Origin: Nanobdellota archaeon
Lineage (GTDB): Archaea; Nanobdellota; Nanobdellia; Pacearchaeales; GW2011-AR1
Reading direction: 5' to 3'
Length of the DNA stretch: 64,000 nucleotides
Assembly: GCA_030641715.1 (NCBI GenBank)
Contig: DAOWGX010000018.1
Location: 35,752 to 99,751, forward strand
Shown here: in pieces, positions 1 to 64,000 of the stretch
Numbering within the stretch: position 1 is the first letter of the stretch
Layout: every line of letters begins with the position of its first letter
Position numbers and translations under genes: made by a program
Notes under the pieces: model-generated
The model's input: only the letters and a program-made list of their open reading frames with translations
Told to the model about the DNA's origin: nothing
Database searches by the model: none

Positions 1-106
1 CATTTGAGAATAAAGAAACTTTCGTTTATTAATGTTATGAGATAAAATTCTTAAAGATTCTTGAACTAATTTGTCTTTGGTTTATAATAAAAAGATTATT
101 TAAGGT

Positions 107-475
107 TTACATCCTTCCAATATCAATTAAATATTTTCCTTCTTGTAACTTAAAGATAATTGGTCGTCGATTCATTAGTGAAACAATGTCAATTTCGAAT
201 TGTCCTGGTTTCAGAACACGAATACTTTCTAGGTCTAAAATCACTGGTTTCGATTCATCTTCAATATTCAAAATAGTTCTTACGTCTTCTTCAATTTTTT
301 CCTTATCTACAGTATCAAATTCGGGAATCAGCGTTTCTTTTGATTTTTTTATCTGTGCTACTTGTTCTTCACGAATATAGAAAAAAAAATTTCCGCTACA
401 ACTATTACATCCTTCAAGAATTTCTCTACTTCCAACTTCGATTATTTTTCCGCAGTGTACGCATTGGTGTGGCAT
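107..475 (-). CDS. Zn-ribbon protein (archaeal COG3364/DUF2072-like)
   Basis: 122-aa ORF; N-terminal CxxC..CxxC (QCVHCG..GCNSCSG) ribbon plus acidic linker; family assigned from memory. Confidence 0.55.
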   Translation of the reverse strand: MPHQCVHCGKIIEVGSREILEGCNSCSGNFFFYIREEQVAQIKKSKETLIPEFDTVDKEKIEEDVRTILNIEDESKPVILDLESIRVLKPGQFEIDIVSLMNRRPIIFKLQEGKYLIDIGRM

Positions 476-639
476 TTTATAATTTTAATAATTCTTCGGG
501 GTCTTTGGTCTGTAAAGTTTACAAATCTAAAACGAGGAAGTACTATTTATATGCAGGTACAAATCATAAGAAATTAATAAATGTTTGGATTAATAAAATC
601 TTGTTATTATCCAATTTAGATTCTGTGTTTTAGGTATCC

Positions 640-915
640 TTATCTCTTTTTGGCTTTAACGTTTTGAGTTTTTCGTTGAGCAATTGTAATAAACACAAAA
701 AGAGAGACTAAAAATACGATGCCAAATTTAAGCCAAGAATTTATGATGGGTTCACTAATTTGAAAGTAATTTGCAGCGAAAACATTTACTCCGATTAATA
801 AAGCTAAAGCAACCCATCCTTTCCAATTAATAGGTACCCAACCCCATTCGGAACTTTTCATCTCGATACATTTTTTGAACCAAACATTTTCACTAATCTT
901 CTTTTTCTTTACCAT
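640..915 (-). CDS. small membrane protein, unknown function
   Basis: 91-aa ORF with two hydrophobic spans and basic termini. Confidence 0.4.
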   Translation of the reverse strand: MVKKKKISENVWFKKCIEMKSSEWGWVPINWKGWVALALLIGVNVFAANYFQISEPIINSWLKFGIVFLVSLFVFITIAQRKTQNVKAKKR

Positions 916-1093
916 TAATAAGAATCTGCAAATTTTTAATTAGCAATGACAACTTCATTGCATAATCTCAACCTTTATCTACCTCCTCGGTTTCTCCTTT
1001 AAATGTTTTATTTATCATCACCCGCTTATTCCGTCTTCCATTCTGAATAATTTAAATCAACAACCTTTATAAAATTTCCTAATGGTTAATTAT

Positions 1094-1879
1094 ATGAAAA
1101 AAATTCCTCAAGATATAATCGGAGACATTGCAATCTTAAAATTTCCGAGACGAACGTTTTGGCTAATAAAAAAACTAAAGGCAAACAAGTTTTTAAGGGA
1201 ACATAAGGGTGTGAAAACGGTTTTGGAAAAAGTGGGGGGGTTTTCTGGGAAGTTTAGAATATTAAAGACGGATTATCTTGCAGGTGTTAAAACAAGGGAG
1301 GCAACTTATAGGGAGAACGATTGTATTTTTAAGTATAACGTCGATGAATCTTATTTTTCTCCGAGGCTATCGAATGAACGAAAGGTAATAGCCGACGAGG
1401 TGGTTAGGTTATCTAAGAGGGGGGGGACGAAAATTCTTGTTATGTTTGCGGGTATTTCTCCTTATCCTATTGTTATTGCGAAAAAATTGAAACAGGCGGG
1501 AAAAGTGGCGACGATAATTTCAAGTGAATTGAACAGGAATGCGAATATTGCTGGGAAGAGAAATATAATAATGAATAAATTTCAGAATAGTATAACTCTT
1601 GTCGGGGGGGATGTGAAAAAACTCCCAAGAAAATTAAAGGAAAAATTTGATATTATTTTAATGCCCCGGCCAAATCTTCAAGACACTTTTTTAAAAACTG
1701 CATTTAAACTTTCGAAGAAAGGGGGCACGATTTTTTATCATGGATTTGGGACGAAGGAAGAAGTTCTTGATAAGATAAAGAAGGAGGCTAAGAATATGGT
1801 TGGAAAAGTTTCGATAAGGAAGGCGGGAGATATTGGGCCGTATAGGTATCGTTGGCAGACGAGATTTAAGGTTGAATAG
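1094..1879 (+). CDS. trm5: tRNA (guanine37-N1)-methyltransferase, Trm5/Met-10+ family
   Basis: IGDIAILKF N-terminus, FSPRLSNER and class-I SAM MTase core (ILVMFAGISPY..ILMPRP). Start moved to ATG 1094 because the TATA (1065-1074) is centred 25 nt upstream. Confidence 0.7.
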   Translation: MKKIPQDIIGDIAILKFPRRTFWLIKKLKANKFLREHKGVKTVLEKVGGFSGKFRILKTDYLAGVKTREATYRENDCIFKYNVDESYFSPRLSNERKVIADEVVRLSKRGGTKILVMFAGISPYPIVIAKKLKQAGKVATIISSELNRNANIAGKRNIIMNKFQNSITLVGGDVKKLPRKLKEKFDIILMPRPNLQDTFLKTAFKLSKKGGTIFYHGFGTKEEVLDKIKKEAKNMVGKVSIRKAGDIGPYRYRWQTRFKVE

Positions 1880-2468
1880 AATCAGATAATCTAAGCCATT
1901 GATCCCCTTCAGAAATAACACCATACATCTCAGAACTAGAATCTTTGATCTCCTTGCATATCTTTTCGTACGCGTGTTGGATAAAAGGACAACCCCCTGC
2001 ACCAATCCGTATTCTTGAGAGACCATTAGATTTTGCATATAGGATAGTGGCCTTTTCGATAAAATAAGCCAATCCATTCTGTTGATATTGTTTATTAACT
2101 ACTGTAGAAAAAACATGCATATCCTTTCCACGCTTCTGAAAAGCATTATGACCTACAACCTCAGAATCATACTCTGCAATCAACATATCATATCCCACAG
2201 ACTTTAAACTATTAAACACCCTAAGTGTTGCATTTTCCACTTCCTTCCCCTTTTGACTACGTAATAAGGGAATTATTGACCCGAAATTTTTCTCAAAATT
2301 CTTACCAAACTCAGATCCTTTATCGTAATTGCGAAGAAAATGACTAAGATGACTTATTACTCTTTGATTATTTGACTGTTGTATCCTATTTGAAACAAGT
2401 GATAGATTAATTAGGTCGTAGACTTCCTTAGAGGATCTACCTGAATTAAGCTTTTCAACTAATCCCAT
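1866..2468 (-). CDS. GNAT-family N-acetyltransferase
   Basis: 200-aa ORF; C-terminal GNAT-like core (VVGHNAF..VVNKQYQQNGLAYFIEKA); converges on and overlaps the Trm5 3' end by 14 nt. Confidence 0.5.
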   Translation of the reverse strand: MGLVEKLNSGRSSKEVYDLINLSLVSNRIQQSNNQRVISHLSHFLRNYDKGSEFGKNFEKNFGSIIPLLRSQKGKEVENATLRVFNSLKSVGYDMLIAEYDSEVVGHNAFQKRGKDMHVFSTVVNKQYQQNGLAYFIEKATILYAKSNGLSRIRIGAGGCPFIQHAYEKICKEIKDSSSEMYGVISEGDQWLRLSDSIQP

Positions 2469-2619
2469 TTTAAAAATTAAATTCTCTCATTTTCATAAAA
2501 TTACTATTCTAAAGTAGCTTAAAAACCTTAACATATTCAAGATATCATTATTAAAATCTCAATATCAACCTATCCTCACAGAACAATAACCTTAAAACCT
2601 TAAATTTCTTTTTGTGAAT

Positions 2620-3342
2620 ATGGCATTTTATTTGATTGGGATGGGCCTTAACAGGAAATCGGTTTCAGCGGATGCCTTGAAGATTTTGAAAGGATGTGAT
2701 AAGAGATATCTGGAAAATTATACTGTAAGTTTCCCCTATTCTTTAGAGGAATTAGAGAATGAACTTGGATTAAAATTTGTTGAATTAAAAAGAGCTGCTG
2801 TGGAAGATGAGTCGATAATTAAAGAAGCGAAAAATCAAGACGTAGCACTTTTGGTGTATGGGGATTCTCTTTCTGCCACTACGCATATTCAACTAATTCT
2901 TGAATGTAAAAAACAGAAAATAGACTATCAGATTTTTCATAATGCTTCAATAATGACTGCAATTGCGGAAACAGGACTTCAGCTTTATAAGTTTGGAAAA
3001 ACAGCGTCGATGCCAGACTGGAAAGAGCATACTAATAAACCGACATCGTTTATGAATTATGTCAAGGAGAATCAGAGCATAAAGGCCCATACGTTAATTT
3101 TAATGGATATTGGACTTGGGATTGTAGACGCAATTAATCAATTAAAAGAAGCTTCGGGGAAAGAAGGAGTTGAAATTCCGGGGAAAATTATTGTGTGTTC
3201 AAATACTGGAACGTCGAATCAAAAAATATTTTATGATACTCTTGATAATTTAAAAGAAATCGAAATGCCCTTTTGCTTGATTGTTCCTGGTGAGATGCAT
3301 TTTCTCGAGGAAGAAGCTTTGAGAAAGTTAAAGTTTAGATAA
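2620..3342 (+). CDS. dphB: diphthine synthase
   Basis: AFYLIGMGL N-terminus and tetrapyrrole-methylase-like fold typical of Dph5/DphB; start at ATG 2620. Confidence 0.85.
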   Translation: MAFYLIGMGLNRKSVSADALKILKGCDKRYLENYTVSFPYSLEELENELGLKFVELKRAAVEDESIIKEAKNQDVALLVYGDSLSATTHIQLILECKKQKIDYQIFHNASIMTAIAETGLQLYKFGKTASMPDWKEHTNKPTSFMNYVKENQSIKAHTLILMDIGLGIVDAINQLKEASGKEGVEIPGKIIVCSNTGTSNQKIFYDTLDNLKEIEMPFCLIVPGEMHFLEEEALRKLKFR

Positions 3343-3966
3343 TCTTGCAAGTTCTAATCCAATCACCGTCCCCAAATCTGGAGTGCTCCAGTCCAATCTT
3401 TCAATATTAACTGTAACTTTAGAGCCATTAGTGTCCAAGTTTTCGTAATCGATTCCCATTAAGACTAAGGAGATATTCCTTTTTTCCACTTCATTGACTT
3501 TTTGGGCATAGTTAATTAAAGACATATTTATTGGGTTCATGGCTCCGAGGTTTCTATTTCCTTCTGCGTGCAAAACAACAACTTCATTTTGACTATATAG
3601 CCAATTAATATATTCTATTGTATCGCCAGTTGTTTTTTTCGCAATTTCCAAAGAGACCCTTCTTTTTTCTTTAGGTATTTGAAGTAAATCTCTCACTCGA
3701 GTAATTCTAATCCCCCCACCTTTTTCGAACCATTTAGGCAAATTAGATTTCATAACCCAATTAGCAGGACGATTAACATATTTTTTTAAAATGTAGCCTT
3801 CCAAAAGAATATCTTTCCATGTCTGATGTTTTGGAATAATCAGTGCGGGTCCTTCAAGAGGAATATTTTTATAACCCAAAACTTCTATTTTATGTTTAGA
3901 ACAAATATAACTATCGGTAAGAGTTCTGGCAATATTATAGAAAGTCTTATTCCTCTTTAATTTCAT
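3328..3966 (-). CDS. PlsC-like lysophospholipid acyltransferase
   Basis: HX4D motif (KHQTWKD) plus EGNR block (HAEGNRN), characteristic of glycerolipid acyltransferases. Confidence 0.6.
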   Translation of the reverse strand: MKLKRNKTFYNIARTLTDSYICSKHKIEVLGYKNIPLEGPALIIPKHQTWKDILLEGYILKKYVNRPANWVMKSNLPKWFEKGGGIRITRVRDLLQIPKEKRRVSLEIAKKTTGDTIEYINWLYSQNEVVVLHAEGNRNLGAMNPINMSLINYAQKVNEVEKRNISLVLMGIDYENLDTNGSKVTVNIERLDWSTPDLGTVIGLELARLSKL

Positions 3967-4006
3967 AGAGGACAGAAAAAATCATAGTTTTTAAGTATAT
4001 GATAAG

Positions 4007-4016
4007 TTTTAAATAT
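4007..4016 (+). promoter_or_regulatory. TATA box of ileS (leaderless)
   Basis: ttttaaatat centred 25.5 nt upstream of ATG 4037. Confidence 0.5.
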
Positions 4017-4036
4017 CATATTCCAACAGGTTAAAT

Positions 4037-6829
4037 ATGGCAAAAGAATTTAGCGAAGAAGAAATTTTGAAATTTTGGGAAGAGAACAAAATTTATGAAA
4101 AGTCCAAAAAGAAAAATATAAATGGAAAAAAATTCTATATGATGGATGGGCCTCCGTATGCTACGGGACACATTCATATGGGGACGGCTCTAAATAAAAT
4201 TTCTAAGGATATTGTTATGCGGGCGCAAAGACTTCAAGGAAAAAATGTATTTGATAGGTGTGGGTATGATACCCATGGGGTTCCGATTGAGTTTAAGGTA
4301 GAAAAAGAGATTGGGGCGAGAACTAAGCAAGATATTGAAAAATTCGGAGTGAAAAAATTCGTAGGAAAATGCAAGGAATATGCGACAAAATTCATAGGAA
4401 TAATGGGTCCGGAATTTAGGAATCTTGGAGTTTGGATGGACTTCGATAATCCTTATCTTACATTGGATACAAAATATGTAGAAACAATTTGGGATACTTT
4501 CAAAATTGCCGACGAGAAAAACCTTCTTTATTTGGGAAAGTATCCCGTACACAATTGTCCTCGTTGTGCGACTGCAGTTTCTTTTAATGAAATCGAATAT
4601 GCAAAACAAAAAGATACCTCTGTCTTTGTGAAATTTCCCCTGAAAGGTAAAAAAAATACTTATTTGATTATCTGGACTACAACTCCTTGGACTCTTCCGG
4701 GAAATACAGGGGTTATGGTAAATCCCAAAGTAGATTATCAACAAATAGAATTGTCTTCCGGAGAAAATTGGATTATTGCCAAGGAACTTGTATCTGAAAT
4801 TATGGCTAAACTAGAAATGGGTTTCACACCGAAAGAAGAATTCAAGGGAACTGAAATGGTCGGATGGACTTATGAAAATCCTTTATCAAAACATTTGAAG
4901 TTGAAGTTAAAGGATGCGTATCGGGTTGTTCCTTCGGCAAGATATGTAACAGTTGAGGAGGGAACGGGTCTTGTACATTGTGCACCAGGTCATGGGAAAG
5001 AAGATTATGATGTGGGAAAAGAGTTTGGTCTTGATGCACCTTGTCCTGTGGATATTAATGGATTGCTAACTGAGGAAACGGGGAAGTACGCTGGTAAAAA
5101 GGCGAGGATTGTGGACGCAGAAATCATTGGAGATTTGGAAGCAGATAATTTTCTCGTCTATAAATTCTCCTATACTCATGATTATCCGTTTTGCTGGAGA
5201 TGTAAATCTCCTCTCTTGATGATTTCACAACCGCAATGGTTTTTAAGGATTTCAGATATTCAAAAACAGATTCTTAAAGAAAATGAGAAGACTAATTGGA
5301 TTCCGAAATGGATGCAAATTAGAATGAAAGCGTGGTTGGAAGGAATTTCTGATTGGCCAATTTCAAGAAAAAGATATTGGGGAACCCCCTTGCCAATTTG
5401 GGTTTGTGATAAATGTGATGAGAAAAAAGTTGTAGGTTCGTTAAAGGAATTAGAAAAACTTTCTGGACAAAAAATCAAGGAGATTCATAAACCTGAGATT
5501 GATGATGTGGAAATAAAATGTTCTTGCGGAGGAAAAATGTCGAGGGTTAATGAAGTTTTGGATGTTTGGTTTGATTCGGGAGTTTCAAGTTGGGCGGCAT
5601 TAAATTACATGGAGGATAAAACACAATTCAAAAAATTCTGGCCAGCGAATATAAATCTTGAAGGAAAAGACCAGATCCGAGGCTGGTGGAATTCTCAATT
5701 TATTTTATCGCAGATAAAGTTTGATAAGAAACCGTTTGAGAATATCTTAGTCCACGGAATGGTTCTTGATGTGGGGAGGAAAAAAATGTCAAAATCCGAT
5801 GGAAATGTTGTTGCTCCTGCAGACGTTATTGAACAATATAACAGAGACTTTTTAAGATACTACTTTGCAAAAATTTCTAAGGGAGAAGATTTTTCATTCC
5901 AAGAAAGAGAATTTAAAGAGATAAGAAAAACATTCATGATCTTATCGAATATAACAAGATTTGTGGGCCAGCTGAAAGGGTCAAAAAGTAGACAAACTTT
6001 CGAGGATAAATGGATTATGTCAAGATTTAATAGAACCATTGAAGGGGTGATTTTTGCATATAATAGTTTTAATTTTCCGGAAGTTATAAGACTTCTTGAA
6101 GATTTTCTTGTGAATGATTTATCTAGGACTTATATTAAAATAATTAGGGAAAGGGCTGATGAAACAAAGGGATTGCTCGAAGAGATTTTAATCGGGGTTG
6201 TGAAACTTTTTGCACCAATAGCTCCGTTCGCTGTGGAGGAAATTTGGCAGAATCTTTTAGAAAGGAAGAATGTAAGCGAAGAATCTGTTCATCTATCTTT
6301 GCTTCCAAAGAAAGATAAAACGAAAGTAAACGATAAATTAGAAGCGGAATTCGATGAAACTATTAAACTAATTGAGGAAGGTTTGGCAAAAAGGGATAAG
6401 GTACAGATTGGATTGAAATGGCCTCTCGCAAAAGCGACGATTAAATCTCCGACAAAGTTTAACAGAGAATTGGATTTTATTATTAAAAACCAGTTAAATA
6501 TTAAGGAACTAATTTATGAAAAAAATGAAAGTTTTGAGATAATTCTTGATACCAAATTGACGCAGGAATTGGAGTCCGAAGGATTCGCTCGAGAGATTGC
6601 AAGAAAAATTCAAGCGGCGAGGAAAAAAGCAGAGCTGGTAACGACAGATGAGATTGAATTAGAAGTTCTTTCGGAGTTCAACGATAAATTAAGGGCTCAG
6701 TCGGATTTTATAAAAGAAAGGGTTGGAGCAAAGACCTTCTCGTTTAGTAAATCTGGGAAAAAGTTTAATTACTCTGAAGAAGGGAAAATTAAAGGAAAAA
6801 CTTTTCTGATCCAATTTGATAAGGTTTAA
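4037..6829 (+). CDS. ileS: isoleucine--tRNA ligase
   Basis: PPYATGHIHMGT (HIGH), KMSKS, DWPISRKRYWGTPLPIW; class Ia editing synthetase architecture. Confidence 0.9.
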   Translation: MAKEFSEEEILKFWEENKIYEKSKKKNINGKKFYMMDGPPYATGHIHMGTALNKISKDIVMRAQRLQGKNVFDRCGYDTHGVPIEFKVEKEIGARTKQDIEKFGVKKFVGKCKEYATKFIGIMGPEFRNLGVWMDFDNPYLTLDTKYVETIWDTFKIADEKNLLYLGKYPVHNCPRCATAVSFNEIEYAKQKDTSVFVKFPLKGKKNTYLIIWTTTPWTLPGNTGVMVNPKVDYQQIELSSGENWIIAKELVSEIMAKLEMGFTPKEEFKGTEMVGWTYENPLSKHLKLKLKDAYRVVPSARYVTVEEGTGLVHCAPGHGKEDYDVGKEFGLDAPCPVDINGLLTEETGKYAGKKARIVDAEIIGDLEADNFLVYKFSYTHDYPFCWRCKSPLLMISQPQWFLRISDIQKQILKENEKTNWIPKWMQIRMKAWLEGISDWPISRKRYWGTPLPIWVCDKCDEKKVVGSLKELEKLSGQKIKEIHKPEIDDVEIKCSCGGKMSRVNEVLDVWFDSGVSSWAALNYMEDKTQFKKFWPANINLEGKDQIRGWWNSQFILSQIKFDKKPFENILVHGMVLDVGRKKMSKSDGNVVAPADVIEQYNRDFLRYYFAKISKGEDFSFQEREFKEIRKTFMILSNITRFVGQLKGSKSRQTFEDKWIMSRFNRTIEGVIFAYNSFNFPEVIRLLEDFLVNDLSRTYIKIIRERADETKGLLEEILIGVVKLFAPIAPFAVEEIWQNLLERKNVSEESVHLSLLPKKDKTKVNDKLEAEFDETIKLIEEGLAKRDKVQIGLKWPLAKATIKSPTKFNRELDFIIKNQLNIKELIYEKNESFEIILDTKLTQELESEGFAREIARKIQAARKKAELVTTDEIELEVLSEFNDKLRAQSDFIKERVGAKTFSFSKSGKKFNYSEEGKIKGKTFLIQFDKV

Positions 6830-6915
6830 TTAGCGTCGAGAAAATCCTTTTTTCATACCTTTAGGTAGGGACAATTCAAAGAAACATTTAAATACTATTC
6901 TGTATTGGGACAGGT

Positions 6916-7722
6916 ATGATTGTCAAGGATGAATTTTTGAGTAGGCTGAGGAAAATATTTGACCTTAATTTGTATGAGGTAAAAGTTTGGACAGCACTTT
7001 TATCGAGGGGAACTTCCACCGCAGGCGAACTTTCCTCTATTTCGGATGTTCCACGTTCTCGAACTTATGATATTTTAGAATCCCTTGAGAAAAAAGGATT
7101 TATCGTGATGAAACTTGGTAAGCCTATCAAATTTATTGCATTGAAACCTGAAGAAGTAATTGAGCGGGTAAAAAAGAATCTGGTGGTTAACGCAAGGGAA
7201 AAGTCGCAGAGATTGGAAAAACTAAAAGGGGAGGATATTCTCGATGAACTAACGGGTATATTTTCTGACGGGATTAAATACGTTGAACCCACAGACCTAT
7301 CCGGAGCACTAAAAGGACGACAAAATATTTACAATCATCTTGATATGTTAATAATGGAAGCGCAAAAGACAATCACACTTGTAACGACTGCAGATGGTTT
7401 GAGTAGAAAATTAGAAATTCTTTTACCTAGTTTAGAAAAGGCAAAGAAGCGAGGGGTTGTAGTCAGAATTGCGGCACCGATAACTGCAGAGAATAAGCAG
7501 GTTGCGAAGGATTTTGCAAAAGTAGCGGAAGTTAGAGATACGAAAGATCTTCGAGCGAGATTTATGATAATCGATAGTGAACAATTGATGTTCATGCTTC
7601 TAAATGATGAAGAAGTTCATCCGAGTTATGATGTGGGAGTTTGGTTAAACACGGAATTTTTTGCTCAGGCTTTGGAACAACTTTTTGAAATTTCTTGGAA
7701 TAATTTTAAGGCTATTAAGTAA
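6916..7722 (+). CDS. TrmB-family transcriptional regulator
   Basis: N-terminal wHTH (LYEVKVWTALLSRGTSTAGELS..VPRSRTYDILESLEKKGF) plus TrmB-type C-terminal domain; TATA 6886-6895. Confidence 0.8.
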   Translation: MIVKDEFLSRLRKIFDLNLYEVKVWTALLSRGTSTAGELSSISDVPRSRTYDILESLEKKGFIVMKLGKPIKFIALKPEEVIERVKKNLVVNAREKSQRLEKLKGEDILDELTGIFSDGIKYVEPTDLSGALKGRQNIYNHLDMLIMEAQKTITLVTTADGLSRKLEILLPSLEKAKKRGVVVRIAAPITAENKQVAKDFAKVAEVRDTKDLRARFMIIDSEQLMFMLLNDEEVHPSYDVGVWLNTEFFAQALEQLFEISWNNFKAIK

Positions 7723-7734
7723 ATTTTGGCTTTG

Positions 7735-8301
7735 CTAAACGATGCCTTCAAGTAATCTAGCTTCTCTAAATAATCCGAGTGCCTTGTATGTTGAGAGTAA
7801 TTTCTTTTTTATCTCTGATTTCTCAACTTCTTCTAAATTCATTTTAATTAACTTCTCATAAAATTTTGCTGCGTGCGCACGCTTTTCTTTACGCTCCAAT
7901 TCATGTGCTGAGATAAGGTAGATATTCTTTCGGGCTAATTTTATTTTAGCTTTTTGTTCAGTATTTGCATCGCGTCCGGCTCGAATAAACATTTCATCAG
8001 CGTCGTCGACTTTTCCAGTTCTTGAGAATAATTCTGCAGAAGTTATGTAACTATCAATCTTATCTCTAAAAGAGACCTCAATCCTAGCCTTATTCGCCAT
8101 TGCCTTTGCCGCTCTCTCAAACATCTTCCGCTCCTCATACAACTCCGACAATTTAGACCATAAAAAACGCTTAATCTCAAAACTAAAACTCGTGACCTTC
8201 AACACAGATTCCAAATAATTAATCTTATTCAACGTAGTACTCATCTCTTCCAACTTACGCTCAATCTGTTCAATCGTCTCTTCACGTACTTGTATTACCA
8301 T
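7735..8301 (-). CDS. hypothetical helical (TPR-like?) protein
   Basis: 188-aa ORF, predicted all-helical, no recognised motif. Confidence 0.4.
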   Translation of the reverse strand: MVIQVREETIEQIERKLEEMSTTLNKINYLESVLKVTSFSFEIKRFLWSKLSELYEERKMFERAAKAMANKARIEVSFRDKIDSYITSAELFSRTGKVDDADEMFIRAGRDANTEQKAKIKLARKNIYLISAHELERKEKRAHAAKFYEKLIKMNLEEVEKSEIKKKLLSTYKALGLFREARLLEGIV

Positions 8302-8349
8302 AAAATAAAAGGCTTTGAAGAGTTTTTAATAATTGTTGTGATATACTTA

Positions 8350-8649
8350 TCAACAGGGTAAATTTAAAACAACTTCTTCAGGCAAACAACCAAGACACAT
8401 ATAATTGAATTCCCAACCATCTTGATTATTAAAGACAACTTTGGGATCAACTTCTTTTTGCTCCAAATCATAAAGTTTCTCTTCTAGCCCTAAACAATAC
8501 CTTGGCTCATCACCAGAATTAAAGGCGTAATTATAAGCCCTAAAACCTTGTCCAGGCCTTAATTTACCAGCTTCAAGATATTCGTAAAATTTCTCTGGAC
8601 CATGAAATAAACCCTCTCCAGATCTAAGAAATGTTGGTAACTCTGCCAT
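8350..8649 (-). CDS. hypothetical protein
   Basis: 99-aa ORF in the position where S10 usually follows EF-1alpha; it is not S10. Confidence 0.4.
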   Translation of the reverse strand: MAELPTFLRSGEGLFHGPEKFYEYLEAGKLRPGQGFRAYNYAFNSGDEPRYCLGLEEKLYDLEQKEVDPKVVFNNQDGWEFNYMCLGCLPEEVVLNLPC

Positions 8650-8710
8650 AGAAATAATCCTAAAAATAACCTTTTAAAAATTATTATACTCTTGTCTTAC
8701 TAATTACAAT

Positions 8711-8752
8711 TCAAAAAAATATTTTACCTTCAGAACGTTTCCGTCCTGAAGG
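8711..8752 (-). terminator. hairpin + U-tract terminator after EF-1alpha
   Basis: CCTTCAG(8727-8733)/CTGAAGG(8746-8752) 7-bp stem, followed on the minus strand by UAAAAUAUUUUUUU. Confidence 0.5.
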
Positions 8753-8791
8753 CTTTAATTATAAAAAAATAAAAAAGAGGTCTAATTGACC

Positions 8792-10078
8792 TTAAAGTTT
8801 CTTTTCAATAAGAGACTTGCAAACACCTGCTGCAACTGTAACACCCGCGTCTCGGATAGCGAATCGAGCCATATTTGGATTATCTCCAACTGCCTCAAGT
8901 ACTAAATTTCCGATCGGTTTGATTTTAACAATAGCAACGTCCCCATTTTTCAAAAAGTCCGGGTTCTCTTCCGCAACCTGTCCAGTAGCCGGATCCAACT
9001 TCGCCTTAATTTCAACGAACTGACATGGAACTTGAGCTGTGTGAACATGGAAAACTGGTGTGTAACCTTTAGCAATAACTGTTGGATGATTAATCACAGC
9101 AATCTGTGCTTCGAATTCTTCAACAAGTTTCGCAGGTTTAGCAGCGTCACAAATGACGTCCCCTCGAGCGATGTCTTTCTTAGCAACGCCTCGAATACTG
9201 ATGCCGACATTATCTCCAGCTTCACCTTCTTTTAACTGTTCGTGGTGAGCTTCAATACTTCGGACTTCTCCTTCGATTCCAGTTCCGGATCTACCTGGTA
9301 ATACGATAACCTTCTGACCGATTTTCATAATCCCTGTTTCAATCTTTCCAACTGGAACAGTTCCGATACCTGTAATATCATAAACATCCTGGATAGGCAT
9401 TCGCATAGGCAAACCTGTTGGCTTCTCTGGTGCAGGAAACTTATCAATCTGTTCTAAAACAGTTGGTCCCTTGTACCAAGACATTTTATCCGATTTATTC
9501 GCAATGTTATCGCCCATTAAAGCGGAACCTGCTAGAAACGGAACCTCGTCAGGTTTGTATCCTGCTTGTTTAATAACAGCAGAAACATCTTCCACGACTT
9601 TCTTGTATTTATCCTCGGCATAATCAACAGTATCCATCTTGTTAACCAAAACAGCGAGTGATTTTACTCCCATAGTTCGAAGCAACCAAACGTGCTCCTT
9701 AGTCTGAGGTTGAACACCACCGTCGGCAGAAACTGTTAAAAAAGCTGCATCCGCTTGCGAAGCACCCGTGATCATGTTCTTAACAAAATCCTTGTGACCT
9801 GGAGCGTCGATAACTGTAACTTCAAAATTTCTAGTCATAAGCTTCTTGTAAGACAAGTTAATAGTAACTCCTCTCTCTCGCTCTTCCTTCAAATTATCCA
9901 TCACATACGCAAACTCAAACCCTGCTTTACCATGCTTTGCTGCTTCTTCCTTGTACTTCTTCATTTCCTGTTCGGAAACGCTTCCACCGTCGTAGAATAG
10001 TCTTCCAACTGCGGTAGACTTTCCATGGTCAACGTGTCCAACGAAAACAACATTCATTATTGGTTTTTCTTTAGCCAT
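8792..10078 (-). CDS. tuf: translation elongation factor EF-1alpha
   Basis: [18 protein letters not shown] GTPase motifs; full-length aEF-1alpha. Confidence 0.97.
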
Positions 10079-10156
10079 ATTTCTTAATTTTAATTTAGTT
10101 AATTTAATCCATCTTCCATCGAAGATATATTATGGTGTAAATTTCGGTTTATAAGC

Positions 10157-12328
10157 CTATTGATTCTCTGCTAGACCTTTTCGATCCCTAATCTGCTTAA
10201 TAACCTTCGCCTGAAACTGATTAGGCAATCTCTTAAAAGTCTGACTAACCAACGACGAAACACCACGGCCTTCCGTCGCACTTCGTAAATCGTTAGTCCA
10301 TCCAATCATTTCCTGAACCGGAAGCTCGGCTCGAATTGTAGCTCCGGATTCATCCTGTCCGACATCAACTAAAGTTCCCCTTTTCGTCGAGACTAACGAA
10401 GTCACGGCAGCCATAAATTCTATAGGCACCTCAATCTGATGGACTTGAACAGGCTCGAAAATAGCCGGAGTTGCTTTCGCGAATGCTCCTTTAATTGCTT
10501 CTCGGACTGCAGGATAAACTTGTGCTGGTCCACGGTGAATCGCATCTTCATGCAATTTCATATCGACGACTGAAATCTTCATTTTGTGGCATGGTTCTCG
10601 AGCTAGAGGTCCAGCGTCGATAACTTGTTCGAAAGAATCTAAAAGTAGTTCGATAATCTCTCCGATTTGAACGATTCCTTTTGTTCTGTCTAAAAAGACA
10701 CAGCTTTTATACACATCCCTATACTGTTGAGCTTCATCTCGAGAGATTCCTAATCCAACTAGAGTTTCATCTAATGCTTTGTCTTTCTTTTTAATTCTCC
10801 CAGAAGGTAATTTTCCTTCAGCGATAGCTTCGACGATTGAATCTTCTAAAGGTTCAACGGTAATAAAAAAATCGTTGTGTTTGTTAGGGGAACGTCCAAT
10901 AGCAACATCACTTACTTTTACAACGGATTCTCTGAAGACAACAATCGGAGGTCCCATTTCAACCTCAAGACCTTTTTCTGTTTTAATTCTGTTTTCGATA
11001 ATTTCTAAATGCAACTCTCCCATTCCGGACATCAAAGACTCCCCAGTTTCTTCGTTAATTTCAATTCTTAAAGAGGGATCCTCTTTTCCAACCCGTCTTA
11101 AGACTTCGATCAGCTTCGGCAAATCTGCGGTTTTTTTTGCACTTATAGATTTTGTGACAACTGGTTCAAATAAGTGACTGATTGCTTCGAATGGTTCAAT
11201 AGGGTTCTTTGAAACGGTTTCACCGACGACGACATTTCTTAAGCCTACAATTCCAACGATATTTCCTGCAACGACTTCTTCAATTTGGAATCTTTGCGCA
11301 CCTTTGTAGATTGAAACTTGTTGAACCCGGACGGTTGTTCCGGCAATGTTCATGTATAACTCGTCTCCTTGCTTAATTGTTCCACTAAACAAACGACCAC
11401 AAGCGACTTCTCCTGCATGGGGATCAATAACAATTTTAATCGGGACAAATGCAACTTCACCGTCGATATTACATGCCATTAAATCTTTAGCAGCATCACT
11501 CTCCAAATCACCGTGCCAGATTTTAGGAATCCTATACTTCTGAGCTGTTACAGGGTCAGGATGATTGTTGATAACCATGTCTAAAACAACCTCATGGATA
11601 GGTGCTTTTTTTGCTAATTCTTTATAGGCATCACCACCAGCCTCGGAAGCATCAATAACTTCCTTAAAAGAAATATTCTTTTTCTTCATATAAGGAATGC
11701 TCAAAGCCCAATTATGAAAAGCCGAACCAAATGCAACAGAACCATCAGCGACGCTAACCTGCCATTTCTGCTTGTATTCTTCTTCAGCAATTTTAGCGAT
11801 TAACCCGTTGACATCGTTAATAATTTTAACAAATCTTTGTTGCATTTCTTCCGGCGTTAGCTTAACTTCTCTAATTAAACGGTCAACTTTATTAATAAAA
11901 AGAATCGGCTTAACTCTTTCTTTTAGTGCTTGTCGAAGAACGGTTTCAGTTTGGGGCATGATACCTTCGGAGGCACAGCATAAAACAATGGCGCCATCTA
12001 CAGCTCTCATGGCTCTTGTAACGTCGCCACCAAAATCAACATGTCCTGGTGTATCAATTAAATTGATTAAATAATCCTTACCCTCGACATTATGAATCAT
12101 AGACACCGACGCTGAATCAATTGTAATACCTCTTTCTGTTTCGTCTTCGTGAAAATCTAAAGTCCTTGCCTTCCCTGCCAAAGCCTGACTCATCATCCCC
12201 GCACCTGCTAGGAGATTATCGGAGAAGGTTGTTTTTCCGTGATCGATGTGCGCCGCGATTGCAATGTTACGAATCTGTTTAGGATTTTTTTGCAATTCTT
12301 TAATCTGTGTTGTTATATCTGCTGCCAT
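10157..12328 (-). CDS. fusA: translation elongation factor EF-2
   Basis: AHIDHGKTT, DTPGHVDF, NKVDR; five-domain EF-2 including the region carrying the diphthamide histidine. Confidence 0.97.
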   Translation of the reverse strand: MAADITTQIKELQKNPKQIRNIAIAAHIDHGKTTFSDNLLAGAGMMSQALAGKARTLDFHEDETERGITIDSASVSMIHNVEGKDYLINLIDTPGHVDFGGDVTRAMRAVDGAIVLCCASEGIMPQTETVLRQALKERVKPILFINKVDRLIREVKLTPEEMQQRFVKIINDVNGLIAKIAEEEYKQKWQVSVADGSVAFGSAFHNWALSIPYMKKKNISFKEVIDASEAGGDAYKELAKKAPIHEVVLDMVINNHPDPVTAQKYRIPKIWHGDLESDAAKDLMACNIDGEVAFVPIKIVIDPHAGEVACGRLFSGTIKQGDELYMNIAGTTVRVQQVSIYKGAQRFQIEEVVAGNIVGIVGLRNVVVGETVSKNPIEPFEAISHLFEPVVTKSISAKKTADLPKLIEVLRRVGKEDPSLRIEINEETGESLMSGMGELHLEIIENRIKTEKGLEVEMGPPIVVFRESVVKVSDVAIGRSPNKHNDFFITVEPLEDSIVEAIAEGKLPSGRIKKKDKALDETLVGLGISRDEAQQYRDVYKSCVFLDRTKGIVQIGEIIELLLDSFEQVIDAGPLAREPCHKMKISVVDMKLHEDAIHRGPAQVYPAVREAIKGAFAKATPAIFEPVQVHQIEVPIEFMAAVTSLVSTKRGTLVDVGQDESGATIRAELPVQEMIGWTNDLRSATEGRGVSSLVSQTFKRLPNQFQAKVIKQIRDRKGLAENQ

Positions 12329-12432
12329 ATATTACAGGTTGAAATTTGGTTTATAAAAGTTTGCATATCTGAAGATAAATTTCTCGACGCTGTTACTAAT
12401 CTATTTTGATTTCTACCAGATAGTGTCTCGGC

Positions 12433-12864
12433 TTATTTTTCAGCATCGTTCTTTTTAGAAACAGCATAATCTTCTAAAATCTTTTCTTTTACGCTTTCTA
12501 ACTCCCCCTTACCAAGATAACATGCCCCAATTATAAAAGAACACATAACACCAACCAGGCCTAAACCAAACCCAAGACGAGAGTGATAATTCCTTTTTTC
12601 ATAATCATGTATCTCAGTCCTAGATTTTTCATCAGAGACAATAGTATTATATTCCGTAGCCATTTCCAAGTCAATTGGATTATATTCTCCTCTCCCCATC
12701 TTGTTATAATCTGGAAATGCACGATGAATTTCTCCACTCAACTCGTGTACTTTTCGGACCAAGGGGGAAGGATTCGGAATCGAAGAAGAACTATATGCTC
12801 CATAACCAAAACTTAAAGTACCTACCAGCATCAACGATGCCCCCAAGTGTTTAAATTTCCCCAT
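12433..12864 (-). CDS. inserted two-TM membrane protein whose C-terminus derives from the S7 3' end
   Basis: 143-aa ORF between S7 and EF-2; ends ..DYAVSKKNDAEK, compared with the S7 end ..SYAVSKRNDAEKQADAAR. Confidence 0.6.
   Translation of the reverse strand: MGKFKHLGASLMLVGTLSFGYGAYSSSSIPNPSPLVRKVHELSGEIHRAFPDYNKMGRGEYNPIDLEMATEYNTIVSDEKSRTEIHDYEKRNYHSRLGFGLGLVGVMCSFIIGACYLGKGELESVKEKILEDYAVSKKNDAEK
12436..12469 (-). repeat. copy of rps7 3' end (29/34 nt identical to 12962-12995)
   Basis: hand alignment: tttttcagcatcgttctttttagaaacagcataa vs tttttcggcatcattcctttttgaaacagcgtaa. Confidence 0.75.
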
Positions 12865-12940
12865 AGTAAATTAAAATAATTTAACCTTATAAGAATAATT
12901 ATACTGGGGTGTATATTAAAATCTTCGACAAGAATTAAAA

Positions 12941-13534
12941 TTACCGAGCCGCGTCAGCCTGTTTTTCGGCATCATTCCTTTTTGAAACAGCGTAACTCTC
13001 TGAACTCCCTTCCGCTGCAGACATCAACTCTTTAGATAATGCTTCGACGATTGTCGCTTTTTTGTTGAATGCTTTATCGTAAGATCCATTAATTATATAC
13101 CGAAGAACTAAATTCAATCTTCTCCTTGGAGAGACATCAACAGTCTGAGGATATCTCGCACCACCATATTCAATCGTGGTCACGGTATCTCTTGGAGCTC
13201 CATTCTCAATGGCTTTGACCAAAATTTTCAAAGGATTCTCCCCTGTTTTCTTTTCGATTATTTTAAGTGCATCAATTACAATTTTAGTGCATTGTGCCTG
13301 CTTCCCTGTAATTCGTCCGGTAATGATTTTATGCTTCTTCCCTCGCGAACCAGGGACTTGTAGTAGATTTATCAGTCTCTCGATGACATTAACTTTTTCT
13401 CTCGCCGGGTCCCATTTAATTCTTCCGTGTGATTTCAACATTAACTTGGGATTTAGATTGATAACTTTTTTTAAACCGGGGTCTTCTACTCGAACTTCGG
13501 AGATGTCGAACAGACCGAAAACTTTCATTTCCAT
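12941..13534 (-). CDS. rps7: 30S ribosomal protein S7 (uS7)
   Basis: archaeal S7 sequence and operon position. Confidence 0.95.
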   Translation of the reverse strand: MEMKVFGLFDISEVRVEDPGLKKVINLNPKLMLKSHGRIKWDPAREKVNVIERLINLLQVPGSRGKKHKIITGRITGKQAQCTKIVIDALKIIEKKTGENPLKILVKAIENGAPRDTVTTIEYGGARYPQTVDVSPRRRLNLVLRYIINGSYDKAFNKKATIVEALSKELMSAAEGSSESYAVSKRNDAEKQADAAR

Positions 13535-13537
13535 TTT

Positions 13538-13744
13538 TTAAGATGAACCCTCCTTGTCTGATTCCATTTTAATTTTCTTTATCGCCTCGAAAATATCTCC
13601 CCCACCATAATCCTGGATTAACTGAGCATTTCTAGCTTTCACAACTGGATCATGAGGATTTACAGACTCATAATTAAATTCGTCATTATCATCACTTCCA
13701 ACATTATTCCTTCTATAACTCTCACGAATAGATCTCTCCATCAT
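13538..13744 (-). CDS. acidic 68-aa ORF wedged between S12 and S7
   Basis: ATGA overlap with the S12 stop; ends 3 nt before the S7 ATG; no recognisable family. Confidence 0.45.
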   Translation of the reverse strand: MMERSIRESYRRNNVGSDDNDEFNYESVNPHDPVVKARNAQLIQDYGGGDIFEAIKKIKMESDKEGSS

Positions 13745-14163
13745 CTCCGCCCCTTCTCAATCTTTCCAGACCAAAGTCTAGCCAAAGGCTGATCATTTAC
13801 TTTAATAACCTGAAACCTCACACCTGACAAATCTCCCTTCGTCCGTCCTTGCTTTCCGCCGATTCTTTCAATTACAACTTCATCATGCTCGTCGACAAAT
13901 TTCTGCGCTAAGTTTCCGGGAATAAAGGCTGTAACTTCTTTGCCGTTTTTTATTAATTGAACTCTGCAGCATTTCCTCATGGCTGAGTTAGGTTGCTTAG
14001 CTTCTTTCTGGATTTTTTTTATAACAATACCCTTAGCTTGTGCTGCCCGTCCAATCGGATCGAACTTCAAACTAATTCCAAGCCGCTTTTTTTTAGCAGG
14101 CAGTTTATTATCTCTAAACTTCTTTCTCGCGTTCTTTAATTTTAATGCATTCATTAATCCCAT
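13741..14163 (-). CDS. rps12: 30S ribosomal protein S12 (uS12)
   Basis: KQPNSAMRKCCRVQLIKNGKEVTAFIPG signature. Confidence 0.95.
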   Translation of the reverse strand: MGLMNALKLKNARKKFRDNKLPAKKKRLGISLKFDPIGRAAQAKGIVIKKIQKEAKQPNSAMRKCCRVQLIKNGKEVTAFIPGNLAQKFVDEHDEVVIERIGGKQGRTKGDLSGVRFQVIKVNDQPLARLWSGKIEKGRR

Positions 14164-14200
14164 TGTATAAATTAAGTGAAAGTTCCTTTTATAAATTTAC

Positions 14201-14653
14201 CTACACAATTCGTAGTTTGGTAATTTTAAAAAAATTTTTTAAAACTTCAGACAGTTCTTTTTCTCTTTGACGACCTCTTCCAATCAAAGCCGCTTTGTTT
14301 TGACGACCTGCGTTGATTACTGCAGAATTCTCTTTTATTTCAATTTTATTAAATTCAACAGGGCTGATAACCGCTTCAACAAATTTTCCAATTTCTTCAT
14401 TAAGGTTTTTGTCGTCGTGTTCCGAGGGAGTATTCGTTGGTGGCATTGCCACAACTCTGATTTTCTTGCCCAAAATATTATTGATTTTCTTGACATTTAC
14501 AGCGCCTCTTCCGATTGCCATCGAAACTTGTTGTTTAGGTACTGCAAAAACTATCTGATTATTATAAACAAAGCATTTTGTCGTCGGAATTCTAGTCACT
14601 TTTGCAAATAGATTAATGTATCTCATTAATTGCATATCAATAGTTCCGGCCAT
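14201..14653 (-). CDS. nusA: archaeal NusA-like (two KH domains) transcription termination/antitermination factor
   Basis: size, KH GxxG motifs (GRGAVN, GRGRQ) and conserved operon position. Confidence 0.85.
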   Translation of the reverse strand: MAGTIDMQLMRYINLFAKVTRIPTTKCFVYNNQIVFAVPKQQVSMAIGRGAVNVKKINNILGKKIRVVAMPPTNTPSEHDDKNLNEEIGKFVEAVISPVEFNKIEIKENSAVINAGRQNKAALIGRGRQREKELSEVLKNFFKITKLRIV

Positions 14654-14654
14654 C

Positions 14655-14924
14655 TTATTTTTTTATATTTGCGGGAGGTTCATTTTTGGACGCAATAGAG
14701 AAAACTTCGCATTCGAAATCGAGATTTAGTTCTTTCGCTAAATTCTCTTTAGACTTCAAAACCATAAATTCAATTCCTGCGTTATCAAGAGTTTCTACAG
14801 TTTCGTCTCTAACATCTTTAGCAATAAAAACATTGGATAATTTCTTTGAATGTTTTAAAGCTTGCCGAATTCCAAAATAAATCTTTCTTTGTTCTATTGC
14901 TTCTCTAAGTTCTTTTACTGACAT
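14655..14924 (-). CDS. rpl30e: 50S ribosomal protein L30e
   Basis: 89 aa, L7Ae/L30e-fold sequence, conserved position after rpoA. Confidence 0.85.
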   Translation of the reverse strand: MSVKELREAIEQRKIYFGIRQALKHSKKLSNVFIAKDVRDETVETLDNAGIEFMVLKSKENLAKELNLDFECEVFSIASKNEPPANIKK

Positions 14925-17900
14925 TGTTTAGCTCCCTTTGATTTTTCTCTTTCCGCTAAAGAACCCGTGATTTTTACTAACAATCCTGGGAGACCAGTTC
15001 CAACAGGGACAGGTTGATTCAAAATAATGTTTTCAATTACCGATGCTAGTTTGTCCCGCTTACCTGTTTTTGTTGCCTGAACAAACTGGGGGACTGGAGT
15101 CTCAAAAGAAGCTCTTGCTAAAATAGAATTCTTATCCGAGATGATGCCCATTCGAGTAATGCCTTTAACCGCACCTGAAGCTGTCATCGTATCTGCAACG
15201 AGCATTGCATGTTTTCCATCGATTGCAAGACCCTGAGAAGTAACAACTTTTTTAATTTCGTTAATTATTGCCTGTCGTGCAGCTTCGACACCGAGAATAT
15301 TCGAAATTTCGTGGATATCGTTTGTAATAATTTTATCTTTATTAATACCTTTGAATTTCAAGATTTCCTTTAGGTTTGAACCGGCAGTTAGAACAACATA
15401 ATCCTTCTCTCGTTTAACAACTAAAACTTGCGAAATATTTTTAACACCTGTCAAAATAACTTCCTTAATCTTTTCTTTAGTTTTGTAAATTGTTTTAAAA
15501 TCCTCTTTTGTCATATCAAGTATAAATCCGTCCGAGGATTTTTTGGTACTAAAACCTTTTTCATCCAGGACTTTAATAGCATTGTCAAGACTAATATGTG
15601 CTGCTTTCAATCCTTTAGCGTCAATACCAACCTTAATTTTCTTCGAACCAAAATCAATCGTGATATTTGAAATAATTTCTTTCAATTTGACTTCCTTAAT
15701 CTTTTCAGCGATAACTTTCGCGTCTTTTTCATTGTTATGTTCTTTATCTAAATAAACTTCCATCGAAGGAGTTTTGGGTAATTTTCTTGCATCTAAAATT
15801 TCAACAAGTCTTGGGAGACTCTGAGTAACCTGCATTTCAGCTACACCCGCCGCATGGAATACGTTAAGGACCATCTGCGTCGAGGCTTCACCGAAGGACT
15901 GTGCGGTTACAACGCCAATAGCTTCACCGGATGCGATTTTTCCATTTTTATGCTTAGCCGAAATATCAATGCCATCAAGACCGTAGACATATTGGACAAT
16001 ATTATTCGAAGCATCTCTTACAGTTCCGTCGTAAGCTATAACTAAATCCTGTAATGCGTTTGCTAATCTTCTGAACAGGTAACCAGACTTAGGTGTTCTA
16101 AGTGCAACGTCCATTAGACCGTCTCGTCCAGTCATCGCACCGAAGAACAATTCGTCAGGTTCGAAACCTTTCATTAGAGAATTATAAATAAAACCATGCG
16201 ATCGAGGAGATAGGTCGCCTCTTTTGAAAAATGGCAAGGTTCTTTCAGTGTAACCGAAATCAATTCTACGTCCGTGAAGAACTTGTTGTCCAACTGAGCA
16301 GGCAATTTGGGTGATATTTAGCAAACTTCCTCCGGCTCCTGAGCTAATCATTTTGTTTGCTAAATTGGACTTAGGAAACCCTTCCTTGACTGCATCGCCA
16401 ATCTCAGTTCTCGTTTCATTCAAGGCATGCAAAATTTTAGTCTCTCTAGTTTCTTCAGCAGTTTTCCCTGGCAAACACTCGAGACTCTTATCATAATAAC
16501 TCTCGATAATCTTCTGAGTCTTAATCTCCGCAGCTTCGATAATCTTCTGAGTCTTCTTCTTCACATCTTCAGAAACATTGAGATCATCTGCAGAAAGAGT
16601 GAATCCTGTTCGTGATAAAAAATTTGCACCTAACGAAAAAACTCTCTTCAAAAGTTTGATCGTTTCAGTTCGTCCAAATTTTTTATCAGTAATTCTTAAG
16701 ACGTCTCCGCCGCCACTTTTAAATTCTCGAGGATCAATATTTTTATTTGCGATTTCTTTGGAAATAAGTTTCATAAAGATGTCTTTTCCAGAATTATTTT
16801 TATTAAGATTTCCTATTTCAATATCGTTTTCATATAATAACTGAACAGCATCTTCTTTGCTTAGTTCAGATTCACCGAGGATAAAATTACCGCTGACAGC
16901 ATCTTTGACACAACCAATAAAATTCATGTTGTTTTTTGGCGAGAATAAATTGGCGTTGACATTTAACAAAATCTTTGCTTCAGCTCGTGCTTCTTCAGTT
17001 TGAGGGGCGTGGATATTCATTTCGTCACCATCGAAGTCCGCGCCATAGGGTGCACAAACTGCTGGATGAATTCTGAACGTTTTTCCTGGGAGAACTTTTA
17101 CGAAATGAGCCATAAGTGAAGCTCGATGTAGGGATGGATGTCGGTTAAATAAGACCACGTCTCCGTCGACAAGATGTCTTTCGACAGTATAACCCGGCTC
17201 AATTTCGTTTTGTAAATCTTCTCTTAATTCCTCGGTAATTCGTTTTCTTTTCTCGTCTGGTCGAATAATATAATTAGCTCCTGGATAGTTTTTGGCTGCA
17301 ACTAATTTTTTCATACGATTAATATTTATAGAAGTTACTTTTTCAGCGACGGTTAAAACGTTAGCAACAGCTAATGGAATACCTACTTCATTTAATTTTA
17401 AATTAGGATCTGGAGAAATTACCGTTCTTGCGGAATAATTAACTCTCTTTCCTGCTAGGTTTTTTCTAATTCTTCCTTCCTTCCCTTTAATTCTTTCTGT
17501 AATTGTCTTCAATGGCTGACCGCTTCGGTGTCTTGCTGGGGGAATCTTTGCAATGGAGTTATCAAAAAATGTAGTAATGTGATACTGTAGTAAATCCCAA
17601 AGGTCTTCAATAATAACTTCTGGAGCTCCGGCGTTTAAATTTTCCCAAAGCCTTTGATTAGATCGAATGATATCTGATAATTTATGGGTCAGGTCGTCTT
17701 CAGATCTTTCGCCTGTTTGCAAGGTGATTGAAGGACGAACAGCAACGGAGGGGACAAGTAATAGTGTTAATATGGCCCATTCAGGTCTTAAGGTTGCAGC
17801 GTTAATCCCTAAAATTTTCAAATCCTCGTCGGGAACATTAACCAATCTCTCACGAATCTCTGAAGGAAATAATCTTCTTCGTCCACTTCTAAAGGTGCAG

Positions 17901-18340
17901 GGTTTCTCAAGTTTGACTTTTTCTTGAATGATTCCACAATGAGGACATTTTTTCCCGTCTTTTGCTTTTTTAATTCTATCAATTAATTCTTTGTTCAAAT
18001 CTTTCTCTTCTTTAATTAAAACTTTTCCACAAGCCTCACAAGTTGATCTCAAAACTAAATCAATGATGGGCAGATATTTAATATGGACAATTGGTCGAGC
18101 TAACTCAATTATTCCCGGATGACCTAAACATTCTTTTAATCGTCCACCACAAGTTCTACATCGAACTCCCGGATCGATAGCTCCAAGTCGCAAGTCCATC
18201 AATCCTCCGTCGACAGGATAACCATCTACATCATAAAGCTCTGGAGTTACAATTTTCGCAACAGATAATTTTTTTATTTCTTCAGGACTAAGCAGATGAA
18301 AATTCATTCCACTAACTTGTTTTTTTACTGGTCTAACCAT
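14915..18340 (-). CDS. rpoA: DNA-directed RNA polymerase subunit A, A' and A'' regions fused in one ORF
   Basis: One 1141-aa ORF holds the Zn-clamp (CRTCGG), YGADFDGDEMN active site, bridge helix (GRDGLMDVALRTPKSGYLFRRL), trigger loop (GEAIGVVTAQSFGEASTQMVLNVFHAAGV) and the A'' C-terminal block (SILARASFE..NQPVPVGTG). Confidence 0.9.
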   Translation of the reverse strand: MVRPVKKQVSGMNFHLLSPEEIKKLSVAKIVTPELYDVDGYPVDGGLMDLRLGAIDPGVRCRTCGGRLKECLGHPGIIELARPIVHIKYLPIIDLVLRSTCEACGKVLIKEEKDLNKELIDRIKKAKDGKKCPHCGIIQEKVKLEKPCTFRSGRRRLFPSEIRERLVNVPDEDLKILGINAATLRPEWAILTLLLVPSVAVRPSITLQTGERSEDDLTHKLSDIIRSNQRLWENLNAGAPEVIIEDLWDLLQYHITTFFDNSIAKIPPARHRSGQPLKTITERIKGKEGRIRKNLAGKRVNYSARTVISPDPNLKLNEVGIPLAVANVLTVAEKVTSININRMKKLVAAKNYPGANYIIRPDEKRKRITEELREDLQNEIEPGYTVERHLVDGDVVLFNRHPSLHRASLMAHFVKVLPGKTFRIHPAVCAPYGADFDGDEMNIHAPQTEEARAEAKILLNVNANLFSPKNNMNFIGCVKDAVSGNFILGESELSKEDAVQLLYENDIEIGNLNKNNSGKDIFMKLISKEIANKNIDPREFKSGGGDVLRITDKKFGRTETIKLLKRVFSLGANFLSRTGFTLSADDLNVSEDVKKKTQKIIEAAEIKTQKIIESYYDKSLECLPGKTAEETRETKILHALNETRTEIGDAVKEGFPKSNLANKMISSGAGGSLLNITQIACSVGQQVLHGRRIDFGYTERTLPFFKRGDLSPRSHGFIYNSLMKGFEPDELFFGAMTGRDGLMDVALRTPKSGYLFRRLANALQDLVIAYDGTVRDASNNIVQYVYGLDGIDISAKHKNGKIASGEAIGVVTAQSFGEASTQMVLNVFHAAGVAEMQVTQSLPRLVEILDARKLPKTPSMEVYLDKEHNNEKDAKVIAEKIKEVKLKEIISNITIDFGSKKIKVGIDAKGLKAAHISLDNAIKVLDEKGFSTKKSSDGFILDMTKEDFKTIYKTKEKIKEVILTGVKNISQVLVVKREKDYVVLTAGSNLKEILKFKGINKDKIITNDIHEISNILGVEAARQAIINEIKKVVTSQGLAIDGKHAMLVADTMTASGAVKGITRMGIISDKNSILARASFETPVPQFVQATKTGKRDKLASVIENIILNQPVPVGTGLPGLLVKITGSLAEREKSKGAKQCQ
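16503..16555 (-). repeat. in-frame 33-nt tandem duplication inside rpoA
   Basis: tcgataatcttctgagtctt at 16503-16522 and 16536-16555 (20/20); encodes KTQKIIEAAEI|KTQKIIESYYD. Confidence 0.85.
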
Positions 18341-18342
18341 AT

Positions 18343-21300
18343 TTATTCGTATTTATTTTTTAGATGGAATTTAGTTAATATGTGTAGGCCTTGTAATTCT
18401 TCGATTAGCAACTTGAAAGCGTATGAGACCTCGACGGGTTCAATTTGATTTGAGTGACATAAACTACAAATTTTCTTATTATGAATTTTATCGTCGATAA
18501 CAAGACTTCCGCACTTCGAACAAATATGAACAAGAACTTTGTCTGAATCATAACGTTCTTTTAATAAAAGAGATGCTCCATGTCCTACAAGTGCCTCTTG
18601 TTCCATTTCACCGAGTCTTAAAGCCCCTCCGCGGGATCTTCCTTCAATAGGTTGTCTTGTTAACAGGGCAATTTTACCTGAGGCTCTTGCATGTAATCTA
18701 TCTGCGACCATATATTTTAACTTCAAATAAAACATATTTCCAATAAAAATTTTGACAGGCATTCTTTGTCCATTAATTCCGTTATACATAATCTCTTTAC
18801 CATTCTCTCTGAATCCGAGTTTTTTCAAATTGTTTTCTAATGTGTCGATAGTCTCTCCTGTGAATGCCGAGGCATCGATAATTTTTCCGGAAAGGGCAGC
18901 AACTTTTCCTCCAAGGATATCCATTAAAAAACTTACAGTCATACGAGAAGGAATACCATGGGGATTGAACATGATATCAGGTCGAATACCGTTAACAGTA
19001 AATGGAATATCTGCTTCGGGAGCAACCAATCCGACGATACCTTTCTGACTATGGGGATTTGAAAATTTATCTCCAATTTCTGGGATTCTTAGTTCTCTTG
19101 TTCTAACTTGAACTATTTTGTTACCTTCTTTGTCTTGAGTGATAAAAACAGCATCGACAATCCCCGTTTCTTCTTGACGAATTGCAGAGGAGACTTCCTT
19201 CTTTGTTTGAATAGAAATTTCACGAGCCTCACTTAAAAATTTAGGAGGGCTAAGTTTTCCAATTACTATCTCGCCAGAAACCATTTTGGCTTCGGGATAA
19301 ACGATACCATCGTCCTCTAAGAATCGATAACTTTCTTCTGTTCTATAACCTGAAACATCTTTGTCTGGAATAACAATTTCATCCTTAAGACCTCCTGCGT
19401 AATTTAGTTCTACGGAAACGTATGGTCTAAATCTTGAGCTTCTAGCAAGACCTCTGTCGACGGAACCTTGATTTAAAACGGTAGCATCTTCAATGTTGTA
19501 ACTTTCATAAGGAAGGATTCCAAGGATTACGTTTTGTCCGACGGGATGAACATCCAATGTGTCGTAGATAAAGGTTCGGACTAGAGGTTTTTGAGGATAG
19601 TGTAAAAGTGAAACGTCCGTGTCAATTCTTACTGGAAAATTTCCTGCATAGATACCAAGACCCTGACGGTAAGCTCTCGAACCACCCTTGACCATACGCG
19701 CAGGAGGACTATGGTTTCCGAAAGGGATTAGTGCGACACTAACACCTAAAAGGTCTACGGGGTCAATTTCAAGATGGGTATGTTCCTCGGTCAGATCACT
19801 TTCCTTAAGTGCAATATAGCAATCATCTTCCTCAGCAGCGTCGAGATATTCTAAAATTTTCTCTTTAAATAGACCTTCCCAAGTTAGATTTCCATTTTTA
19901 ACCAATTCTAGATGTTCAGTCTTTAATTTTGCAACACCGTTTTCAACAATAATTAATGGACGAATAACTCTTCCAATTTCAGAATTTATGAAAACTGTAT
20001 CCAAAAATTTATCAAATCTTATAGATATCTCAAGGGGTAATTTGCTTTCTCGACGAGCATTTTTAACATTACTAATAAATGATTTTATCTCTCCGGTAAC
20101 TCCAATAAATCTTCCGTTGTAAAAAATATCGATATCTCCTCCATCTCCTTCTTTTGCAAATTCTTTCAGAAGATTTAAAATTTCCTTGTAATCCATCGAA
20201 GTTCTGGTTGAAATTCTTGCGAGTAAAGCTAAGTTCTTTCTTAGACCAATTTCAGTTCCTTCGGGGGTTTCAATGGGACAGAATCGACCGTAATGAGTTG
20301 GATGAACTGTTCGTGCAGCCAGATTTTCCTGTTCACTTGGAAGAGTTGAAGTTACTCTTTTTAATTGAGCCATAATTGCAAACGAGTTATTCTTGTCCAT
20401 ATTCTGGGTCACGCCGTTTCTCTCGCCAATCCACGAGCCTGTTGCAATTGCACTTTCTATCCGATGCGTGAATAAAGTTGATTTTGCAATTGTCTTAATG
20501 GAAAAAAACTTACGTCTCTTTACAGTTTTTTGTAGAGTATGCTGGACTTCCCGAAGAAGAATGTTCATGTTTACTCTAAACAAATCAGATAGCAGGTCTC
20601 CGGAAAGCCTAACTCTCTTATTTGCATAATGATCTTTATCGGTCATTGAATCTTTTGGGTTTTCCTTTGTTGCGTAAAATTGTTTAATAAATTTGCAGAG
20701 AGTTTTAGCTTTTTCAAGTCGAGTTTCCTTGCTAAGTCCAATATGTGGTAAGAAATAGGAATCTATTCTTTGTTTAACTCTATCGAGCATTTCTTTATTA
20801 GTTCCTTGCAAAGAACTTTTCTCGGCAATCCACATCAGAGCATCATTGATATTTGCAACATCTGTGAATTCATAAAAATTAACAATCAAGCCGTCTGTTT
20901 GTTTCCTAACTAATTTGGCAATCTCTGCATCGCTGGTAAGACCAAGTGCTTTCAATAAAACCATTGCTGGAATGTCTCTAAATCTAGAAAAAGAAATTTC
21001 TAAAATTCCTTCTGGACTTTCGACTAATGAGATGGGAATTTTATAGGCATCCTTTTGAGAAAATAATCTCAACATTAATCTCTTCTTGGTTTTTTGCCAT
21101 TCAATGAAAGTTTGGTTTGATGCTAAGTCTTCTGCCATAACCATAACCCTTTCATTACCATTGATTAAGAAGTAACCTCCGGTGTCTTTGGGATCAATAT
21201 AATTTTTAACTAAATCTTCTTCATTCATTTTGTTAAGATTACAAATCCCGCTTTTAATCATAACAGGAATTCTTCCAAGTTCTACGTTTTCCGTCTCAAT

Positions 21301-21606
21301 TTGTCCTGCATAATTAATGGTCATTCCCATCCAGACGGGGGCTGAATAAGTCAGTTTTCTTAATCTAGCTTCGGCAGGAGTTATTAGTTTTGAAGAACCA
21401 TCGGATTCAACTATATTTGGTTTGCCTACAGAAATTTTTCCTAATTTAATCTCGAAGTCCTCATTAGGTAATGAGTCTGAAAGTTCTGTTATAACTTCTT
21501 GCATTCGAGTTTCAATAAAGTCGTTAAAAGATCTAATATTAGATTCTACTAACGAATGATTTTTTAGAAATTCTTTAACTAAAATATGATTATCCGTTGT
21601 AACCAT
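18343..21606 (-). CDS. rpoB: DNA-directed RNA polymerase subunit B (unsplit)
   Basis: full-length Rpb2-like sequence with C-terminal Zn motif (CSKCGS..CSLCHS); start set to ATG 21606 (MVTTDNH), 1 nt after the rpoH stop. Confidence 0.95.
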   Translation of the reverse strand: MVTTDNHILVKEFLKNHSLVESNIRSFNDFIETRMQEVITELSDSLPNEDFEIKLGKISVGKPNIVESDGSSKLITPAEARLRKLTYSAPVWMGMTINYAGQIETENVELGRIPVMIKSGICNLNKMNEEDLVKNYIDPKDTGGYFLINGNERVMVMAEDLASNQTFIEWQKTKKRLMLRLFSQKDAYKIPISLVESPEGILEISFSRFRDIPAMVLLKALGLTSDAEIAKLVRKQTDGLIVNFYEFTDVANINDALMWIAEKSSLQGTNKEMLDRVKQRIDSYFLPHIGLSKETRLEKAKTLCKFIKQFYATKENPKDSMTDKDHYANKRVRLSGDLLSDLFRVNMNILLREVQHTLQKTVKRRKFFSIKTIAKSTLFTHRIESAIATGSWIGERNGVTQNMDKNNSFAIMAQLKRVTSTLPSEQENLAARTVHPTHYGRFCPIETPEGTEIGLRKNLALLARISTRTSMDYKEILNLLKEFAKEGDGGDIDIFYNGRFIGVTGEIKSFISNVKNARRESKLPLEISIRFDKFLDTVFINSEIGRVIRPLIIVENGVAKLKTEHLELVKNGNLTWEGLFKEKILEYLDAAEEDDCYIALKESDLTEEHTHLEIDPVDLLGVSVALIPFGNHSPPARMVKGGSRAYRQGLGIYAGNFPVRIDTDVSLLHYPQKPLVRTFIYDTLDVHPVGQNVILGILPYESYNIEDATVLNQGSVDRGLARSSRFRPYVSVELNYAGGLKDEIVIPDKDVSGYRTEESYRFLEDDGIVYPEAKMVSGEIVIGKLSPPKFLSEAREISIQTKKEVSSAIRQEETGIVDAVFITQDKEGNKIVQVRTRELRIPEIGDKFSNPHSQKGIVGLVAPEADIPFTVNGIRPDIMFNPHGIPSRMTVSFLMDILGGKVAALSGKIIDASAFTGETIDTLENNLKKLGFRENGKEIMYNGINGQRMPVKIFIGNMFYLKLKYMVADRLHARASGKIALLTRQPIEGRSRGGALRLGEMEQEALVGHGASLLLKERYDSDKVLVHICSKCGSLVIDDKIHNKKICSLCHSNQIEPVEVSYAFKLLIEELQGLHILTKFHLKNKYE

Positions 21607-21607
21607 T

Positions 21608-21811
21608 TTAAATGACCACCCTAAAGTATATTTCAGCGACGTCACCTTTTCGCTCGATTTTTACAATATCTCCCGTCTCGCATCCTTCTGGAAGGGCAGG
21701 ATCTTTTTTAGAAATTTTAGGTAGTTGTGCTAACGCAATATTATGCTTCGCTAAAATTTCTTCGGTTTCGTCGGAGTTCAGCTTTGTGTGCTTCGGTTGG
21801 AGGGCGTGCAT
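21608..21811 (-). CDS. rpoH: DNA-directed RNA polymerase subunit H (Rpb5 C-domain)
   Basis: 67 aa; HxLVPKH-like N-terminus (HALQPKHTKL), GDIVKIER block; sits upstream of rpoB. Confidence 0.85.
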   Translation of the reverse strand: MHALQPKHTKLNSDETEEILAKHNIALAQLPKISKKDPALPEGCETGDIVKIERKGDVAEIYFRVVI

Positions 21812-21942
21812 TTCTACTTTTAGAATATAAATTTTTAGATAGAAAAAATATCAAAAATAGCTTTAAAAACTTTTTGCTTTTGCTATTTTAGAGTGGTTCG
21901 GGCAAATATGGGGATTATTATTTCTTTTCAAATCCACAAGTT

Positions 21943-21952
21943 TTTAAATGAA
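21943..21952 (+). promoter_or_regulatory. TATA box positioned for a TSS at 21973 (first base of the truncated tRNA-Lys copy)
   Basis: tttaaatgaa centred 25.5 nt upstream of 21973; no comparable TATA lies upstream of the full tRNA at 22048. Confidence 0.5.
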
Positions 21953-21970
21953 ATTATCCCAATTAAATTA

Positions 21971-21996
21971 ATGGCTCCGTAGCTCAGTCTGGTTAG
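21971..21996 (+). repeat. orphan copy of the tRNA-Lys 5' part (acceptor 5' strand to D-loop)
   Basis: atGGCTCCGTAGCTCAGtCTGGTTAG, 25/26 identical to 22046-22071; no matching 3' half follows. Confidence 0.8.
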
Positions 21997-22047
21997 TCGC
22001 TTCGCTCTCGAGCAAGCTCGAAACCAGCCGTGAGTTCTGTTGCTATA

Positions 22048-22122
22048 TGGCTCCGTAGCTCAGCCTGGTTAGAGCACTGGACTTTTAATCCAGGTGTCGG
22101 GGGTTCAAATCCCCTCGGGGCC
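22048..22122 (+). tRNA. tRNA-Lys (anticodon UUU)
   Basis: hand-folded cloverleaf: 7-bp acceptor, GCTC/GAGC D stem, CTGGA/TCCAG anticodon stem, loop CTTTTAA, GGGGG/CCCCT T stem, GTTCAAATC T loop; no encoded CCA. Confidence 0.93.
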
Positions 22123-22188
22123 ATTTGATTTGAAGTATAATTAACTGAGATTATATAGTTTTAAATAATCTAGTTTATGTTGTTTTTT

Positions 22189-22596
22189 ATGTCCTACAAA
22201 TTTTTAAACCACACGGCAGACGTGAAATTCAAAGTTGAAAGTTCAACCATCGAAGAGTTATTTAGTTTGGCAGTTGATGCCTTAAACGAAACTATTCGTG
22301 GGGATATTAAGATTCTGGAGCAAGGAGAGAAAAATTTTGAAGTTAAGGGAAAAGATTTAGAAGAACTACTTTATAATTTTTTAGAAGAGTTTTTATTTTT
22401 ATTAGACGCTGAAGATTTTCTGGCATCAAGAATCAAATCTCTTGAGATTAAGGATGATAATTTAAAATGTGTTGTCGTCGGAGATAAGGCCGAGAATTAT
22501 AAATTCACCAACGATGTTAAGGCTGTGACTTATAACGGGATGTTTGTTAGGGAAAAGGATGGTACTTTTGTTTGTGAGGTAGTTTTGGATGTATAA
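22189..22596 (+). CDS. archease (RtcB activator)
   Basis: MSYKFLNHTADVKFKV N-terminus typical of archease; start ATG 22189 fits the TATA at 22158-22167. Confidence 0.85.
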   Translation: MSYKFLNHTADVKFKVESSTIEELFSLAVDALNETIRGDIKILEQGEKNFEVKGKDLEELLYNFLEEFLFLLDAEDFLASRIKSLEIKDDNLKCVVVGDKAENYKFTNDVKAVTYNGMFVREKDGTFVCEVVLDV

Positions 22597-24007
22597 GGAA
22601 ATGTTAAGGAAAATATCTGAAACGGAATATGAATTGCCTAAAGTCGGCAAGATGAATGTTCCAGGGAGGTTGTTTTTGTCTGAGGAATTATTGAAGGATG
22701 TCGAGGAGAATTCTCTTAAGCAGGTCGCTAATGTTGCGATGTTACCAGGAATTTTGAAGTGTTCTATTGGACTTAGTGATATGCATTTGGGGTACGGTTT
22801 TCCTATTGGCGGCGTCGCTGCTTTCGATGTTGAAACGGGAATTATCAGTCCTGGTGGCGTTGGTTATGATATTAATTGTTCGGTTCGTTTGTTGAAGACG
22901 AATTTGAAAATTGGGGATTTGAAAGGAAGGGAAAGAGAAATTGCGCATTCTTTGTTTCGGGCGGTTCCTTCTGGCGTCGGTCGGGGCGGAAAGTTAAGTT
23001 TAAACAATAAAGAATTAGGGGAGGTTTTGATTAAGGGGGCGCAGTGGGCTGTTGAGAAAGGTTATGGTGGGAAGGAGGATTGTCTGCATATTGAGGAGAA
23101 CGGGAAGATGAAGAATGCTAATCCGTCGTCGGTGTCACAAAGAGCGAAGAGTCGAGGTATGCCCCAATTAGGCTCACTCGGTGCCGGTAACCATTTCTTA
23201 GATATATTAACCGTCGATGAAATTTTTGATGAAGGTGTTGCGAAAGTTTTTGGGCTGAAGAAAGGGCAGGTTGTGATTATGATTCATTGCGGTTCGCGAG
23301 GGCTTGGGCATCAGGTGGCGTCGGATTATATTAAGTTGATGGAGGAAGAATATGGGTATCCTGATTTTGACAGGGAGTTGGTGAATGCTCCGATTAAGTC
23401 GGAGCTTGGACAGAAGTATTTGTCAGCGATGGCATGTGCTGCGAATTTTGCGTTTGCGAATAAGCAGTTGATTACTCATTGGATTCGAGAAAACATGAAA
23501 CATTATTTTCCTAATTTCAAGGCGGAAGTTGTTTATGATATTTGTCACAATATTGCGAAGTTTGAGAAGCATGTTATCGACGGGAAAGAGAAGGAAGTTT
23601 TGGTTATGAGGAAGGGGGCGACGAGGTCGTTTGGTCCTGGTCGGGAAGAAATTTCGGAAGATTATAGGGGGGTTGGTCAGCCAGTTTTGATTCCGGGTTC
23701 GATGGGGACTGCGAGTTATGTTTTGTGCGGGACGAAAAAGGCAGAAGAGATTTCGTTTGGCTCGACGGCACATGGTGCTGGTCGAGTAAAAAGTCGAACT
23801 CAAGCACATAAGGATATGACTTTTGACGAGGCGAAGAAGGATATGGAACAGCGAGGGGTTTTTGTGGAGTTCGGCGGGAAGAAGGGTTTGGTCGAGGAGT
23901 CACCGTTTTCTTATAAGAATATTGAAGAGGTTGTTCGGGTCTCTCACGAGGCGGGGATTGGGAAAAGGGTTGCAAAGTTGAAACCTGTTTTGGTTGTTAT
24001 TGGATAG
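22589..24007 (+). CDS. rtcB: RNA-splicing ligase RtcB
   Basis: conserved blocks GYDINCSVR, GAGNHF, HCGSRGLGHQ, HGAGR; overlaps the archease stop. Confidence 0.95.
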   Translation: MYKEMLRKISETEYELPKVGKMNVPGRLFLSEELLKDVEENSLKQVANVAMLPGILKCSIGLSDMHLGYGFPIGGVAAFDVETGIISPGGVGYDINCSVRLLKTNLKIGDLKGREREIAHSLFRAVPSGVGRGGKLSLNNKELGEVLIKGAQWAVEKGYGGKEDCLHIEENGKMKNANPSSVSQRAKSRGMPQLGSLGAGNHFLDILTVDEIFDEGVAKVFGLKKGQVVIMIHCGSRGLGHQVASDYIKLMEEEYGYPDFDRELVNAPIKSELGQKYLSAMACAANFAFANKQLITHWIRENMKHYFPNFKAEVVYDICHNIAKFEKHVIDGKEKEVLVMRKGATRSFGPGREEISEDYRGVGQPVLIPGSMGTASYVLCGTKKAEEISFGSTAHGAGRVKSRTQAHKDMTFDEAKKDMEQRGVFVEFGGKKGLVEESPFSYKNIEEVVRVSHEAGIGKRVAKLKPVLVVIG

Positions 24008-24127
24008 TTTTTTAATTAAGATTGGAGGTTTTTTTACGGAAAGATCTATATGGCTCGGGGGATATTCTATTGTGAATGAAATCGTTTGAGAGACAATATT
24101 TATAAAGTTGTTTTCTTGTTACAAAGT

Positions 24128-25942
24128 ATGAAAAAAGGGATGTTAGTTTTAATTGTTGGGATTTTGATGATTGGGGTTGTTAGTGCATCTGTAAATATGG
24201 TGCAGCAATCAGGGACTACAGAGACGTGTACTTATACAACTGCTTCGGGGGGGACTGCTAGTGTTTTAGGAAATTGTGCTAAAACATCTGATGGGAATTT
24301 TGGAACTTATTATGGAGTTGAGCACGAATATATCAACCATGATGGTACTGGTGCATGTTCATTAACGGGTGAATATCTGTGGGGCAGTGTTGAAAAAATA
24401 AATAATATAGAATTTAAGGTTTATAGTCGTGCTCTTCCAGATGGAAATTATGCATGGTCAAAGATTACGTTAGTCGTTTATGTTAAACAAGGAGGTAGCT
24501 GGAATCAAGTTTATACTGATACTATTAATGGGGGTAATTGGGAAGATGGGAGTTGGCTTGACAGAACGATACAGCAAAGTTTAACTAGTGGATGGGAAGG
24601 CGTTAGTGGTGTAAAGATAGATTGTTCTGCTGGTGCCTATAGTTATGAGGGAAATGGTTATCAAGGAACTAAATGTTATATTTATGAACTCCAGGCTTGG
24701 ACACCTCCTTGTGAGTGTTCATTAGGAACTTGTTGCTCCGATGGATGCAACTACGATGCTGCCGGGACGGTCTGTGACGATACGGACCATTGTTCGGGAG
24801 AGACTTGGTATACAGGGTATGGCTGTGATGGTGCAGGATCGTGTACAACAGATTATGGTTCTCAAGACAAAGATAACGACGAGAGTTATTGTATTTCTAT
24901 TGCAAGTGGTTGTACCCCTAGAGGATGGGCGTTAGGTGGAGAGGTTGCACAAACGACTTGCTGTGGTGACGATGCTGGAGAATTTCAGGATGGCGCAGGA
25001 AGTTGCGATGGGACACATGCTTGTTGTGATTCGGTTTCGGATGTTGTCAAGGGAGGGGATTGTGTTTCGGAGTGTATCAACCTCCAATGGGAGAATTTAG
25101 ACGGTGAGGGGATAACTTCTGCAAATTTAGGAGATACTATAAGATTGGTTTTAAATGGTGAGGAGTCTGTAGATTTTAGTATCTACGAGGAAGATGAGCT
25201 TCTTAATCCTGATGATTATATTAGGACTATGAATAGTACAGAAGAAGACGGTGAAGTCGTGGCTTACTGGACGATAACTGAAGAAGATTTAGAACTAACA
25301 GAGGATTATGATGATTTTTATTTTGAAGTTGATAGTGGAAAGAAAAGCGGTTCTTTGAGTATTTCGAAAAGCTATAGTAATACACCTATGGCGGTTCAAA
25401 TTAGTTCGCCTATCTGTGGTGAATATTTTAATGCAGGTTCTGGCGAAGTTAATATCGTTGTTAGTGCTACGGATGCCGATGATTTTATTGAGGGATACTT
25501 AAGTGTTAATGGTCTCCAGATTACAACTTTTGGAAATCAAGGTGTGACGGCAGGTTATGTTTTCTCTGAGGGGGGTAATTATAAGATTGTCGCTGAGGGG
25601 ATAAATAGTCGAGGTCAGAAGAAAAGAGTTATTTCGAATGTGATGGTAATCGATACGACTGTCGACGGTGAGTATGTTGCGGCGTGTATCTTGAAACCAA
25701 AGGATTATAGTGATATCCCTACAAGTTATGTTGAGTTTGATGCGTCGAATAGTCGAGGGATTAGATATAGCACGGCGACGGGAATTTCGGAAATTGATCC
25801 GAGCGATTTAAGTTTTGATTGGTTTTTCAGCGACGGCAGAACGAATCCGTATCCTTCTGGAAATGAATTGTCGTATCGTTTTTTCAAAAACTTTTATTCT
25901 GTAGGAAATAATTGGGCAACATTGCAAGTGTCTATGATTTAA
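24128..25942 (+). CDS. secreted Cys-rich surface protein with Ig/PKD-like C-terminal repeats
   Basis: signal/anchor MKKGMLVLIVGILMIGVVSASV; Cys-rich central module (~aa 210-320 of the ORF); PKD-like FDASNSRG..FDWFFSDG. Start ATG 24128 fits the TATA at 24098-24107. Confidence 0.6.
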   Translation: MKKGMLVLIVGILMIGVVSASVNMVQQSGTTETCTYTTASGGTASVLGNCAKTSDGNFGTYYGVEHEYINHDGTGACSLTGEYLWGSVEKINNIEFKVYSRALPDGNYAWSKITLVVYVKQGGSWNQVYTDTINGGNWEDGSWLDRTIQQSLTSGWEGVSGVKIDCSAGAYSYEGNGYQGTKCYIYELQAWTPPCECSLGTCCSDGCNYDAAGTVCDDTDHCSGETWYTGYGCDGAGSCTTDYGSQDKDNDESYCISIASGCTPRGWALGGEVAQTTCCGDDAGEFQDGAGSCDGTHACCDSVSDVVKGGDCVSECINLQWENLDGEGITSANLGDTIRLVLNGEESVDFSIYEEDELLNPDDYIRTMNSTEEDGEVVAYWTITEEDLELTEDYDDFYFEVDSGKKSGSLSISKSYSNTPMAVQISSPICGEYFNAGSGEVNIVVSATDADDFIEGYLSVNGLQITTFGNQGVTAGYVFSEGGNYKIVAEGINSRGQKKRVISNVMVIDTTVDGEYVAACILKPKDYSDIPTSYVEFDASNSRGIRYSTATGISEIDPSDLSFDWFFSDGRTNPYPSGNELSYRFFKNFYSVGNNWATLQVSMI

Positions 25943-25957
25943 TATTGGTAGGGGTAG

Positions 25958-25967
25958 ATTTATAAAT
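25958..25967 (+). promoter_or_regulatory. TATA box of pilin gene 1
   Basis: atttataaat centred 25.5 nt upstream of ATG 25988. Confidence 0.5.
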
Positions 25968-25987
25968 TCTAATTGTGAAATAAGACT

Positions 25988-26449
25988 ATGAAAAAGAGAG
26001 GATTATCCCCTGTGATTGCTACCGTTTTTTTAATTTTGTTGGTGCTTGTTTTGGCAGCTTTGATTTTTTTATGGGCTAGGGGTTTTATTAGTGAACAAAT
26101 TGAAAAGTTTGGACAACCGGTTGATAATCTTTGTAAGCAGGTTGATTTCGAGGTACAGGTGGTTTCGGGGGATATTGGCGAAGATGCATTAGAGGTTGTT
26201 AATAGGGGGGATATAGATATTTTCTATTTAGATATCAAAATGTTCAAGGAAGGTAATTCTGAGATTAGTAGGTTTAAATTTAAAATTGATGCTGGACAAT
26301 CAATAAAGAAAGATCTTTATTTGAAGATGGAGGATGGAAGTCTTCCTGAGAAGATTGAAATTTATCCGGCGCTGTTAGGGAGTGTTAAAGGGAAAGATTC
26401 AAATAAGGTCTTTACATGTAAAGATGTAAGTAAGATTATACAAATGTAA
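25988..26449 (+). CDS. archaeal type IV pilin-like protein (class III signal peptide, Pilin_N/DUF1628-like)
   Basis: MKKRGLSPVIATVFLILLVLVLAALIF N-terminus. Confidence 0.7.
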   Translation: MKKRGLSPVIATVFLILLVLVLAALIFLWARGFISEQIEKFGQPVDNLCKQVDFEVQVVSGDIGEDALEVVNRGDIDIFYLDIKMFKEGNSEISRFKFKIDAGQSIKKDLYLKMEDGSLPEKIEIYPALLGSVKGKDSNKVFTCKDVSKIIQM

Positions 26450-26497
26450 TTTGGTTAATTAGTGATACTAAATATCATTGAAAGGGGGTTAAAATAT

Positions 26498-26989
26498 ATG
26501 AATAATAAAATGAATAAAAAGGGTATAAGTGCTGTTGTTGCTACGGTTTTAATAATTTTGATTACTGTCGCTGCGATTACTATTGTTTGGGCAGCTATTA
26601 TCCCTATGATTAATAATCAACTTGACCAGGGAACTCTTTGTTTGGATGCAGTTTCACAGCTATCTATTATGGACGAAGGTTGGACTTGTGTTGATACTCC
26701 AAACAATGAGCTTTCATTACAGATTAAAAAAGGTCCTAAGAATTTTGAATTGGCGGATATACAAGTTTTGATCTCTTCTGGAGGAAATGTTGAATCTGTT
26801 AGTCTATTAGATACATACACTTTAGCTGATCTTCCAGGTTCTAATGAAGAAAAAGTATTTGTTCTAGATGTAACTGCAATCTTAGCAGCTGGAACTATAG
26901 ATAGTGTCAGGATTGCACCTATCTTAAAAATTGGAAATACTGAAGAATCTTGTAGTGTCTCTTCAACAAAAACATTATTAGAATGTTAG
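26498..26989 (+). CDS. archaeal type IV pilin-like protein
   Basis: MNNKMNKKGISAVVATVLIILITVAAITIVW; start 26498 fits the TATA near 26467-26476. Confidence 0.7.
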   Translation: MNNKMNKKGISAVVATVLIILITVAAITIVWAAIIPMINNQLDQGTLCLDAVSQLSIMDEGWTCVDTPNNELSLQIKKGPKNFELADIQVLISSGGNVESVSLLDTYTLADLPGSNEEKVFVLDVTAILAAGTIDSVRIAPILKIGNTEESCSVSSTKTLLEC

Positions 26990-27005
26990 TTTAGTTTATT
27001 TTTCT

Positions 27006-27033
27006 CGGCTCTTCGGGGCCGTTTAGTTTTTTT
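27006..27033 (+). terminator. UUCG-capped hairpin + T-tract
   Basis: CGGCTC-TTCG-GGGCCG (27006-27021) followed by tttagttttttt. Confidence 0.5.
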
Positions 27034-27075
27034 ATCAATGGGTAGATATATAAAGAATATTTTTGTTTTATCTAT

Positions 27076-27606
27076 ATGAGGCGATTGATTAGTAAACGTG
27101 GACAGATTTGGGTTGAGACTGTGATTTATACGTTGATTGGTCTTGCGATAATTGGAATTGTTTTGGCGGCTGCGAAACCGAAGATTGATGCGAAGAAGGA
27201 TGAGATTATTATTGAGCAGGCGATTGAATCATTAGGAAATATTAACGATAAAATCTATGAGGTTCAACGAGCTGCAGGAAACCGTCGTGGCGTTCAGTTA
27301 ACTGTTGGAAAGGGGAAGTTTATTGTTGATATGTCGGGAGATAAAATTTCTTGGGTGCTTGAATCAAGTTTTGAATATAGTGAAAAGGATGTTGTTGTAT
27401 CGTTGGGAAGCCTAGAAGTTTTGACGAGGGAGTCTACACCGTGGGAAGTTACGCTTGAGGAGGACTATGCGGTGGATATTCAGTTTGAAGGACAGAATAC
27501 CGGGACAAGGGAATTAGATGTCGCAGCGACTCCGTATGAGCTAATTATCGAAAACAAAGGTATGGATTCCGAGGGGAATCTTGTTGTTGATTTGAGTGTA
27601 GCTTAG
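27076..27606 (+). CDS. pilin-like protein with class III signal peptide
   Basis: MRRLISKRGQ/IWVETVIYTLIGLAIIGIVLAA (KRGQ-type prepilin cleavage context); TATA 27045-27054. Confidence 0.6.
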   Translation: MRRLISKRGQIWVETVIYTLIGLAIIGIVLAAAKPKIDAKKDEIIIEQAIESLGNINDKIYEVQRAAGNRRGVQLTVGKGKFIVDMSGDKISWVLESSFEYSEKDVVVSLGSLEVLTRESTPWEVTLEEDYAVDIQFEGQNTGTRELDVAATPYELIIENKGMDSEGNLVVDLSVA

Positions 27607-27650
27607 TTTTTCTCATAACATTAATAAATGAAAGTTTCTTTGTTCGGGGT

Positions 27651-28889
27651 ATGGGTATGAAAAGTATTTTAGAAAAAGAGCTTGTGGCGATTTCTCTTTC
27701 TCGTGAGGAGATTTTAAATTTGGAGAAAATTTCTAAGGAGTTTATTAAACAGCTTAACTCTAGGAATATTAAGGCTTATGTTGGGGGGAGTTTGGCGAAG
27801 GGGACCTTGGTTAGGAAGGCAGGTTTGCAAGATATTGATATTTTTGTTGTGTTTGATTGTAGCGAGGATATCTTGAAGCTCGAGAGTATTTTGAAGAAGA
27901 TTAGGTTGCCGGGCAAGTTGAAGAAGGTTCACGGGTCGCGGGATTATTTTCAGATTGTTTGTGGTAGTGTTTTACTGGAGATTGTTCCTGTTGTTAAGAA
28001 TAAGTATCCTGAGTTGGCGGAGAATGTGACGGATGTTTCGTTGAGGCACGTTAAGTATGTTAGGGGTGTGGTGAAAAAGAATTCAAGGATTAGCGACGAG
28101 ATTAAGTTGGCGAAGGCGTTTTGTTGGGCTAATAGATGTTACGGGGCGGAGAGTTATGTTCGAGGTTTTAGTGGGTATTCGTTGGAAGTGTTGGTGATTT
28201 ATTTCGGGGGTTTTGTTAAGTTTTTGAGAGGTGTTTCTCGACGACGAGTTATTGATCCTCTGAAACACTTTAGAAGTGAGCGGGAGGTTTTAGGGGAGTT
28301 GAATACGTCAAAGCTGACTGGACCGATTGTTTTGATTGATCCAACTTATAAGTATAGGAATGTTACGGCGGGACTTGGTGAGGAGACTTTTGAGAAGTTT
28401 AATATTGTTGCTAGTAAATTTTTGAAATCTCCGTCGTTGAAGTTTTTCGAATGGCAGTCGATTGATGGTGAGGGTTTGAAGAATCTTGCTGATAGAAAGA
28501 AGGTCCGGTTCGTCGAGGTTGGTTTGAAGACGGATAGGCAGGAGGGAGATATTGCGGGAACGAAGATGAGGAAATTTTTTGATTTTTTTGTTAGTGAGCT
28601 TAAGAGGGAACAGCAAAAAGTTTTGGCGAAGGAGTTTGATTATTCTGGCGAGGGGAAGAGAGCTACGGGGTATTTGGTTGTCGAGGAGAAAAAGGAGATT
28701 GAGGTTCGAGGTCCCTCTGTTGGGATGGTCGAGGCTGTTAAGAGTTTTAGGAAGGCGAAGGGGATGAAGGCGTTTAGGAAGAAGGGTTATTGGTGGTTTA
28801 GGAAGGCGGTTAGTGTTAAGGATGTTTTTAAGTTGATTAGGAAGGTTGAGAGTGAGATGGGTGTTAGTGGGAAGTTAAATAATTTCTAG
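27651..28889 (+). CDS. cca: archaeal (class I) CCA-adding tRNA nucleotidyltransferase
   Basis: GGSLAKGTLVRKAGLQDIDIFVVF nucleotidyltransferase signature; size typical of archaeal CCA enzymes. Confidence 0.8.
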   Translation: MGMKSILEKELVAISLSREEILNLEKISKEFIKQLNSRNIKAYVGGSLAKGTLVRKAGLQDIDIFVVFDCSEDILKLESILKKIRLPGKLKKVHGSRDYFQIVCGSVLLEIVPVVKNKYPELAENVTDVSLRHVKYVRGVVKKNSRISDEIKLAKAFCWANRCYGAESYVRGFSGYSLEVLVIYFGGFVKFLRGVSRRRVIDPLKHFRSEREVLGELNTSKLTGPIVLIDPTYKYRNVTAGLGEETFEKFNIVASKFLKSPSLKFFEWQSIDGEGLKNLADRKKVRFVEVGLKTDRQEGDIAGTKMRKFFDFFVSELKREQQKVLAKEFDYSGEGKRATGYLVVEEKKEIEVRGPSVGMVEAVKSFRKAKGMKAFRKKGYWWFRKAVSVKDVFKLIRKVESEMGVSGKLNNF

Positions 28890-29258
28890 GTTCTTTTTGT
28901 TTCGAATTGTTAGAATTTTATTGGGGACTCTGTCTTTCAGATTTTTATCTAGCGTCGCCAAAATGATTTGTTTTCCGGAAATATAGTTTACAATTTTAAT
29001 GTCTATGTTAGGGTTGTTTCCTTTGAGTTTTATAATTTCTGGGTTGATTGTTTGTAATATTTCGAAGCTTAGTTTGGCAGAATTTTTATCTTTGATTTTG
29101 ATATTTTTTTTATCTTTTAGATTTCCTAATTCGTTTAAAACATCTCGGGGGACAATCCATTTGATTGGTTCGTCGAGGAGGTTATTTACGATACTATTAA
29201 AATCTATTTTTTGTTTTACACAGGTCAGGATGAAGTTTGTGTCGAGTAATATTTTCAT
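28875..29258 (-). CDS. PIN-domain protein (Fcf1/VapC-like)
   Basis: MKILLDTNFIL.. acidic PIN N-terminus; start ATG 29258 is 25.5 nt from the symmetric TATA at 29279-29288. Confidence 0.65.
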   Translation of the reverse strand: MKILLDTNFILTCVKQKIDFNSIVNNLLDEPIKWIVPRDVLNELGNLKDKKNIKIKDKNSAKLSFEILQTINPEIIKLKGNNPNIDIKIVNYISGKQIILATLDKNLKDRVPNKILTIRNKKNLEII

Positions 29259-29278
29259 GTTATTGGGAACTTGAGAAG

Positions 29279-29288
29279 ATTTATATAA
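29279..29288. promoter_or_regulatory. shared near-palindromic TATA for divergent leaderless genes
   Basis: atttatataa is centred 25.5 nt from both ATG 29258 (minus) and ATG 29309 (plus). Confidence 0.5.
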
Positions 29289-29308
29289 CTTCTCTTCTTG
29301 ATATGCAA

Positions 29309-29869
29309 ATGAAAGAGGTCGGAAATGTTTTGCGAATTCTGCGAGAGACAAAGAAATTTATCGAGGAGGATAATCCTCATGAGATAAAAGTGTTGTCGAA
29401 TCAGACGATTCATTCTGCGGCGATTTCTCAGGATGCGGATAATATTATTGTGGCTGTTTTGGTTTATTCTTTGAGCAAGATTTTTGAACGGAAGCATTAT
29501 CGGGATATGGAAGGTTGGCAGGAATTTTGTGATGCTATGATTAAGAATCTTGCGTCGGCGATTAAGGCACTTGAGAAAGAGGATATTGAGAAAACGAGGG
29601 TTTGTCTTGGGAGGATTCGGAATTCGTTGAATGAGATTTCGGGTGATTTGGGTCGGTATGTTAAGGATATTTTTAGGAAGGCGGAGATTAATAAGGCGTT
29701 TAAACTTTATGAGCATGGTTTGTCGTCGGAGCAGACGGCGGAGCTTCTTGGTGTGAGTTTGTGGGATTTGGCGTCGTACATTGGGCAGTCGCATATTGGT
29801 GATGCGAAGTTTGCGATTTCTATGCCGGTTAAGGAGAGGGTGAGGATTGCGGAGGAGATTTTTGGATGA
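29309..29869 (+). CDS. hypothetical protein with C-terminal HTH
   Basis: LSSEQTAELLGVSLWDLASYIG HTH-like segment; start chosen by TATA spacing (ATG 29303 also possible). Confidence 0.4.
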   Translation: MKEVGNVLRILRETKKFIEEDNPHEIKVLSNQTIHSAAISQDADNIIVAVLVYSLSKIFERKHYRDMEGWQEFCDAMIKNLASAIKALEKEDIEKTRVCLGRIRNSLNEISGDLGRYVKDIFRKAEINKAFKLYEHGLSSEQTAELLGVSLWDLASYIGQSHIGDAKFAISMPVKERVRIAEEIFG

Positions 29870-30270
29870 AATTGACTATGGAAGATAAGGAATTAATTGA
29901 AGAAGCAAAACAAGTTATTTTAAAATCTAAACAAATAAAACTTGTTGATACTGCGTCAATGGGGTCCTCTTTATTAACGTCAAATGGAAATTTATTTAGT
30001 GGTGTTTGTATGGGTTTCTATTGCGGGATTGGTTCTTGTGCAGAATATCAGGCAATTGGATCAATGGTTTCTAATGGTGAGAATGAAATAAAAATTATTG
30101 TTGCAATAAGTGAAAATGGGAATATTCATCCTCCTTGCGGAAAATGTAGGGAGATGATAAATCAAGTTTGTAAAGGGAATAAAGATACATTTGTGATAGT
30201 TTCTAAAAATAAAAAAATTAAATTAAAAGAACTACTTCCTTTGGCATGGGAATGTTCAATAGAAAAATGA
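29866..30270 (+). CDS. cdd: cytidine/blasticidin-S deaminase family protein
   Basis: Zn-ligand motifs CAEYQA and PPCGKCREMI. Confidence 0.75.
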   Translation: MKLTMEDKELIEEAKQVILKSKQIKLVDTASMGSSLLTSNGNLFSGVCMGFYCGIGSCAEYQAIGSMVSNGENEIKIIVAISENGNIHPPCGKCREMINQVCKGNKDTFVIVSKNKKIKLKELLPLAWECSIEK

Positions 30271-30351
30271 AGTACCTAATCTTAGGTGATAGTCCAGTTA
30301 GAAACCAAAACAAATATAAACCTGATTGCATACATGATTCTACTTTAAGTC

Positions 30352-30392
30352 CCCGGTATCTCTTCGGACATGCCGGGCTTTATCTCCTTTTT
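30352..30392 (+). promoter_or_regulatory. UUCG-capped 11-position hairpin + T-tract (leader attenuator or small RNA)
   Basis: CCCGGTATCTC-TTCG-GACATGCCGGG (one mismatch) then ctttatctcctttttt; TATA 30311-30320 predicts a TSS near 30341. Confidence 0.45.
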
Positions 30393-30405
30393 TCGAGGTA
30401 TTTTT

Positions 30406-31038
30406 ATGAGTAAAAAAGCTATTATTTTTATTGATGCAAATAATTGGTATCATAATCTTAAGTATTCTTTAAAGCCAAGCAGTATTGATATAAAAAAACT
30501 TTCGAGTTTGGTTGCAGGAAATTTTGATTTAGAAATATTAGAAATTAGATGGTATGCTTCGATGCCGAGTAGAAAAGATGATGAATTGATGTATAAAAGG
30601 CAGAGGGCTTTTTTGGGGCATTTGCAAAAGCAAGGAGTTAAGATAATTACTCGGAAATTGCAAAAACTTTCCACTAAAGAGTTAAAAAGGAAAAGACAGG
30701 AGCTCGTGGAGTCTTGGGATTTATGTGGGGTTTGTAAGCCGATTGTTGACGAGGCTTTTTTGGACATTGCGGATAATCAGAAGAAAGAAAAGGGGATTGA
30801 CGTGTGGATTGCTATAGATATGGTTAAGGAAGCAATACAGAAAAATGTGGATTGTTGTGTTTTGGTTTCTGGCGACGCTGATTTTGTTCCTGCGTTTAAT
30901 TTGATTAAAGAAGTTGGAAAGGATGTTTTGAGTGTTTCTGTTTCGAGGGGTTATTCGAATGAGTTGAGGCAGAAGTTTCCTTATTTTGTTTTGAAAAAAG
31001 AAGAATTAAATAATTGCTTGAAGGAGTATGGAAGATGA
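30406..31038 (+). CDS. NYN-domain (LabA-like) predicted RNase
   Basis: AIIFIDANNWYHN, GIDVWIAIDM, VLVSGDADFVPA acidic NYN motifs. Confidence 0.75.
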   Translation: MSKKAIIFIDANNWYHNLKYSLKPSSIDIKKLSSLVAGNFDLEILEIRWYASMPSRKDDELMYKRQRAFLGHLQKQGVKIITRKLQKLSTKELKRKRQELVESWDLCGVCKPIVDEAFLDIADNQKKEKGIDVWIAIDMVKEAIQKNVDCCVLVSGDADFVPAFNLIKEVGKDVLSVSVSRGYSNELRQKFPYFVLKKEELNNCLKEYGR

Positions 31039-31709
31039 AATACTTAATCTTCGATGCAGGACCAATAATTTCCCTGACTATGAATGGGATGTTGTATGTG
31101 ATTGAAAAGTTGAGAAAAGATTTTGATGGAGAGTTTATTCTGACGCCTCAAGTGAAGAAGGAGGTTGTTGATAGGCCGATGAAGATTAAGAAGTATAAGC
31201 TCGAGGCGATTCAGGTTAGGGATATGATTGAGAGGGGCGTTTTTAAGATGTCGTCGGAGATTGTCCAAGATAAGAAATTGAACGAAGAGGTTAAGAGGGT
31301 TTTGAAGGTTACGGGAGGAGTTTTAAGGACGGTGCAAACTGGAGAGAAGATTAAGATTATCCATGAGGGTGAGGTGGCGTGTCTCGCGTTTTCGAATTTG
31401 TGCGGGGTGGATAATGTGATTGTTATTGATGAGAGGACGACGAGGATGTTGACGGAAGCACCGCAGGGTTTGAAGGAGATGATGGAGAGGAAGTTGCATA
31501 CACCACTTAAAGCAGAACTGTCGTTGCTGGATGAGTTGAAGGATTTTAAGTTTATTCGTTCGGCGGAGCTTCTTTTTGTTGCTTATAAAAAAGGGTTGAT
31601 ACCGATTAAGAAGAGTAAGGATTTGCTTGATGCGTTGCTTTATGGGGTTAAGTTTAAGGGTACGGCGATTTCCTCTGTTGAGATTGAAGAGATGAAGAAG
31701 TTGGTTTAG
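31035..31709 (+). CDS. PIN-like nucleic-acid-binding protein (COG2405/DUF3368-like)
   Basis: LIFDAGPIISL, HEGEVACLA, VIDERTTR; ATGA overlap with the NYN gene. Confidence 0.5.
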   Translation: MKYLIFDAGPIISLTMNGMLYVIEKLRKDFDGEFILTPQVKKEVVDRPMKIKKYKLEAIQVRDMIERGVFKMSSEIVQDKKLNEEVKRVLKVTGGVLRTVQTGEKIKIIHEGEVACLAFSNLCGVDNVIVIDERTTRMLTEAPQGLKEMMERKLHTPLKAELSLLDELKDFKFIRSAELLFVAYKKGLIPIKKSKDLLDALLYGVKFKGTAISSVEIEEMKKLV

Positions 31710-31728
31710 ATATCCTGTGTTTTGTTAT

Positions 31729-32001
31729 CTATCTGTAAACTAAATGTTTCTTGTACTTGCCGTTAAAAGGGTTACTTGTGCATCTGTTACATATCCTACT
31801 TACGTCGTATTGGGATTTATCTTGATATGCTAAACACGTTCTTGATTGTTGACCTATTAGGTCTTGTTGTACTCTTACATACTTGAGGGTTTTCGTTTCT
31901 AAGCGTTCTTTCCTCCCATTTCTTCCTGCTCGGGCTATTTGTCCGAAGAGGCTTTTACCTTTATCGCAATAGTGTTTTGCTTTTAAGTTATTGTTTGCCA
32001 T
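31729..32001 (-). CDS. hypothetical basic Cys-containing protein
   Basis: 90-aa ORF; no recognised family. Confidence 0.3.
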   Translation of the reverse strand: MANNNLKAKHYCDKGKSLFGQIARAGRNGRKERLETKTLKYVRVQQDLIGQQSRTCLAYQDKSQYDVSRICNRCTSNPFNGKYKKHLVYR

Positions 32002-32235
32002 TTTTTTGATGGTATCTGTAAGGATTTGAGGTTTATAAGTCTTTCTATTTGTTGTTTCTTAAGCGTAGTAACAAATATAGATTGATAGGCTAGGTTGTAG
32101 TTTAATTAGATTTAAAAGCGAAGGGTTCTAGATTATTTTAGGTTATTTGGGGTGCATCGGATAATGATAGTCTACTCGGCTCCAAAACTTTTTAGAGGTA
32201 CGAATATTTAAATAGTCTATGTTCAAATTGATAAT

Positions 32236-32712
32236 ATGAAATGGACGAATAGGGAAGAGATGGAATTGAAAGAAAAGTATTCTTCTTGTGCTAGTCTTAG
32301 AGAACTTGGGACTTATTTGAATAGAAGTATCCGTTCAATAAAACAAAAAGCTGCAAGACTTGGATTGTCGCGAGGACTAGCGCCGGTCAACAAACCGAAA
32401 AATAAAAGACATAGAAATATTTCAGATAAACAATATTATGAAGATAATAAAAAGAAGATCCAGCATACTAAAACGAAACGGTTGAAAAGGATAAAAATTG
32501 AAATGATAAATCTTCTAGGGGGGAGATGTTCTAAATGTGGATATAATCATTGTTGGGCGGCTTTAGAATTTCATCACAATACTTCTGATAAGGAAGGAAA
32601 TATGGCGCATATAATTAAAAATAAGTCTAGAGAGAAGGCTTTAAAAGAAGGAAAGAAATGCATATTATTATGTGCGAATTGCCATAGGGAATTGCATAAT
32701 CAGGGTTCATAG
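32236..32712 (+). CDS. HNH endonuclease with N-terminal SANT/Myb-like HTH
   Basis: CSKCG..EFHH..CANCHRELH HNH motif; W..EE..L..RS..IKQKAARLGL N-domain; own TATA at 32205-32214. Confidence 0.75.
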   Translation: MKWTNREEMELKEKYSSCASLRELGTYLNRSIRSIKQKAARLGLSRGLAPVNKPKNKRHRNISDKQYYEDNKKKIQHTKTKRLKRIKIEMINLLGGRCSKCGYNHCWAALEFHHNTSDKEGNMAHIIKNKSREKALKEGKKCILLCANCHRELHNQGS

Positions 32713-32773
32713 TTCAAAGGTAGAATATCGGTCTCCAGAACCGAGGATGCGGGTTCGATTCCTGCTGAGCCCA
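32703..32773 (+). tRNA. tRNA-Trp (anticodon CCA)
   Basis: hand-folded cloverleaf: GGGTTCA/TGAGCCC acceptor, TCGGT/ACCGA anticodon stem, loop CTCCAGA, GCGGG/CCTGC T stem, TTCGATT loop; no intron. Confidence 0.9.
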
Positions 32774-32820
32774 TTTTATGTTCCCAATACTTTTATAAAT
32801 AAAGCCCTCTTGGTTTTGAT

Positions 32821-33282
32821 ATGGTAAAAGGGGCGGTAAAGAAGTCGGTTAGTAAGGGTGTTGATGATGAGAGTCTTGAGGGAGTTGTTGTGGGGGGGCG
32901 TGATTCTAAGAAGGTTGAGAAGGAAGGTCCTGTCAAAAAGAAGATGACAGCGAAGGAGCGTGAGGAACTTTTGATTGAAAATTTTGTGGGATTGCAACAT
33001 GCGATGACGAATCTTTCTATTAAATTTGGGGCTTTGTCAGATAATATTACGAAGTTGCTTCAGGTTTTTGAAGAGTCAGCGAAGAGCTTTGTTTCCGGGG
33101 GGAAGATTGAAGACGATTCTATGTTGAAGAAAATCGATTCGTTGTTGGATCAAAATAAAACTATTGCGAAGGGTTTGATTTTAATGGAAGGAAGTTTAAG
33201 GAATCGTTCCGAGGCTGTTGGACAAGCACCCGTTTATTCTGAGATGCCGTATTCAAAACCCAAGCCGTTTCCGAGCACATGA
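32821..33282 (+). CDS. hypothetical coiled-coil protein
   Basis: 153-aa ORF; TATA 32791-32800; ATGA-coupled to the next ORF. Confidence 0.4.
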   Translation: MVKGAVKKSVSKGVDDESLEGVVVGGRDSKKVEKEGPVKKKMTAKEREELLIENFVGLQHAMTNLSIKFGALSDNITKLLQVFEESAKSFVSGGKIEDDSMLKKIDSLLDQNKTIAKGLILMEGSLRNRSEAVGQAPVYSEMPYSKPKPFPST

Positions 33283-34055
33283 GTTCTGAAGATGTTTCTG
33301 TAATTGCGTTGGAGCCTTTTATTAGTAGGTTTGTTTTTACGATAATTCAAAATATTCGATCGCATGATTTTTCTTATGAGGAAAGGCAGGTTGTTCATGC
33401 AGATTTGGTGCCGAAAGTTTCGGAAAAAGTTATGATGTCTTCTTTGAAGGAGAAAGAACTTCCGCTTATGAGAAGGGAGATGGATGAGTTGGTGATTCCT
33501 ATGAATAGATCTATTATGGAAACATCTGTCAAGATTCCTGTTAGAAAGCCGAGGTCTGTTATTAATAAACCTGTTATGGAACGGCTTGTTAGAGCTCCGG
33601 TTAGAAAGCCGATGCCCGTTCTTTTGCCCCCTCCGCAACCTAAAAGGGTGCAAATGTCTTCGCCATCTGTAGTGCCTCCACAAATACAATCTGTATCTCC
33701 AAAGGTTATGACTCCGAGTGTTTCTGTAAGTGTGGAATCTGATCAAGATTATGGGAGGATTACTCCGCTGTTGGGTGATCCTGTTATTTCTTTGATTGAG
33801 TGTCAGGGTGCGGGGAAACCTTTAATGATTATTCGAGCAGGTCAGAGGCAGATTACACGGATTACCTTGAGTCCTATGGAGATCAAAGAGGTTTTGGAGA
33901 AGATCTCTGAGGGGGCGCATATCCCGTTGCTGGAAGGTGTTTTTCGGGCGGCTGTTGGTAATTTTTCTATTAATGCGATTATTTCTGAGATGGTTGGGTC
34001 GAGGTTTGTGATTCGAAAGCAGACTCCGTATTCGTTGCTTGAGAGACAGGTTTAA
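33279..34055 (+). CDS. Pro-rich protein ending in a FlaI/VirB11-type ATPase N-terminal-like domain (no ATPase core)
   Basis: C-terminal ..LLGDPVISLIECQG..PLMIIRAG..ITL..EIKEVLEKIS....SRFVIRK resembles the N-domain of secretion ATPases; the ORF stops before any Walker A. Confidence 0.45.
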   Translation: MSSEDVSVIALEPFISRFVFTIIQNIRSHDFSYEERQVVHADLVPKVSEKVMMSSLKEKELPLMRREMDELVIPMNRSIMETSVKIPVRKPRSVINKPVMERLVRAPVRKPMPVLLPPPQPKRVQMSSPSVVPPQIQSVSPKVMTPSVSVSVESDQDYGRITPLLGDPVISLIECQGAGKPLMIIRAGQRQITRITLSPMEIKEVLEKISEGAHIPLLEGVFRAAVGNFSINAIISEMVGSRFVIRKQTPYSLLERQV

Positions 34056-34082
34056 ATAACTTTTAGGTTTTGTTTTGGTATG
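34003..34082 (+). repeat. 80-nt unit T, copy 1 (3' end of ORF 33279-34055 + TATA + ATG)
   Basis: 75/80 identical to copy 2; contains TATA gtttaaataa (34050-34059) centred 25.5 nt upstream of ATG 34080. Confidence 0.9.
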
Positions 34083-34652
34083 CAAAAGCATACTACACTT
34101 TTTGATGATTTAAAAAAAGCGTATGACCCAAGTAGGACATTGGGGAGATTAGATATCCATAGTTATAGCTCGAATGATTATGGTAATATATCGAATGATG
34201 CAAGAGAGTTAATTATTAATGCAGATGATAATGTAACTCTATTTATTAATAGTCCTCTTTCTAAATTCCTGATATTCAATTCTGATAAAGTAATAAGGGC
34301 TGTTTCTGAAGTTTCAGATTTGGTAAAGGTTAGGATTTTATTGAAACGAAGCAGAGGTTCTGAAGAAGTTAATGATTTAATAGAGAGGCTTCATTATACT
34401 GGTTATCGAAAAGGGAATGATAAAATAGAGATTTTAGATAAGGAGGTAATTGAAGACCAACGTCTTCGGGATGATTACTTTATTGTAGCTGATAGACGAA
34501 ATGTTTTTTGGAAAAAATCTATTCATAAAGTTTCGCAGTTTATTTATGATGTTCCTTGGATTGGGGAGAACCTAGAATCCCAGGTTAGGCTCTTGGAAGC
34601 TAAACATAAGGACAATATAAGGTATAAAGATATACCTGGCATAGGTTTGTAA
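34080..34652 (+). CDS. 190-aa cassette protein, paralog A (unknown function)
   Basis: ORF; roughly 65% aa identity to paralog B by eye; AT-rich; promoter, ATG and stop all lie in T copies. Confidence 0.6.
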   Translation: MQKHTTLFDDLKKAYDPSRTLGRLDIHSYSSNDYGNISNDARELIINADDNVTLFINSPLSKFLIFNSDKVIRAVSEVSDLVKVRILLKRSRGSEEVNDLIERLHYTGYRKGNDKIEILDKEVIEDQRLRDDYFIVADRRNVFWKKSIHKVSQFIYDVPWIGENLESQVRLLEAKHKDNIRYKDIPGIGL

Positions 34653-34723
34653 TTCGTAAACAGACTCCGTATTCTTTGCTTGAGAGACAGGTTTAAATAA
34701 CTTTTAGGTTTTGTTTTGATATG
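34644..34723 (+). repeat. 80-nt unit T, copy 2
   Basis: hand alignment, 75/80 to copy 1 and 74/80 to copy 3. Confidence 0.9.
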
Positions 34724-35293
34724 CAAAAGTGTACTACATTTTTTGATTATCTAAAAAAAACGTGTGACCCAAAGATTGCATATGGGAGATTAGATACACA
34801 TAGTTATCGCCCTAATGATTACGGCAATATATCGAATGAGGCAAGGGAGTTAATCATTAGTGCAGAGGAGAATGTAACTCTGTTTATCAGTGACCCCCTT
34901 CCTAGGTTTTTGATATATGATTCTGATAAAGTCATAAGGGCTATTTCTGAAGTTTCAGATTTTGTGAATGTTAAGATTCTATTAAAAAGAAGCGAGGATT
35001 CCAAAGAAGTAGATGATTTAATAAAGAGGCTCAATGACGCTGGTTACCAGAATAAGAATGGTCAAATAGGGGTTTTAGATAAGAGTGCAATTGGAAATGA
35101 TCGTCTCAGAGAAGATTACTTTATTGTAACTGATAGCCGAAATGTTTTTTGGAAAAAATCTATTTATGATATTGCGGAATTTATTTATGATGTGCCTTTG
35201 CTTGGGGAGAAACTGGAATCCCAAGTTGGGCTCTTGGAAGCTAAATATAAGGACAATGTAGGGTATAAAAATATATCTGGTATGAGTTTGTAA
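34721..35293 (+). CDS. 190-aa cassette protein, paralog B
   Basis: tandem paralog of 34080-34652. Confidence 0.6.
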   Translation: MQKCTTFFDYLKKTCDPKIAYGRLDTHSYRPNDYGNISNEARELIISAEENVTLFISDPLPRFLIYDSDKVIRAISEVSDFVNVKILLKRSEDSKEVDDLIKRLNDAGYQNKNGQIGVLDKSAIGNDRLREDYFIVTDSRNVFWKKSIYDIAEFIYDVPLLGEKLESQVGLLEAKYKDNVGYKNISGMSL

Positions 35294-35364
35294 TTCGTAA
35301 ACAGACTCCATATTCTTTGCTTGAGGGGCAGGTTTAAATAACTTTTAGGTTTGGTTTTGGTATG
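35285..35364 (+). repeat. 80-nt unit T, copy 3 (supplies promoter and ATG of the DUF357 gene)
   Basis: 74/80 identical to copy 2. Confidence 0.9.
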
Positions 35365-35643
35365 AAGAATGAGATTAGTGCTGAGAAGTTAAGGAAGTAT
35401 TTTGATTTGACTGAGGAGGCGTTTGTCGAGGTGAAGAAGAATATTTTTGAGGGAAAGGAAGTTGAGGCGAAGGAGATTATTGAGATGGTTGGGAATTATG
35501 TTTCGGATGCGCATCATTTTGAGGCGAAGGGTGATTGGGTTAATGCTTTTGCGGCGTTGAATTATGCGCATGGTTGGTTGGATTGTGGGGTGAAGACGAG
35601 GGTTTTTGATGTTGGGGATGATAGGTTGTTTACTGTTTGTTGA
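35362..35643 (+). CDS. DUF357-family archaeal protein
   Basis: ..HHFEAKGDWVNAFAALNYAHGWLDCG.. matches the remembered DUF357 pattern. Confidence 0.6.
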   Translation: MKNEISAEKLRKYFDLTEEAFVEVKKNIFEGKEVEAKEIIEMVGNYVSDAHHFEAKGDWVNAFAALNYAHGWLDCGVKTRVFDVGDDRLFTVC

Positions 35644-35844
35644 TTCGATAGATATATAAATTGAGAGTGCTTTTTTAATTTATGGCGATAAGAAAGGAAG
35701 GTCCTGGGAAATGAATTTTGATAATACCGGTATAGCCTTATAAGGTTCCAAAATCTATATGAATCAAAATTACTTATTTGGTCTATGAATTTAAATAAAG
35801 ATGGTCCAGCTATTTGAGAAACCTATAGTAGGTTTTTGAAAATG

Positions 35845-35874
35845 GATTCAATAAATATATAAAGCTAAATTACT
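35845..35874 (+). repeat. orphan copy of the pyrH promoter region
   Basis: gattcaataaatatataaagctaaattact, 28/30 identical to 36414-36443. Confidence 0.8.
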
Positions 35875-35883
35875 TGTTTAATT

Positions 35884-36078
35884 TTAAAGAAGATTATTGC
35901 CTAGTTCGGATAGTTTTGCGGTCGGATACATCTTATCAAAATTAAAGCCATGTTCAATCAATCCAATAAGTGTAAATCTGTCTAGAACAGTTTTATCTGA
36001 TTCTTCAATTCTTTTTCTTGTTTTATACTTTGTTAAAACTTCTGTTTCGTATTTTTCAAAAATGGGTCTTTGCTTCAT
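35884..36078 (-). CDS. hypothetical 64-aa protein (cassette gene 2)
   Basis: ORF overlapping the upstream 92-aa ORF by 4 nt. Confidence 0.4.
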   Translation of the reverse strand: MKQRPIFEKYETEVLTKYKTRKRIEESDKTVLDRFTLIGLIEHGFNFDKMYPTAKLSELGNNLL

Positions 36079-36353
36079 ATTATTATTTCCTGTTTTAAAA
36101 TATACAATTGTTTTAATTTTATATCCAGTTCTCTCACGTACTCTCCATATAAGGAACTTTTCAAATTTTTTATCTTATCCGCATATTGTATTCTTATTTC
36201 ATCATAAGGTCTATTAAATTTTTTTTGGAGAACATTTTTTATTTCATCATTTAATACTCTACTCATATTTGCTTTACTCTCTTTAAATTCATGAATCGTT
36301 TCGTCTATTTCTGATTCGCGGGTAAGTAATTGTCTTAGGTCTTTTTTGCTCAT
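36075..36353 (-). CDS. hypothetical 92-aa protein (cassette gene 1)
   Basis: ORF; two-gene minus-strand unit bracketed by the 30-nt repeats. Confidence 0.4.
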   Translation of the reverse strand: MSKKDLRQLLTRESEIDETIHEFKESKANMSRVLNDEIKNVLQKKFNRPYDEIRIQYADKIKNLKSSLYGEYVRELDIKLKQLYILKQEIII

Positions 36354-36413
36354 TTGTTTTTAAGAACATCTTTGCTTATATGTTTTTCTAAGGGCTAATT
36401 TGGGAGGGTTATT

Positions 36414-36443
36414 GATTCAATAAATATATAAATCTAAATTGCT
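36414..36443 (+). promoter_or_regulatory. pyrH promoter (functional copy of the 30-nt repeat)
   Basis: TATA atatataaat (36424-36433) centred 25.5 nt upstream of ATG 36454. Confidence 0.6.
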
Positions 36444-36453
36444 CATTCAGTAT

Positions 36454-37137
36454 ATGGAAAAAGTTTGGGTGATTTCACTTGGTGGTTCGAGGATTGTTCC
36501 CGACGAGGTTGATGAGAAATTCCTCTTGAGATTTAAAAAGCTGATTGATTCGCATCCTTCTCATAAGTTTGTTGGTGTTACTGGGGGTGGTTCTACTGCT
36601 CGGAGGTATATTTCAGCGTTGAGGAAGCTGGGGAAGACGACGAAGTCGCAGTCTGTTTCGGGGATTGCGATTACGAGGCTTCATGCAGAATTTATGGCGA
36701 AGTTTTTTGGGAAGAGTGCGAATGAGGTTATTCCGAAGAGTATGAAGGATGTTAAGAATTTGCTTGGTAAGAACCAGATTGTTTTTTGCGGGGCTTTGAG
36801 GTATAGGGAGGGGAATACTTCGGATGGGACTTCTGCGAAAATTTCGGCTTATCTTGGGTGCCCTTTTGTGAATCTTACGAATGTGAAGGGGTTGTATACT
36901 TCTGATCCTGGGAAGGATAAGGGTGCGAAGTTTATTAAGGAGATAACGTGGAAGGATTTTGAGGAGATAACGAGGAAGATGAAATTTAAGGCGGGGCAGC
37001 ATTTTGTTCTCGATCAGTCTGCGGCGAAGGTGATTTTGAGGGAGAAGATTCCGACTTATATTGTTGGCTCTTTGGCGGCGATTGATAAGATTTTGAAGGG
37101 GAAGAAGGATTTCGGGGGGACGTTGATTTCGGGATGA
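36454..37137 (+). CDS. pyrH: UMP kinase (archaeal type)
   Basis: VISLGGS..VTGGGSTAR.. amino-acid-kinase fold typical of archaeal PyrH. Confidence 0.85.
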   Translation: MEKVWVISLGGSRIVPDEVDEKFLLRFKKLIDSHPSHKFVGVTGGGSTARRYISALRKLGKTTKSQSVSGIAITRLHAEFMAKFFGKSANEVIPKSMKDVKNLLGKNQIVFCGALRYREGNTSDGTSAKISAYLGCPFVNLTNVKGLYTSDPGKDKGAKFIKEITWKDFEEITRKMKFKAGQHFVLDQSAAKVILREKIPTYIVGSLAAIDKILKGKKDFGGTLISG

Positions 37138-37192
37138 AAGGTGATTTTATTTAAAACAGAACATTTATATATAAGTTTATATAGGAGTATAT

Positions 37193-37462
37193 ATGAGATT
37201 ATCTAATTTGAAAATAATTCATTATCCAAATTTGAAGACTATTTTAGCGATTGAAAAAGTTCTGAAGGATGCAGAGTTGGTGATTAGTCGGGAAGAAATT
37301 AAGAGACGGCTTCCGATGAAAATAATGCACCAGACTTTGAATTTGATACTTGATTATTTCGAAGAAAGAAATATGATTGTCGACGGGCATAAAGGGATTT
37401 TATGGATAAAAAACGATAGTCCTAAGTTAAGGGAAGCGATTAGAAAGGGGACTGAAATTTAA
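37193..37462 (+). CDS. putative antitoxin / small DNA-binding protein
   Basis: 89-aa ORF overlapping (TAATG) the downstream RelE/ParE-like gene. Confidence 0.4.
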   Translation: MRLSNLKIIHYPNLKTILAIEKVLKDAELVISREEIKRRLPMKIMHQTLNLILDYFEERNMIVDGHKGILWIKNDSPKLREAIRKGTEI

Positions 37463-37827
37463 TGAATAAAGAAGTAGAAATAATTTTGTCGGAAGAGGTG
37501 AGTAAGCAGTATGAAGAATTGAATAGGATTGTCGGCGAGGAAATAGAGAAAGGGGTTGAGTCTTCTTTTCACCAATCTCTTTTGAGGGCGATAAATCGAA
37601 TTAAGGAACTGTTAAGACAAAATCCTTTTTTGGGAAATCAGGTACATAAAAGATTGATTCCGAGAGAATACTTAAATAAGTATGGGGTGGATAATTTATG
37701 GAGAGTTGAGTTGCCGAATCGGTGGAGGCTATTGTATAGTGTGTATGGTGGGAAGCTAAAGATAACTAATTTCGTGTTGGATTTTTTTGACCACAAGAAA
37801 TATAATAAGCTATTCAAATATAATTAA
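37462..37827 (+). CDS. RelE/ParE-superfamily toxin-like protein
   Basis: ..NLWRVELPNRWRLLYSV..ILDFFDHKKY resembles the RelE/ParE core. Confidence 0.55.
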   Translation: MNKEVEIILSEEVSKQYEELNRIVGEEIEKGVESSFHQSLLRAINRIKELLRQNPFLGNQVHKRLIPREYLNKYGVDNLWRVELPNRWRLLYSVYGGKLKITNFVLDFFDHKKYNKLFKYN

Positions 37828-37828
37828 C

Positions 37829-38389
37829 ATGGAAGATATAAATTTATTTCGGAAGAAAGATTTTATTTTTTTAAAGAAGATAAAATCAAGGTCGGAGGTT
37901 TTGGAGAGAGATGATTGTGATGGATATTTGATTGAGGCTTCGGAGAGTGAGGTGAGGAAAATTATTGCATCTCTTAAAGGTAAAAATAAAATTATTGCGG
38001 TTGTTGGTGGTGATAATGTGTTTAATCGTCGGGCTGTTGAAACATTGAAAATAGATTATTTGGTTTCTCCTGAGCGAGGTTTGAAAAAAGATAGCTTGAA
38101 GCAGAGGGACTCCGGGTTGAATCATGTTGTGGCGAAGGAAGTAGCGAAGAGAGGAGTGGTTATTGTTATTGATTTTGGTGAGGTGTCGAGGCTGGTTGGG
38201 AAGGCGAAGGCGTTGCGGTTGGAGAGGATTATTCAGAATATTAAGGTTTGTCGGAAGGCGAAGTGTTTGATTAAGATTGCGAGTTTTGCTGAGACGAAAA
38301 AAAATGTTGTTGATGAGAAGGGTTTGAGTTCTTTTGGAATTAGTCTTGGGATGTCGAGTGAGCAGGGTCGGGATGCGGTTCGGTTTTGA
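37829..38389 (+). CDS. rnp3: RNase P protein component 3 (Rpp30-like)
   Basis: TIM-barrel-like pattern ..NRRAVE..IDYLVSPE..DSGLNHVVAKEVAKRGVVI..; assignment from memory. Confidence 0.6.
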   Translation: MEDINLFRKKDFIFLKKIKSRSEVLERDDCDGYLIEASESEVRKIIASLKGKNKIIAVVGGDNVFNRRAVETLKIDYLVSPERGLKKDSLKQRDSGLNHVVAKEVAKRGVVIVIDFGEVSRLVGKAKALRLERIIQNIKVCRKAKCLIKIASFAETKKNVVDEKGLSSFGISLGMSSEQGRDAVRF

Positions 38390-38427
38390 TTCACTAAACC
38401 TTAAAAAGATAAAATCTATGAACTATT

Positions 38428-39966
38428 ATGGATGAAAAATTGCTCGTGAAGTTTTTGTCTCCGATTGAAAGGGCGACGCTTCCTAAGTTGGGTCTAGATT
38501 TCTCCGATTTGGAGGATGTTGCAAAGAAGACCTCTCAGGATAGGACGACGGTGCTTAGGGCGGTTGGGTTTTTGAAGAATAAGGGTTTGATTGAAATGGA
38601 GAGTTCTGAGAAGGAAGTTGTTAGTTTGGGGATTCTGGGGATTTATTATTTGAGGAAGGCTTTGCCGGAGAGGGTGCTTTTGAATAAGCTTGTGGAAAAG
38701 AAGGCGATTTTGATTAGTGAGATTAGGAATGTTTGCGGGTTGAATGATAATGAGGCGAAGATTGCGTTGGGGACGTTGAAGAGGAAAGCACTTGTGAGTA
38801 TTGCTAGTGGGAAGTTGAGTCTTAGTGCGAAGCCGACCGAGGTTACGAATAAGATGCTTGAGGAGTTATTTCTTGAGAAGTTGCCGCTTGAACTTGATTT
38901 GTTGGAGGCGCAGGATAAGTTGGCGTTGCAGAATCTGAAGTCGCGGAAAGATATTGTTAGTGTTGAGAATCAAAAGAAGATTGGTGTTAGGTTGACTAAG
39001 TTGGGTGAGAAGATTTCGTCGATGAATTTGAGGAAGGATTTGGTTGAGCAGTTGACTCCGAAAATGATAAAGCAGAATAGTTGGAAGGGGAAGGAGTTTA
39101 GGAGGTACGATTTGTCGTTGCCGGTTCCGAAGGTTTACGGGGGGAAGAGGCATTTTGTGAATCAGGCGATTGATTATGCGAAGTCTATTTGGTTGGAGAT
39201 GGGGTTTAAGGAGATGACTGGGAGCAAGATTGATACGGGTTTTTGGGTTTTTGATACGTTGTTTACTGCGCAGGATCATCCGGTGAGGGAGATGCAGGAT
39301 ACGTTTTATCTTAAGGGTATGGAAGGGAAGTTGCCGACGAGGTGTAAGAAAAAAGAGGATTGTATTTTGTTTAAGACGCAACAGTCGCATGAGGGGGGAA
39401 TTGATGGGAGTAAAGGTTGGCAGTATAAATGGGATGAGGAGAGCGCGAAGAAGGTTTTGATGAGAACGCATACGACGTCGCTGTCGGCGAGAAAGCTTCG
39501 GGAGATTAGGGATACGAAGGAATTTCCTGCGAAGTATTTTGCGATTGGGAAGTGTTTTCGGAATGAGACTGTTGATTGGTCGCATGGGTTTGAGTTCAAT
39601 CAGACTGAGGGGATTGTCGTCGATGAGAATGCGAATTTCAGGCAGTTGCTTGGGTATTTGATTCAGTTTTATAAGAAGATGGGGTACGAGAAGATTAGAA
39701 TTAGACCTGCGTATTTTGCGTATACCGAGCCGTCGTTGGAGGTTGATGTTTTTCATCCGGTGCATAAGAAATGGGTCGAGCTTGGGGGCGCGGGGATGTT
39801 TCGACCAGAGGTTACGATTCCGATGTTTGGGAGGCACGTTCCGGTTTTGGCGTGGGGGCAAGGATTTGACAGGATTATTACGGAGTTTTTTGGGATTAAT
39901 GATTTGCGGGAAGTTTACAAGAATGATATAAATAAATTGAGAGAGATGAAGTTTTGGAGGAAATGA
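38428..39966 (+). CDS. pheS: phenylalanine--tRNA ligase alpha subunit
   Basis: HPVREMQDTFY, FRNETVDWSHGFEFNQTEG class II motifs; archaeal/eukaryal length. Confidence 0.93.
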   Translation: MDEKLLVKFLSPIERATLPKLGLDFSDLEDVAKKTSQDRTTVLRAVGFLKNKGLIEMESSEKEVVSLGILGIYYLRKALPERVLLNKLVEKKAILISEIRNVCGLNDNEAKIALGTLKRKALVSIASGKLSLSAKPTEVTNKMLEELFLEKLPLELDLLEAQDKLALQNLKSRKDIVSVENQKKIGVRLTKLGEKISSMNLRKDLVEQLTPKMIKQNSWKGKEFRRYDLSLPVPKVYGGKRHFVNQAIDYAKSIWLEMGFKEMTGSKIDTGFWVFDTLFTAQDHPVREMQDTFYLKGMEGKLPTRCKKKEDCILFKTQQSHEGGIDGSKGWQYKWDEESAKKVLMRTHTTSLSARKLREIRDTKEFPAKYFAIGKCFRNETVDWSHGFEFNQTEGIVVDENANFRQLLGYLIQFYKKMGYEKIRIRPAYFAYTEPSLEVDVFHPVHKKWVELGGAGMFRPEVTIPMFGRHVPVLAWGQGFDRIITEFFGINDLREVYKNDINKLREMKFWRK

Positions 39967-39978
39967 AATTTGTATAAA

Positions 39979-40812
39979 ATGAAAACATTGTCGATAAAAC
40001 AACCGTGGGCAGAACTAATTTTACAAGGAAGAAAAAAAATAGAAATTAGAAAGTGGAACACTAATTTTAGAGGAGAATTTTTAATCCATAGTTCACAAAT
40101 TCCAGATAAAGAATCTATGGAAAAATTTGGATTTAGGAACCTTCCTCTTGGGTTTATTGTTGGAAAGGTAAAATTGATTAATGTAAAAATATATGAGAAT
40201 GATGAAGAGTTTTTAGGGGATGAGAATTTGCATTTAGCGGGAAAAGGATGGGGAAACAAAGGATTTATATTAAAGGACCCTCAAAGGATAAAGAAAATTA
40301 AAGCCAAAGGGAATCTTGGTTTTTGGGAATTTGGTGAAAAAACAACCCTAGAACAACAGGTAAAATTAGCAAGTTCTTCTGAAGAGATTGTAGAAATCTA
40401 TAAATATATCAAACCATTTAATCTGGATTATCCTGATTATGACGAGTGGGTTGAGAAATGTAAAAAAGAATTAGAATCCGATTATAAAAAAGCCTATTAT
40501 GTTAAAAAAGGTTCTGATATATCAGGGGTTATTATCTTTCAACCATATAAAAAGGGAGGAGATATGTTAGAAATAAAAAATTTTAGGGTTTCTTTAGCAG
40601 ATAAAAAAGAAGGTATTGGATCATTGTTATATAATTCATTAGAACTGTATGCTAAAAAACAAAATTTTAAAATAATCCAAGTAGATACCCATAGTGATGG
40701 GATGGTTGAGTTTCTTTTAAAGAAAGGTTTCAATATTATCAAAAAAGAAACATTATATTCTCCTTCACAAATGGAAACGATTTTGCAAAAAAATATTGGA
40801 GATAAAAAATGA
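39979..40812 (+). CDS. ASCH domain - GNAT acetyltransferase fusion protein
   Basis: N-terminal MKTLSIKQPWAELILQGRKKIEIR (ASCH); C-terminal IKNFRVSLADKKEGIGSLLYN..LLKKGF (GNAT motif A). Confidence 0.7.
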   Translation: MKTLSIKQPWAELILQGRKKIEIRKWNTNFRGEFLIHSSQIPDKESMEKFGFRNLPLGFIVGKVKLINVKIYENDEEFLGDENLHLAGKGWGNKGFILKDPQRIKKIKAKGNLGFWEFGEKTTLEQQVKLASSSEEIVEIYKYIKPFNLDYPDYDEWVEKCKKELESDYKKAYYVKKGSDISGVIIFQPYKKGGDMLEIKNFRVSLADKKEGIGSLLYNSLELYAKKQNFKIIQVDTHSDGMVEFLLKKGFNIIKKETLYSPSQMETILQKNIGDKK

Positions 40813-41243
40813 CAAGATTAACTATTAGGAAGGTTGGGAAAAAGAAAGAGAAGGTTTTGGAGAAAATTGTAAAAATGAAAGTTAAAATTGAAAGTATAAA
40901 TAAGGGTCCTTTTAGAAGTAAGTTTACTTTTGGAAAGAGTTGGGAGGTTGTCGATGCTATTGATAATATCTTGGAAAAAGTAGGGCTTCTTGATACTCAG
41001 AGTCATGGATTAAGGGATGAAATAATATATGGTTGTGAACCTGGACCTCAGATAGAGATTAGTAAGTTTGTTGATGAAGTTTATAATCTAGGAATGTATG
41101 ATTTAGAGAATGGAGTTTATTTTATCGATGTCTTTTTAGGGAGAAAAAAAATAATTTTAATTGTAAGGACAAAGGAAGATAAACAAAAGGAAATTTCTGA
41201 AGCTGTGTTTGAATTTGCGGATTTTGAGGGAGAGTTAATGTGA
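40809..41243 (+). CDS. hypothetical protein
   Basis: 144-aa ORF; its stop TGA lies inside the first pheT-start remnant (aatGTGAcaatact). Confidence 0.4.
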   Translation: MTRLTIRKVGKKKEKVLEKIVKMKVKIESINKGPFRSKFTFGKSWEVVDAIDNILEKVGLLDTQSHGLRDEIIYGCEPGPQIEISKFVDEVYNLGMYDLENGVYFIDVFLGRKKIILIVRTKEDKQKEISEAVFEFADFEGELM

Positions 41244-41295
41244 CAATACTAACATTAAATAAAAAAGAATTGGAAAAGAAAGTTGGAAAGATTAC
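41240..41295 (+). repeat. remnant copy 1 of the pheT 5' end
   Basis: 49/55 nt identical to 42445-42499; start codon changed ATG to GTG; would encode VTILTLNKKELEKKVGKIT.. Confidence 0.9.
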
Positions 41296-41349
41296 TACAT
41301 TTAAGTTGCTAGATGATTTTTACCTTTATGAAATCATGAAAGGAGGTAG

Positions 41350-41359
41350 GTTTAAATAT
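41350..41359 (+). promoter_or_regulatory. TATA box of the RelE-type TA operon
   Basis: gtttaaatat centred 25.5 nt upstream of ATG 41380. Confidence 0.5.
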
Positions 41360-41379
41360 CTTTAAGACATTGATAAAAA

Positions 41380-41577
41380 ATGGAACAAGTAACTCTCGAG
41401 AGTGTTAATAGGAATGTTATAGCTTTGCGTGAAGCTGTCGAAAAAATGAGAGAGGTTTTGTTGGAGGATAGTTTGGAGCTTAGTGATGAAGTGGTCGAGG
41501 AGATTGAGAGGTCGCGAAGTGCACCTAAAAGTGATTTTATTTCTCAGGAAGATGTTGAGGCTGAATTTCTTAAATGA
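41380..41577 (+). CDS. putative antitoxin
   Basis: 65-aa acidic ORF overlapping the RelE-like gene by 4 nt. Confidence 0.5.
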   Translation: MEQVTLESVNRNVIALREAVEKMREVLLEDSLELSDEVVEEIERSRSAPKSDFISQEDVEAEFLK

Positions 41578-41828
41578 TGATTAGAATTGTTTGGTATAAG
41601 GAAGCACTTGATTTTTTAAAAAAGTTAGATAATAATATTTCTGAAAGGATTGTGAAAAAGATAAAGGATGTAAGATTAAATCTTGAGAGATATGTTTTTT
41701 CTCTGGTGGATATGGGTGTATCAAAAATTAGGGTCGGAGATTATAGGCTTTTTGTAAATTATTATCAAGAGAATGAGGAGCTTGTTATTCATTCAATTAA
41801 ACATAGGAAAAACGCTTATAAAAAATGA
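41574..41828 (+). CDS. RelE/ParE-family toxin
   Basis: ..IRVGDYRLFVNY..VIHSIKHRKNAY typical RelE/ParE C-terminus; stop TGA lies in pheT-start remnant 2. Confidence 0.7.
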   Translation: MMIRIVWYKEALDFLKKLDNNISERIVKKIKDVRLNLERYVFSLVDMGVSKIRVGDYRLFVNYYQENEELVIHSIKHRKNAYKK

Positions 41829-41856
41829 CGATACTTGCTGTTGATAAAAAAGAATT
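41825..41856 (+). repeat. remnant copy 2 of the pheT 5' end
   Basis: ATGACGATACTTGCTGTTGATAAAAAAGAATT, 27/31 identical to 42444-42474. Confidence 0.8.
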
Positions 41857-41880
41857 AAATTTGATGAAGCCTTGGAGGGA

Positions 41881-42447
41881 ATGATGGAAATTGAAGCTGT
41901 ATTATTTGATATTGGGGGGGTTTTGTTGGAGGATCCTAGGCTTGGGGATTTTTGGAAAGGGAGTGATGAATCCAGGATCTTAAGGGAAAGATTTGGGACA
42001 GGTAAGATTTCTGAAGAAGATTTTGTTAAGGAAGGTTCTAAAATTTTGGATGTTTCTCCAGAAGAATTTAGGGAGGGTTATGAGGATGCTTATTCTGTTG
42101 GGGCTATTGAGGATTCCTTAAGAGTTTATGATTCTGTGAATGTGCCGAGGTATATATTTTCTGATACAAATCCTATTCATGCTAAGTATATCTGGGAAAG
42201 ATTTAAACCTATGTTTGAGAAATCAAAAGGAATTTATTTTTCTTATGAGATTGGCATTCGGAAGAGTGATCCCGAGAGTTTTAAGATTGCTCTTAAGGGG
42301 ATGGATGTGCCTGCAGGGTCGGTGCTCTTTATTGATAATAAATTGGCTTTATTGGATGTTGCGAAGTCTGTTGGGATGAAGGCGTTGCTATATCGAAATT
42401 CGGAACAGTTGAGGATGGATTTAGAAGAAAGGGGGTTGATTAAATGA
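41881..42447 (+). CDS. HAD-superfamily hydrolase
   Basis: motif I AVLFDIGGVLL; ..LFIDNK.. motif-IV-like; ATGA overlap with pheT. Confidence 0.7.
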   Translation: MMEIEAVLFDIGGVLLEDPRLGDFWKGSDESRILRERFGTGKISEEDFVKEGSKILDVSPEEFREGYEDAYSVGAIEDSLRVYDSVNVPRYIFSDTNPIHAKYIWERFKPMFEKSKGIYFSYEIGIRKSDPESFKIALKGMDVPAGSVLFIDNKLALLDVAKSVGMKALLYRNSEQLRMDLEERGLIK

Positions 42448-44153
42448 CAATACTTACTGTTAATAGAAAAGAATTGGAAAAGAAAGTTGGGAAGATTACG
42501 GAGGGGATGGAAGATAAGATTACTGAAATGGGGACGCCGATTGAAGAAGTTACCGAGGACGAATTGTCGGTTGAGGTTTTTCCGAACAGGCCGGATTTGT
42601 TGTCGCTTGGAAATTTTGCTAGAGCTGTTAATCAGTTTAATGGCAAGGGAAAGATTGCGAATTTTAAAGTCAATAAGCCGGAGAAGGATTATGTTGTTAC
42701 GATTGATAGTTCTGTGAAGGTTGTTAGACCTCATACTGTTTGTGCGATTGTAAAGGGTTTGAAGTTTACCGACGAGAAGATTAAGGAGATAGTTGATATT
42801 CAGGAGAAGTTGCATAATTCTATTGGGAGGAAGAGGAAAAAGTTGGCGATTGGGATTTACCCTCTTGACAAGATTGCGTTGCCGATTCGGTTCGTGGCGA
42901 AAAAACCGGAGGAGATAAAATTTTTGCCGTTGGAAGCTAGTCGGGAGATGACTGGAATGCAGATTCTTCGAGGGCATCCGGCAGGGAGGGAGTATGCACA
43001 TTTGCTCGAGAGTGAGAACGTTTTTCCGATTTTTGTCGATGCTGAGGATAAGGTTTTGAGTATGCCACCAATTATTAATTCTCATGAGACTGGAAGGATT
43101 GACGAAAAGACGCGTGAGATTTTTATTGAGTGTTCGGGGCATAATTTGGCTTATTTGAAAAAGTGTTTGAATATTATTCTTGCTACGATTTATGAGATGG
43201 GTGGCAAGATTTATGAGATGAATATTAGGGATTCGAGAGATGGGAATTTTGTTTCTCCGAATATGACTTGTGAGGAATTGAGTTTTGAAATTAAAAATAT
43301 CGAGAGGACACTAGGTATAAAACTGGGTGAGAAGGATGTTAGGAGTTATTTGGGTCGGATGGGTATTGGTTATGAAAATCGGGCACGTAATAGTGTACCT
43401 TCTAAATTAGGAAATAGATTTCCATCTTCATCGGGCAAGGGGAAGTCGGTTGCATTGATCCCTGCTTATCGGGCAGACATTTTGCATTGGATTGATTTGA
43501 CGGAGGAGATTGCGATTGCTTATGGTTACGAAAATTTTGAACCTGAGATTCCAGATATTTCGACGATTGCGTTTGAAGATTCTGTCGGGAAGACGAAGCG
43601 GATTATTGGAGAAATTCTTGCAGGGCTTGGGTTTTTAGAGACGTCGTCATTTCATTTGACGACGAAGAAAGATGTCAGGAAGATGCATTTTGATTATAAT
43701 GATTTTATTGAAGTCGAGGATTCGAAGACGGGGCGGGATGTTCTTCGGATGGATATGTTGACGAATCTTTTGCAGATTTTGTCGGAGAATTCAGATGCAG
43801 GGTATCCTCAGAAGATTTTTGAAATGGGTCAGGTTTTTTCGAGAAGTGGTTCGGAAAATTCAGGGACTGGTGTCGATGAGATTGAGAGGTTGGCTGTTGT
43901 GTTGATTAATGAGAAGGCGAATTTTACTGAATTGAAACAGGCTGTTGATTATTTGTTTAAGATGCTTGGGAAAGAGTATGCTCTTGAGAATGTTGAGAAT
44001 TCAAATTATATTATTGGACGGTGCGGGAAGGTTGTTGTCTACGGGAAGAGTGTTGGATTTATCGGTGAAGTTGCTCCGAGAGTTTTGAAGAATTGGAAAA
44101 TTAAAATGCCGACGGTTGCGATGGAAATTGATTTGGGGTTTTTGTTTCAATAA
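42444..44153 (+). CDS. pheT: phenylalanine--tRNA ligase beta subunit
   Basis: archaeal PheT B3_4/B5 architecture (FPNRPDLLS, RPHTVCAIV, PPIINSHETG). Confidence 0.93.
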   Translation: MTILTVNRKELEKKVGKITEGMEDKITEMGTPIEEVTEDELSVEVFPNRPDLLSLGNFARAVNQFNGKGKIANFKVNKPEKDYVVTIDSSVKVVRPHTVCAIVKGLKFTDEKIKEIVDIQEKLHNSIGRKRKKLAIGIYPLDKIALPIRFVAKKPEEIKFLPLEASREMTGMQILRGHPAGREYAHLLESENVFPIFVDAEDKVLSMPPIINSHETGRIDEKTREIFIECSGHNLAYLKKCLNIILATIYEMGGKIYEMNIRDSRDGNFVSPNMTCEELSFEIKNIERTLGIKLGEKDVRSYLGRMGIGYENRARNSVPSKLGNRFPSSSGKGKSVALIPAYRADILHWIDLTEEIAIAYGYENFEPEIPDISTIAFEDSVGKTKRIIGEILAGLGFLETSSFHLTTKKDVRKMHFDYNDFIEVEDSKTGRDVLRMDMLTNLLQILSENSDAGYPQKIFEMGQVFSRSGSENSGTGVDEIERLAVVLINEKANFTELKQAVDYLFKMLGKEYALENVENSNYIIGRCGKVVVYGKSVGFIGEVAPRVLKNWKIKMPTVAMEIDLGFLFQ

Positions 44154-44212
44154 ACTTATAAACTTCTTAGCTTAGTTAAGTAAATGATACATAGAATATC
44201 TGAAGTAGGTTT

Positions 44213-44797
44213 TTGATAATGGTGAAGGTGTCGCATGTTGTTTTTGGGATTATGGTTGTTTTGGTGATTCTTTTTGGGTTGCTTTTTGTTTTTGGGGATG
44301 AGGTTTTGCGAGTTGTAGATGATGTAATGTCTTCGGGGGGTAGCTCTAGTTCGGAAAATATTGTAGATGATGGAGACGTGGGAGTGGTTAGTGAAGCTGG
44401 AGGAGTTGAAGGTTCGGATGTTGGTGGGAGTGAGTCTGGAGATGTGGGGGAAGTAGCTGATTGTAGGATGCAACAAGTCCAATATTCTTTAAAGAATTTC
44501 AAAAATAGCGTCGAGTGTACGGATATGGGAGAGGTCGGATGTACTAGAGTTGTTGTGAGTTGTTCTATGGAAGTTTATAGTTTCTATGATGGCGTCGGTG
44601 TTTTCGGGATAAGGTACGCTTTGGTTGATTCTGATGATGAAGAGTTGGATTTTGAGTTGATTGAAAAAGAAGTTGAATTTGGGACGCCGGTGGTTTTTTC
44701 GACAGAGTTTGTCAGGAGTGATATGTCTGGTGTTGATGAGGATTTGAGTTGTCCGTTTACTGTTGAGACGGTTCCTCTAAGAGAAGTTTGTAACTAG
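44213..44797 (+). CDS. membrane-anchored secreted protein with Gly/Ser/Asp-rich linker
   Basis: N-terminal TM (VVFGIMVVLVILFGLLFVF), low-complexity linker, Cys-containing C-domain. Confidence 0.45.
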   Translation: MIMVKVSHVVFGIMVVLVILFGLLFVFGDEVLRVVDDVMSSGGSSSSENIVDDGDVGVVSEAGGVEGSDVGGSESGDVGEVADCRMQQVQYSLKNFKNSVECTDMGEVGCTRVVVSCSMEVYSFYDGVGVFGIRYALVDSDDEELDFELIEKEVEFGTPVVFSTEFVRSDMSGVDEDLSCPFTVETVPLREVCN

Positions 44798-44804
44798 GAT
44801 GTTA

Positions 44805-45284
44805 TTAGCCGAAGTAGCCACGTTCTTTTGAACTATTGTCTTCTTCAATGTTTTCATCGAATTTTTCGATAATATTGTAAATTATTTTTTTCAAGTCTTG
44901 CCATTCGTTAAAAGAATTCTCAATGAATTCTGTTTCTGCTTGTTCGGAATAAATCGTGTCTAGCTTTATAGCTTTAATTTGTAACTTTGAAAGTTTTTTG
45001 TAAACTTCTTTGATTTTCTTTTTGTTGTCTTCGTCGATTCCTCTCAGGATGGAGAACATAAACATCGGGGTTGCTGTTGGATTGAGAAGTGTTTCAAATA
45101 GATGGGTATATGCCGAAAGTTTTTCGTTGATTGTTCTTCGGATTTCTCTGATTAGGAAGAGAGATTCTTTGTCTATTGTTTTTTCGATATCGAAATCTTC
45201 CGATAATTCTTTGAAGTCGGGCAACTCGTATTTTTGTTTAAGTTTGTCGTAAGTTACGGCGAGATCGAAGTCTTTATTTTCCAT
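44805..45284 (-). CDS. hypothetical acidic protein
   Basis: 159-aa ORF; ATG 45284 is 25.5 nt from the symmetric TATA at 45305-45314. Confidence 0.45.
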   Translation of the reverse strand: MENKDFDLAVTYDKLKQKYELPDFKELSEDFDIEKTIDKESLFLIREIRRTINEKLSAYTHLFETLLNPTATPMFMFSILRGIDEDNKKKIKEVYKKLSKLQIKAIKLDTIYSEQAETEFIENSFNEWQDLKKIIYNIIEKFDENIEEDNSSKERGYFG

Positions 45285-45304
45285 GGTTAATTCACCAGGA
45301 GAGC

Positions 45305-45314
45305 ATTTATAAAT
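45305..45314. promoter_or_regulatory. palindromic TATA shared by minus gene 44805-45284 and tRNA-Thr
   Basis: atttataaat; exact 25.5-nt spacing to ATG 45284; predicts a plus-strand TSS about 7 nt before the tRNA. Confidence 0.5.
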
Positions 45315-45341
45315 TTAGGGGGTGGGAGATTAGTGTGCTAT

Positions 45342-45414
45342 GCCTGATTAGCTCAGTTGGTAGAGCGTCGCATTGGTAATGCGGAGGTCGTGGGTTCAAT
45401 CCCCATGTCAGGCT
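45342..45414 (+). tRNA. tRNA-Thr (anticodon GGU)
   Basis: hand-folded cloverleaf: GCCTGAT/GTCAGGC acceptor, GCTC/GAGC D stem, loop TTGGTAA, GTGGG/CCCAT T stem, TTCAATC loop. Confidence 0.92.
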
Positions 45415-45512
45415 TTATAGAACACACGACAGTTGTGGGCGAAAGATTTGCTTTGAACAAAAATGATCTAAATTTTGTATATTTTATTTTTGAGAGATGC
45501 AAACTGTGAGTA

Positions 45513-45527
45513 AATCCCCATGTCAGG
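45513..45527 (+). repeat. second copy of the tRNA-Thr 3' 15 nt (att-like)
   Basis: aatccccatgtcagg identical to 45398-45412, 115 nt downstream. Confidence 0.6.
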
Positions 45528-45606
45528 ATTGATCGAACCCAGGGTTCTACTTGTGTTTAGGTCTGTAAGTATTTTAGAATTTGTTCAGACCTAAATAATA
45601 TCTTCC

Positions 45607-48135
45607 TCAAGGATAAACAATATCCTCTTCGGTAATAAGCTTAATTTCAACGTCGTCTATCAACAACTCAGGAACCATTCCAGGTACCCCTCCTGTGTGG
45701 GCTTCAAATCTAACCCACCCCGAAGAGAGAGTGTTTGTAGTATCTTTATGTTTTATTATAAGTTCATCGTTTACGTAAACATTAATAATATCATCATAAC
45801 CTCTTATTTCAAGAGTGTGCCAACCATCATCAAGTCTAAAATCAACTTCCTCGAGTTTTCGCCAGTCCTCGCCAATTTGTTTGTTTAAATTATATACTCC
45901 TACATAATTCATACCAACTAAGTATCTCCTTGCACCGTCTGCATAACCCTCACTTCGTCTAAAATCAACATGTACAGAACCATCTATCATTTTAAATCTA
46001 AATTTGAAAAGATAATTATCCCATATCTTATGAACGTTTGCTCGCTCAACACCAACCAATTTTAGAACTGTATTACCATTTTCTACTACTTCACTTCCAG
46101 CCCCTTCACTGGAAAAAGTCCATTTTTCTAAACCATTTTCAAAATCATCAAAGAAATGGCATTCCTCTTTTAACATATCATTCTTACTAGTACAAACTTC
46201 CCATGGAAATATCTCTGCTAACTCTAAGCACATCTTTTTTATGTCATCCTCAGTTATTTTCTCACATATGCTGATATCTTTTGTAAACTCCGCAGCCTTA
46301 ACATAACATTTGTTTCTTCTGGATTCATCGGAAGTTATTCTTTTACATACGCTGCTGTCCCCAGTCATCTCTGCAACACGAACATAGCAGTCCTCTTTTT
46401 CTTTAACGTCATCTATGTCTTCGCATTTTTCATCAGGCAATATACATCCTTTATACACCTCGCAGTTTTTACCTTCGGGGTGGGGGTCGGTTTGCAATCT
46501 ACCCGCCTTATTTTTACACTTGTTTCCTTTTTTCTCGTCCTCGTCGGTGCAATATTCCCATGGTCGTTCTGGCGGTGCACTAGGGATATCGTTTTTTGTC
46601 AGTTCAAGCTCGGAAGGGTATTTTTTAAGATAAGCATCTGCTATATCTTCTGGTAATGGAAGATGTCTTTCATTTAGAGGTCCTACACCGACTGCAATAA
46701 GATACGCATTATTTATCCATGCCACTATCTGGCCGTTATTGTCTCCAAAAACTTTCTCATCTCCATATTCCTTAAAAATAATATTCCTCTCTTTTGCTAT
46801 TAGCCATTTGACCGAATTGGTTACGTCTTCTTTGTTATCATACGGGCAGAATAGGACTCCATGTTCTACATCTTCTTCATCTTTGTATACTGCAGCGCAA
46901 CATTTTATTGTACCTATATGCTCGCCGTCTTCCGAATATAACGGAGCTTGTGTCTGTTCTTTTATATGTCCGCCCTCGCCATACAGAGATTTTTCATATT
47001 CATATTCCCCAATATTTTTTTCAATCAACAGTTTAGAACACACTTTTTCCATTGGTTCATCTTCGTCTTCTTCTCCGCCAAATAATTTCCTAAACCATTT
47101 AAGAATCTTTTTTATTAAACCCTCGCCGACACATTCTCCTGAAACACAAATATTACTTTTACATTCAAAGTTGTTTTCACAAACTTTTTCATTTTGCTTG
47201 ACGAACTCATAATCCTCGGAACAATAATTCCCTTCTTTCCGGTAGCCCATCGGGTAGCATTTATCTTCGAGTTCACAGCCATTGCATTTGTAAAATATTT
47301 TGTCTTCCGGAATCGCTTTGACTTCTTCTGCCTCTTCTTCAGGGACGCAGTTTCCCATTCCGCATGGAACTGGTTTTTCTTTTTCTTTTCTTTTGATTTC
47401 AATTATTGCGGTGTTTTCGACAAGAGGGCATCCAGAAACTTTAGTTGACATCTTAAATTTATTCTTGCCAAATCGTGAAGGTTCGTTTACATTTATTTTA
47501 TCTCGATGTGTTCTAGAACCCCCACTTCCGGTTTTGTCTTGTCCGATTTCTTTCCATACCCCATTTTCATAGTCGTATACTTGAATATGAAAAGAATAAT
47601 GCGGGAGACTGTTTCCTTGCTCATCGAGGATTTCCATTATAACTTTGAATTCTTCTCCAACAAAATAACTATTTTTGTCAAAAGTTATTTTCAGCTTCGC
47701 TGCGCACGTTTTAGGTTCGACTCCAATATCTGGGCAATCGTTTTCAATAGATTCTTTACATACCCATCCCCACTCGTCGCACGTACACTCGGGAATTTTT
47801 GTTCCGTCCGGGCATTCATAATATTTTACCATCCCTTCCGCGCATTGTTTTCCTATTGGGGGTTCTGGTACGACAGCGATACATTCGCAACCGCAACTTC
47901 CCTGCACAGCTCCTGCCGGACATTCCAAGGTACAAAAAGCCTCACAGCAATCAATATCGCACGTTTCACTTTCTTGGCAAATTCCATCCCCGCAAATTTC
48001 TTCTTCTATTTCTGATGTATCTGTATCTTCAATAGTTTCATTAACAGCTTCGGTATCATTAGATTCAGCAATTACCGAGCCGACGGAGATTAACATTAAA
48101 ATTATTAGTAAACCAGACATCCCCTCTTTTTTCAT
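45607..48135 (-). CDS. large secreted Cys-rich protein with C-terminal LamG/concanavalin-like domain
   Basis: signal peptide MKKEGMSGLLIILMLISVGSVIA; many Cys modules, including repeated C..I..D......CY...AE.T.D...C units; C-terminal jelly-roll-like ~200 aa. Confidence 0.6.
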   Translation of the reverse strand: MKKEGMSGLLIILMLISVGSVIAESNDTEAVNETIEDTDTSEIEEEICGDGICQESETCDIDCCEAFCTLECPAGAVQGSCGCECIAVVPEPPIGKQCAEGMVKYYECPDGTKIPECTCDEWGWVCKESIENDCPDIGVEPKTCAAKLKITFDKNSYFVGEEFKVIMEILDEQGNSLPHYSFHIQVYDYENGVWKEIGQDKTGSGGSRTHRDKINVNEPSRFGKNKFKMSTKVSGCPLVENTAIIEIKRKEKEKPVPCGMGNCVPEEEAEEVKAIPEDKIFYKCNGCELEDKCYPMGYRKEGNYCSEDYEFVKQNEKVCENNFECKSNICVSGECVGEGLIKKILKWFRKLFGGEEDEDEPMEKVCSKLLIEKNIGEYEYEKSLYGEGGHIKEQTQAPLYSEDGEHIGTIKCCAAVYKDEEDVEHGVLFCPYDNKEDVTNSVKWLIAKERNIIFKEYGDEKVFGDNNGQIVAWINNAYLIAVGVGPLNERHLPLPEDIADAYLKKYPSELELTKNDIPSAPPERPWEYCTDEDEKKGNKCKNKAGRLQTDPHPEGKNCEVYKGCILPDEKCEDIDDVKEKEDCYVRVAEMTGDSSVCKRITSDESRRNKCYVKAAEFTKDISICEKITEDDIKKMCLELAEIFPWEVCTSKNDMLKEECHFFDDFENGLEKWTFSSEGAGSEVVENGNTVLKLVGVERANVHKIWDNYLFKFRFKMIDGSVHVDFRRSEGYADGARRYLVGMNYVGVYNLNKQIGEDWRKLEEVDFRLDDGWHTLEIRGYDDIINVYVNDELIIKHKDTTNTLSSGWVRFEAHTGGVPGMVPELLIDDVEIKLITEEDIVYP

Positions 48136-48263
48136 AGGATTATTAACAATTAAATGTATTTAAATTTAATGTTGGGGTTAAAAAAGAAATTATTTTTATA
48201 TTCTGTATAGTGCTTGAATCCTTGGGATATTATCAGGTCCTAATGTTCTTTTGTCCCCTTAGT

Positions 48264-48584
48264 TTATCTCTTTAACTTATCTTCGTCAGAATTATTAATT
48301 TTAATGGCGTTGCCGACTAAGTTTACTGTATCTTTTCCGATGTCAAGGAGTTTCCCCGTCGTTTCCCCAATCCATCCGAAGTAGATATAGGTTGCTTGGA
48401 CGATGCCTCGTGGCGAGGTTATGTCTACTTGTTCTGAGGAAAAAATTCCCATCATTGAAAAGTAAAGTAAGAAGCCGATGATGGCTATGATGGCTATTTT
48501 AACTATCCGGACATGATGGTCCATTCTTAAAAGTGCAAATAGGATTAGTATGAATACTCCCAATATAATCCATTGGATTACCAT
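48264..48584 (-). CDS. small membrane protein
   Basis: start trimmed to ATG 48584 (MVIQWIILGVFILILF..); the longer ORF overlaps the plus-strand phosphatase gene. Confidence 0.4.
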   Translation of the reverse strand: MVIQWIILGVFILILFALLRMDHHVRIVKIAIIAIIGFLLYFSMMGIFSSEQVDITSPRGIVQATYIYFGWIGETTGKLLDIGKDTVNLVGNAIKINNSDEDKLKR

Positions 48585-48644
48585 ACATTTTGAAGGGATG
48601 TCTCTTATAAAAATGTTTTTATATTGATAAAACTTGGATAGCTT

Positions 48645-49229
48645 ATGGAAAAGGGGGGGTTTAAAATTTATTTGTTTAGGCATGGACAGACGACGTTTAA
48701 TCGGGATGGGAGGTTTACAGGGGAGCTGAACGCGAGGTTGACGGAAAAGGGAAGACGGCATGCGGATAAAGTTGCAAAGAAGCTCGAGAATAAAAAATTT
48801 CAAGTTGCGATTCAGACGCATCTTTCGCGTTCTAGGGATACGTTGAAATCGGTTTTGAAGTATCATCCTGAATGTAAGTTGGTTCTCGAGGACGATAGGA
48901 TGATTGAAAGGAGTTATGGTAGTTTATCTGGAAAATTTCATCAAGAGATAATTGGAAAGTATGGACAGGCTCAGTATGATATGTGGCACCGAGGATATGG
49001 AGTCGAGAATCGTCCGCCGAGGGGAGAATGTTTTGCGGATGTTGAGAAAAGGGTTAAGGAGTTTGTTAAAGATTTGGAGAAATTCATGAGGAAGAATGAA
49101 GTTAATGTTGCGATTTCGGCGCATGGGAATTCGATTAGGTTGTTTAGGAAGATTATGGAAAGAGCGTCGAAGAAGGACGTCGTGAGTTGGTTTATTCCTT
49201 ATGATGGGGTGTTTGAATATCTTGTTTAA
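48645..49229 (+). CDS. histidine phosphatase (phosphoglycerate mutase family)
   Basis: YLFRHGQTTFN (RHG motif) ..SAHGNSIR. Confidence 0.8.
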   Translation: MEKGGFKIYLFRHGQTTFNRDGRFTGELNARLTEKGRRHADKVAKKLENKKFQVAIQTHLSRSRDTLKSVLKYHPECKLVLEDDRMIERSYGSLSGKFHQEIIGKYGQAQYDMWHRGYGVENRPPRGECFADVEKRVKEFVKDLEKFMRKNEVNVAISAHGNSIRLFRKIMERASKKDVVSWFIPYDGVFEYLV

Positions 49230-49271
49230 GTAGTTCATAAAGTTTAAATAGTGAGTTGGTTGTTAGGTTCT

Positions 49272-50198
49272 ATGAAGTGGTCATGTTGGTTTTTAATGGT
49301 GTTCTTGCTAGTTGGAACGCTTGGATTTGTAGTGGCTGATGAAGGTTCTGAGGAAGTTGAAATTCCAGAAGCTAGGGAAGTAGGTTTTTTTGAGGATGTT
49401 TTTGACAGGGTAGGATTTGCTTTTATCTTTAATCGGGAACGGAAAATTGAGCGGGCTTTGGAGTTAGCGGAGAAGAGACTGGCTGAAGCTGAAGCGTTTG
49501 CCGAGGAAGATCCTGAAAAGGCTGAGAGAGCTCAGGAGAGGTACGATGCTTTTGTTGCTAAGGCCGAAGAGGTTTTGGAAAAGATTGAGGCGCAGAAATC
49601 AAATGATTGGAATCGTTCGATAAGAGATATGGAGATGATAGCGCGGATTCAGAATAAGTTTGAGAGACATAGGGAACATACTGATGAAATCTATGTTCGT
49701 GCTCTTGAGAGATTTAGAGAGAACAATGCCAGCGAGGAGAAAATTGAAAGGTTCGAGAATTTTTATGAAAGAGCTTTGAATCGTAGTGATAGAATGGAGG
49801 CAAGGATTCTCCAGAAGAGGGAAGCTGCTATTGAGAGGCATAAAGTTATAGCTGGAAAATCTGACGAAGAACTTGAAGAAATTTTAGAGGAAATTGAATC
49901 TGAAGAGGGTTTAATAGAATCTCGTGAAAAAAGACTTGAGAGAGTAGAAGTTAGGGCTGAAAGATTTATTGCCGTTCATGAGGTGAGGCTCGAGAATGCT
50001 CAAGTTCGTTTGAATGGTTCTAATTTATCGGATGAACAAAAAGCTAGGATACAGTCTCATCTTGGTAAGTTGGATCAGAGGCTGGATGCTTTTAGAGTGA
50101 AGTCTGTTGAGAGGATTGAAGTTGCACAAGAGAGGCTTGGAGAAGCTGTGGTTTCTGAAGAGGTTACGAGTAGCGTGGCTGTTATGGCTTGGGAGTAA
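49272..50198 (+). CDS. secreted coiled-coil protein
   Basis: signal/TM MKWSCWFLMVFLLVGTLGFVVA followed by Glu/Arg-rich helical repeats. Confidence 0.4.
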   Translation: MKWSCWFLMVFLLVGTLGFVVADEGSEEVEIPEAREVGFFEDVFDRVGFAFIFNRERKIERALELAEKRLAEAEAFAEEDPEKAERAQERYDAFVAKAEEVLEKIEAQKSNDWNRSIRDMEMIARIQNKFERHREHTDEIYVRALERFRENNASEEKIERFENFYERALNRSDRMEARILQKREAAIERHKVIAGKSDEELEEILEEIESEEGLIESREKRLERVEVRAERFIAVHEVRLENAQVRLNGSNLSDEQKARIQSHLGKLDQRLDAFRVKSVERIEVAQERLGEAVVSEEVTSSVAVMAWE

Positions 50199-50335
50199 GT
50201 AATTTTTTATACCCTTGGGGGCTTTTGTTTTTTAACTATTGGAAATACAAAAGCTTTTATAATTAGATAAGTTTTCTTATGATAATAAAAGAGGTAGAAT
50301 AATGTTCTTTTCGAAGGGCATACTAGAAAACAAAA

Positions 50336-51241
50336 ATGATGAAATTTGAGGTGGTTAGTTTTGGAAGTGCTGTTGTCGACGCTTTTGTAGATACCGAGTT
50401 TAATAAGAAGAGCAATTCGTTTAGTTATCCTGCTGGTTCTAAGATTCTCGTCGATGATTTGAAATTTGATATAGGTGGCGGGGCGACAAATGTGGCGGTT
50501 GCTTTTGCTCGTTTGGGATTGGCGACGGGTTGTGTTTGTAAGGTTGGCGACGATAATAATGGGGTGGATGTTTTGGATATGTTGGGGAAGGAGAATGTGA
50601 AATTTCTTGGTTCGAAGACGAAGGGTAAGACTGGATATTCTATTGTTCTCGACAGCAAGGACAGAAGTAGGACTATCTTGACGTTTAAGGGTCCGGGGAA
50701 TGATATAAAATTGGATGAGGTTCCGAAGTTTAAGACTGATTGGTTGTATTTCTCTTCGGTGCTTGGGATGAGTTTTCGGACGCAGGAGAAACTTGCGAGG
50801 AAGTTAAAAAAGGAAGGCACGAGGTTGGCGTTTAATCCTAGCGGGTATTTGATTAAGCGGGAAGATTTGAGGTCGATTTTAAAGTTGTGCGATGTTTTGA
50901 TTTTGAATAAAGAGGAGGCGGAAATGTTGTGTAGAAAGTATAAGAAGAGGGGAGATTTAATGGTTTGTTTAAGGGGGTTGGGACCGAGGATTGTTGTTAT
51001 AACTGATAAGAATAAGTTGATAAGTTGCAGCGACGGGAATAAGGAATATTTTTTGAAGCCAAATAAGGTTAAGGTTGTCGAGAGAACTGGGGCGGGGGAT
51101 GCGTTTGCTTCGGGATTTGTTGCGGGAGTGATTGCGGGGAAGACGATTCCCGAGAGTTTGAGGTTGGGTTTGAGGGAGAGTGAATCTGTGATTAGATATT
51201 TTGGGGCGAAGAATAAATTGTTGAGGTTTAAGTTGAAATGA
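50336..51241 (+). CDS. PfkB-family sugar kinase
   Basis: ribokinase-like GG motif (DIGGGATN) and C-terminal TGAGDAFASGF. Confidence 0.8.
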   Translation: MMKFEVVSFGSAVVDAFVDTEFNKKSNSFSYPAGSKILVDDLKFDIGGGATNVAVAFARLGLATGCVCKVGDDNNGVDVLDMLGKENVKFLGSKTKGKTGYSIVLDSKDRSRTILTFKGPGNDIKLDEVPKFKTDWLYFSSVLGMSFRTQEKLARKLKKEGTRLAFNPSGYLIKREDLRSILKLCDVLILNKEEAEMLCRKYKKRGDLMVCLRGLGPRIVVITDKNKLISCSDGNKEYFLKPNKVKVVERTGAGDAFASGFVAGVIAGKTIPESLRLGLRESESVIRYFGAKNKLLRFKLK

Positions 51242-51429
51242 AAATAGAAAAGTTTGCGTCGAAAGTTGATATGTTAGGTATTTTAGGTTTCATGTATATA
51301 ATTATTTATTCTATTATTGTTTTAAGAGGGGAGTTTAGGGTTATAAGTTTGATATTGTTATTAATTGGAATTGGAGGTTTCTGTGTTGATTTTTTTATTG
51401 TTTATAATTCTTATAGAAAATGGAAGTAA
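51238..51429 (+). CDS. small two-TM protein
   Basis: 63-aa hydrophobic ORF, ATGA-coupled to the PfkB gene. Confidence 0.35.
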   Translation: MKIEKFASKVDMLGILGFMYIIIYSIIVLRGEFRVISLILLLIGIGGFCVDFFIVYNSYRKWK

Positions 51430-52172
51430 AATTAAATAAAATTCTCAGAAAAGGCAAGGTGTTGTTTTTAGCTTATGACCAGGGGTTGGAACATGGACCG
51501 ACGGATTTTAATGATAAGAATGTTGATCCTGCGTATATTATAAAGATTGCAAAAGAAGGAAGGTATACCGGACTTGTTTTTCAGAAAGGGATAGCGGAAA
51601 AATATAATGAGGAGATAAGATTGAGTAAGGTTCCTTTGATTGTTAAGCTTAATGGAAAAACGAATTTGGTCGGGGGTGAGCCTGTTTCGGGACAGCTTTG
51701 TACTGTTGATGAAGCTATTGGGTTGGGTGCGGTTGCCGTGGGGTATACCATTTATATCGGGAGTGAACATGAGGAAGAAATGTTGTCTGAGTTTGAGGAT
51801 ATTCAGAGGAAGGCGCATAAGAAAGGTTTGCCAGTGGTTTGTTGGATTTATCCTCGGGGGAAAGGGGTTTCGGGGAAGAAGAAAAAAGATTTGATGGCTT
51901 ATGCTACTCGGGTCGGGTTGGAGATTGGTGCGGATGTTATTAAGATTCAATCGAATGGGAAGAAAGATGATTTGGCTTGGGCGGTGAAGAGTGCAGGGAA
52001 GACTCGGGTCGTGATTGCTGGGGGGAAGAAGAAGGATGAGGGAGATTTGATTTGGGAGATGCGGGATGCGATAGATGTTGGGTGTGCGGGGTTTGCTATT
52101 GGGCGGAATGTTTGGCAGAGTAAAAATCCTTTGAGGATTTCGGAAAAGATAAGGAAGGTGATTTGGAGATGA
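51420..52172 (+). CDS. fba: class I fructose-bisphosphate aldolase (DhnA/FbaB archaeal type)
   Basis: LFLAYDQGLEHGP, ADVIKIQ (putative Schiff-base Lys), GFAIGRNVWQ. Confidence 0.8.
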   Translation: MEVKLNKILRKGKVLFLAYDQGLEHGPTDFNDKNVDPAYIIKIAKEGRYTGLVFQKGIAEKYNEEIRLSKVPLIVKLNGKTNLVGGEPVSGQLCTVDEAIGLGAVAVGYTIYIGSEHEEEMLSEFEDIQRKAHKKGLPVVCWIYPRGKGVSGKKKKDLMAYATRVGLEIGADVIKIQSNGKKDDLAWAVKSAGKTRVVIAGGKKKDEGDLIWEMRDAIDVGCAGFAIGRNVWQSKNPLRISEKIRKVIWR

Positions 52173-53176
52173 AGATTGGGTTTTTCGAAGTAGAAGACTG
52201 GGAAGAGGAATATCTTAAAGCTAAGTTGAAGAATCATAATTTGGTTTTTTTTAAGGACGTTTTGGATGATAAAAATGCGAGTTCTGTTGAAGATGTCGAC
52301 GCTGTCTCGGTTTTTATTTACTCTAAAGTTGATAAGGAAATTTTAAAGAAATTTAAAAGATTAAAGGCTGTGATTACTCGGTCTACGGGTTTTGATCATA
52401 TAGATGTTAAGGAGTGTGGGAAAAATAATATTTCTGTTTTGAATGTTCCTTATTATGGGGAGAATACCGTCGCTGAACATACCTTCGCGTTGATTCTTTC
52501 TTTGTCAAGGAAGATTCATAAGTCTTACGAGAGAACTGTGAGGGGGAATTTTTCCTTGGAGGGATTGAGAGGTTTTGATTTGAAAGGGAAGACTATTGGG
52601 ATTGTTGGGTTGGGGCATATCGGAAAACATGTGGCACGGATTGCGAGAGGGTTTTATATGAATATTCTAGTTTATGATTTGCATAGAGACAAGGGGGCTG
52701 AAAGGAAATTTGGTTTGAAATATGTTTCTTTGAAAAATTTGTTGAAAAATTCGGACATAATAAGTTTGCATTGTCCTTATAATAAAAAGACTCGTCATTT
52801 AATAAATGGTAAAAATATGAAATTAATTAAAAAGGGCGCGTACATTATCAACACAGCAAGGGGAGGACTTATTGAAACAAAAGCTCTTGTAAAAACTCTG
52901 GCTAAGGGAGATTTGGGAGGAGTAGCCTTGGATGTTTTAGAAGAGGAATCGTTGATTAAAGAAGAAATGCAATTGTTGTCTAAGAATTTTCCAAAAGAGA
53001 ATCTTCAGAATTTACTTGAGAATCATTTGTTGTTGACTTTTGATAATGTAATTATAACACCTCATAACGCGTTTAATAGTCAGGAAGCGTTGCAAAGGAT
53101 TTTGGATGTTACGATTGAGAATGTCGAGGGTGTTGCAGGAAAAATTAAATGTAAAAATATTGTGAAAAATGATTGA
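52163..53176 (+). CDS. D-isomer-specific 2-hydroxyacid dehydrogenase
   Basis: GIVGLGHIGKHVA NAD-binding loop, NTARGGLI, ITPHNA. Confidence 0.85.
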   Translation: MEMKIGFFEVEDWEEEYLKAKLKNHNLVFFKDVLDDKNASSVEDVDAVSVFIYSKVDKEILKKFKRLKAVITRSTGFDHIDVKECGKNNISVLNVPYYGENTVAEHTFALILSLSRKIHKSYERTVRGNFSLEGLRGFDLKGKTIGIVGLGHIGKHVARIARGFYMNILVYDLHRDKGAERKFGLKYVSLKNLLKNSDIISLHCPYNKKTRHLINGKNMKLIKKGAYIINTARGGLIETKALVKTLAKGDLGGVALDVLEEESLIKEEMQLLSKNFPKENLQNLLENHLLLTFDNVIITPHNAFNSQEALQRILDVTIENVEGVAGKIKCKNIVKND

Positions 53177-53606
53177 AGTAGATTATAAAAATTTGAAAAA
53201 GTTGTGCGATAGGAAGATGATGAGGAAGTATATTGATATGAAAGATAGATTTAAATCTGAGATTAAAGGAAATCCCCTAGTTTATACCGTTTATATTAAA
53301 GATTTCGGAAGTTTTGAAACGGGTTTAACTGTGATTGAATCTGGGAAAGTTGGAAAGGAATATTTTATGACTAGGGGACACAGGCATAAGAATCCTATCG
53401 AGGAGGTTTATATGTTGATTAGAGGAAGTGGAAGAATTCTAATTAAAGAAAAAAAAAGTGTTAAAAAAATAAATATGAAAAAGGGTAAAATTTATCTTAT
53501 TCCCGGCAGGTCCGGGCATAGACTTATCAACGTCGGGAAAAATCGTTTAGAAGTTTTTACAGTTTATAGCAAAGATGGGGGGTATGATTATGGTTTCGAA
53601 TTCTAA
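53169..53606 (+). CDS. pgiA: cupin-type glucose-6-phosphate isomerase
   Basis: EYFMTRGHRHKNPIEEVY..GHRLIN cupin metal motifs, as in archaeal cPGI. Confidence 0.7.
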   Translation: MIEVDYKNLKKLCDRKMMRKYIDMKDRFKSEIKGNPLVYTVYIKDFGSFETGLTVIESGKVGKEYFMTRGHRHKNPIEEVYMLIRGSGRILIKEKKSVKKINMKKGKIYLIPGRSGHRLINVGKNRLEVFTVYSKDGGYDYGFEF

Positions 53607-54768
53607 AAATTCGAAGAGGAAGGTAGACTTGTTAGAAAAGAGTGAGGAAGTAATTAAATCTTTGCAGTTAAAAAATGGAGGTATACTTGCAACTCCGAAA
53701 GATGCGGCCTATCCTTATATTTATACGAGGGATAGTGTGATTATTAGTAAAGCATTAAACAGGATAGGAATGGTTGACGCGTCTGAAAAATTTTATTATT
53801 TTATGAAAAAGGCTGTTAAAATAGAAAATTATAAAGAGGTTTTTCAGAGGTATACTTCTTCGGGATTTCCTTCGGTAACGAGAAAAGTGCAAAATGATAA
53901 TGAGGGATTGTTGTTGCATGGGATATATGATACTTATTTGCATAATAAAAAAGAAACTTTTATTGAAAATATGTGGATTACGGTAGAGATGGTCGTCGGG
54001 CTTATCTTTTCTTATTCTGGTACTGGGTTGGTTAAAACTAATTCGAGTATTCATGAATATAAGAAGCTCGAAAAGGGTTATGATCTCTGGGTAAATTGTG
54101 CTTGTTATCGAGGGTTGAAGGATGCATCGAAGATTGCGGAGATATTGAATCACAAAAAAGAAAGCAAGGATTGGGATAAGAGGGCGGAGAAGATAAAAAG
54201 GAATATTGAGAAGAAATTATTTGATAAGAAACTTAAAGTTTTTATTAAGAATAAGAGATTTCCTGATTCTCCGGATATTTCTCAGTTAGCTCCGTTTTAT
54301 TTTGATGTCGTCGATGATAAGAAAATTTTGAGAAGTACTTTGGCCTATTTGCGGAAACGGATATGGGATGGCGAGATTGGAGGGTTTAGAAGGTTTAGAA
54401 AGTTTGAAGTTTGTGACGATTGGCATTGGTATACTGGAGGTTCTGGGAGTTGGTGTGCTCTCACTGCGATTGCGGCTAGATTTTATAAAAAGTTGAACAA
54501 TAAAAAGGGTTATGACGAATGTGTTAAATGGTTGAGGGAAGTTTCTTTTTTCTCTGACGGATTTTTGCCGGAGCATATTGCGACGAAGGAGGAGTATGAT
54601 GATTGGAAGTCTCATGAGATTGAGTTTAATTCGAGGATTTTGAATGAGATGAAAAAAGCTGAGAAGTCTGTTAAGAATTTTAGGGCGAGGAAGATGGTTT
54701 ATTGGGCGAATCCGTTGGGTTGGAGTCATGCGGAATATATTTTGTTAAGGAAAGGAGATTTGAAATGA
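53575..54768 (+). CDS. glycoside hydrolase family 15 (glucoamylase-like)
   Basis: GGILATP..YPYIYTRDS, (alpha/alpha)6-type repeats, WANPLGWSHAEYIL. Confidence 0.7.
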   Translation: MGGMIMVSNSKNSKRKVDLLEKSEEVIKSLQLKNGGILATPKDAAYPYIYTRDSVIISKALNRIGMVDASEKFYYFMKKAVKIENYKEVFQRYTSSGFPSVTRKVQNDNEGLLLHGIYDTYLHNKKETFIENMWITVEMVVGLIFSYSGTGLVKTNSSIHEYKKLEKGYDLWVNCACYRGLKDASKIAEILNHKKESKDWDKRAEKIKRNIEKKLFDKKLKVFIKNKRFPDSPDISQLAPFYFDVVDDKKILRSTLAYLRKRIWDGEIGGFRRFRKFEVCDDWHWYTGGSGSWCALTAIAARFYKKLNNKKGYDECVKWLREVSFFSDGFLPEHIATKEEYDDWKSHEIEFNSRILNEMKKAEKSVKNFRARKMVYWANPLGWSHAEYILLRKGDLK

Positions 54769-55394
54769 AACCGATTGTTATTGTGAATTTTAAAACGTAT
54801 AAACAAGGTAGGGACGCTGTTGATTTAGCTAAGCAGGTTGAAAAAGTTGATAAGGAAATCCTCGTCGGTGTTCAGGCAAGTGATATCTATGAAATTGTTA
54901 GAAAGACTAAATTAAAAGTTTATAGTCAGCATGTTGATTTTTTAGAAAAGGGACGGGCGACGGGATTTGTTCTTCCCGAGGCTGTTAAGGGTGATAAGGC
55001 TGTTGGAAGTTTTTTGAATCATTCCGAACATAAATTAAAATTAGATGTTTTGAAAAAGACTATGAAGAGGTGTGGTGAGGTTGGATTGAAGACGGTAGTT
55101 TTTGCTTCTTCGTTGGCGGAAGCTCTGAAGATTGAAAAGTTGAAACCTGATTATTTGATAATAGAACCTCCGGAACTTGTTGGTGGGAAGGTTTCTGTTT
55201 CTAAGTCTAAGCCCGGGTTGATTGAAGGGATAAAGAAGAAATTGAAGATGAAGTTTCTCGTCGGTGCGGGGATTCACTCTTCGGAGGATTTGAGGATTGC
55301 GATGAAACTTGGGGCTTCGGGGATTGCGGTTAGTTCGGCTATTTGTAATGCTAAAAATCCTGAAAAGAAATTGCGAGACTTGGTAAGAGGATGA
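54765..55394 (+). CDS. tpiA: triosephosphate isomerase (archaeal short form)
   Basis: IVNFKTY, LNHSEHK, IIEPPELVG; ATGA overlap with the GH15 gene. Confidence 0.85.
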   Translation: MKPIVIVNFKTYKQGRDAVDLAKQVEKVDKEILVGVQASDIYEIVRKTKLKVYSQHVDFLEKGRATGFVLPEAVKGDKAVGSFLNHSEHKLKLDVLKKTMKRCGEVGLKTVVFASSLAEALKIEKLKPDYLIIEPPELVGGKVSVSKSKPGLIEGIKKKLKMKFLVGAGIHSSEDLRIAMKLGASGIAVSSAICNAKNPEKKLRDLVRG

Positions 55395-55816
55395 AAGAAA
55401 AAATACTTTTGAATATATTGCATGAAGTGCAAGATAGGGAGGGTTATCTTTCTGAAAAAAGTTTAAAAGAGATTAGTAAAAAATATGATATTCCTATTTC
55501 AAAGCTTTACAGCGTCGCTACATTTTATACGATGTTGAGAATTAAAGAACAGGGGAAATATGTTATAGAGTTATGCGGGTCTCCGAGTTGTGTTTTAAAT
55601 AAAAGTAGGGAGATAGAGAAATTTTTAGAGAAGGAATTAAAAATCGAAATTGGAGAAACTAGTAAGGATGGATTATTTTCAGTTTACAAGACTTCGTGTA
55701 TCGGGTGTTGCGATGAAGCTCCAGCGATGCTGATTAATGGAGAACCTTATACGAAACTGACGGTTAAACGAGTTAAGGAAATTTTAGGGGAGTTGAGAAA
55801 AAATGCAAATACTTAG
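55391..55816 (+). CDS. NuoE/HydC-like [2Fe-2S] thioredoxin-fold subunit
   Basis: CGSPSC..CIGCC four-Cys pattern; ATGA overlap with tpiA. Confidence 0.8.
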   Translation: MKEKILLNILHEVQDREGYLSEKSLKEISKKYDIPISKLYSVATFYTMLRIKEQGKYVIELCGSPSCVLNKSREIEKFLEKELKIEIGETSKDGLFSVYKTSCIGCCDEAPAMLINGEPYTKLTVKRVKEILGELRKNANT

Positions 55817-56918
55817 GGAGACGAAGTTGGAAGGGTTGAAGTTGGCTAGGAAAATTGGGAGGGAGAGGGTTCTTGAGGTTTTATCTGAGAAGAGATTGAT
55901 TGGTCGAGGAGGTGCGGGTTTTTCTGTTGCGAAGAAGTGGGAGATAGCGTTGGGTGTGAAAGCAAAAGAAAGATATGTTATATGTAATGCCGACGAGGGC
56001 GAGCCCGGGACTTTTAAGGATAAGTTTATTTTGAAGAATAATTCGGAGACGATGATTGAGGGGTTGTTGATTGCTGCTTATGTTTTAGGGGCTAAGAGAT
56101 GTTTTATTTATCTTCGAGGAGAGTACGATTATTTGAGGGGGGAGCTCGAGGAAAAAGTAAGGGAGGTTTTGAAGGAGTCTAAGATGAAAGTTTCGATTGA
56201 AATTGTCCGGGGTGCGGGAGCGTATATTTGTGGAGAGGAAACGGCGATTTTGCAGTCGATGATGGGGAATCGGGGTAATGCGATGTATAAGCCTCCGCGT
56301 CCAACTGTTTCAGGGTTATGGGGTAAGCCGACTGTTTTGAATAATGTCGAGACGTTAACATGTGTTCCTCAGGCGTTGGTATACGAGGATTGGAATCCCG
56401 ATTATAGGCTGTTTTCTATTTCTGGGGATGTGAGTCATCCAGGGGTTTACGAATGGGAATTGGGGATTAAAATGTCGACGATTTTGGAGGTTGTTAAGCC
56501 GAAGGAGAAACTTAAAGCGATGTCTTTTGGTTGTTTTGGAGGGATTATGCCTGTTAAGAAAAATTTGTCTATTTCTCAGGATACCCTATGTAAAAATGAT
56601 TGTCAGCATGGGGCGTTTAGTATTATTTTTATCGGGGAGAGGCATAACGTCGTCGATATTTGTTTGAGTATTGCGAAATTTTATACTTATGAATCTTGTG
56701 GGAAATGTACCCCGTGCAGGGAGGGGACAATAAGGTTGGTTAATTTGTTGAAAAAAATAAAAAACAGGGATGCTGACGAGGGTGATGTGAAATTGTTGAA
56801 AGAGTTTGCGGAGCATATTCAGGAAACGAGTTTGTGCGGATTGGGGCAGTCTTGCGGGAATCATATTTTGACGAGTCTTAAACATTTTAGGAAAGATTAT
56901 AGGGAGTATATAAAATGA
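55803..56918 (+). CDS. NuoF/HydB-like NAD(H)- and FMN-binding subunit (short form)
   Basis: GRGGAGF, CNADEGEPGTFKD, SCGKCTPCREG..LCGLGQS. Confidence 0.85.
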   Translation: MQILRETKLEGLKLARKIGRERVLEVLSEKRLIGRGGAGFSVAKKWEIALGVKAKERYVICNADEGEPGTFKDKFILKNNSETMIEGLLIAAYVLGAKRCFIYLRGEYDYLRGELEEKVREVLKESKMKVSIEIVRGAGAYICGEETAILQSMMGNRGNAMYKPPRPTVSGLWGKPTVLNNVETLTCVPQALVYEDWNPDYRLFSISGDVSHPGVYEWELGIKMSTILEVVKPKEKLKAMSFGCFGGIMPVKKNLSISQDTLCKNDCQHGAFSIIFIGERHNVVDICLSIAKFYTYESCGKCTPCREGTIRLVNLLKKIKNRDADEGDVKLLKEFAEHIQETSLCGLGQSCGNHILTSLKHFRKDYREYIK

Positions 56919-58582
56919 GAATTAGCGTCGACGGGAAACGATTGGAGGTTGATGGGGAGAAGACTATCCTGGAGATTTGCAAGGGGTTAGGTATTAAGAT
57001 TCCGACGCTATGTTATCATAAAAGTTTGTTTCCAGAGGCCAGGTGTAGGTTGTGTCTTGTTGACCTCGACGGTAAATTGGTGACTGCGTGTTCGACTAAG
57101 GCGGGGGAGGGTTCTGAAATTATTACAGATTCTAAGAGGGTTTTGAAAGCGAGGAGGAGGAATATGGAGTTGATGAATCCTGGGGCGAATATTAGTGAGT
57201 TGTCGGATGATTTTGAGGCGAGGGAAATTTATGAGCAGGTTGGTTTGGACAACGAGAGGTTTAAGCCGATTAAGAATTATCTTCCGGAACTTGGTGCGGC
57301 ACTTGTGAGGGATAATAATAAGTGTATTAATTGCGGGCGGTGTGTTCAAGTTTGTGAAAAGATTCAGGCTATCTCGGCGGTGGATTTTGCGAGCCGGGCT
57401 CATAATGAACATGTGACTCCTTATAATGAAAAGCATTTGTCCGAGATTGCGTGTATAAAATGCGGGCAGTGTTTGATTAATTGTCCTGTCGGGGCCATCT
57501 CTGAGAGGTCGCATTTGAAAGAGGTCATCAAGGCGTTGGAGAATCCTAAGAAGCATGTTGTTGCACAGACGGCACCGTCGATAAGGGCGGCGTTGGGGGA
57601 ACTTTTCGATATGGAAGCTGGGACTTTGGTGACGGGGAAAATGGTTACAGCGTTGAGGAAGTGCGGTTTTGATAAGGTGTTCGACGTGGATTTGGGTGCA
57701 GACATTACGATAATGGAAGAGTCTGCAGAGTTGTTGAAAAGGATAAAGAAAGGAGGACCTTTTCCAATGATTACGACGTGTTGTCCTAGCTGGATTTTAA
57801 TGATGGAACATTTTTATCCTGAATTGATTCCTAATATGTCGACGTGTAAGAGTCCGCATGAGATGTTGGGGATGCTTATTAAAACGTATTATGCGGAGAA
57901 GGCGAAGGTGAATCCGAAGGATATTGTCGTCGTGAGTATAATGCCTTGTGTTGCGAAAAAGTTTGAGTCGACGCGTCCTGAGTTGAATACAGAGGTTGAT
58001 TATGTTCTCACGACGAGGGAGTTGGGGAGGTTGATTAAGCAGAAGAAAATTGATTTTGTGAATCTCGAGGAGCAGGATTTTGACCCGACTCTTGGGATTG
58101 CGAGCGGGGCTGGGGATATTTTTGGGAATGCCGGGGGAGTGATGGAGGCAGCGTTGAGGACGGGTTATGAGGTTGCTACAGGGAAAAGATTGAAGAGCGT
58201 TGAGTTTGGTAGTCTTCGGAATTTTGAGGGGATAAAAACAGGTTCGATAAAATTGGGTGATAAGACTATTAGGTATGCTTGTGCGAATGGCGGGGCGAAT
58301 ATTCGGAAGTTATTGAAGGATAAGGATAAGTATCATTTTATGGAGATGATGGTTTGCCCTGGAGGGTGTGTCGGAGGAGGAGGACAGCCGATTTATTTTG
58401 ACGAGGATGTTTTGAAGTTGAGGAGTAAGGCGTTGTATGAGCAGGATTCGAAGAAGGAATTGAGGAGGTCGCATGAGAATCCGATTGTTAAGGAAATTTA
58501 TAAGAAGTATTTGGGGAAACCGTTGAGTCGGAAGGCGGAGAGGTTGTTGCATACGAGGTATCGGAAGAGGGATGGGTTTTGA
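56915..58582 (+). CDS. hydA: [FeFe]-hydrogenase catalytic subunit
   Basis: H-cluster motifs TTCCPSW (L1), MPCVAKKFE (L2), EMMVCPGGCVGGGGQP (L3); N-terminal 2Fe-2S domain; two CxxCxxCxxxCP ferredoxin motifs. Confidence 0.9.
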   Translation: MRISVDGKRLEVDGEKTILEICKGLGIKIPTLCYHKSLFPEARCRLCLVDLDGKLVTACSTKAGEGSEIITDSKRVLKARRRNMELMNPGANISELSDDFEAREIYEQVGLDNERFKPIKNYLPELGAALVRDNNKCINCGRCVQVCEKIQAISAVDFASRAHNEHVTPYNEKHLSEIACIKCGQCLINCPVGAISERSHLKEVIKALENPKKHVVAQTAPSIRAALGELFDMEAGTLVTGKMVTALRKCGFDKVFDVDLGADITIMEESAELLKRIKKGGPFPMITTCCPSWILMMEHFYPELIPNMSTCKSPHEMLGMLIKTYYAEKAKVNPKDIVVVSIMPCVAKKFESTRPELNTEVDYVLTTRELGRLIKQKKIDFVNLEEQDFDPTLGIASGAGDIFGNAGGVMEAALRTGYEVATGKRLKSVEFGSLRNFEGIKTGSIKLGDKTIRYACANGGANIRKLLKDKDKYHFMEMMVCPGGCVGGGGQPIYFDEDVLKLRSKALYEQDSKKELRRSHENPIVKEIYKKYLGKPLSRKAERLLHTRYRKRDGF

Positions 58583-58687
58583 GGGGGTGTGCGGTAACTG
58601 TTAATTTTTCTTCTAAATCTCCCTTTATTAATTATTAAATAGTAACGTTATAGGGATCTTTATAAATTATATATTTCTGAAAAATGT

Positions 58688-59641
58688 ATGGAAAAGATTA
58701 AACTAGGAGGGGGAACAATAGAGTCCCATTTTGGAGAAAGTATAGACAAAACACCAGAACTTTTAGCAAGGTATGACAAAGGTGAAGGAGTTATTCTTTC
58801 GGAAGCAGATATTAGACTTTTAGGTATTAGAAATTTTAGGGACGTATCAATTATAGCAAATAATGAATGGATTACTTCAACACTCTTAGCAGCAAAAGGG
58901 GAAACTATGAAAGTTATTTTACCTTATGAAATTGGAAGTAGAGAACTAACAGAATCTGCAAGATTTGGTTTAGGTTTAATTAATCCTAATGAAGATTTAG
59001 TTAATTATGAGGTAAACTTGGATGTTGATGGTAGATGGGAGAAGCTAGAAGGGAATGGAGTTTATACTTTACAAAGAAGAGATCTAGTTTTTAATAAAAG
59101 TTTGACAGAAGCTCAAGCCATGAAGCATGGGTTACTTCTGACAAAGTTGGGACACCCAGATTATGTTGATTCTAAATTTGCAAGGTCTAAAGACGAAGTT
59201 GCAGAAATTATTGGAAAAACTTTTGAATTAAGAAAAAGTGAACGTGGTTATGATACAATGATGGCCCAGTATATGCCTGATGTTAGTGATAAAGGAATTT
59301 TGAAAACGTGGCGTGTTGGTAATCTCAACGAGGGGGCTATATCGAATGCGAGGGTGTGGTTCGTCCAGGACTATGGGCGGTTCGCCTTTGATAGCGTCGG
59401 AGACACTAAAATATACTCCGAAAGCGTTGAAGTAGATAAAGCAAGAGCTCAACTTCAAAGTTTAGAAGGAATGTTGCAAACTGGCCAAATTGACAAAATT
59501 AGAAGTGCTTTAGATGAAAGAGATAGATTGAGAGATAATGTATTAACAACTGACCAAATTTATTCTGCAATTGGGGGCTATATTGGTTCTGCTAATGAAG
59601 GTGACGTGAGAAAAGTTATTGATAAGTTGACGAGTCAATAG
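58688..59641 (+). CDS. hypothetical protein
   Basis: 317-aa AT-rich ORF; TATA 58658-58667 at exact leaderless spacing. Confidence 0.45.
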   Translation: MEKIKLGGGTIESHFGESIDKTPELLARYDKGEGVILSEADIRLLGIRNFRDVSIIANNEWITSTLLAAKGETMKVILPYEIGSRELTESARFGLGLINPNEDLVNYEVNLDVDGRWEKLEGNGVYTLQRRDLVFNKSLTEAQAMKHGLLLTKLGHPDYVDSKFARSKDEVAEIIGKTFELRKSERGYDTMMAQYMPDVSDKGILKTWRVGNLNEGAISNARVWFVQDYGRFAFDSVGDTKIYSESVEVDKARAQLQSLEGMLQTGQIDKIRSALDERDRLRDNVLTTDQIYSAIGGYIGSANEGDVRKVIDKLTSQ

Positions 59642-59692
59642 ATTTATTATTTTGATAAATAGTTTTTTAAACATCCGAAGTCTTTTATCTCC

Positions 59693-60523
59693 ATGAAAGT
59701 TTCTAGAGGTGGTAAGATTGTAGCGGTTGATTTGGGTGGGACGAATATACGAGTTGCTCTTATTAAAAATAAAAAAATTCTAAAATATCATAAGGAAAAA
59801 ACTCCGAAGACTTCGAAGGAAATTAAGGCTAAAATCTTTGAACTCGTTGGGAGTTATATGTCTGGTGATGTGAAAGGCATCGCTGTTGCGGTTCCTGGAT
59901 CGTTAAAAGATGGGATAGTAAAAGTTATACCGAACTTACCTTTGAGAAATTATAATTTGAAAGAAGCGTTGCAGAATAAATTCAAGGTTCCGGTGGTTGT
60001 TAAGAATGATGCTGATTGTGTTGCTTTTGCGGAATTAAAACTTGGTTGTAGGAAGAAGAATTTTATTATTTTGACTCTTGGGACGGGGATAGGGGGAGGT
60101 GTTGTTATCGACGGTAAACTTTATAGAGGAGAGGGATACGGTGGGGAGTTGGGACATATTGTATTGGATGATGGTAAGGATTTTGAGAGTTTAGCGGCTT
60201 CGAAGAGGTTGCGGAGGGTGACGAGGGAAGTTTTTGGGGAGTCGAAATTGTTTAGTGAGTTGATGAAGATGGGGGATGTGAGGGCTCGGAGAATATTGGA
60301 AGAGTTTACGAAATATTACGGGCAGGGGATTGCGTCTATTGTGAATTGTTTTGATCCGGAGGTTGTTATTTTAGCTGGGGGGGTGAGTGAGTGTGGGGAT
60401 GGATTTTTGAAGATGGTGAGGAAACATTCGGTGAGGTATTTTCATTTTCCGAAGAGGACTCCGATTTTGTGGAGTGGGTTGAAGCATCCGGGAGTGTTGG
60501 GGGCGAGTTTGTATTTTGAGTGA
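59693..60523 (+). CDS. ROK-family glucokinase
   Basis: VAVDLGGTNIRVAL, GTGIGGGVV..GGELGHI. Confidence 0.8.
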   Translation: MKVSRGGKIVAVDLGGTNIRVALIKNKKILKYHKEKTPKTSKEIKAKIFELVGSYMSGDVKGIAVAVPGSLKDGIVKVIPNLPLRNYNLKEALQNKFKVPVVVKNDADCVAFAELKLGCRKKNFIILTLGTGIGGGVVIDGKLYRGEGYGGELGHIVLDDGKDFESLAASKRLRRVTREVFGESKLFSELMKMGDVRARRILEEFTKYYGQGIASIVNCFDPEVVILAGGVSECGDGFLKMVRKHSVRYFHFPKRTPILWSGLKHPGVLGASLYFE

Positions 60524-60603
60524 GAGATTGATTCTAATTGACTTCAGAGTTTTTATGACTACTTAATCGGAATATTTATAAATAATGTAGTCATAAAGAT
60601 TGG

Positions 60604-61500
60604 ATGGTTCACACAGAGATACAGGAGAAGAATGGGAGGAAATATTATTATAGGGTTAAGTCTGTAAGAGAGCGGGAGAAGGTGAGGAAAGAAAGAATTT
60701 ATCTCGGAGTTAATTTAAGAAGAGAAGAATTGAAAATGAAAGAGAAGGGAGCTGATAAAAAATTAAATATTTTTGATGTTTTGTTAACGGAAGATGAAGA
60801 GAAATTTTTAGGGCAGATTAAAAGAGATTTTTCAAGAGAGCCTAAGGAAAATTACGAGAATAGGTATGAGGTTTTTTGTTCTTTGTTTGCTTATGACTCT
60901 ACGGGTATCGAGGGGAATACGATGACGTTTTCGGAAACATCTCATTTATTGTTTGATGGAATCGTTCCACGGGCGAAATCGTTGAGAGAGGTTCATGAGG
61001 TTTTGAATCATAAAAAAGCATTTGATTACATGTTGGAATATAGCGGAGATTTAACCGGGCAGTTTGTTTTAAATTTGCATACTTTGGTCGTTGCAAATAC
61101 CTTGAGAGAAGATTTGGTTCCTCAGGTTGGGAGATACAGGAATGTTCAAGTTTTTGTCGGAAGGTCTGTTCCTCCCAAGCCTTTTGAAGTTCCAAAAAAG
61201 ATGGCTACACTTTTGAGGTGGTATTCTAAAAATAAAAAAATTCTTCATCCAGTAGTTTTAGCATCATATTTTCATACTGAATTTGAAAAAATTCATCCTT
61301 TTGTCGACGGGAATGGGAGAGTGGGGAGATTATTGATGAATTTTATTTTGCATAAGAATAAGTATCCTATGATAAATATTCCTAAAAAAAGAAAATTTAA
61401 ATATTATGAGGTTTTGCAAAGTGCTCAGTATAAGGGAAATTTAGGGTCTTTTGTTAGATATTTGATAAGTATTTTAAAGAAGGATATGTTGAGGTTTTAA
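60604..61500 (+). CDS. Fic-domain protein
   Basis: HPFVDGNGRVGR Fic motif; TATA 60574-60583. Confidence 0.85.
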   Translation: MVHTEIQEKNGRKYYYRVKSVREREKVRKERIYLGVNLRREELKMKEKGADKKLNIFDVLLTEDEEKFLGQIKRDFSREPKENYENRYEVFCSLFAYDSTGIEGNTMTFSETSHLLFDGIVPRAKSLREVHEVLNHKKAFDYMLEYSGDLTGQFVLNLHTLVVANTLREDLVPQVGRYRNVQVFVGRSVPPKPFEVPKKMATLLRWYSKNKKILHPVVLASYFHTEFEKIHPFVDGNGRVGRLLMNFILHKNKYPMINIPKKRKFKYYEVLQSAQYKGNLGSFVRYLISILKKDMLRF

Positions 61501-61545
61501 GGTTTTGGATAAGTGAACAAATGATTTATAAATATTGATTGTTGG

Positions 61546-62088
61546 ATTAGTGAGAGGTTAAAGATAGGGAAGACTGAAGAAAATCTAAAGGTTGCGTTTG
61601 CTGGTGAGAGTCAGGCGAGGAATAAGTATACTTATTTTGCGAAGGTTGCGAGGAAGGAGGGTTATCATTATGTTGCTAAGATTTTTGAGGAGACTGCGGA
61701 GAACGAGGGGCAGCACGCGAAGGACGAGTTTAAGTTGTTGAAGGGTATCGGGGACACCAAGGCGAATTTGAAGGCTGCGGTTGAGGGGGAACGTTATGAG
61801 ACTGAAGAGATGTATCCGAAGTTTGCGAAGGAGGCTCGGGAAGAGGGCGAGGAGGGGGCAGCGATGTTGTTTGAACAGATTGCGAAGGTTGAGAAGGGGC
61901 ATGAGGAGGGGTATAGGAAGCTTCTGGAGAAGGTTGAGAAGGGGACGGTTTTTAAGAGGGATAAGCCGATAAGGTGGAAATGCAGTAAGTGTGGGCATAT
62001 TCATGAGGGGATGGAGCCTCCTGGGACGTGTCCGTCGTGTAAGCATCCGAGGGAGTATTTTGAGCCTGAGTGTATGTGTTTTGAATAA
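61546..62088 (+). CDS. rbr: rubrerythrin (5' boundary unresolved: no ATG/GTG/TTG upstream of the conserved N-terminus)
   Basis: in-frame KTEENLKVAFAGESQARNKY..EENEGQHA..EGERYE..EKGHE di-iron helices plus C-terminal rubredoxin CSKCG..CPSC; the first in-frame ATG is at 61735. Confidence 0.75.
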   Translation: MSERLKIGKTEENLKVAFAGESQARNKYTYFAKVARKEGYHYVAKIFEETAENEGQHAKDEFKLLKGIGDTKANLKAAVEGERYETEEMYPKFAKEAREEGEEGAAMLFEQIAKVEKGHEEGYRKLLEKVEKGTVFKRDKPIRWKCSKCGHIHEGMEPPGTCPSCKHPREYFEPECMCFE

Positions 62089-62144
62089 GAGTTTGACTTG
62101 TTAATCTGAGAGAATATTTAAATATTGATAGAATATCTGTTTTT

Positions 62145-62519
62145 ATGGATAACAATATTATTTGGCAACCGTGTAGCATTTATCAACCAGGTTATAGTTT
62201 TGGTATTCTGCTAGATAAGGAATTCGCGAAAGAAATGTTTAATTCGAAATTATCTCCTGAAAATTATCAAAGAATGCAATGTCTACCGAAAGAGTTAATG
62301 GGATTTACAAACCCTGAACCTTATAGATTTCATGGGGATACTTGTTTTGTAAGACAAATTAATCTTCATGTTGGGGATGGGAAGTTTTTATCTTTGGAAA
62401 ATGCGTGTGGTGGTGCGAAACCTAATTTTGATTATAGAACCTCTTCTTCAGATGTGTTGACATTGATGGGATTGTTTGATTTATGGGTGGAATTTTCTGA
62501 ATGCATAAGAGATAAGTGA
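62145..62519 (+). CDS. hypothetical protein
   Basis: 124-aa ORF; TATA 62115-62124 at leaderless spacing. Confidence 0.4.
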   Translation: MDNNIIWQPCSIYQPGYSFGILLDKEFAKEMFNSKLSPENYQRMQCLPKELMGFTNPEPYRFHGDTCFVRQINLHVGDGKFLSLENACGGAKPNFDYRTSSSDVLTLMGLFDLWVEFSECIRDK

Positions 62520-62530
62520 AGGATTTATTT

Positions 62531-62694
62531 CCCCGAACTTTTCCTCTGGAGCGTAATGGAATGAAGCGATGAGCTGAAAAGTGAGAGTGTAGCGGAGTAC
62601 AACGGAGTGGAGTTTTAATCGCTGTTAAATTCCCCGAACAGAACGAAGTGGGGTGAGAATGCAATGTGGTCGACCGAAGGGAGAAGTTCGGGGC
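62531..62694. ncRNA. candidate structured RNA (unclassified)
   Basis: 15-bp long-range helix 62531-62545/62679-62693, inner helix AGCGAT/ATCGCT (62565-70/62618-23), duplicated TTCCCCGAAC competing for a single GTTCGGGG; no convincing ORF. Confidence 0.3.
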
Positions 62695-62809
62695 TCGCTG
62701 AAAATTCGTTATTATCGTAGTTGTTGAAAGATAGTTATTAACTTTCAAGTGGTAAATAATGGAAAGATTTATAAATGTAAGCATCACACCATCTTTAAGG
62801 AGGAGCAAA

Positions 62810-63052
62810 ATGACACGTGAAAATAAATATCAAGACCTAACAAAAGAAGATCAGAGATTATATGATGTCTCGATTAGTGCAGCTCAAGAAGGATATCAAT
62901 TTGGTGAAGCTGGAGCAATCGAGGCTGTCCGAAGATTTGCAGTTGGTCTCGAACACTATAGAAACCCTGGTGTTTTAATGGCAATTAGAGATGCAAATCC
63001 AGAAAGAAGAGGTTATAATCCTAGAAGATTAGTTAATGATGCATCAAAATAA
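62810..63052 (+). CDS. hypothetical 80-aa protein
   Basis: start ATG 62810 preceded by AAGGAGG; the TATA at 62767-62776 predicts a short leader. Confidence 0.4.
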   Translation: MTRENKYQDLTKEDQRLYDVSISAAQEGYQFGEAGAIEAVRRFAVGLEHYRNPGVLMAIRDANPERRGYNPRRLVNDASK

Positions 63053-63193
63053 TAAATCTTTCTATATAATTATTTTTTATTTTTCAACAATTTCGTTAAA
63101 ATTTTGTGAGAGTTTTCTTTTATGATTTTAACGAAGATAATAACATTAGAATTTTCGGTTTTAACCCCTGTGGAGGCGAGCCTCGAATTGAGT

Positions 63194-63517
63194 TTAACAA
63201 CTTTTAACCGCAGTCCCATATGCAAGCATTTCAGAAGCTCCTGCCATTACCATTGAGGTTGTAAATCTAACGCCGATGATTGCGTCAGCTTTTAAATTTA
63301 AGGCTTCGTTGACCATTCTATTGTATGCTTCATCTCTTGAATTTTTTGTCATGTCGGTGTATGTTTTAATTTCTCCTCCGATGATGTTTTTAAATCCAGC
63401 TCCAATATCTCTTCCGATATTTCTTGCTCTTACAGTGCTTCCCTTGACAACTCCGAGGACTTTAACGATCTTTTTCCCAGGAACTTCATTTCCAGTTGTA
63501 ACTATTATATTTGTCAT
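63194..63517 (-). CDS. YbjQ/UPF0145-family protein
   Basis: IVTTGNEVPGKKI..GVVKGS.VRARNIGRDI.AGFKNIIGGE..Y, typical UPF0145. Confidence 0.85.
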   Translation of the reverse strand: MTNIIVTTGNEVPGKKIVKVLGVVKGSTVRARNIGRDIGAGFKNIIGGEIKTYTDMTKNSRDEAYNRMVNEALNLKADAIIGVRFTTSMVMAGASEMLAYGTAVKSC

Positions 63518-63711
63518 TTATTTTTACCTCCTTTTGATTCAGTTTTTATTTCTTCAATTTGGTCTTCTTTTTTATTAAAGAGAATTAAAATTCCTATAAT
63601 AAAAATAGGGATGCCATAGATTAATACTGGGAGTGCAAAAAAACTAACTGCTATTAAAATTAATCCTAAGATGATTGCAAGAGTTCCGGTTATCGTTCTG
63701 CTTAGGTTCAT
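63514..63711 (-). CDS. small two-TM protein
   Basis: 65-aa hydrophobic ORF coupled to the YbjQ-like gene. Confidence 0.4.
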   Translation of the reverse strand: MNLSRTITGTLAIILGLILIAVSFFALPVLIYGIPIFIIGILILFNKKEDQIEEIKTESKGGKNK

Positions 63712-63870
63712 AGAGTAATTATATAATTGAACTTAATAAATGTTTATTTGATTAGGATTTTGAATAAAGTTATCATAACATAGCTTTTTAAACTGATAAA
63801 AACTTTTAAGAGTGAGTATTATTGAATGTATTTCTTTAGTATTCTATGGATTGAAAGGAGTAAAAGTAAT

Positions 63871-64000
63871 ATGGAAGGAAGAAGATTTAACAACAATAAC
63901 AGAAACAGTGGTAGAGGTAACTTTGGTGGTGGAAGAAACAACTTCGATAGAGGACCTCGGGAAATGCATAAGGCAATTTGTGCTGAGTGTAAGAAAGAAT
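63871..64000 (+). CDS. RGG/Asn-rich protein with CxxC (partial; runs off the window)
   Basis: ATG 63871 preceded by AAAGGAG; MEGRRFNNNNRNSGRGNFGGGRNNFDRGPREMHKAICAECKKE.. Confidence 0.4.
   Translation, partial: MEGRRFNNNNRNSGRGNFGGGRNNFDRGPREMHKAICAECKKE

Follow-up and report, generated by a model that had tools for sequence, protein, structure and literature searches.

A tandem array of foreign PLD-like genes between copies of a native gene junction in a Nanobdellota archaeon, a possible scar of gene capture and local amplification

We detected a head-to-tail array of two 641-bp units, each with one 190-aa gene (A or B), at the junction of the native genes ORF258 and DUF357 in a 64,000-nt stretch of a Nanobdellota archaeon genome (contig DAOWGX010000018.1, positions 35,752 to 99,751; hereafter the window). 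The array has the form T-A-T-B-T, where T is a direct repeat that supplies the promoter, the start codon and the stop codon to each 190-aa ORF, as the initial annotation of this DNA had proposed. Our preferred reading, for and against which the evidence is about evenly balanced, is a gene-capture scar with local amplification, in which one insertion would have duplicated the junction and T-T recombination would have followed. The features of the locus are:

ORF258, 33279..34055, plus strand: native conserved DPANN gene, 217 homologues.
T1, 34003..34087, plus strand: left junction copy, with the ORF258 3' end, the spacer, the TATA box (34051-34060) and ATGCAAAA.
Palindrome GTATGC-AAAA-GCATAC, 34078..34093, plus strand: perfect, exactly across the join of T1 and body A, stem 34076-34095.
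Gene A, 34080..34652, plus strand: 190 aa, predicted PLD-like fold without HKD, codons 1-3 (MQK) from T and stop TAA from T2.
T2, 34644..34728, plus strand: middle junction copy, TATA box 34692-34701.
Gene B, 34721..35293, plus strand: 190 aa, paralogue of A, stop TAA from T3.
T3, 35285..35369, plus strand: right junction copy, TATA box 35333-35342.
DUF357, 35362..35643, plus strand: native gene (Pfam PF04010, E 5e-21; synteny).

The repeat search and self-blastn of the window detected the T copies at 34004-34087, 34645-34728 and 35286-35369, all direct, with copies 2 and 3 showing 94% and 88% identity to the first. Alignment of the outgroups extends T to the 85 nt listed above, with 5, 8 and 11 pairwise differences per 85 nt. 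Pattern and repeat searches found no copy of T in the window beyond this locus, and a 63-nt T pattern (up to 3 mismatches) never matched in 100 shuffled versions of the window. The head-to-tail arrangement described earlier was confirmed with a spacing of exactly 641 nt both times, so that the 642 of the proposed 641-642 period drops out and the body of 569 nt becomes 556 nt between T copies of 85 nt. The ORF258 end, the TATA box and the ATG were recognized correctly as parts of T, but its length is 85 rather than 80 nt and the first 8 nt of DUF357 have to be added.

T consists of the last 53 nt of ORF258 (..RFVIRKQTPYSLLERQV*), a 24-nt spacer with the TATA box at -29, and the 8 nt ATGCAAAA; the TATA box contains the TAA (34053-34055) at which ORF258 stops. 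Because DUF357 of relatives begins ATGCAAAA(T/C), T reaches 8 nt into this gene, and on this alignment ATGCAAAA in T is identified as the first 8 nt of the ancestral DUF357. Since T includes these 8 nt, the 'MQK' start of both 190-aa ORFs would be a remnant of DUF357 'MQN'. Each ORF starts at the ATG within the T upstream of it and stops at a TAA (34650-34652 and 35291-35293) in the 'GGT TTG TAA' of the next T, which is read one frame off the ORF258 frame. The promoter octamer TTTAAATA is found at -29..-22 before each ATG (beginning at 34051, 34692 and 35333), and at least 13 of the 46 gene starts in the window have a like octamer beginning exactly at -29, the genome consensus position; each T is predicted in silico to bear a promoter with the TATA box at this position. 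T1 now completes ORF258 and drives gene A. T3 restores the promoter and the start of DUF357. DNA folds of T1-T3 and the complement gave no hairpin (z -0.06 to +0.93), no Rfam family matched T, and no inverted repeats were found in 32000-37500.

ORF258, whose C-terminal domain has a weak match to the N-domain of the archaeal GspE-type secretion ATPase 2OAP (E 0.026), is directly followed by DUF357 (tblastn offset 8-58 nt) in 50 of the 60 related loci carrying both genes, e.g. L001, L003, L036 and L047, with longer gaps at 10 of the 60; all relatives compared are at least 40% diverged. The 2 x 641 bp are therefore an insertion. By comparison with these loci T is identified as native ORF258/DUF357 junction DNA, and the insert bodies are compositionally foreign (A3 0.26-0.29 and G3 0.18-0.19, vs A3 0.03-0.17 and G3 0.36-0.53 in the native neighbours). 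The 190-aa ORF is the only content of each unit, and a scan of ~30 window proteins, among them every neighbour between 30 and 44 kb, detected no recombinase or integrase. The 10 other loci with insertions at the ORF258/DUF357 junction have no T repeats, and insertions in other lineages (ORF258/DUF357 and DUF357/AA-kinase) have no long junction repeats beyond chance.

The DNA of A and B differs at 112 of 573 nt without indels (77 transitions, 35 transversions), i.e., 80.5% identity, close to the 80% noted initially, and the proteins are 66% identical. The dN/dS ratio is 0.47 (synonymous vs non-synonymous changes, Fisher p 0.001), and the ORF stays open in only 1.3% of random derivatives with 112 substitutions. 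The 190-aa gene is real, and both copies are under purifying selection. The two units share one exact period and identical novel joins: both left joins read ATGCAAAA followed by G, and on the right the two units enter T at one and the same position (..AGG/TTTGT in A, ..GAG/TTTGT in B). A and B are each other's best matches, closest in protein and in dN, and the unit was, we infer, duplicated after the joins had formed. At the T1-A join, the 'GCAT' filler of the palindrome is the reverse complement of 'ATGC' in T, and copy B is mutated to GTGT at this site; the 6-bp palindrome with its templated-looking filler is a possible repair signature (chance ~0.002, noticed post hoc).

For the preferred reading we propose three steps. 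A foreign gene for a small PLD-like protein without the catalytic motif would have inserted 8 nt into DUF357 of the DPANN host, probably a member of the Pacearchaeota/Nanoarchaeota group, duplicating 85 bp of the ORF258/DUF357 junction, most likely by break repair or replication template switching and not by a dedicated recombinase. Where spacers are 24 nt long, this duplication is what would allow the insertion to be tolerated: the left T copy would finish ORF258 and lend the leaderless DUF357 promoter and ATG-CAA-AA to the newcomer, and the right T copy would provide the newcomer's stop codon and restore DUF357. Homologous recombination between the two T, by unequal crossing-over or by the formally equivalent loop-out and re-entry, would then have produced T-A-T-B-T with both joins inherited; recombination between T copies had been suggested initially as a source of copy-number variation, and it is retained here as the natural way to change copy number. 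Finally, the two genes diverged under purifying selection, whereas the T copies remained 87-94% alike, probably owing to constraint on promoter and coding function together with either gene conversion or ongoing exchange at T.

Further T-flanked copies of the 190-aa gene were sought in 15 billion proteins, in one representative genome for each of 185,579 species and in 65 syntenic metagenome loci. The exhaustive HMM search detected 8 proteins at E <=0.001 among 1.84 billion representatives, copy B (P0002) included. The other seven are a closer fragment, P0123 (118 aa, E 7.6e-36), which follows tRNA-Val at a distance of 84 nt and has a promoter and an ATG of its own, and six distant proteins (P0124 to P0129) with their own starts and stops, of which P0124 likewise adjoins a tRNA gene; T is absent at the nearest homologue, where promoter and start belong to the gene itself. 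The search of other genomes recommended initially yielded seven relatives and no further T-flanked copy. The contigs of the homologues are short, and their sole recurring neighbour is a large membrane protein (L139 and L140). The word-index search found only the protein itself and its paralogue, the profile word-index search nothing further, and the viral contigs searched contained no member of the family.

The 190-aa protein had no match in Pfam, PADLOC, PHROGs and PDB sequence profiles. Its AlphaFold2 model (pLDDT 83, pTM 0.81) matched Nuc (1byr), NucT, Zucchini and PLD3 in Foldseek at E 1e-5 to 1e-3, and PLD-fold proteins including inactive ones at E 8e-6 to 1e-3 with TM 0.45-0.55, so the PLD/TrmB-C-like pattern guessed at earlier is borne out at the level of fold. 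In the HxK(x)4D motif, only the Asp (D138) is conserved in the family alignment; the His position is D/N/H/Y and the Lys position is Y/T/C. The protein belongs to a tiny family with a predicted PLD-like fold that lacks the HKD catalytic motif. The predicted fold matches the small PLD nucleases Nuc, NucT and Zucchini, with a size close to Nuc, but the HKD of these nucleases is missing; it matches as well the catalytically inactive PLD folds (TrmB and TrmBL2 C-terminal domains, FAM83/BJ-TSA-9). In contrast to TrmB regulators, the protein has no winged helix HTH and no detectable Regulator_TrmB profile, and hhalign against the window's own TrmB gave a probability of 0.2%. Membership in the TrmB family was rejected, with no Pfam match, no HTH domain and a likeness in fold only.

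The same process would have marked neighbouring junctions in the window and in relatives. The corresponding features are:

DUF357/AA-kinase junction copies, within 35637..36457, no strand assigned: four copies at 35637-35685, 35744-35779, 35840-35888 and 36409-36457.
RNase P p30 start relic, 37134-37166, plus strand: followed by an inserted pair of 89 + 121 aa (37193-37827) and the real p30 start at 37829.
pheT array, 41240..42499, plus strand: relic pheT 5' end (41240-41295), antitoxin/ParE pair (41380-41828), chimeric relic of pheT 5' + pheS 3' (41825-41884), HAD gene (41881-42447), real pheT from 42444.

The DUF357/AA-kinase repeats score 38 vs a shuffle maximum of 32, and two compositionally foreign minus-strand genes (35884-36353) lie between copies 3 and 4; the gap in relatives is 35-54 nt. 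The putative p30 relic was identified by eye from an alignment of three short sequences, and this junction duplicate is probably older than the T array; AA-kinase and p30 overlap by ATGA in L001. At the pheT array, the stop TGA of each inserted gene comes from the repeat. The relic pheT 5' end is nearer to the functional pheT of another genome (53/55) than to its own pheT (49/55), and the pheS-pheT relics are conserved between genomes with different cargo (MazG vs HAD; a toxin-antitoxin pair across ORF144). Like junction duplicates flank unrelated cargo in at least four related genomes (L036, L003, L047 and L086), the cargo at scars comprising toxin-antitoxin pairs, HAD, MazG, AAA ATPase and nitroreductase, and the duplicate length varies from ~30 to 130 nt (85 nt at T, ~130 nt in L036). 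The pattern suggests a general, non-site-specific process rather than a dedicated system. Homology-facilitated illegitimate recombination from a donor with another gene order, a candidate that fits the ATGA stops at pheT, was rejected, as it gives no account of the ORF258 3' end copy downstream of the 190-aa gene. Repeats of the tRNA-Thr 3' end in the window and in L047 indicate that classical integration also occurs in the lineage.

The distances within the array bear on how the second unit arose. Over a stretch of 29 positions without obvious constraint, T2 and T3 show a single difference (P 3e-4 vs the synonymous divergence of the bodies), a closeness that needs gene conversion, a hidden function, or a T younger than the bodies. 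A simple recent duplication in situ would make the A-B dS clearly the smallest, and the observed dS does not fit this: it is 0.40 for A-B overall and 0.51 over codons 1-108, 0.43 between A and the L006 homologue and 0.51 between B and the L006 homologue, so that A, B and the outside homologue are equidistant. The T2/T3 closeness and the equidistant dS keep the model of recombination at T alive. T2 equals T3 at T positions 8, 14, 17 and 32 and equals T1 at 42, 44, 69, 81 and 83, and T3 has 5 derived changes vs the outgroups, all in its 3' half. We rejected 'T2 as a crossover chimera' as a proof of recombination, because with three copies each variable site is a singleton. The idea that T2 and T3 came from another functional allele, since the T1-specific changes are all synonymous, was rejected as well; T1 is the coding copy, which explains the synonymous-only change on its branch.

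An unlikely alternative, though the one that survives best, is a mobile mini-cassette, where a 641-bp circle of body plus T would enter the chromosome at a resident T through homologous recombination or an enzyme yet to be named, A and B would be two entries from a diverged pool, and copy number would vary by excision and re-entry. It would account for the T2-T3 conservation far above the neutral expectation, for the equidistant synonymous sites, for pheS-pheT relics kept between genomes while the cargo changes, and for a T2 that is like T3 on the left and like T1 on the right, as a crossover in T predicts, the singleton problem above applying to this last point; the PeSL mini-circles of T4-type phages, formed without a dedicated recombinase, are a precedent (PMC2839356). 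Against it, the two records of the locus, mutually identical, contain no circle, empty site or other copy number. No second T-flanked copy was found in the proteins, species genomes and syntenic metagenome loci searched, a strict 40-nt T pattern had 0 matches in metagenomes, and a 19-nt T core gave mostly chance matches and single copies in relatives across the genome collection. Two MAG208 contigs ending and starting in T, considered as a repeat-induced break, proved to be a plain overlap with one SNP. The circle does not explain the origin, because the first T-X-T still needs two illegitimate joins. The mobile 641-bp cassette envisaged in the initial annotation was thus not supported, with no hairpin, no integrase among the ~30 window proteins scanned, no other T-flanked copy in the collections searched, and homologues with their own starts. 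Such homologues with their own termini had been named in advance as evidence against the cassette; the single tandem duplication of native DNA named with them does not explain T-X-T, because X is foreign.

Somewhat less probable is the joining of two alleles, i.e., one T-X-T present in two diverging strains, in which X became A or B before unequal recombination at T with imported DNA. The A-B dS is on the scale of between-genome distances (0.39 for DUF357 of the window vs L036), and the relic at pheT, nearer to another genome's pheT, hints at DNA exchange between lineages in this region. However, strains with only A or only B are not known, the ORF258/DUF357 junction is free of inserts in L036, a genome similarly distant, and the near identity of the T2 and T3 5' halves is not explained by this scheme itself.

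A decayed integrative element appears very improbable to us; here a plasmid or virus with an integrase would have used T as its attachment site, and deletions would have left one cargo gene, later duplicated. Direct repeats identical to the target do resemble attL/attR, some islands are known to enter protein genes at the 5' end and to substitute for that end, e.g. the dusA islands (PMC4482086), and both the tRNA-Thr repeats and the tRNA neighbours of P0123 and P0124 fit such an origin. However, the in-frame fusion to DUF357 codon 3 together with a stop in T would need an attP overlapping both gene ends, no integrase or other element genes are left, four adjacent junctions with repeats of differing length (~30-85 nt) and the longer one in L036 would need as many site specificities, and the insertions at ORF258/DUF357 in the 10 other loci lack T repeats.

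An artefact, whether through misassembly or through ORFs that do not represent genes, might be suggested by the metagenomic origin and the tiny family but has a negligible probability. Collapse or expansion is unlikely because the copies differ by 20% and T, with 85 nt, does not reach the length of a read, so that short reads can tell the copies apart. An ENA scaffold of the same sample, which is probably not an independent record, shows no difference from the MAG contig over 6,777 nt spanning the array, and both the selection on coding and the confident fold prediction with consistent structural matches speak for genes.

Under the preferred reading of capture and amplification, the locus is a clean case of a gene added to a genome with almost no intergenic DNA, where the duplicated junction keeps both neighbours intact and gives the newcomer a promoter, a start and a stop. 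As scars of this kind surround unrelated cargo at several junctions and in several genomes, DPANN archaea, in which the dynamics of accessory genes are poorly understood, may generally gain and shuffle genes by this route. A wider and more speculative hypothesis, which we consider rather doubtful, is that accessory genes in this clade of ultra-compact DPANN archaea would routinely be gained by insertions duplicating 30-130 bp of a stop/promoter/start junction between two core genes. Cassettes of one or two genes, separated by junction relics, would in this way accumulate in arrays resembling integrons. Such relics would be retained, in some cases as conserved chimeric mini-ORFs, and would act as substrates on which homologous recombination duplicates, shuffles and possibly circularises the cassettes. 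Of these arrays, T-A-T-B-T would be the youngest and the cleanest, and it would be the equivalent, in a cellular genome and without a recombinase, of integrons and PeSL cassettes. The analysis also defines a small family of PLD-fold proteins without the catalytic motif.

Among known systems, the PeSL (promoter-early stem-loop) cassettes of T4-type phages are single ORFans between conserved genes, bracketed by a repeated promoter module; through recombination between neighbouring modules, genes of 400-1400 bp are gained or lost and can also form circles, with no dedicated recombinase involved (PMC2839356, PMC4122927). The likeness is the repeated promoter module directly upstream of each ORFan. 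PeSL is, however, a dispersed motif family at many loci with a terminator stem-loop, and circles were seen only there, whereas T is a literal copy of one native junction at one locus, has no stem-loop, holds parts of two native coding regions and is found in an archaeon with leaderless promoters. The 'repeat-unit-repeat' amplification by unequal crossing-over between short direct repeats (PMC8831618), like the E. coli amplification and template-switch models (PMC1428787), offers another parallel, as the repeat-unit-repeat model expands to a five-part form with an exact period and identical joins, like T-A-T-B-T. In our array, in contrast, the unit is foreign, the flanking repeat would have been made by the insertion itself, and the copies are old (dS 0.4) and both selected, not a transient amplification.

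A transposon with target-site duplication would have terminal inverted repeats, a transposase and a fixed duplication length, and none of these is seen, the length being 85 bp here and ~30-130 bp elsewhere. Remnants flanked by att sites (CIME-like, dusA islands (PMC4482086), tRNA-end repeats) share with the array the direct repeats of the target and the element-side copy that restores a gene end. T meets the expectation for attL/attR that the repeats equal the target site, but reuse of the attachment site in other genomes was not found (10 loci), an integrase is missing, the repeat length varies by junction and the cargo is fused to the target's first codons. Integron cassettes resemble the array as single-gene units split by a recurring 60-140 nt element, with cargo that is diverse or of no known function. 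The T array differs from them in having no IntI among the window proteins scanned and no attC-type imperfect palindrome; its recurring element is target and not cassette DNA, and each T bears a predicted promoter of its own, whereas integron cassettes are mostly promoterless under a common Pc.

We confirmed the repeat-punctuated array described in the initial annotation: three copies of the repeat T lie at a period of exactly 641 nt, and the TATA octamer, the ATG and the TAA are all found within T. The features are as follows.

34004-34087, 34645-34728 and 35286-35369: direct T copies, the second and third 94% and 88% identical to the first
34003-34087, 34644-34728 and 35285-35369: T1, T2 and T3 as the 85-nt unit, bounds from the alignment with relatives
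34080-34652 and 34721-35293: the 190-codon ORFs A and B, between the T copies
33279-34055, plus strand: ORF258, the gene 5' of the array, from a conserved DPANN family (217 matches)

A 63-nt version of T gave zero matches in shuffled windows. A and B differ at 112 of 573 nt with no indels, and their proteins are 66% identical. Each ORF starts at the ATG within the T on its 5' side and stops at the TAA of 'GGT TTG TAA' in the next T, read in a frame different from that of the upstream gene. The octamer TTTAAATA occupies -29 to -22 of all three ATGs (A, B and DUF357, the gene 3' of the array). The same kind of octamer starts exactly at -29 at no fewer than 13 of the 46 gene starts in the window; thus, this genome appears to use leaderless promoters of fixed geometry, one of which is carried by T. 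These TATA-like octamers imply mostly leaderless transcripts and a very fixed promoter geometry. An assembly artefact is unlikely because the copies are 20% diverged and T is short; over 6.8 kb across the array, the window is identical to an ENA scaffold of the same sample, this scaffold and the MAG contig being probably not independent records.

The closest available relatives (57-61% identity) have ORF258, 24 nt, DUF357, then an amino-acid-kinase (AA-kinase) gene and RNase P p30. A tblastn survey of 65 metagenome loci and further related loci detected 60 with both ORF258 and DUF357, most of them directly adjoining and 10 with longer gaps. The DUF357 start that aligns with T1-T3 is ATGCAAAAT in two relatives and ATGCAAAAC in the related locus L036. 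T opens with the terminal 53 nt of ORF258, including a stop codon that falls within the TATA box, continues through the 24-nt spacer and closes with the initial 8 nt of ancestral DUF357. Gene adjacency and DUF357 starts in the relatives therefore indicate that T is 85 nt of native junction, not cassette DNA, and the 'MQK' start of both 190-aa proteins is evidently a remnant of the DUF357 'MQN'. T has no hairpins, and the region around the array has no inverted repeats.

Two further observations concern this gene pair. The C-terminal domain of ORF258 weakly matches (E 0.026) the N-terminal domain of the archaeal GspE-type secretion ATPase 2OAP up to a common 'GS.F.IRK.T' motif, which would make ORF258 a possible stand-alone N-domain. 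The gene also contains an internal 60-nt tandem repeat (33500-33619, 70% identity). In the related locus L079, a 78-nt element of three CGATGGTAGG-containing units, which looks like a small dispersed repeat, lies in the ORF258|DUF357 gap (4684-4761) and again 1.6 kb downstream (6300-6372, 86% identity).

The bodies A and B are foreign, yet functional under selection. Native plus-strand genes have third-position A of 0.03-0.17 and G of 0.36-0.53, whereas the bodies have 0.26-0.29 and 0.18-0.19. Between 30000 and 45000, the native plus-strand genes have extremely keto-rich third positions (C 0.01-0.07), and all genes between junction repeats there are 'normal' AT-rich, the insertions being flagged by composition alone. 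Between A and B, pS is 0.31 and pN 0.167 (Fisher p 0.001), with dN/dS of 0.47, and the frame stays open in just 1.3% of random A derivatives carrying the same 112 substitutions.

A word-index search of 5.8 billion clusters detected the two copies as the sole matches. An exhaustive HMM search of 1.84 billion representatives detected eight proteins at E up to 0.001: copy B, P0123 (a closer fragment, E 8e-36) and six distant relatives 158-192 aa long. The AlphaFold2 model from the nine-sequence alignment (pLDDT 83, pTM 0.81) matched the PLD fold by Foldseek, including Nuc, NucT, Zucchini, PLD3, the TrmB and TrmBL2 C-domains and FAM83 (E 8e-6 to 1e-3, TM about 0.5); viral PLD-like proteins match likewise. 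The protein had zero matches in Pfam, PADLOC, PHROGs and PDB sequence profiles, and the HxK(x)4D motif is missing from the family alignment, where the Asp alone is conserved. The earlier PLD/TrmB-C guess thus holds for the fold but does not extend to the catalytic PLD or TrmB families.

Homologues elsewhere are ordinary genes, and T is absent from all those examined. P0123 is encoded on a 1.5-kb contig of the same study, 84 nt 3' of a tRNA-Val; the gene has a TATA-like upstream region of its own, starts at its own ATG, which aligns to codon 4 of the window genes, and is shortened by a stop. The distant homologue P0124 shares a variable region with a Dam-type methylase, and a tRNA-like sequence about 130 nt 3' of it was spotted by eye only, without a tRNA finder. 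The self-contained integrating mini-circle proposed initially is unproven and partly contradicted by these T-free ordinary genes. After each of two distant members (L139 158-2467 and L140 366-1620) comes a large multi-pass membrane protein, homologous between both loci (26% identity, E 1e-15), which may form a functional pair with the family member.

The left join, ATGCAAAA|G, is identical in both units, and the right join is at one position, the start of T, in both (A ..AGG|TTTGT, B ..GAG|TTTGT), indicating that the unit was doubled after the joins had formed. T-X-T, with a single body X, would have come first, and later recombination between T copies would have produced T-A-T-B-T. T2 equals T3 at positions 8, 14, 17 and 32 and T1 at positions 42, 44, 69, 81 and 83, the pattern predicted for a crossover inside T, though not proof because with three sequences every variable site is a singleton. 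The four private changes of T1 are all synonymous in ORF258, as expected of the copy still coding. The end of body B (35266-35284, ..CTGGTATGAG) shares the 7-mer TGGTATG with the T 3' end (chance about 0.02; copy A has TGGCATA), which may be a trace of a T-end|T-start join.

T2 and T3 have a single difference in the 29 nt free of obvious constraint (after the stop, before BRE/TATA; P 3e-4 versus the bodies' synonymous divergence), and synonymous distances over codons 1-108 are 0.51 for A-B, 0.43 for A-P0123 and 0.51 for B-P0123. Neither observation fits an in-situ duplication that is simple and old. For comparison, DUF357 has dS 0.39 between the window and L036, and the functional T differs between the two by about 11% (manual count), close to the 6-13% among T1-T3. 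Possibly, gene conversion anchored on the coding T1 has kept the T copies alike; T may also have an unrecognised function, or A and B may have entered separately via T.

The recurrence of the junction scar at other junctions and in relatives changes the picture most. Three more junctions within 8.5 kb downstream carry self-copies around compositionally foreign genes.

35637-35685, 35744-35779, 35840-35888 and 36409-36457: four copies of the DUF357|AA-kinase junction
37134-37166: relic p30 start at AA-kinase|p30, followed by an inserted gene pair (89 and 121 aa) and the actual p30 start, seen by eye without significance test
41240-41295, from 41825 and from 42444: three copies of the pheT 5' end, with an antitoxin/ParE pair and a HAD gene in between

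Two minus-strand genes lie between copies 3 and 4 of the first junction, and the kinase ATGG still ends its first copy; at pheT, the TGA stop of each inserted gene comes from the repeat. In L036, the DUF357|AA-kinase junction (78 nt or more) and the first kinase codons flank a 420-aa ATPase gene on both sides, leaving the relic ORF MKKVWVISLGGSRIVPDEVDERFF... In the related locus L003, the gene after pheS ends with a repeat of the final 41 nt of pheS (..MKFWRK*). A 224-aa gene there has its start repeated 1.3 kb upstream, with a nitroreductase gene in between, and the MTIL of pheT opens a PNPOx-family (PF01243) gene. The AA-kinase 3' end is doubled in L086, and the pheS 3' end in L047 (Nanoarchaeota MAG208). 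The duplications are roughly 30-130 nt long, with unrelated cargo.

A 19-codon chimeric mini-ORF (pheT codons 1-13 and the six final pheS codons) stays open in both the window (41825-41884) and L047 (4197-4256), with 76% nt identity, in genomes whose ORF258 proteins are just about 64% identical. It is joined by ATGA overlaps to the genes on both sides; the adjacent cargo is MazG-like in L047 (named from sequence, not by profile) versus HAD in the window, and a toxin-antitoxin pair lies on the other side of ORF144. The 55-nt pheT relic (41240-41295) matches the functional pheT of L047 (4554-4610) at 53/55 versus 49/55 for its own pheT, hinting at inter-lineage exchange or replacement of the resident 5' end. 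In more distant lineages, insertions are common at ORF258|DUF357 and DUF357|AA-kinase with zero detectable repeats, reflecting either old events or a different process there.

Other repeats were also observed. L003 4818-5004 (also L060 3250-3436), just 5' of the ORF258 homologue, is a tandem duplication of about 86 nt period (the copies align over about 90-100 nt), with ATGA at the bounds of every copy and no cargo gene; it may be a cargo-free counterpart of the junction duplications. The tRNA-Thr 3' end is repeated 115 nt downstream in the window (45398-45426 / 45513-45541) and several times in L047 (7401-7538 and 7440-7793, including one perfect repeat of 79 nt), a pattern resembling classical att-type scars. 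A second copy of the tRNA-Lys 5' end (first 26 nt) lies 76 nt upstream (21971-21996 / 22047-22072, 96% identity), in a sequence not called as tRNA by ARAGORN; this could be a tRNA fragment, a split tRNA or one with an intron.

We favour the view that the array is the youngest case of recurrent junction-duplicating gene capture in this lineage and that T-mediated tandem expansion came afterwards. The primary event would be a non-site-specific insertion that doubled the junction. Captured DNA may have been sealed into a staggered break by fill-in synthesis, or replication may have switched template, copied foreign DNA and returned to a point 85 nt upstream. At overlapping or 24-nt-spaced genes, selection would pass only insertions whose duplication spans the junction, which would explain the uniform look of all surviving cases. 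No recombinase was detected among 30 window proteins scanned. The T1|A join coincides exactly with a perfect palindrome, GTATGC-AAAA-GCATAC (chance about 0.002, noticed post hoc), and its 'GCAT' resembles snap-back-templated filler, which would fit repair synthesis. The doubling and the conservation of T would rest on homologous recombination between T copies, with loop-out of a 641-bp circle necessarily possible as a by-product.

A description of junction-duplicating gene gain in DPANN archaea was not found in the literature searched, which is not proof of novelty. Integrons share the array logic, but attC, IntI and promoterless cassettes are all unmatched here; att-flanked remnants such as dusA islands (PMC4482086) share the target repeats, but not the integrase and the fixed site. 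The expansion step would be ordinary repeat-unit-repeat amplification (PMC8831618, PMC1428787). Closest in logic are the PeSL cassettes of T4-type phages, in which ORFans are flanked by repeated promoter modules, and recombination between modules removes, adds and circularises individual genes with no dedicated recombinase (PMC2839356, PMC4122927). Unlike these modules, T is a literal duplication of its target, with neither stem-loop nor dispersal.

Follow-up and report, generated by a model that had tools for sequence, protein, structure and literature searches.

The boundary between pheS and pheT is a clade-wide hotspot of gene gain and exchange in Pacearchaeota and Woesearchaeota, very small archaea of the DPANN group. 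In the window, as we call the whole 64-kb stretch of DNA that was analysed, it holds an array of four cassettes and three linkers. The remnants of both flanking gene ends found in this array suggest that such arrays grow by ordinary recombination between versions of the locus, and not by the action of a mobile-element enzyme.

The conserved left flank, pheS (PheRS alpha subunit; 38428-39966), scores 497 bits against NCBIfam NF003210 (cut-off 350) and also matches Pfam tRNA-synt_2d. The conserved right flank, pheT (PheRS beta subunit, archaeal type; 42444-44153), scores 461 bits against TIGR00471 pheT_arch (cut-off 283). These and all features described below are on the forward strand. The gap of 2,477 nt contains ASCH-GNAT, hypothetical, relBE and HAD genes, and an earlier sequence-only reading of this DNA was thus correct, in coordinates and gene identities (NCBIfam, TIGR00471, Pfam), in placing about 2.5 kb of accessory genes here. 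Its three cassette blocks contain the accessory genes it described, but their number has to be corrected to four cassettes with three linkers, the first block being two cassettes plus a degenerate linker fused to a 144-aa ORF. Using 'head' for remnants of the type of the first 56 nt of pheT, the array reads pheS, foreign pheS tail, ASCH-GNAT, a fused head::tail, the hypothetical gene, a 56-nt head, relBE, a head (32 nt)::tail (27 nt), HAD, pheT. The GC content of cassettes is 0.27-0.33, compared with 0.41-0.47 for pheS and 0.40-0.45 for pheT (in the window alone, 0.32 versus 0.45 for the flanks). The pheS stop context is ...GGAGGAAATGA, and in relatives with an empty site the identical ATGA overlap couples pheS straight to pheT; in one of these, L010, the junction reads 'GAGAATGA|CAATAC'.

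Cassette A (39979-40812), a 277-aa gene with Pfam ASCH and GNAT domains in one ORF, is preceded by a pheS-tail remnant of foreign type (39963-39978; ATGAAATTTGTATAAA, encoding MKFV and a stop). This remnant matches the duplicated tail AATGAAATTTTGGATAAA (MKFWIK) ahead of the ASCH gene of L060, and the alignment of the window with L060 is 71% identical and colinear through pheS into the cassette. The 144-aa ORF (40809-41243) has no Pfam family and is made of linker 0 (40809-40874), now an N-terminal extension, and the core of cassette B (40875-41243), a hypothetical protein whose original ATG is probably at 40875 and which terminates at the TGA within the GTGA of pheT-head copy 1. We infer that linker 0 is a degenerate head-plus-tail linker: its start, ATGACAAGATTAACTATT... 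(MTRLTIRK), is weakly head-like (17/32 to the window's own pheT), and a pheS-tail-like segment at 40843-40867 (AGAAAGAGAAGGTTTTGGAGAAAAT), read out of frame, is 20/25 identical to 39940-39964. Homologues of the hypothetical protein in L002 and L040 do not have this extension. The family occurs in the gaps of L005 (76% at the amino acid level), L002 (two copies) and L040. The block of this gene and its head remnant is 83% identical to L005, the same value as for the flanks of these two loci, and may have been inherited vertically rather than imported.

Copy 1 (41240-41295, 56 nt, GTG start) opens a 41-aa ORF (41240-41365) that ends in the leader of the relBE module (41336-41365; conserved ATGAAAGGAGGTAGGTTTAAATATCTTTAA). 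The same leader is found 5' of relB in L081 and L005, and the TATA-like TTTAAATA at 41351-41358, 21 nt 5' of the relB ATG, suggests that it is a promoter of relBE's own. Cassette C (41380-41828) consists of a 65-aa relB-like antitoxin without a Pfam family (41380-41577) and an overlapping 84-aa ParE/RelE-type toxin identified by Pfam (41574-41828), the stop of which is the TGA of the ATGA of copy 2. Linker 2 (41825-41884) is an in-frame mini-ORF, MTILAVDKKELNLMKPWRE and a stop, that joins pheT-head copy 2 (41825-41856) to a pheS tail (about 41858-41884). This tail contains a GGAGGG Shine-Dalgarno-like motif 4-7 nt ahead of the HAD ATG, and the linker stop overlaps the HAD start (TGATG). Its join point is that of the L005 linker (4197-4256). 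Cassette D, a Pfam HAD-family hydrolase (41884-42447), ends in the TGA of the pheT ATGA. The three pheS 3'-end remnants (39963-39978, 40843-40867 and 41858-41884) had gone unnoticed in the sequence-only reading.

We compared 122 unique Pacearchaeota/Woesearchaeota pheS-pheT loci, of which 92 are occupied and 25 empty. The gap ranges from -4 nt (the ATGA overlap) to about 4 kb, with 0 to 6 cassettes per locus, and its contents differ among close relatives, in line with the earlier proposal of a hotspot and extending it to the clade, which that reading had missed. The five closest relatives have wholly different contents: MazG only (L001), PNPOx only (L003), Nudix only (L004), relBE, the hypothetical gene and MazG (L005), and eight genes (L002). 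The gaps contain 161 co-oriented, tightly packed ORFs, chiefly of MazG, HIT, Nudix, ASCH and similar families, and every recurrent family is on the forward strand. In related arrays the majority of cassette boundaries are seamless, with stop/start overlaps and no detectable scar (for example L057, L022 and L014); the 44 internal boundaries of the close clade have only about 9 pheT-head remnants in all. Scars therefore either record just part of the events or are quickly trimmed, and the scar-forming route may be a minority pathway if trimming is not fast.

Scars of both gene ends recur with variable breakpoints in L002, L005, L012, L015, L081, L095, L060 and L109. When the gap of every related locus was scanned with that locus's own pheT start, at a minimum of 18/24 identical positions, 10 matches were seen versus 0.55 expected from shuffled queries, all 10 beginning exactly at an ATG; matches to the own pheS tail numbered 13 versus 1.55 expected. 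The same scan of the reverse strand gave no match to either, and a peptide-level scan for scars gave 18 forward matches versus 0 reverse. Head remnants, 13-55 nt long, are limited to the 'MTILT' subclade, and tail remnants measure about 15-41 nt. Tails lie upstream of HAD (window), MazG (L005, L002, L081 and L109) and ASCH (L060 and window), and the same cassette stands behind the real pheS in L001 and L057. Head::tail fusions have at least three distinct join points: GAATT (window and L005), TAAATAAA (L002) and GAGAAGAAG (L095). Head and tail resemble each other no more than expected from composition (mean z about 0), and the microhomologies of 5-9 nt at the joins could be coincidental.

Two cassettes have clearly been transferred between distantly related lineages, each along with a pheS tail of donor type. 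The window's ASCH-GNAT gene, which carries a KFWIK-type tail, is 79.6% identical, over 824 nt, to ASCH and GNAT genes that L047/L142 have as separate genes between pheS and pheT, while pheS and pheT of those loci are just 64% identical to the window's at the nucleotide level. Likewise, MazG of L109, preceded by the tail EMKFWMR and a stop, shares 89% amino acid identity with MazG of L057, compared with 46% for pheT. A prediction was also borne out for HAD, the sole close homologue of which (63% identity, L164) lies directly 5' of pheT, between MazG and pheT.

The two-sided scars and head::tail fusions suggest that two whole-locus alleles were joined, rather than that insertions were repeated at a fixed point in pheT. 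A 'minimal mobile element' is known from Neisseria, with sites that include pheS/pheT. We believe, with a probability of about 60%, that the window array is a recombinase-free form of such an element that differs from the Neisseria one in being additive, arrays growing by the joining of two locus alleles near the boundary. The conserved, essential flanks would serve as recombination anchors, and the exchanged unit would be a piece of a locus allele in which a short pheS 3' tail and a short pheT 5' head enclose one small gene, or a few in the same orientation. An array would grow when two copies of the locus, perhaps the resident one and DNA acquired from a relative, perhaps a pair of sister copies, were joined near the boundary. 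One side would be resolved by host recombination, in a flank or in short head or tail homology, and the other by an illegitimate join at a few bases of microhomology, so that cassettes would be separated by a head, a tail or a head::tail fusion. The relBE module behaves as a unit bracketed by heads, the outcome expected if a circle integrated through a crossover within the pheT head. Selection would presumably retain an arrangement only if it is co-oriented, free of terminators and translationally coupled, since pheT still needs expression from the pheS promoter, and would trim most scars.

The sequence-only reading had instead proposed that each cassette enters at one point just within the pheT start and supplies a new pheT 5' end, after which the old heads decay where they are and their divergence dates the events. 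The two copies on which it relied are real: 41241-41295 is 49/55 identical (89%) to 42445-42499, and 41823-41856 is 30/34 identical to 42442-42475 (28/32 from the ATG onward). A head follows every block in the window, and the ORF upstream of each stops, as described, in the TGA of its (A/G)TGA overlap (41241-41243, 41826-41828 and 42445-42447). In related arrays, however, most boundaries have no remnant at all. Insertion with a regenerated head does fit the relBE module, which has a pheT head of about 55 nt on its left and ATGA plus a head on its right in the window, L081 and L005, and adjoins the real pheT in L081 and L008. It does not fit MazG, ASCH-GNAT and HAD, whose position behind a real or remnant pheS tail is that of locus-allele pieces and not of head-only elements. 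Nor is copy 1 a decaying copy of the resident pheT start, since it is 54/56 identical to that of L005 and 53/56 to that of L002 but only 49/56 to its own; because the copies are not simply decaying resident copies, dating them from the resident pheT is invalid. Hotspot and accretion are thus borne out by the orthologous loci, whereas a single fixed point, given variable head lengths, duplicated pheS tails and head::tail fusions, is unlikely.

We consider it rather improbable that the genome encodes, at another location, a site-specific recombinase like that of an integron or integrative element which inserts the cassettes and uses the pheS-stop/pheT-start junction as its attachment site. The arrays are co-oriented and cassette-like, and their toxin-antitoxin and acetyltransferase cargo is typical of integrons, which do occur in Nanoarchaeota (PMC9668308). 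Many seamless junctions also share TAAAATGG-type stop/start contexts, and distant lineages use the same site. However, no tyrosine or serine recombinase was found among the gap genes, their neighbours within 8 kb on either side or 38 ORFs of the window, the 64 kb of this genome that the analysis covered, and the linkers contain no attC-like hairpin (folding z-scores 0.1-0.9). Moreover, at 220/283 junctions of consecutive genes the two overlap or have no more than 5 nt between them, so that most boundaries leave 0-5 nt for a site, and scar breakpoints are not fixed. A search against viral contigs gave no matches.

An ancestral long operon (pheS-MazG, HIT, Nudix, ASCH and others-pheT), inherited vertically and pruned in each lineage, with head and tail copies as by-products of local tandem duplication, is very unlikely. 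Such an operon would explain why the gene families are functionally coherent and strongly specific to the site (MazG, HIT or Nudix in 46/92 occupied loci; homologues of gap ORFs among only 9/1,827 ORFs in the flanking 8 kb on either side), and it agrees with the lower average conservation of cassettes, 16 points below that of the flanks, and with the flank-like identity of the hypothetical block between the window and L005. Yet the gap ORFs form 81 clusters, including 57 singletons, in shuffled order and combinations. The low GC of the window cassettes and the two cassettes far more alike than their flanks, with donor-type tails, also argue against it, and the head::tail fusions link unrelated cassettes and hence are not tandem duplicates.

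There is only a slim chance that the remnants have a conserved function, for instance as leader peptides, coupling peptides or regulatory sites, and are required at the operon regardless of insertions. Three of the four head::tail linkers form in-frame mini-ORFs that overlap a neighbour at both ends, their start with the stop before it and their stop with the start after it, a pheS tail provides the GGAGG motif ahead of HAD, and the end of the 41-aa ORF, MKGGRFKY[LP] and a stop, is kept in three genomes. That segment, however, overlies the TATA-like relBE leader, which accounts for its being conserved as DNA sequence. Empty sites and most multi-cassette arrays lack remnants, the remnants differ in length and join point, and the linker 0 tail is out of frame; a secondary use in translational coupling is possible but would leave their origin unexplained. 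Finally, although the sequence is MAG-derived and the community probably contains several related strains, a chimera assembled from strain variants is hardly credible, since the stretch common to head and tail, 8-9 nt at most, is too short for assembler joins, and the array is identical base for base in two other assembled contigs. These are an ENA scaffold (L161, 7,837 nt), which shares the window's BioSample, SAMN18200493, and a contig from the Logan assembly of run SRR13892586 (L163, 1,055 nt), which may share it too. Homologous scars are also present in independent MAGs, with diverged homologues of the linkers in those of unrelated studies (L005, L002, L081 and L095).

Throughout the clade, genes proved to be gained frequently between pheS and pheT, and the joins left behind can still be read at the molecular level. 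Searches based on pheT recovered 160 related loci (handles L001, L002 and so on) from Pacearchaeota, Woesearchaeota and Nanoarchaeota MAGs and from metagenomes, at 46-87% identity. In 136 of them pheS and pheT were colinear and co-oriented, corresponding to 122 unique loci. The two genes abut or overlap in 25 of the 122, as in L010 where GAGAATGA is directly followed by CAATAC, and more than 150 nt, up to about 4 kb, separates them in 92. An occupied gap contains 0-6 ORFs of at least 60 aa. The gaps of the five closest relatives all differ from one another and from that of the window: L001 has MazG, L002 eight genes, L003 a PNPOx-like gene, L004 Nudix, and L005 relBE, a hypothetical gene and MazG. 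A search of the literature found no earlier account of this pheS-pheT hotspot in archaea.

The gap ORFs fall into 81 clusters. Among the recurrent cassette families, which were checked with Pfam, MazG accounts for 36 ORFs in 31 loci, HIT for 16 in 16, ASCH for 11 in 7, DUF3850/ASCH-like for 11 in 11, Nudix for 9 in 9, Ser_hydrolase for 8 in 8, PNPOx for 6 in 6 and the hyp144 family for 6 in 5. Every member of every recurrent family lies on the + strand, and 220 of 283 consecutive gene junctions (78%) overlap or are at most 5 nt apart. Just 9 of the 1,827 ORFs in the flanks (±8 kb) have a homologue among the gap ORFs, so the cargo is specific to the pheS-pheT slot. At least one MazG, HIT or Nudix gene is present in 46 of the 92 occupied sites, and in 59 when ASCH-type genes are added; these families hardly occur in the flanks (±8 kb). 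Co-orientation has one clear exception, L014 (4052-6047), whose gap is the largest at 3,957 nt and has minus-strand ORFs of 336 aa and 247 aa; the 336-aa ORF, judged by eye alone, resembles a reverse transcriptase. A NYN-domain gene is also a pheS-pheT cassette in L012 and L015, and the window encodes a Fic/DOC-family protein and a NYN-domain protein elsewhere (60604-61500 and 30370-31038).

In the window, pheS (38428..39966, + strand) and pheT (42444..44153, + strand) are 2,477 nt apart. They form an archaeal PheRS operon in which both subunits exceed the cut-offs of equivalog models (pheS, NCBIfam NF003210, 497 bits, cut-off 350; pheT, TIGR00471, 461 bits, cut-off 283), with Pfam in agreement. 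All plausible gap genes are on the + strand: a fused ASCH-GNAT gene (39979..40812), a 144-aa ORF without a Pfam family (40809..41243), a 65-aa ORF without a family match (41380..41577), the ParE/RelE toxin gene that it overlaps (41574..41828) and a HAD hydrolase gene (41884..42447), the named families being Pfam assignments. The GC content is 0.27-0.39 in the gap compared with 0.41-0.47 in pheS and 0.40-0.45 in pheT (overall 0.32 versus 0.45 in the flanks). An identical array was found in two further assembled contigs, of which one is an ENA scaffold (L161) and the other a Logan contig (L163) from run SRR13892586; the former, at least, shares the BioSample of the window. GC skew on the coding strand is +0.3 to +0.6 over 36000-45000, with G strongly and persistently outnumbering C in core genes and cassettes alike. 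L047 (2780-2830) and L060 (7505-7555) encode ASCH and GNAT in two ORFs that overlap at ATGA, and the window in one 277-aa ORF (fusion region 40320-40380), because the stop/start overlap is replaced there by GGTGAAAAAACAACC; the ORF is a recent gene fusion within a cassette. Upstream of the operon, an RNase P p30 gene (37787..38389) ends 39 nt before pheS, similarly to L002 and L005, and the corresponding spacing is 1.8-4.5 kb in many relatives (L004, L007, L009, L012, L013, L015-L017). Either this is another variable interval beside the PheRS operon, or a conserved block was lost in the lineage of the window.

Cassettes in the window are bordered by copies of the ends of pheS and pheT. Sequence comparison bore out the two extra copies of the pheT 5' end (pheT heads) described in the sequence-only reading. 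Copy 1 (41240-41295) has a GTG start and is identical to 42445-42499 at 49 of 55 positions over 41241-41295; copy 2 (41825-41856) is identical at 30 of 34 positions when 41823-41856 is compared with 42442-42475. The three upstream ORFs each stop, as had also been stated, in the TGA of (A/G)TGA. No other repeated gene start was found within the window. A copy of the pheS 3' end (pheS tail) that had been overlooked lies directly after copy 2 (41842-41884 versus 39924-39966, 74% identity). As a result, 41825-41884 is an in-frame mini-ORF, MTILAVDKKELNLMKPWRE followed by a stop, composed of a pheT head and a pheS tail (linker 2). Its stop overlaps the start of the HAD gene, and its GGAGGG sits 4-7 nt before the HAD ATG. 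The 144-aa ORF carries a 22-residue N-terminal extension that is missing from its homologues in L002 and L040. The first part of the extension, ATGACAAGATTAACTATT, weakly resembles a pheT head, and the second (40843-40867) is identical at 20 of 25 positions to 39940-39964 of the pheS tail; this linker 0 looks like an older head-to-tail linker, with a putative head part, whose stop was lost and which became fused to the gene. Only 12 nt separate the ASCH start from the pheS stop, and together with the overlapping ATGA they read ATGAAATTTGTATAAA. The counterpart in front of the ASCH gene of L060 is AATGAAATTTTGGATAAA, which duplicates that locus's own pheS tail (MKFWIK), and on the likeness of the two junctions the ASCH-GNAT cassette of the window is fronted by a foreign-type pheS tail. 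The order is pheS, foreign tail, ASCH-GNAT, head-to-tail linker with the hypothetical ORF, head (56 nt) with the relBE leader, relB-relE, head (32 nt) joined to tail (27 nt), HAD and pheT, which gives four cassettes rather than the three blocks first proposed. The repeats at the locus are solely copies of the ends of the flanking genes; terminal repeats of a conventional mobile element are absent.

Copy 1 is identical to the functional pheT start of L005 at 54 of 56 positions and to that of L002 at 53 of 56, compared with 49 of 56 for the resident pheT. This greater closeness to L005 does not agree with the decay in place of the resident pheT start that had been suggested. Copy 1 would be either older than the substitutions of the resident pheT itself or imported, and its divergence from the resident pheT consequently does not date the event. 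The stretch that follows it (41296-41365) was considered as a diverged pheS tail and rejected: the best DNA score was 21 against control 95th and 99th percentiles of 20 and 22, and at the protein level the score was weakly raised, with a best of 30 against a control maximum of 31. The 3' part of the stretch (41336-41365) is a conserved relBE leader common to L081 and L005.

Scars of the same kind were found in other loci. We scanned each gap for matches of at least 18 of 24 nt to the locus's own pheT head or pheS tail. The scan gave 10 head matches, where 0.55 were expected, and 13 tail matches, where 1.55 were expected, with 0 on the reverse strand for either; a peptide-level scan gave 18 forward and 0 reverse. 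Mini-ORFs that join a head to a tail were found in L005 (MTILTVNKKELNLEKFWRK and stop, joined at GAATT, the same point as in linker 2 of the window), L002 (MTILILNKSGDMRFWRK and stop, joined at TAAATAAA) and L095 (MTILTVDRKEFEKRFWRK and stop, joined at GAGAAGAAG). Lone pheT heads follow MazG (L081, L012), Ser_hydrolase (L015, L002) and PNPOx (L002), and some heads are fused to the N-terminus of the next gene (MTILNNG... in L002, MTTSK... in the HAD protein of L164). Lone pheS tails precede MazG in L005, L002, L081 and L109, and MazG stands directly behind the real pheS in L001 and L057. Head lengths are 13-55 nt (56 nt for copy 1 of the window) and tail lengths about 15-41 nt. Most cassette boundaries are seamless, and pheT heads were seen in the MTILT subclade alone. 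Three of four head-to-tail linkers are in frame, which is not significant, and in-frame mini-ORFs were rejected as a sign of selection. Cassette ORFs start with 'MT' in 16% of cases versus about 4%; this enrichment is suggestive only, since both common descent within families and the ATGA overlaps confound it.

Reading frames also run across some of these boundaries. The MazG cassette adjoining pheT in L001 (7685-8020) and L005 (4256-4576) has no stop in ATGA, and continues for about 20 nt within pheT in a different frame (...KGVY(SK)DDNTN... and stop); the pheT head provides stop codons in two of three frames. In L008 (7312-8004) the Ser_hydrolase ORF takes in the C-terminal half of relB and the 13 final codons of relE, and then meets the ATGA of pheT. 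This ORF contains a decayed relBE cassette fused to its neighbor, from which it follows that deletion trims the arrays.

Comparison of cassettes with their flanking genes indicates that cassettes move between lineages carrying the flank ends of their donors. Over 824 nt the window ASCH-GNAT gene has 79.6% nucleotide identity to its separate counterparts, the ASCH and GNAT genes of the L047/L142 gap, compared with only 64% for pheS and pheT of the same loci, and the cassette bears the KFWIK-type pheS tail that is typical of the distant L047/L142 subclade. Similarly, MazG of L109 and of L057 share 89% amino acid identity compared with 46% for pheT, and the tail that precedes MazG in L109 (EMKFWMR and stop) differs from that locus's own pheS end. 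The sole close homologue of the window HAD protein (63% identical) is in L164, where the order is pheS, Ser_hydrolase, MazG, HAD and pheT; this position is expected if cassettes circulate as pieces of the pheS-pheT locus.

End-copies of both flanks, breakpoints that vary and sequence of donor type favor recombination between alleles of the locus from related lineages, rather than an integrase, as the probable source of the arrays. The most economical explanation is that two alleles would recombine through an anchor either in the conserved flanks or in a short homology of head or tail, with the other end joined illegitimately at a microhomology. Selection would afterwards retain co-orientation and translational coupling, since pheT must still be expressed. 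The breakpoints of the scars vary across loci, and the microhomologies that remain between heads and tails are 5-9 nt. The clade comparison upheld the earlier proposal as far as a hotspot and serial accretion are concerned, but not a single fixed insertion point inside pheT or decay in place.

A precedent for the proposed joins is homology-facilitated illegitimate recombination (de Vries & Wackernagel 2002; Prudhomme 2002; Meier & Wackernagel 2003), in which one homologous anchor and a join at 3-10 bp of microhomology integrate foreign DNA (PMC6382021). It has the geometry needed for a pheT head joined to a pheS tail beside an intact pheT. However, its demonstration is confined to bacteria that are naturally transformable, where its frequency is low, while here it would be read from the scars alone, and the target is duplicated here rather than suffering the more usual deletion. 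The minimal mobile elements of Neisseria (Saunders & Snyder 2002; Snyder et al. 2007) have no mobility genes, their incorporation is ascribed to homologous recombination in the flanks, and pheS/pheT is one of their sites, with strain-variable content, according to the account in PMC3082526. The archaeal arrays share the gene pair itself; two conserved flanking genes (pheS and pheT, colinear in 136 of 160 loci); different whole-gene cassettes in each lineage (92 of 122 loci occupied); the lack of conventional terminal repeats; and, among the gap genes and 38 window ORFs analyzed with Pfam, the lack of a transposase or integrase. They differ in their hosts, which are DPANN archaea and no transformable bacterium, in the position of the slot within an operon with translational coupling, and in contents that are additive (arrays of up to six genes) instead of alternative. 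In addition, the junction scars (pheT heads, pheS tails and head-to-tail mini-ORFs) record illegitimate joins, and the cargo consists mainly of small genes of the nucleotide-hydrolase type, not of, for example, restriction-modification systems.

Integration by a crossover within the pheT head would fit the relBE module. The toxin matches PF05016 (E 9e-8, 33 bits, cut-off 23) and is overlapped at ATGA by the 65-aa upstream ORF, the antitoxin, which had no family match in the Pfam scan; a small toxin with an overlapping small upstream gene is the architecture of a type II (RelE/ParE) toxin-antitoxin system. In the window, L081 and L005, the module has on its left a pheT head of roughly 55 nt and the conserved leader ATGAAAGGAGGTAG(G/A)TTTAAATATC, in which a TATA-like box precedes the relB ATG by 21 nt, so that relBE appears to carry its own predicted promoter. 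On its right is ATGA and a pheT head, which in L081 is the real pheT; in L008 the decayed remnant likewise abuts the real pheT. This is the geometry expected if a circle of head, leader, relB and relE integrated by crossover in the pheT head, and such an integration would explain why the left copy in the window is 56 nt and the right copy 32 nt, running into a pheS tail. Integrative elements that target a gene end and bring a replacement copy are known, such as islands that target tRNA genes and the integrative plasmids and viruses of archaea. As in these, relBE lies between direct repeats of the target end, and a functional gene is reconstituted on one side; this attL/attR-like arrangement fits the relBE module only. 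Unlike them, the module codes for antitoxin and toxin only, with no integrase detected by Pfam, and its target is the 5' end of a protein-coding gene. Its repeats are unequal and of variable length (heads of 13-55 nt without a fixed core), and other cassettes bear the 3' end of the neighboring gene instead.

An integron would also produce tandem arrays, and archaeal integrons exist (PMC9668308). Similar features here are the tandem short co-oriented ORFs at one site, which may be mostly promoterless; the toxin-antitoxin and acetyltransferase cassettes; the repeated linker elements between some cassettes; and the exchange across lineages. The defining IntI and attC were looked for at the array in the 64-kb window and not found. 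No IntI-type tyrosine recombinase was detected beside the array, and no recombinase, integrase or transposase of any kind, among the gap genes, the ±8 kb neighbors and 38 further ORFs of the window (46 proteins, Pfam). Linkers 0, 1 and 2, folded as single-stranded DNA on both strands, were no more stable than shuffled sequences (z 0.1-0.9), giving no attC-like hairpin. The linkers here are unstructured copies of the ends of flanking genes with variable breakpoints, and most boundaries overlap or are 0-5 nt apart. Unequal crossover driven by a quasi-repeat between pheT head and pheS tail was rejected, as their similarity does not exceed that of composition-matched shuffles in either subclade (mean z about 0). 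A defence island was not supported, PADLOC having given generic domain-level matches only (the GNAT region to PDC-M11A, HIT/ThsC, Nudix and Zot-like). A search of viral contigs gave no exact-pattern matches to the pheT head or to the relBE leader, and the idea that viruses or plasmids carry them was dismissed.

The arrays can also be compared with the core-gene-flanked hotspots of bacteria. Oliveira, Touchon and Rocha reportedly found in 2017 that bacterial gene gain is concentrated in few intervals between conserved core genes, and many such hotspots are said to be without mobile-element genes and presumed to turn over when their flanks recombine. Concentration of gain in an interval between conserved core genes is common to both. 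Here, however, the interval lies within an essential operon of two genes, its cargo is minute and confined to the same strand, and the scars let the joins be read directly. A specialist is unlikely to be surprised by a core-gene-flanked hotspot as such; what deserves attention is the clade-wide array in the PheRS operon, where an integrase was not found, with scars that reveal its growth and a coherent cargo. DPANN archaea have tiny genomes and few recognizable mobile elements. The idea of the minimal mobile element would apply to archaea as well as to transformable bacteria and would acquire a mode in which arrays are built up additively, and the use of the pheS/pheT pair in both Neisseria and these archaea would be a convergence. 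In practical terms, short pheT pseudo-starts and mini-ORFs in such arrays are scars and not genes, and strains in metagenomes could be told apart by their pheS-pheT spacing.

Retention in the slot may favor hydrolases that act on nucleotides and dinucleoside polyphosphates (MazG, HIT and Nudix). The strong enrichment of these and of ASCH-type genes suggests a functional link to PheRS expression. PheRS produces Ap4A and aminoacyl-adenylates, and it is conceivable, though hypothetical, that the cargo is tied to the enzyme through these by-products. We also considered a bolder scheme, which we think rather unlikely, in which the pheS/pheT junction would be a standing platform for gene capture, analogous to an integron but independent of a recombinase. 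The scars would serve as portable homology handles; short-homology recombination by the host would excise cassettes as circles, reinsert them at any head or tail copy and swap them between lineages; and read-through and translational coupling from pheS would express the captured genes.

A repeat of a similar kind was observed at 33-36 kb. Tandem Repeats Finder reported nothing over 33-36.6 kb, the period there being longer than 500 nt. Three copies of an 84-nt segment lie within 34002-35369 (context 33279-36439), at 34004, 34645 (94% identical) and 35286 (88%). The segment consists of the last 54 nt of the gene at 33279..34055 (ending FVIRKQTPYSLLERQV and stop), a TTTAAATA box and a short leader. 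Two of the copies front paralogous 190-aa genes without a Pfam family (34080..34652 and 34721..35293), and the third fronts a 93-aa gene (35362..35643). We take the region to be a second variable site, at which each inserted gene would stand behind a copy of the 3' end of the upstream gene. The distance from the homologue of the gene at 33279 to an amino-acid-kinase gene is about 330-390 nt in relatives compared with 2.4 kb in the window.
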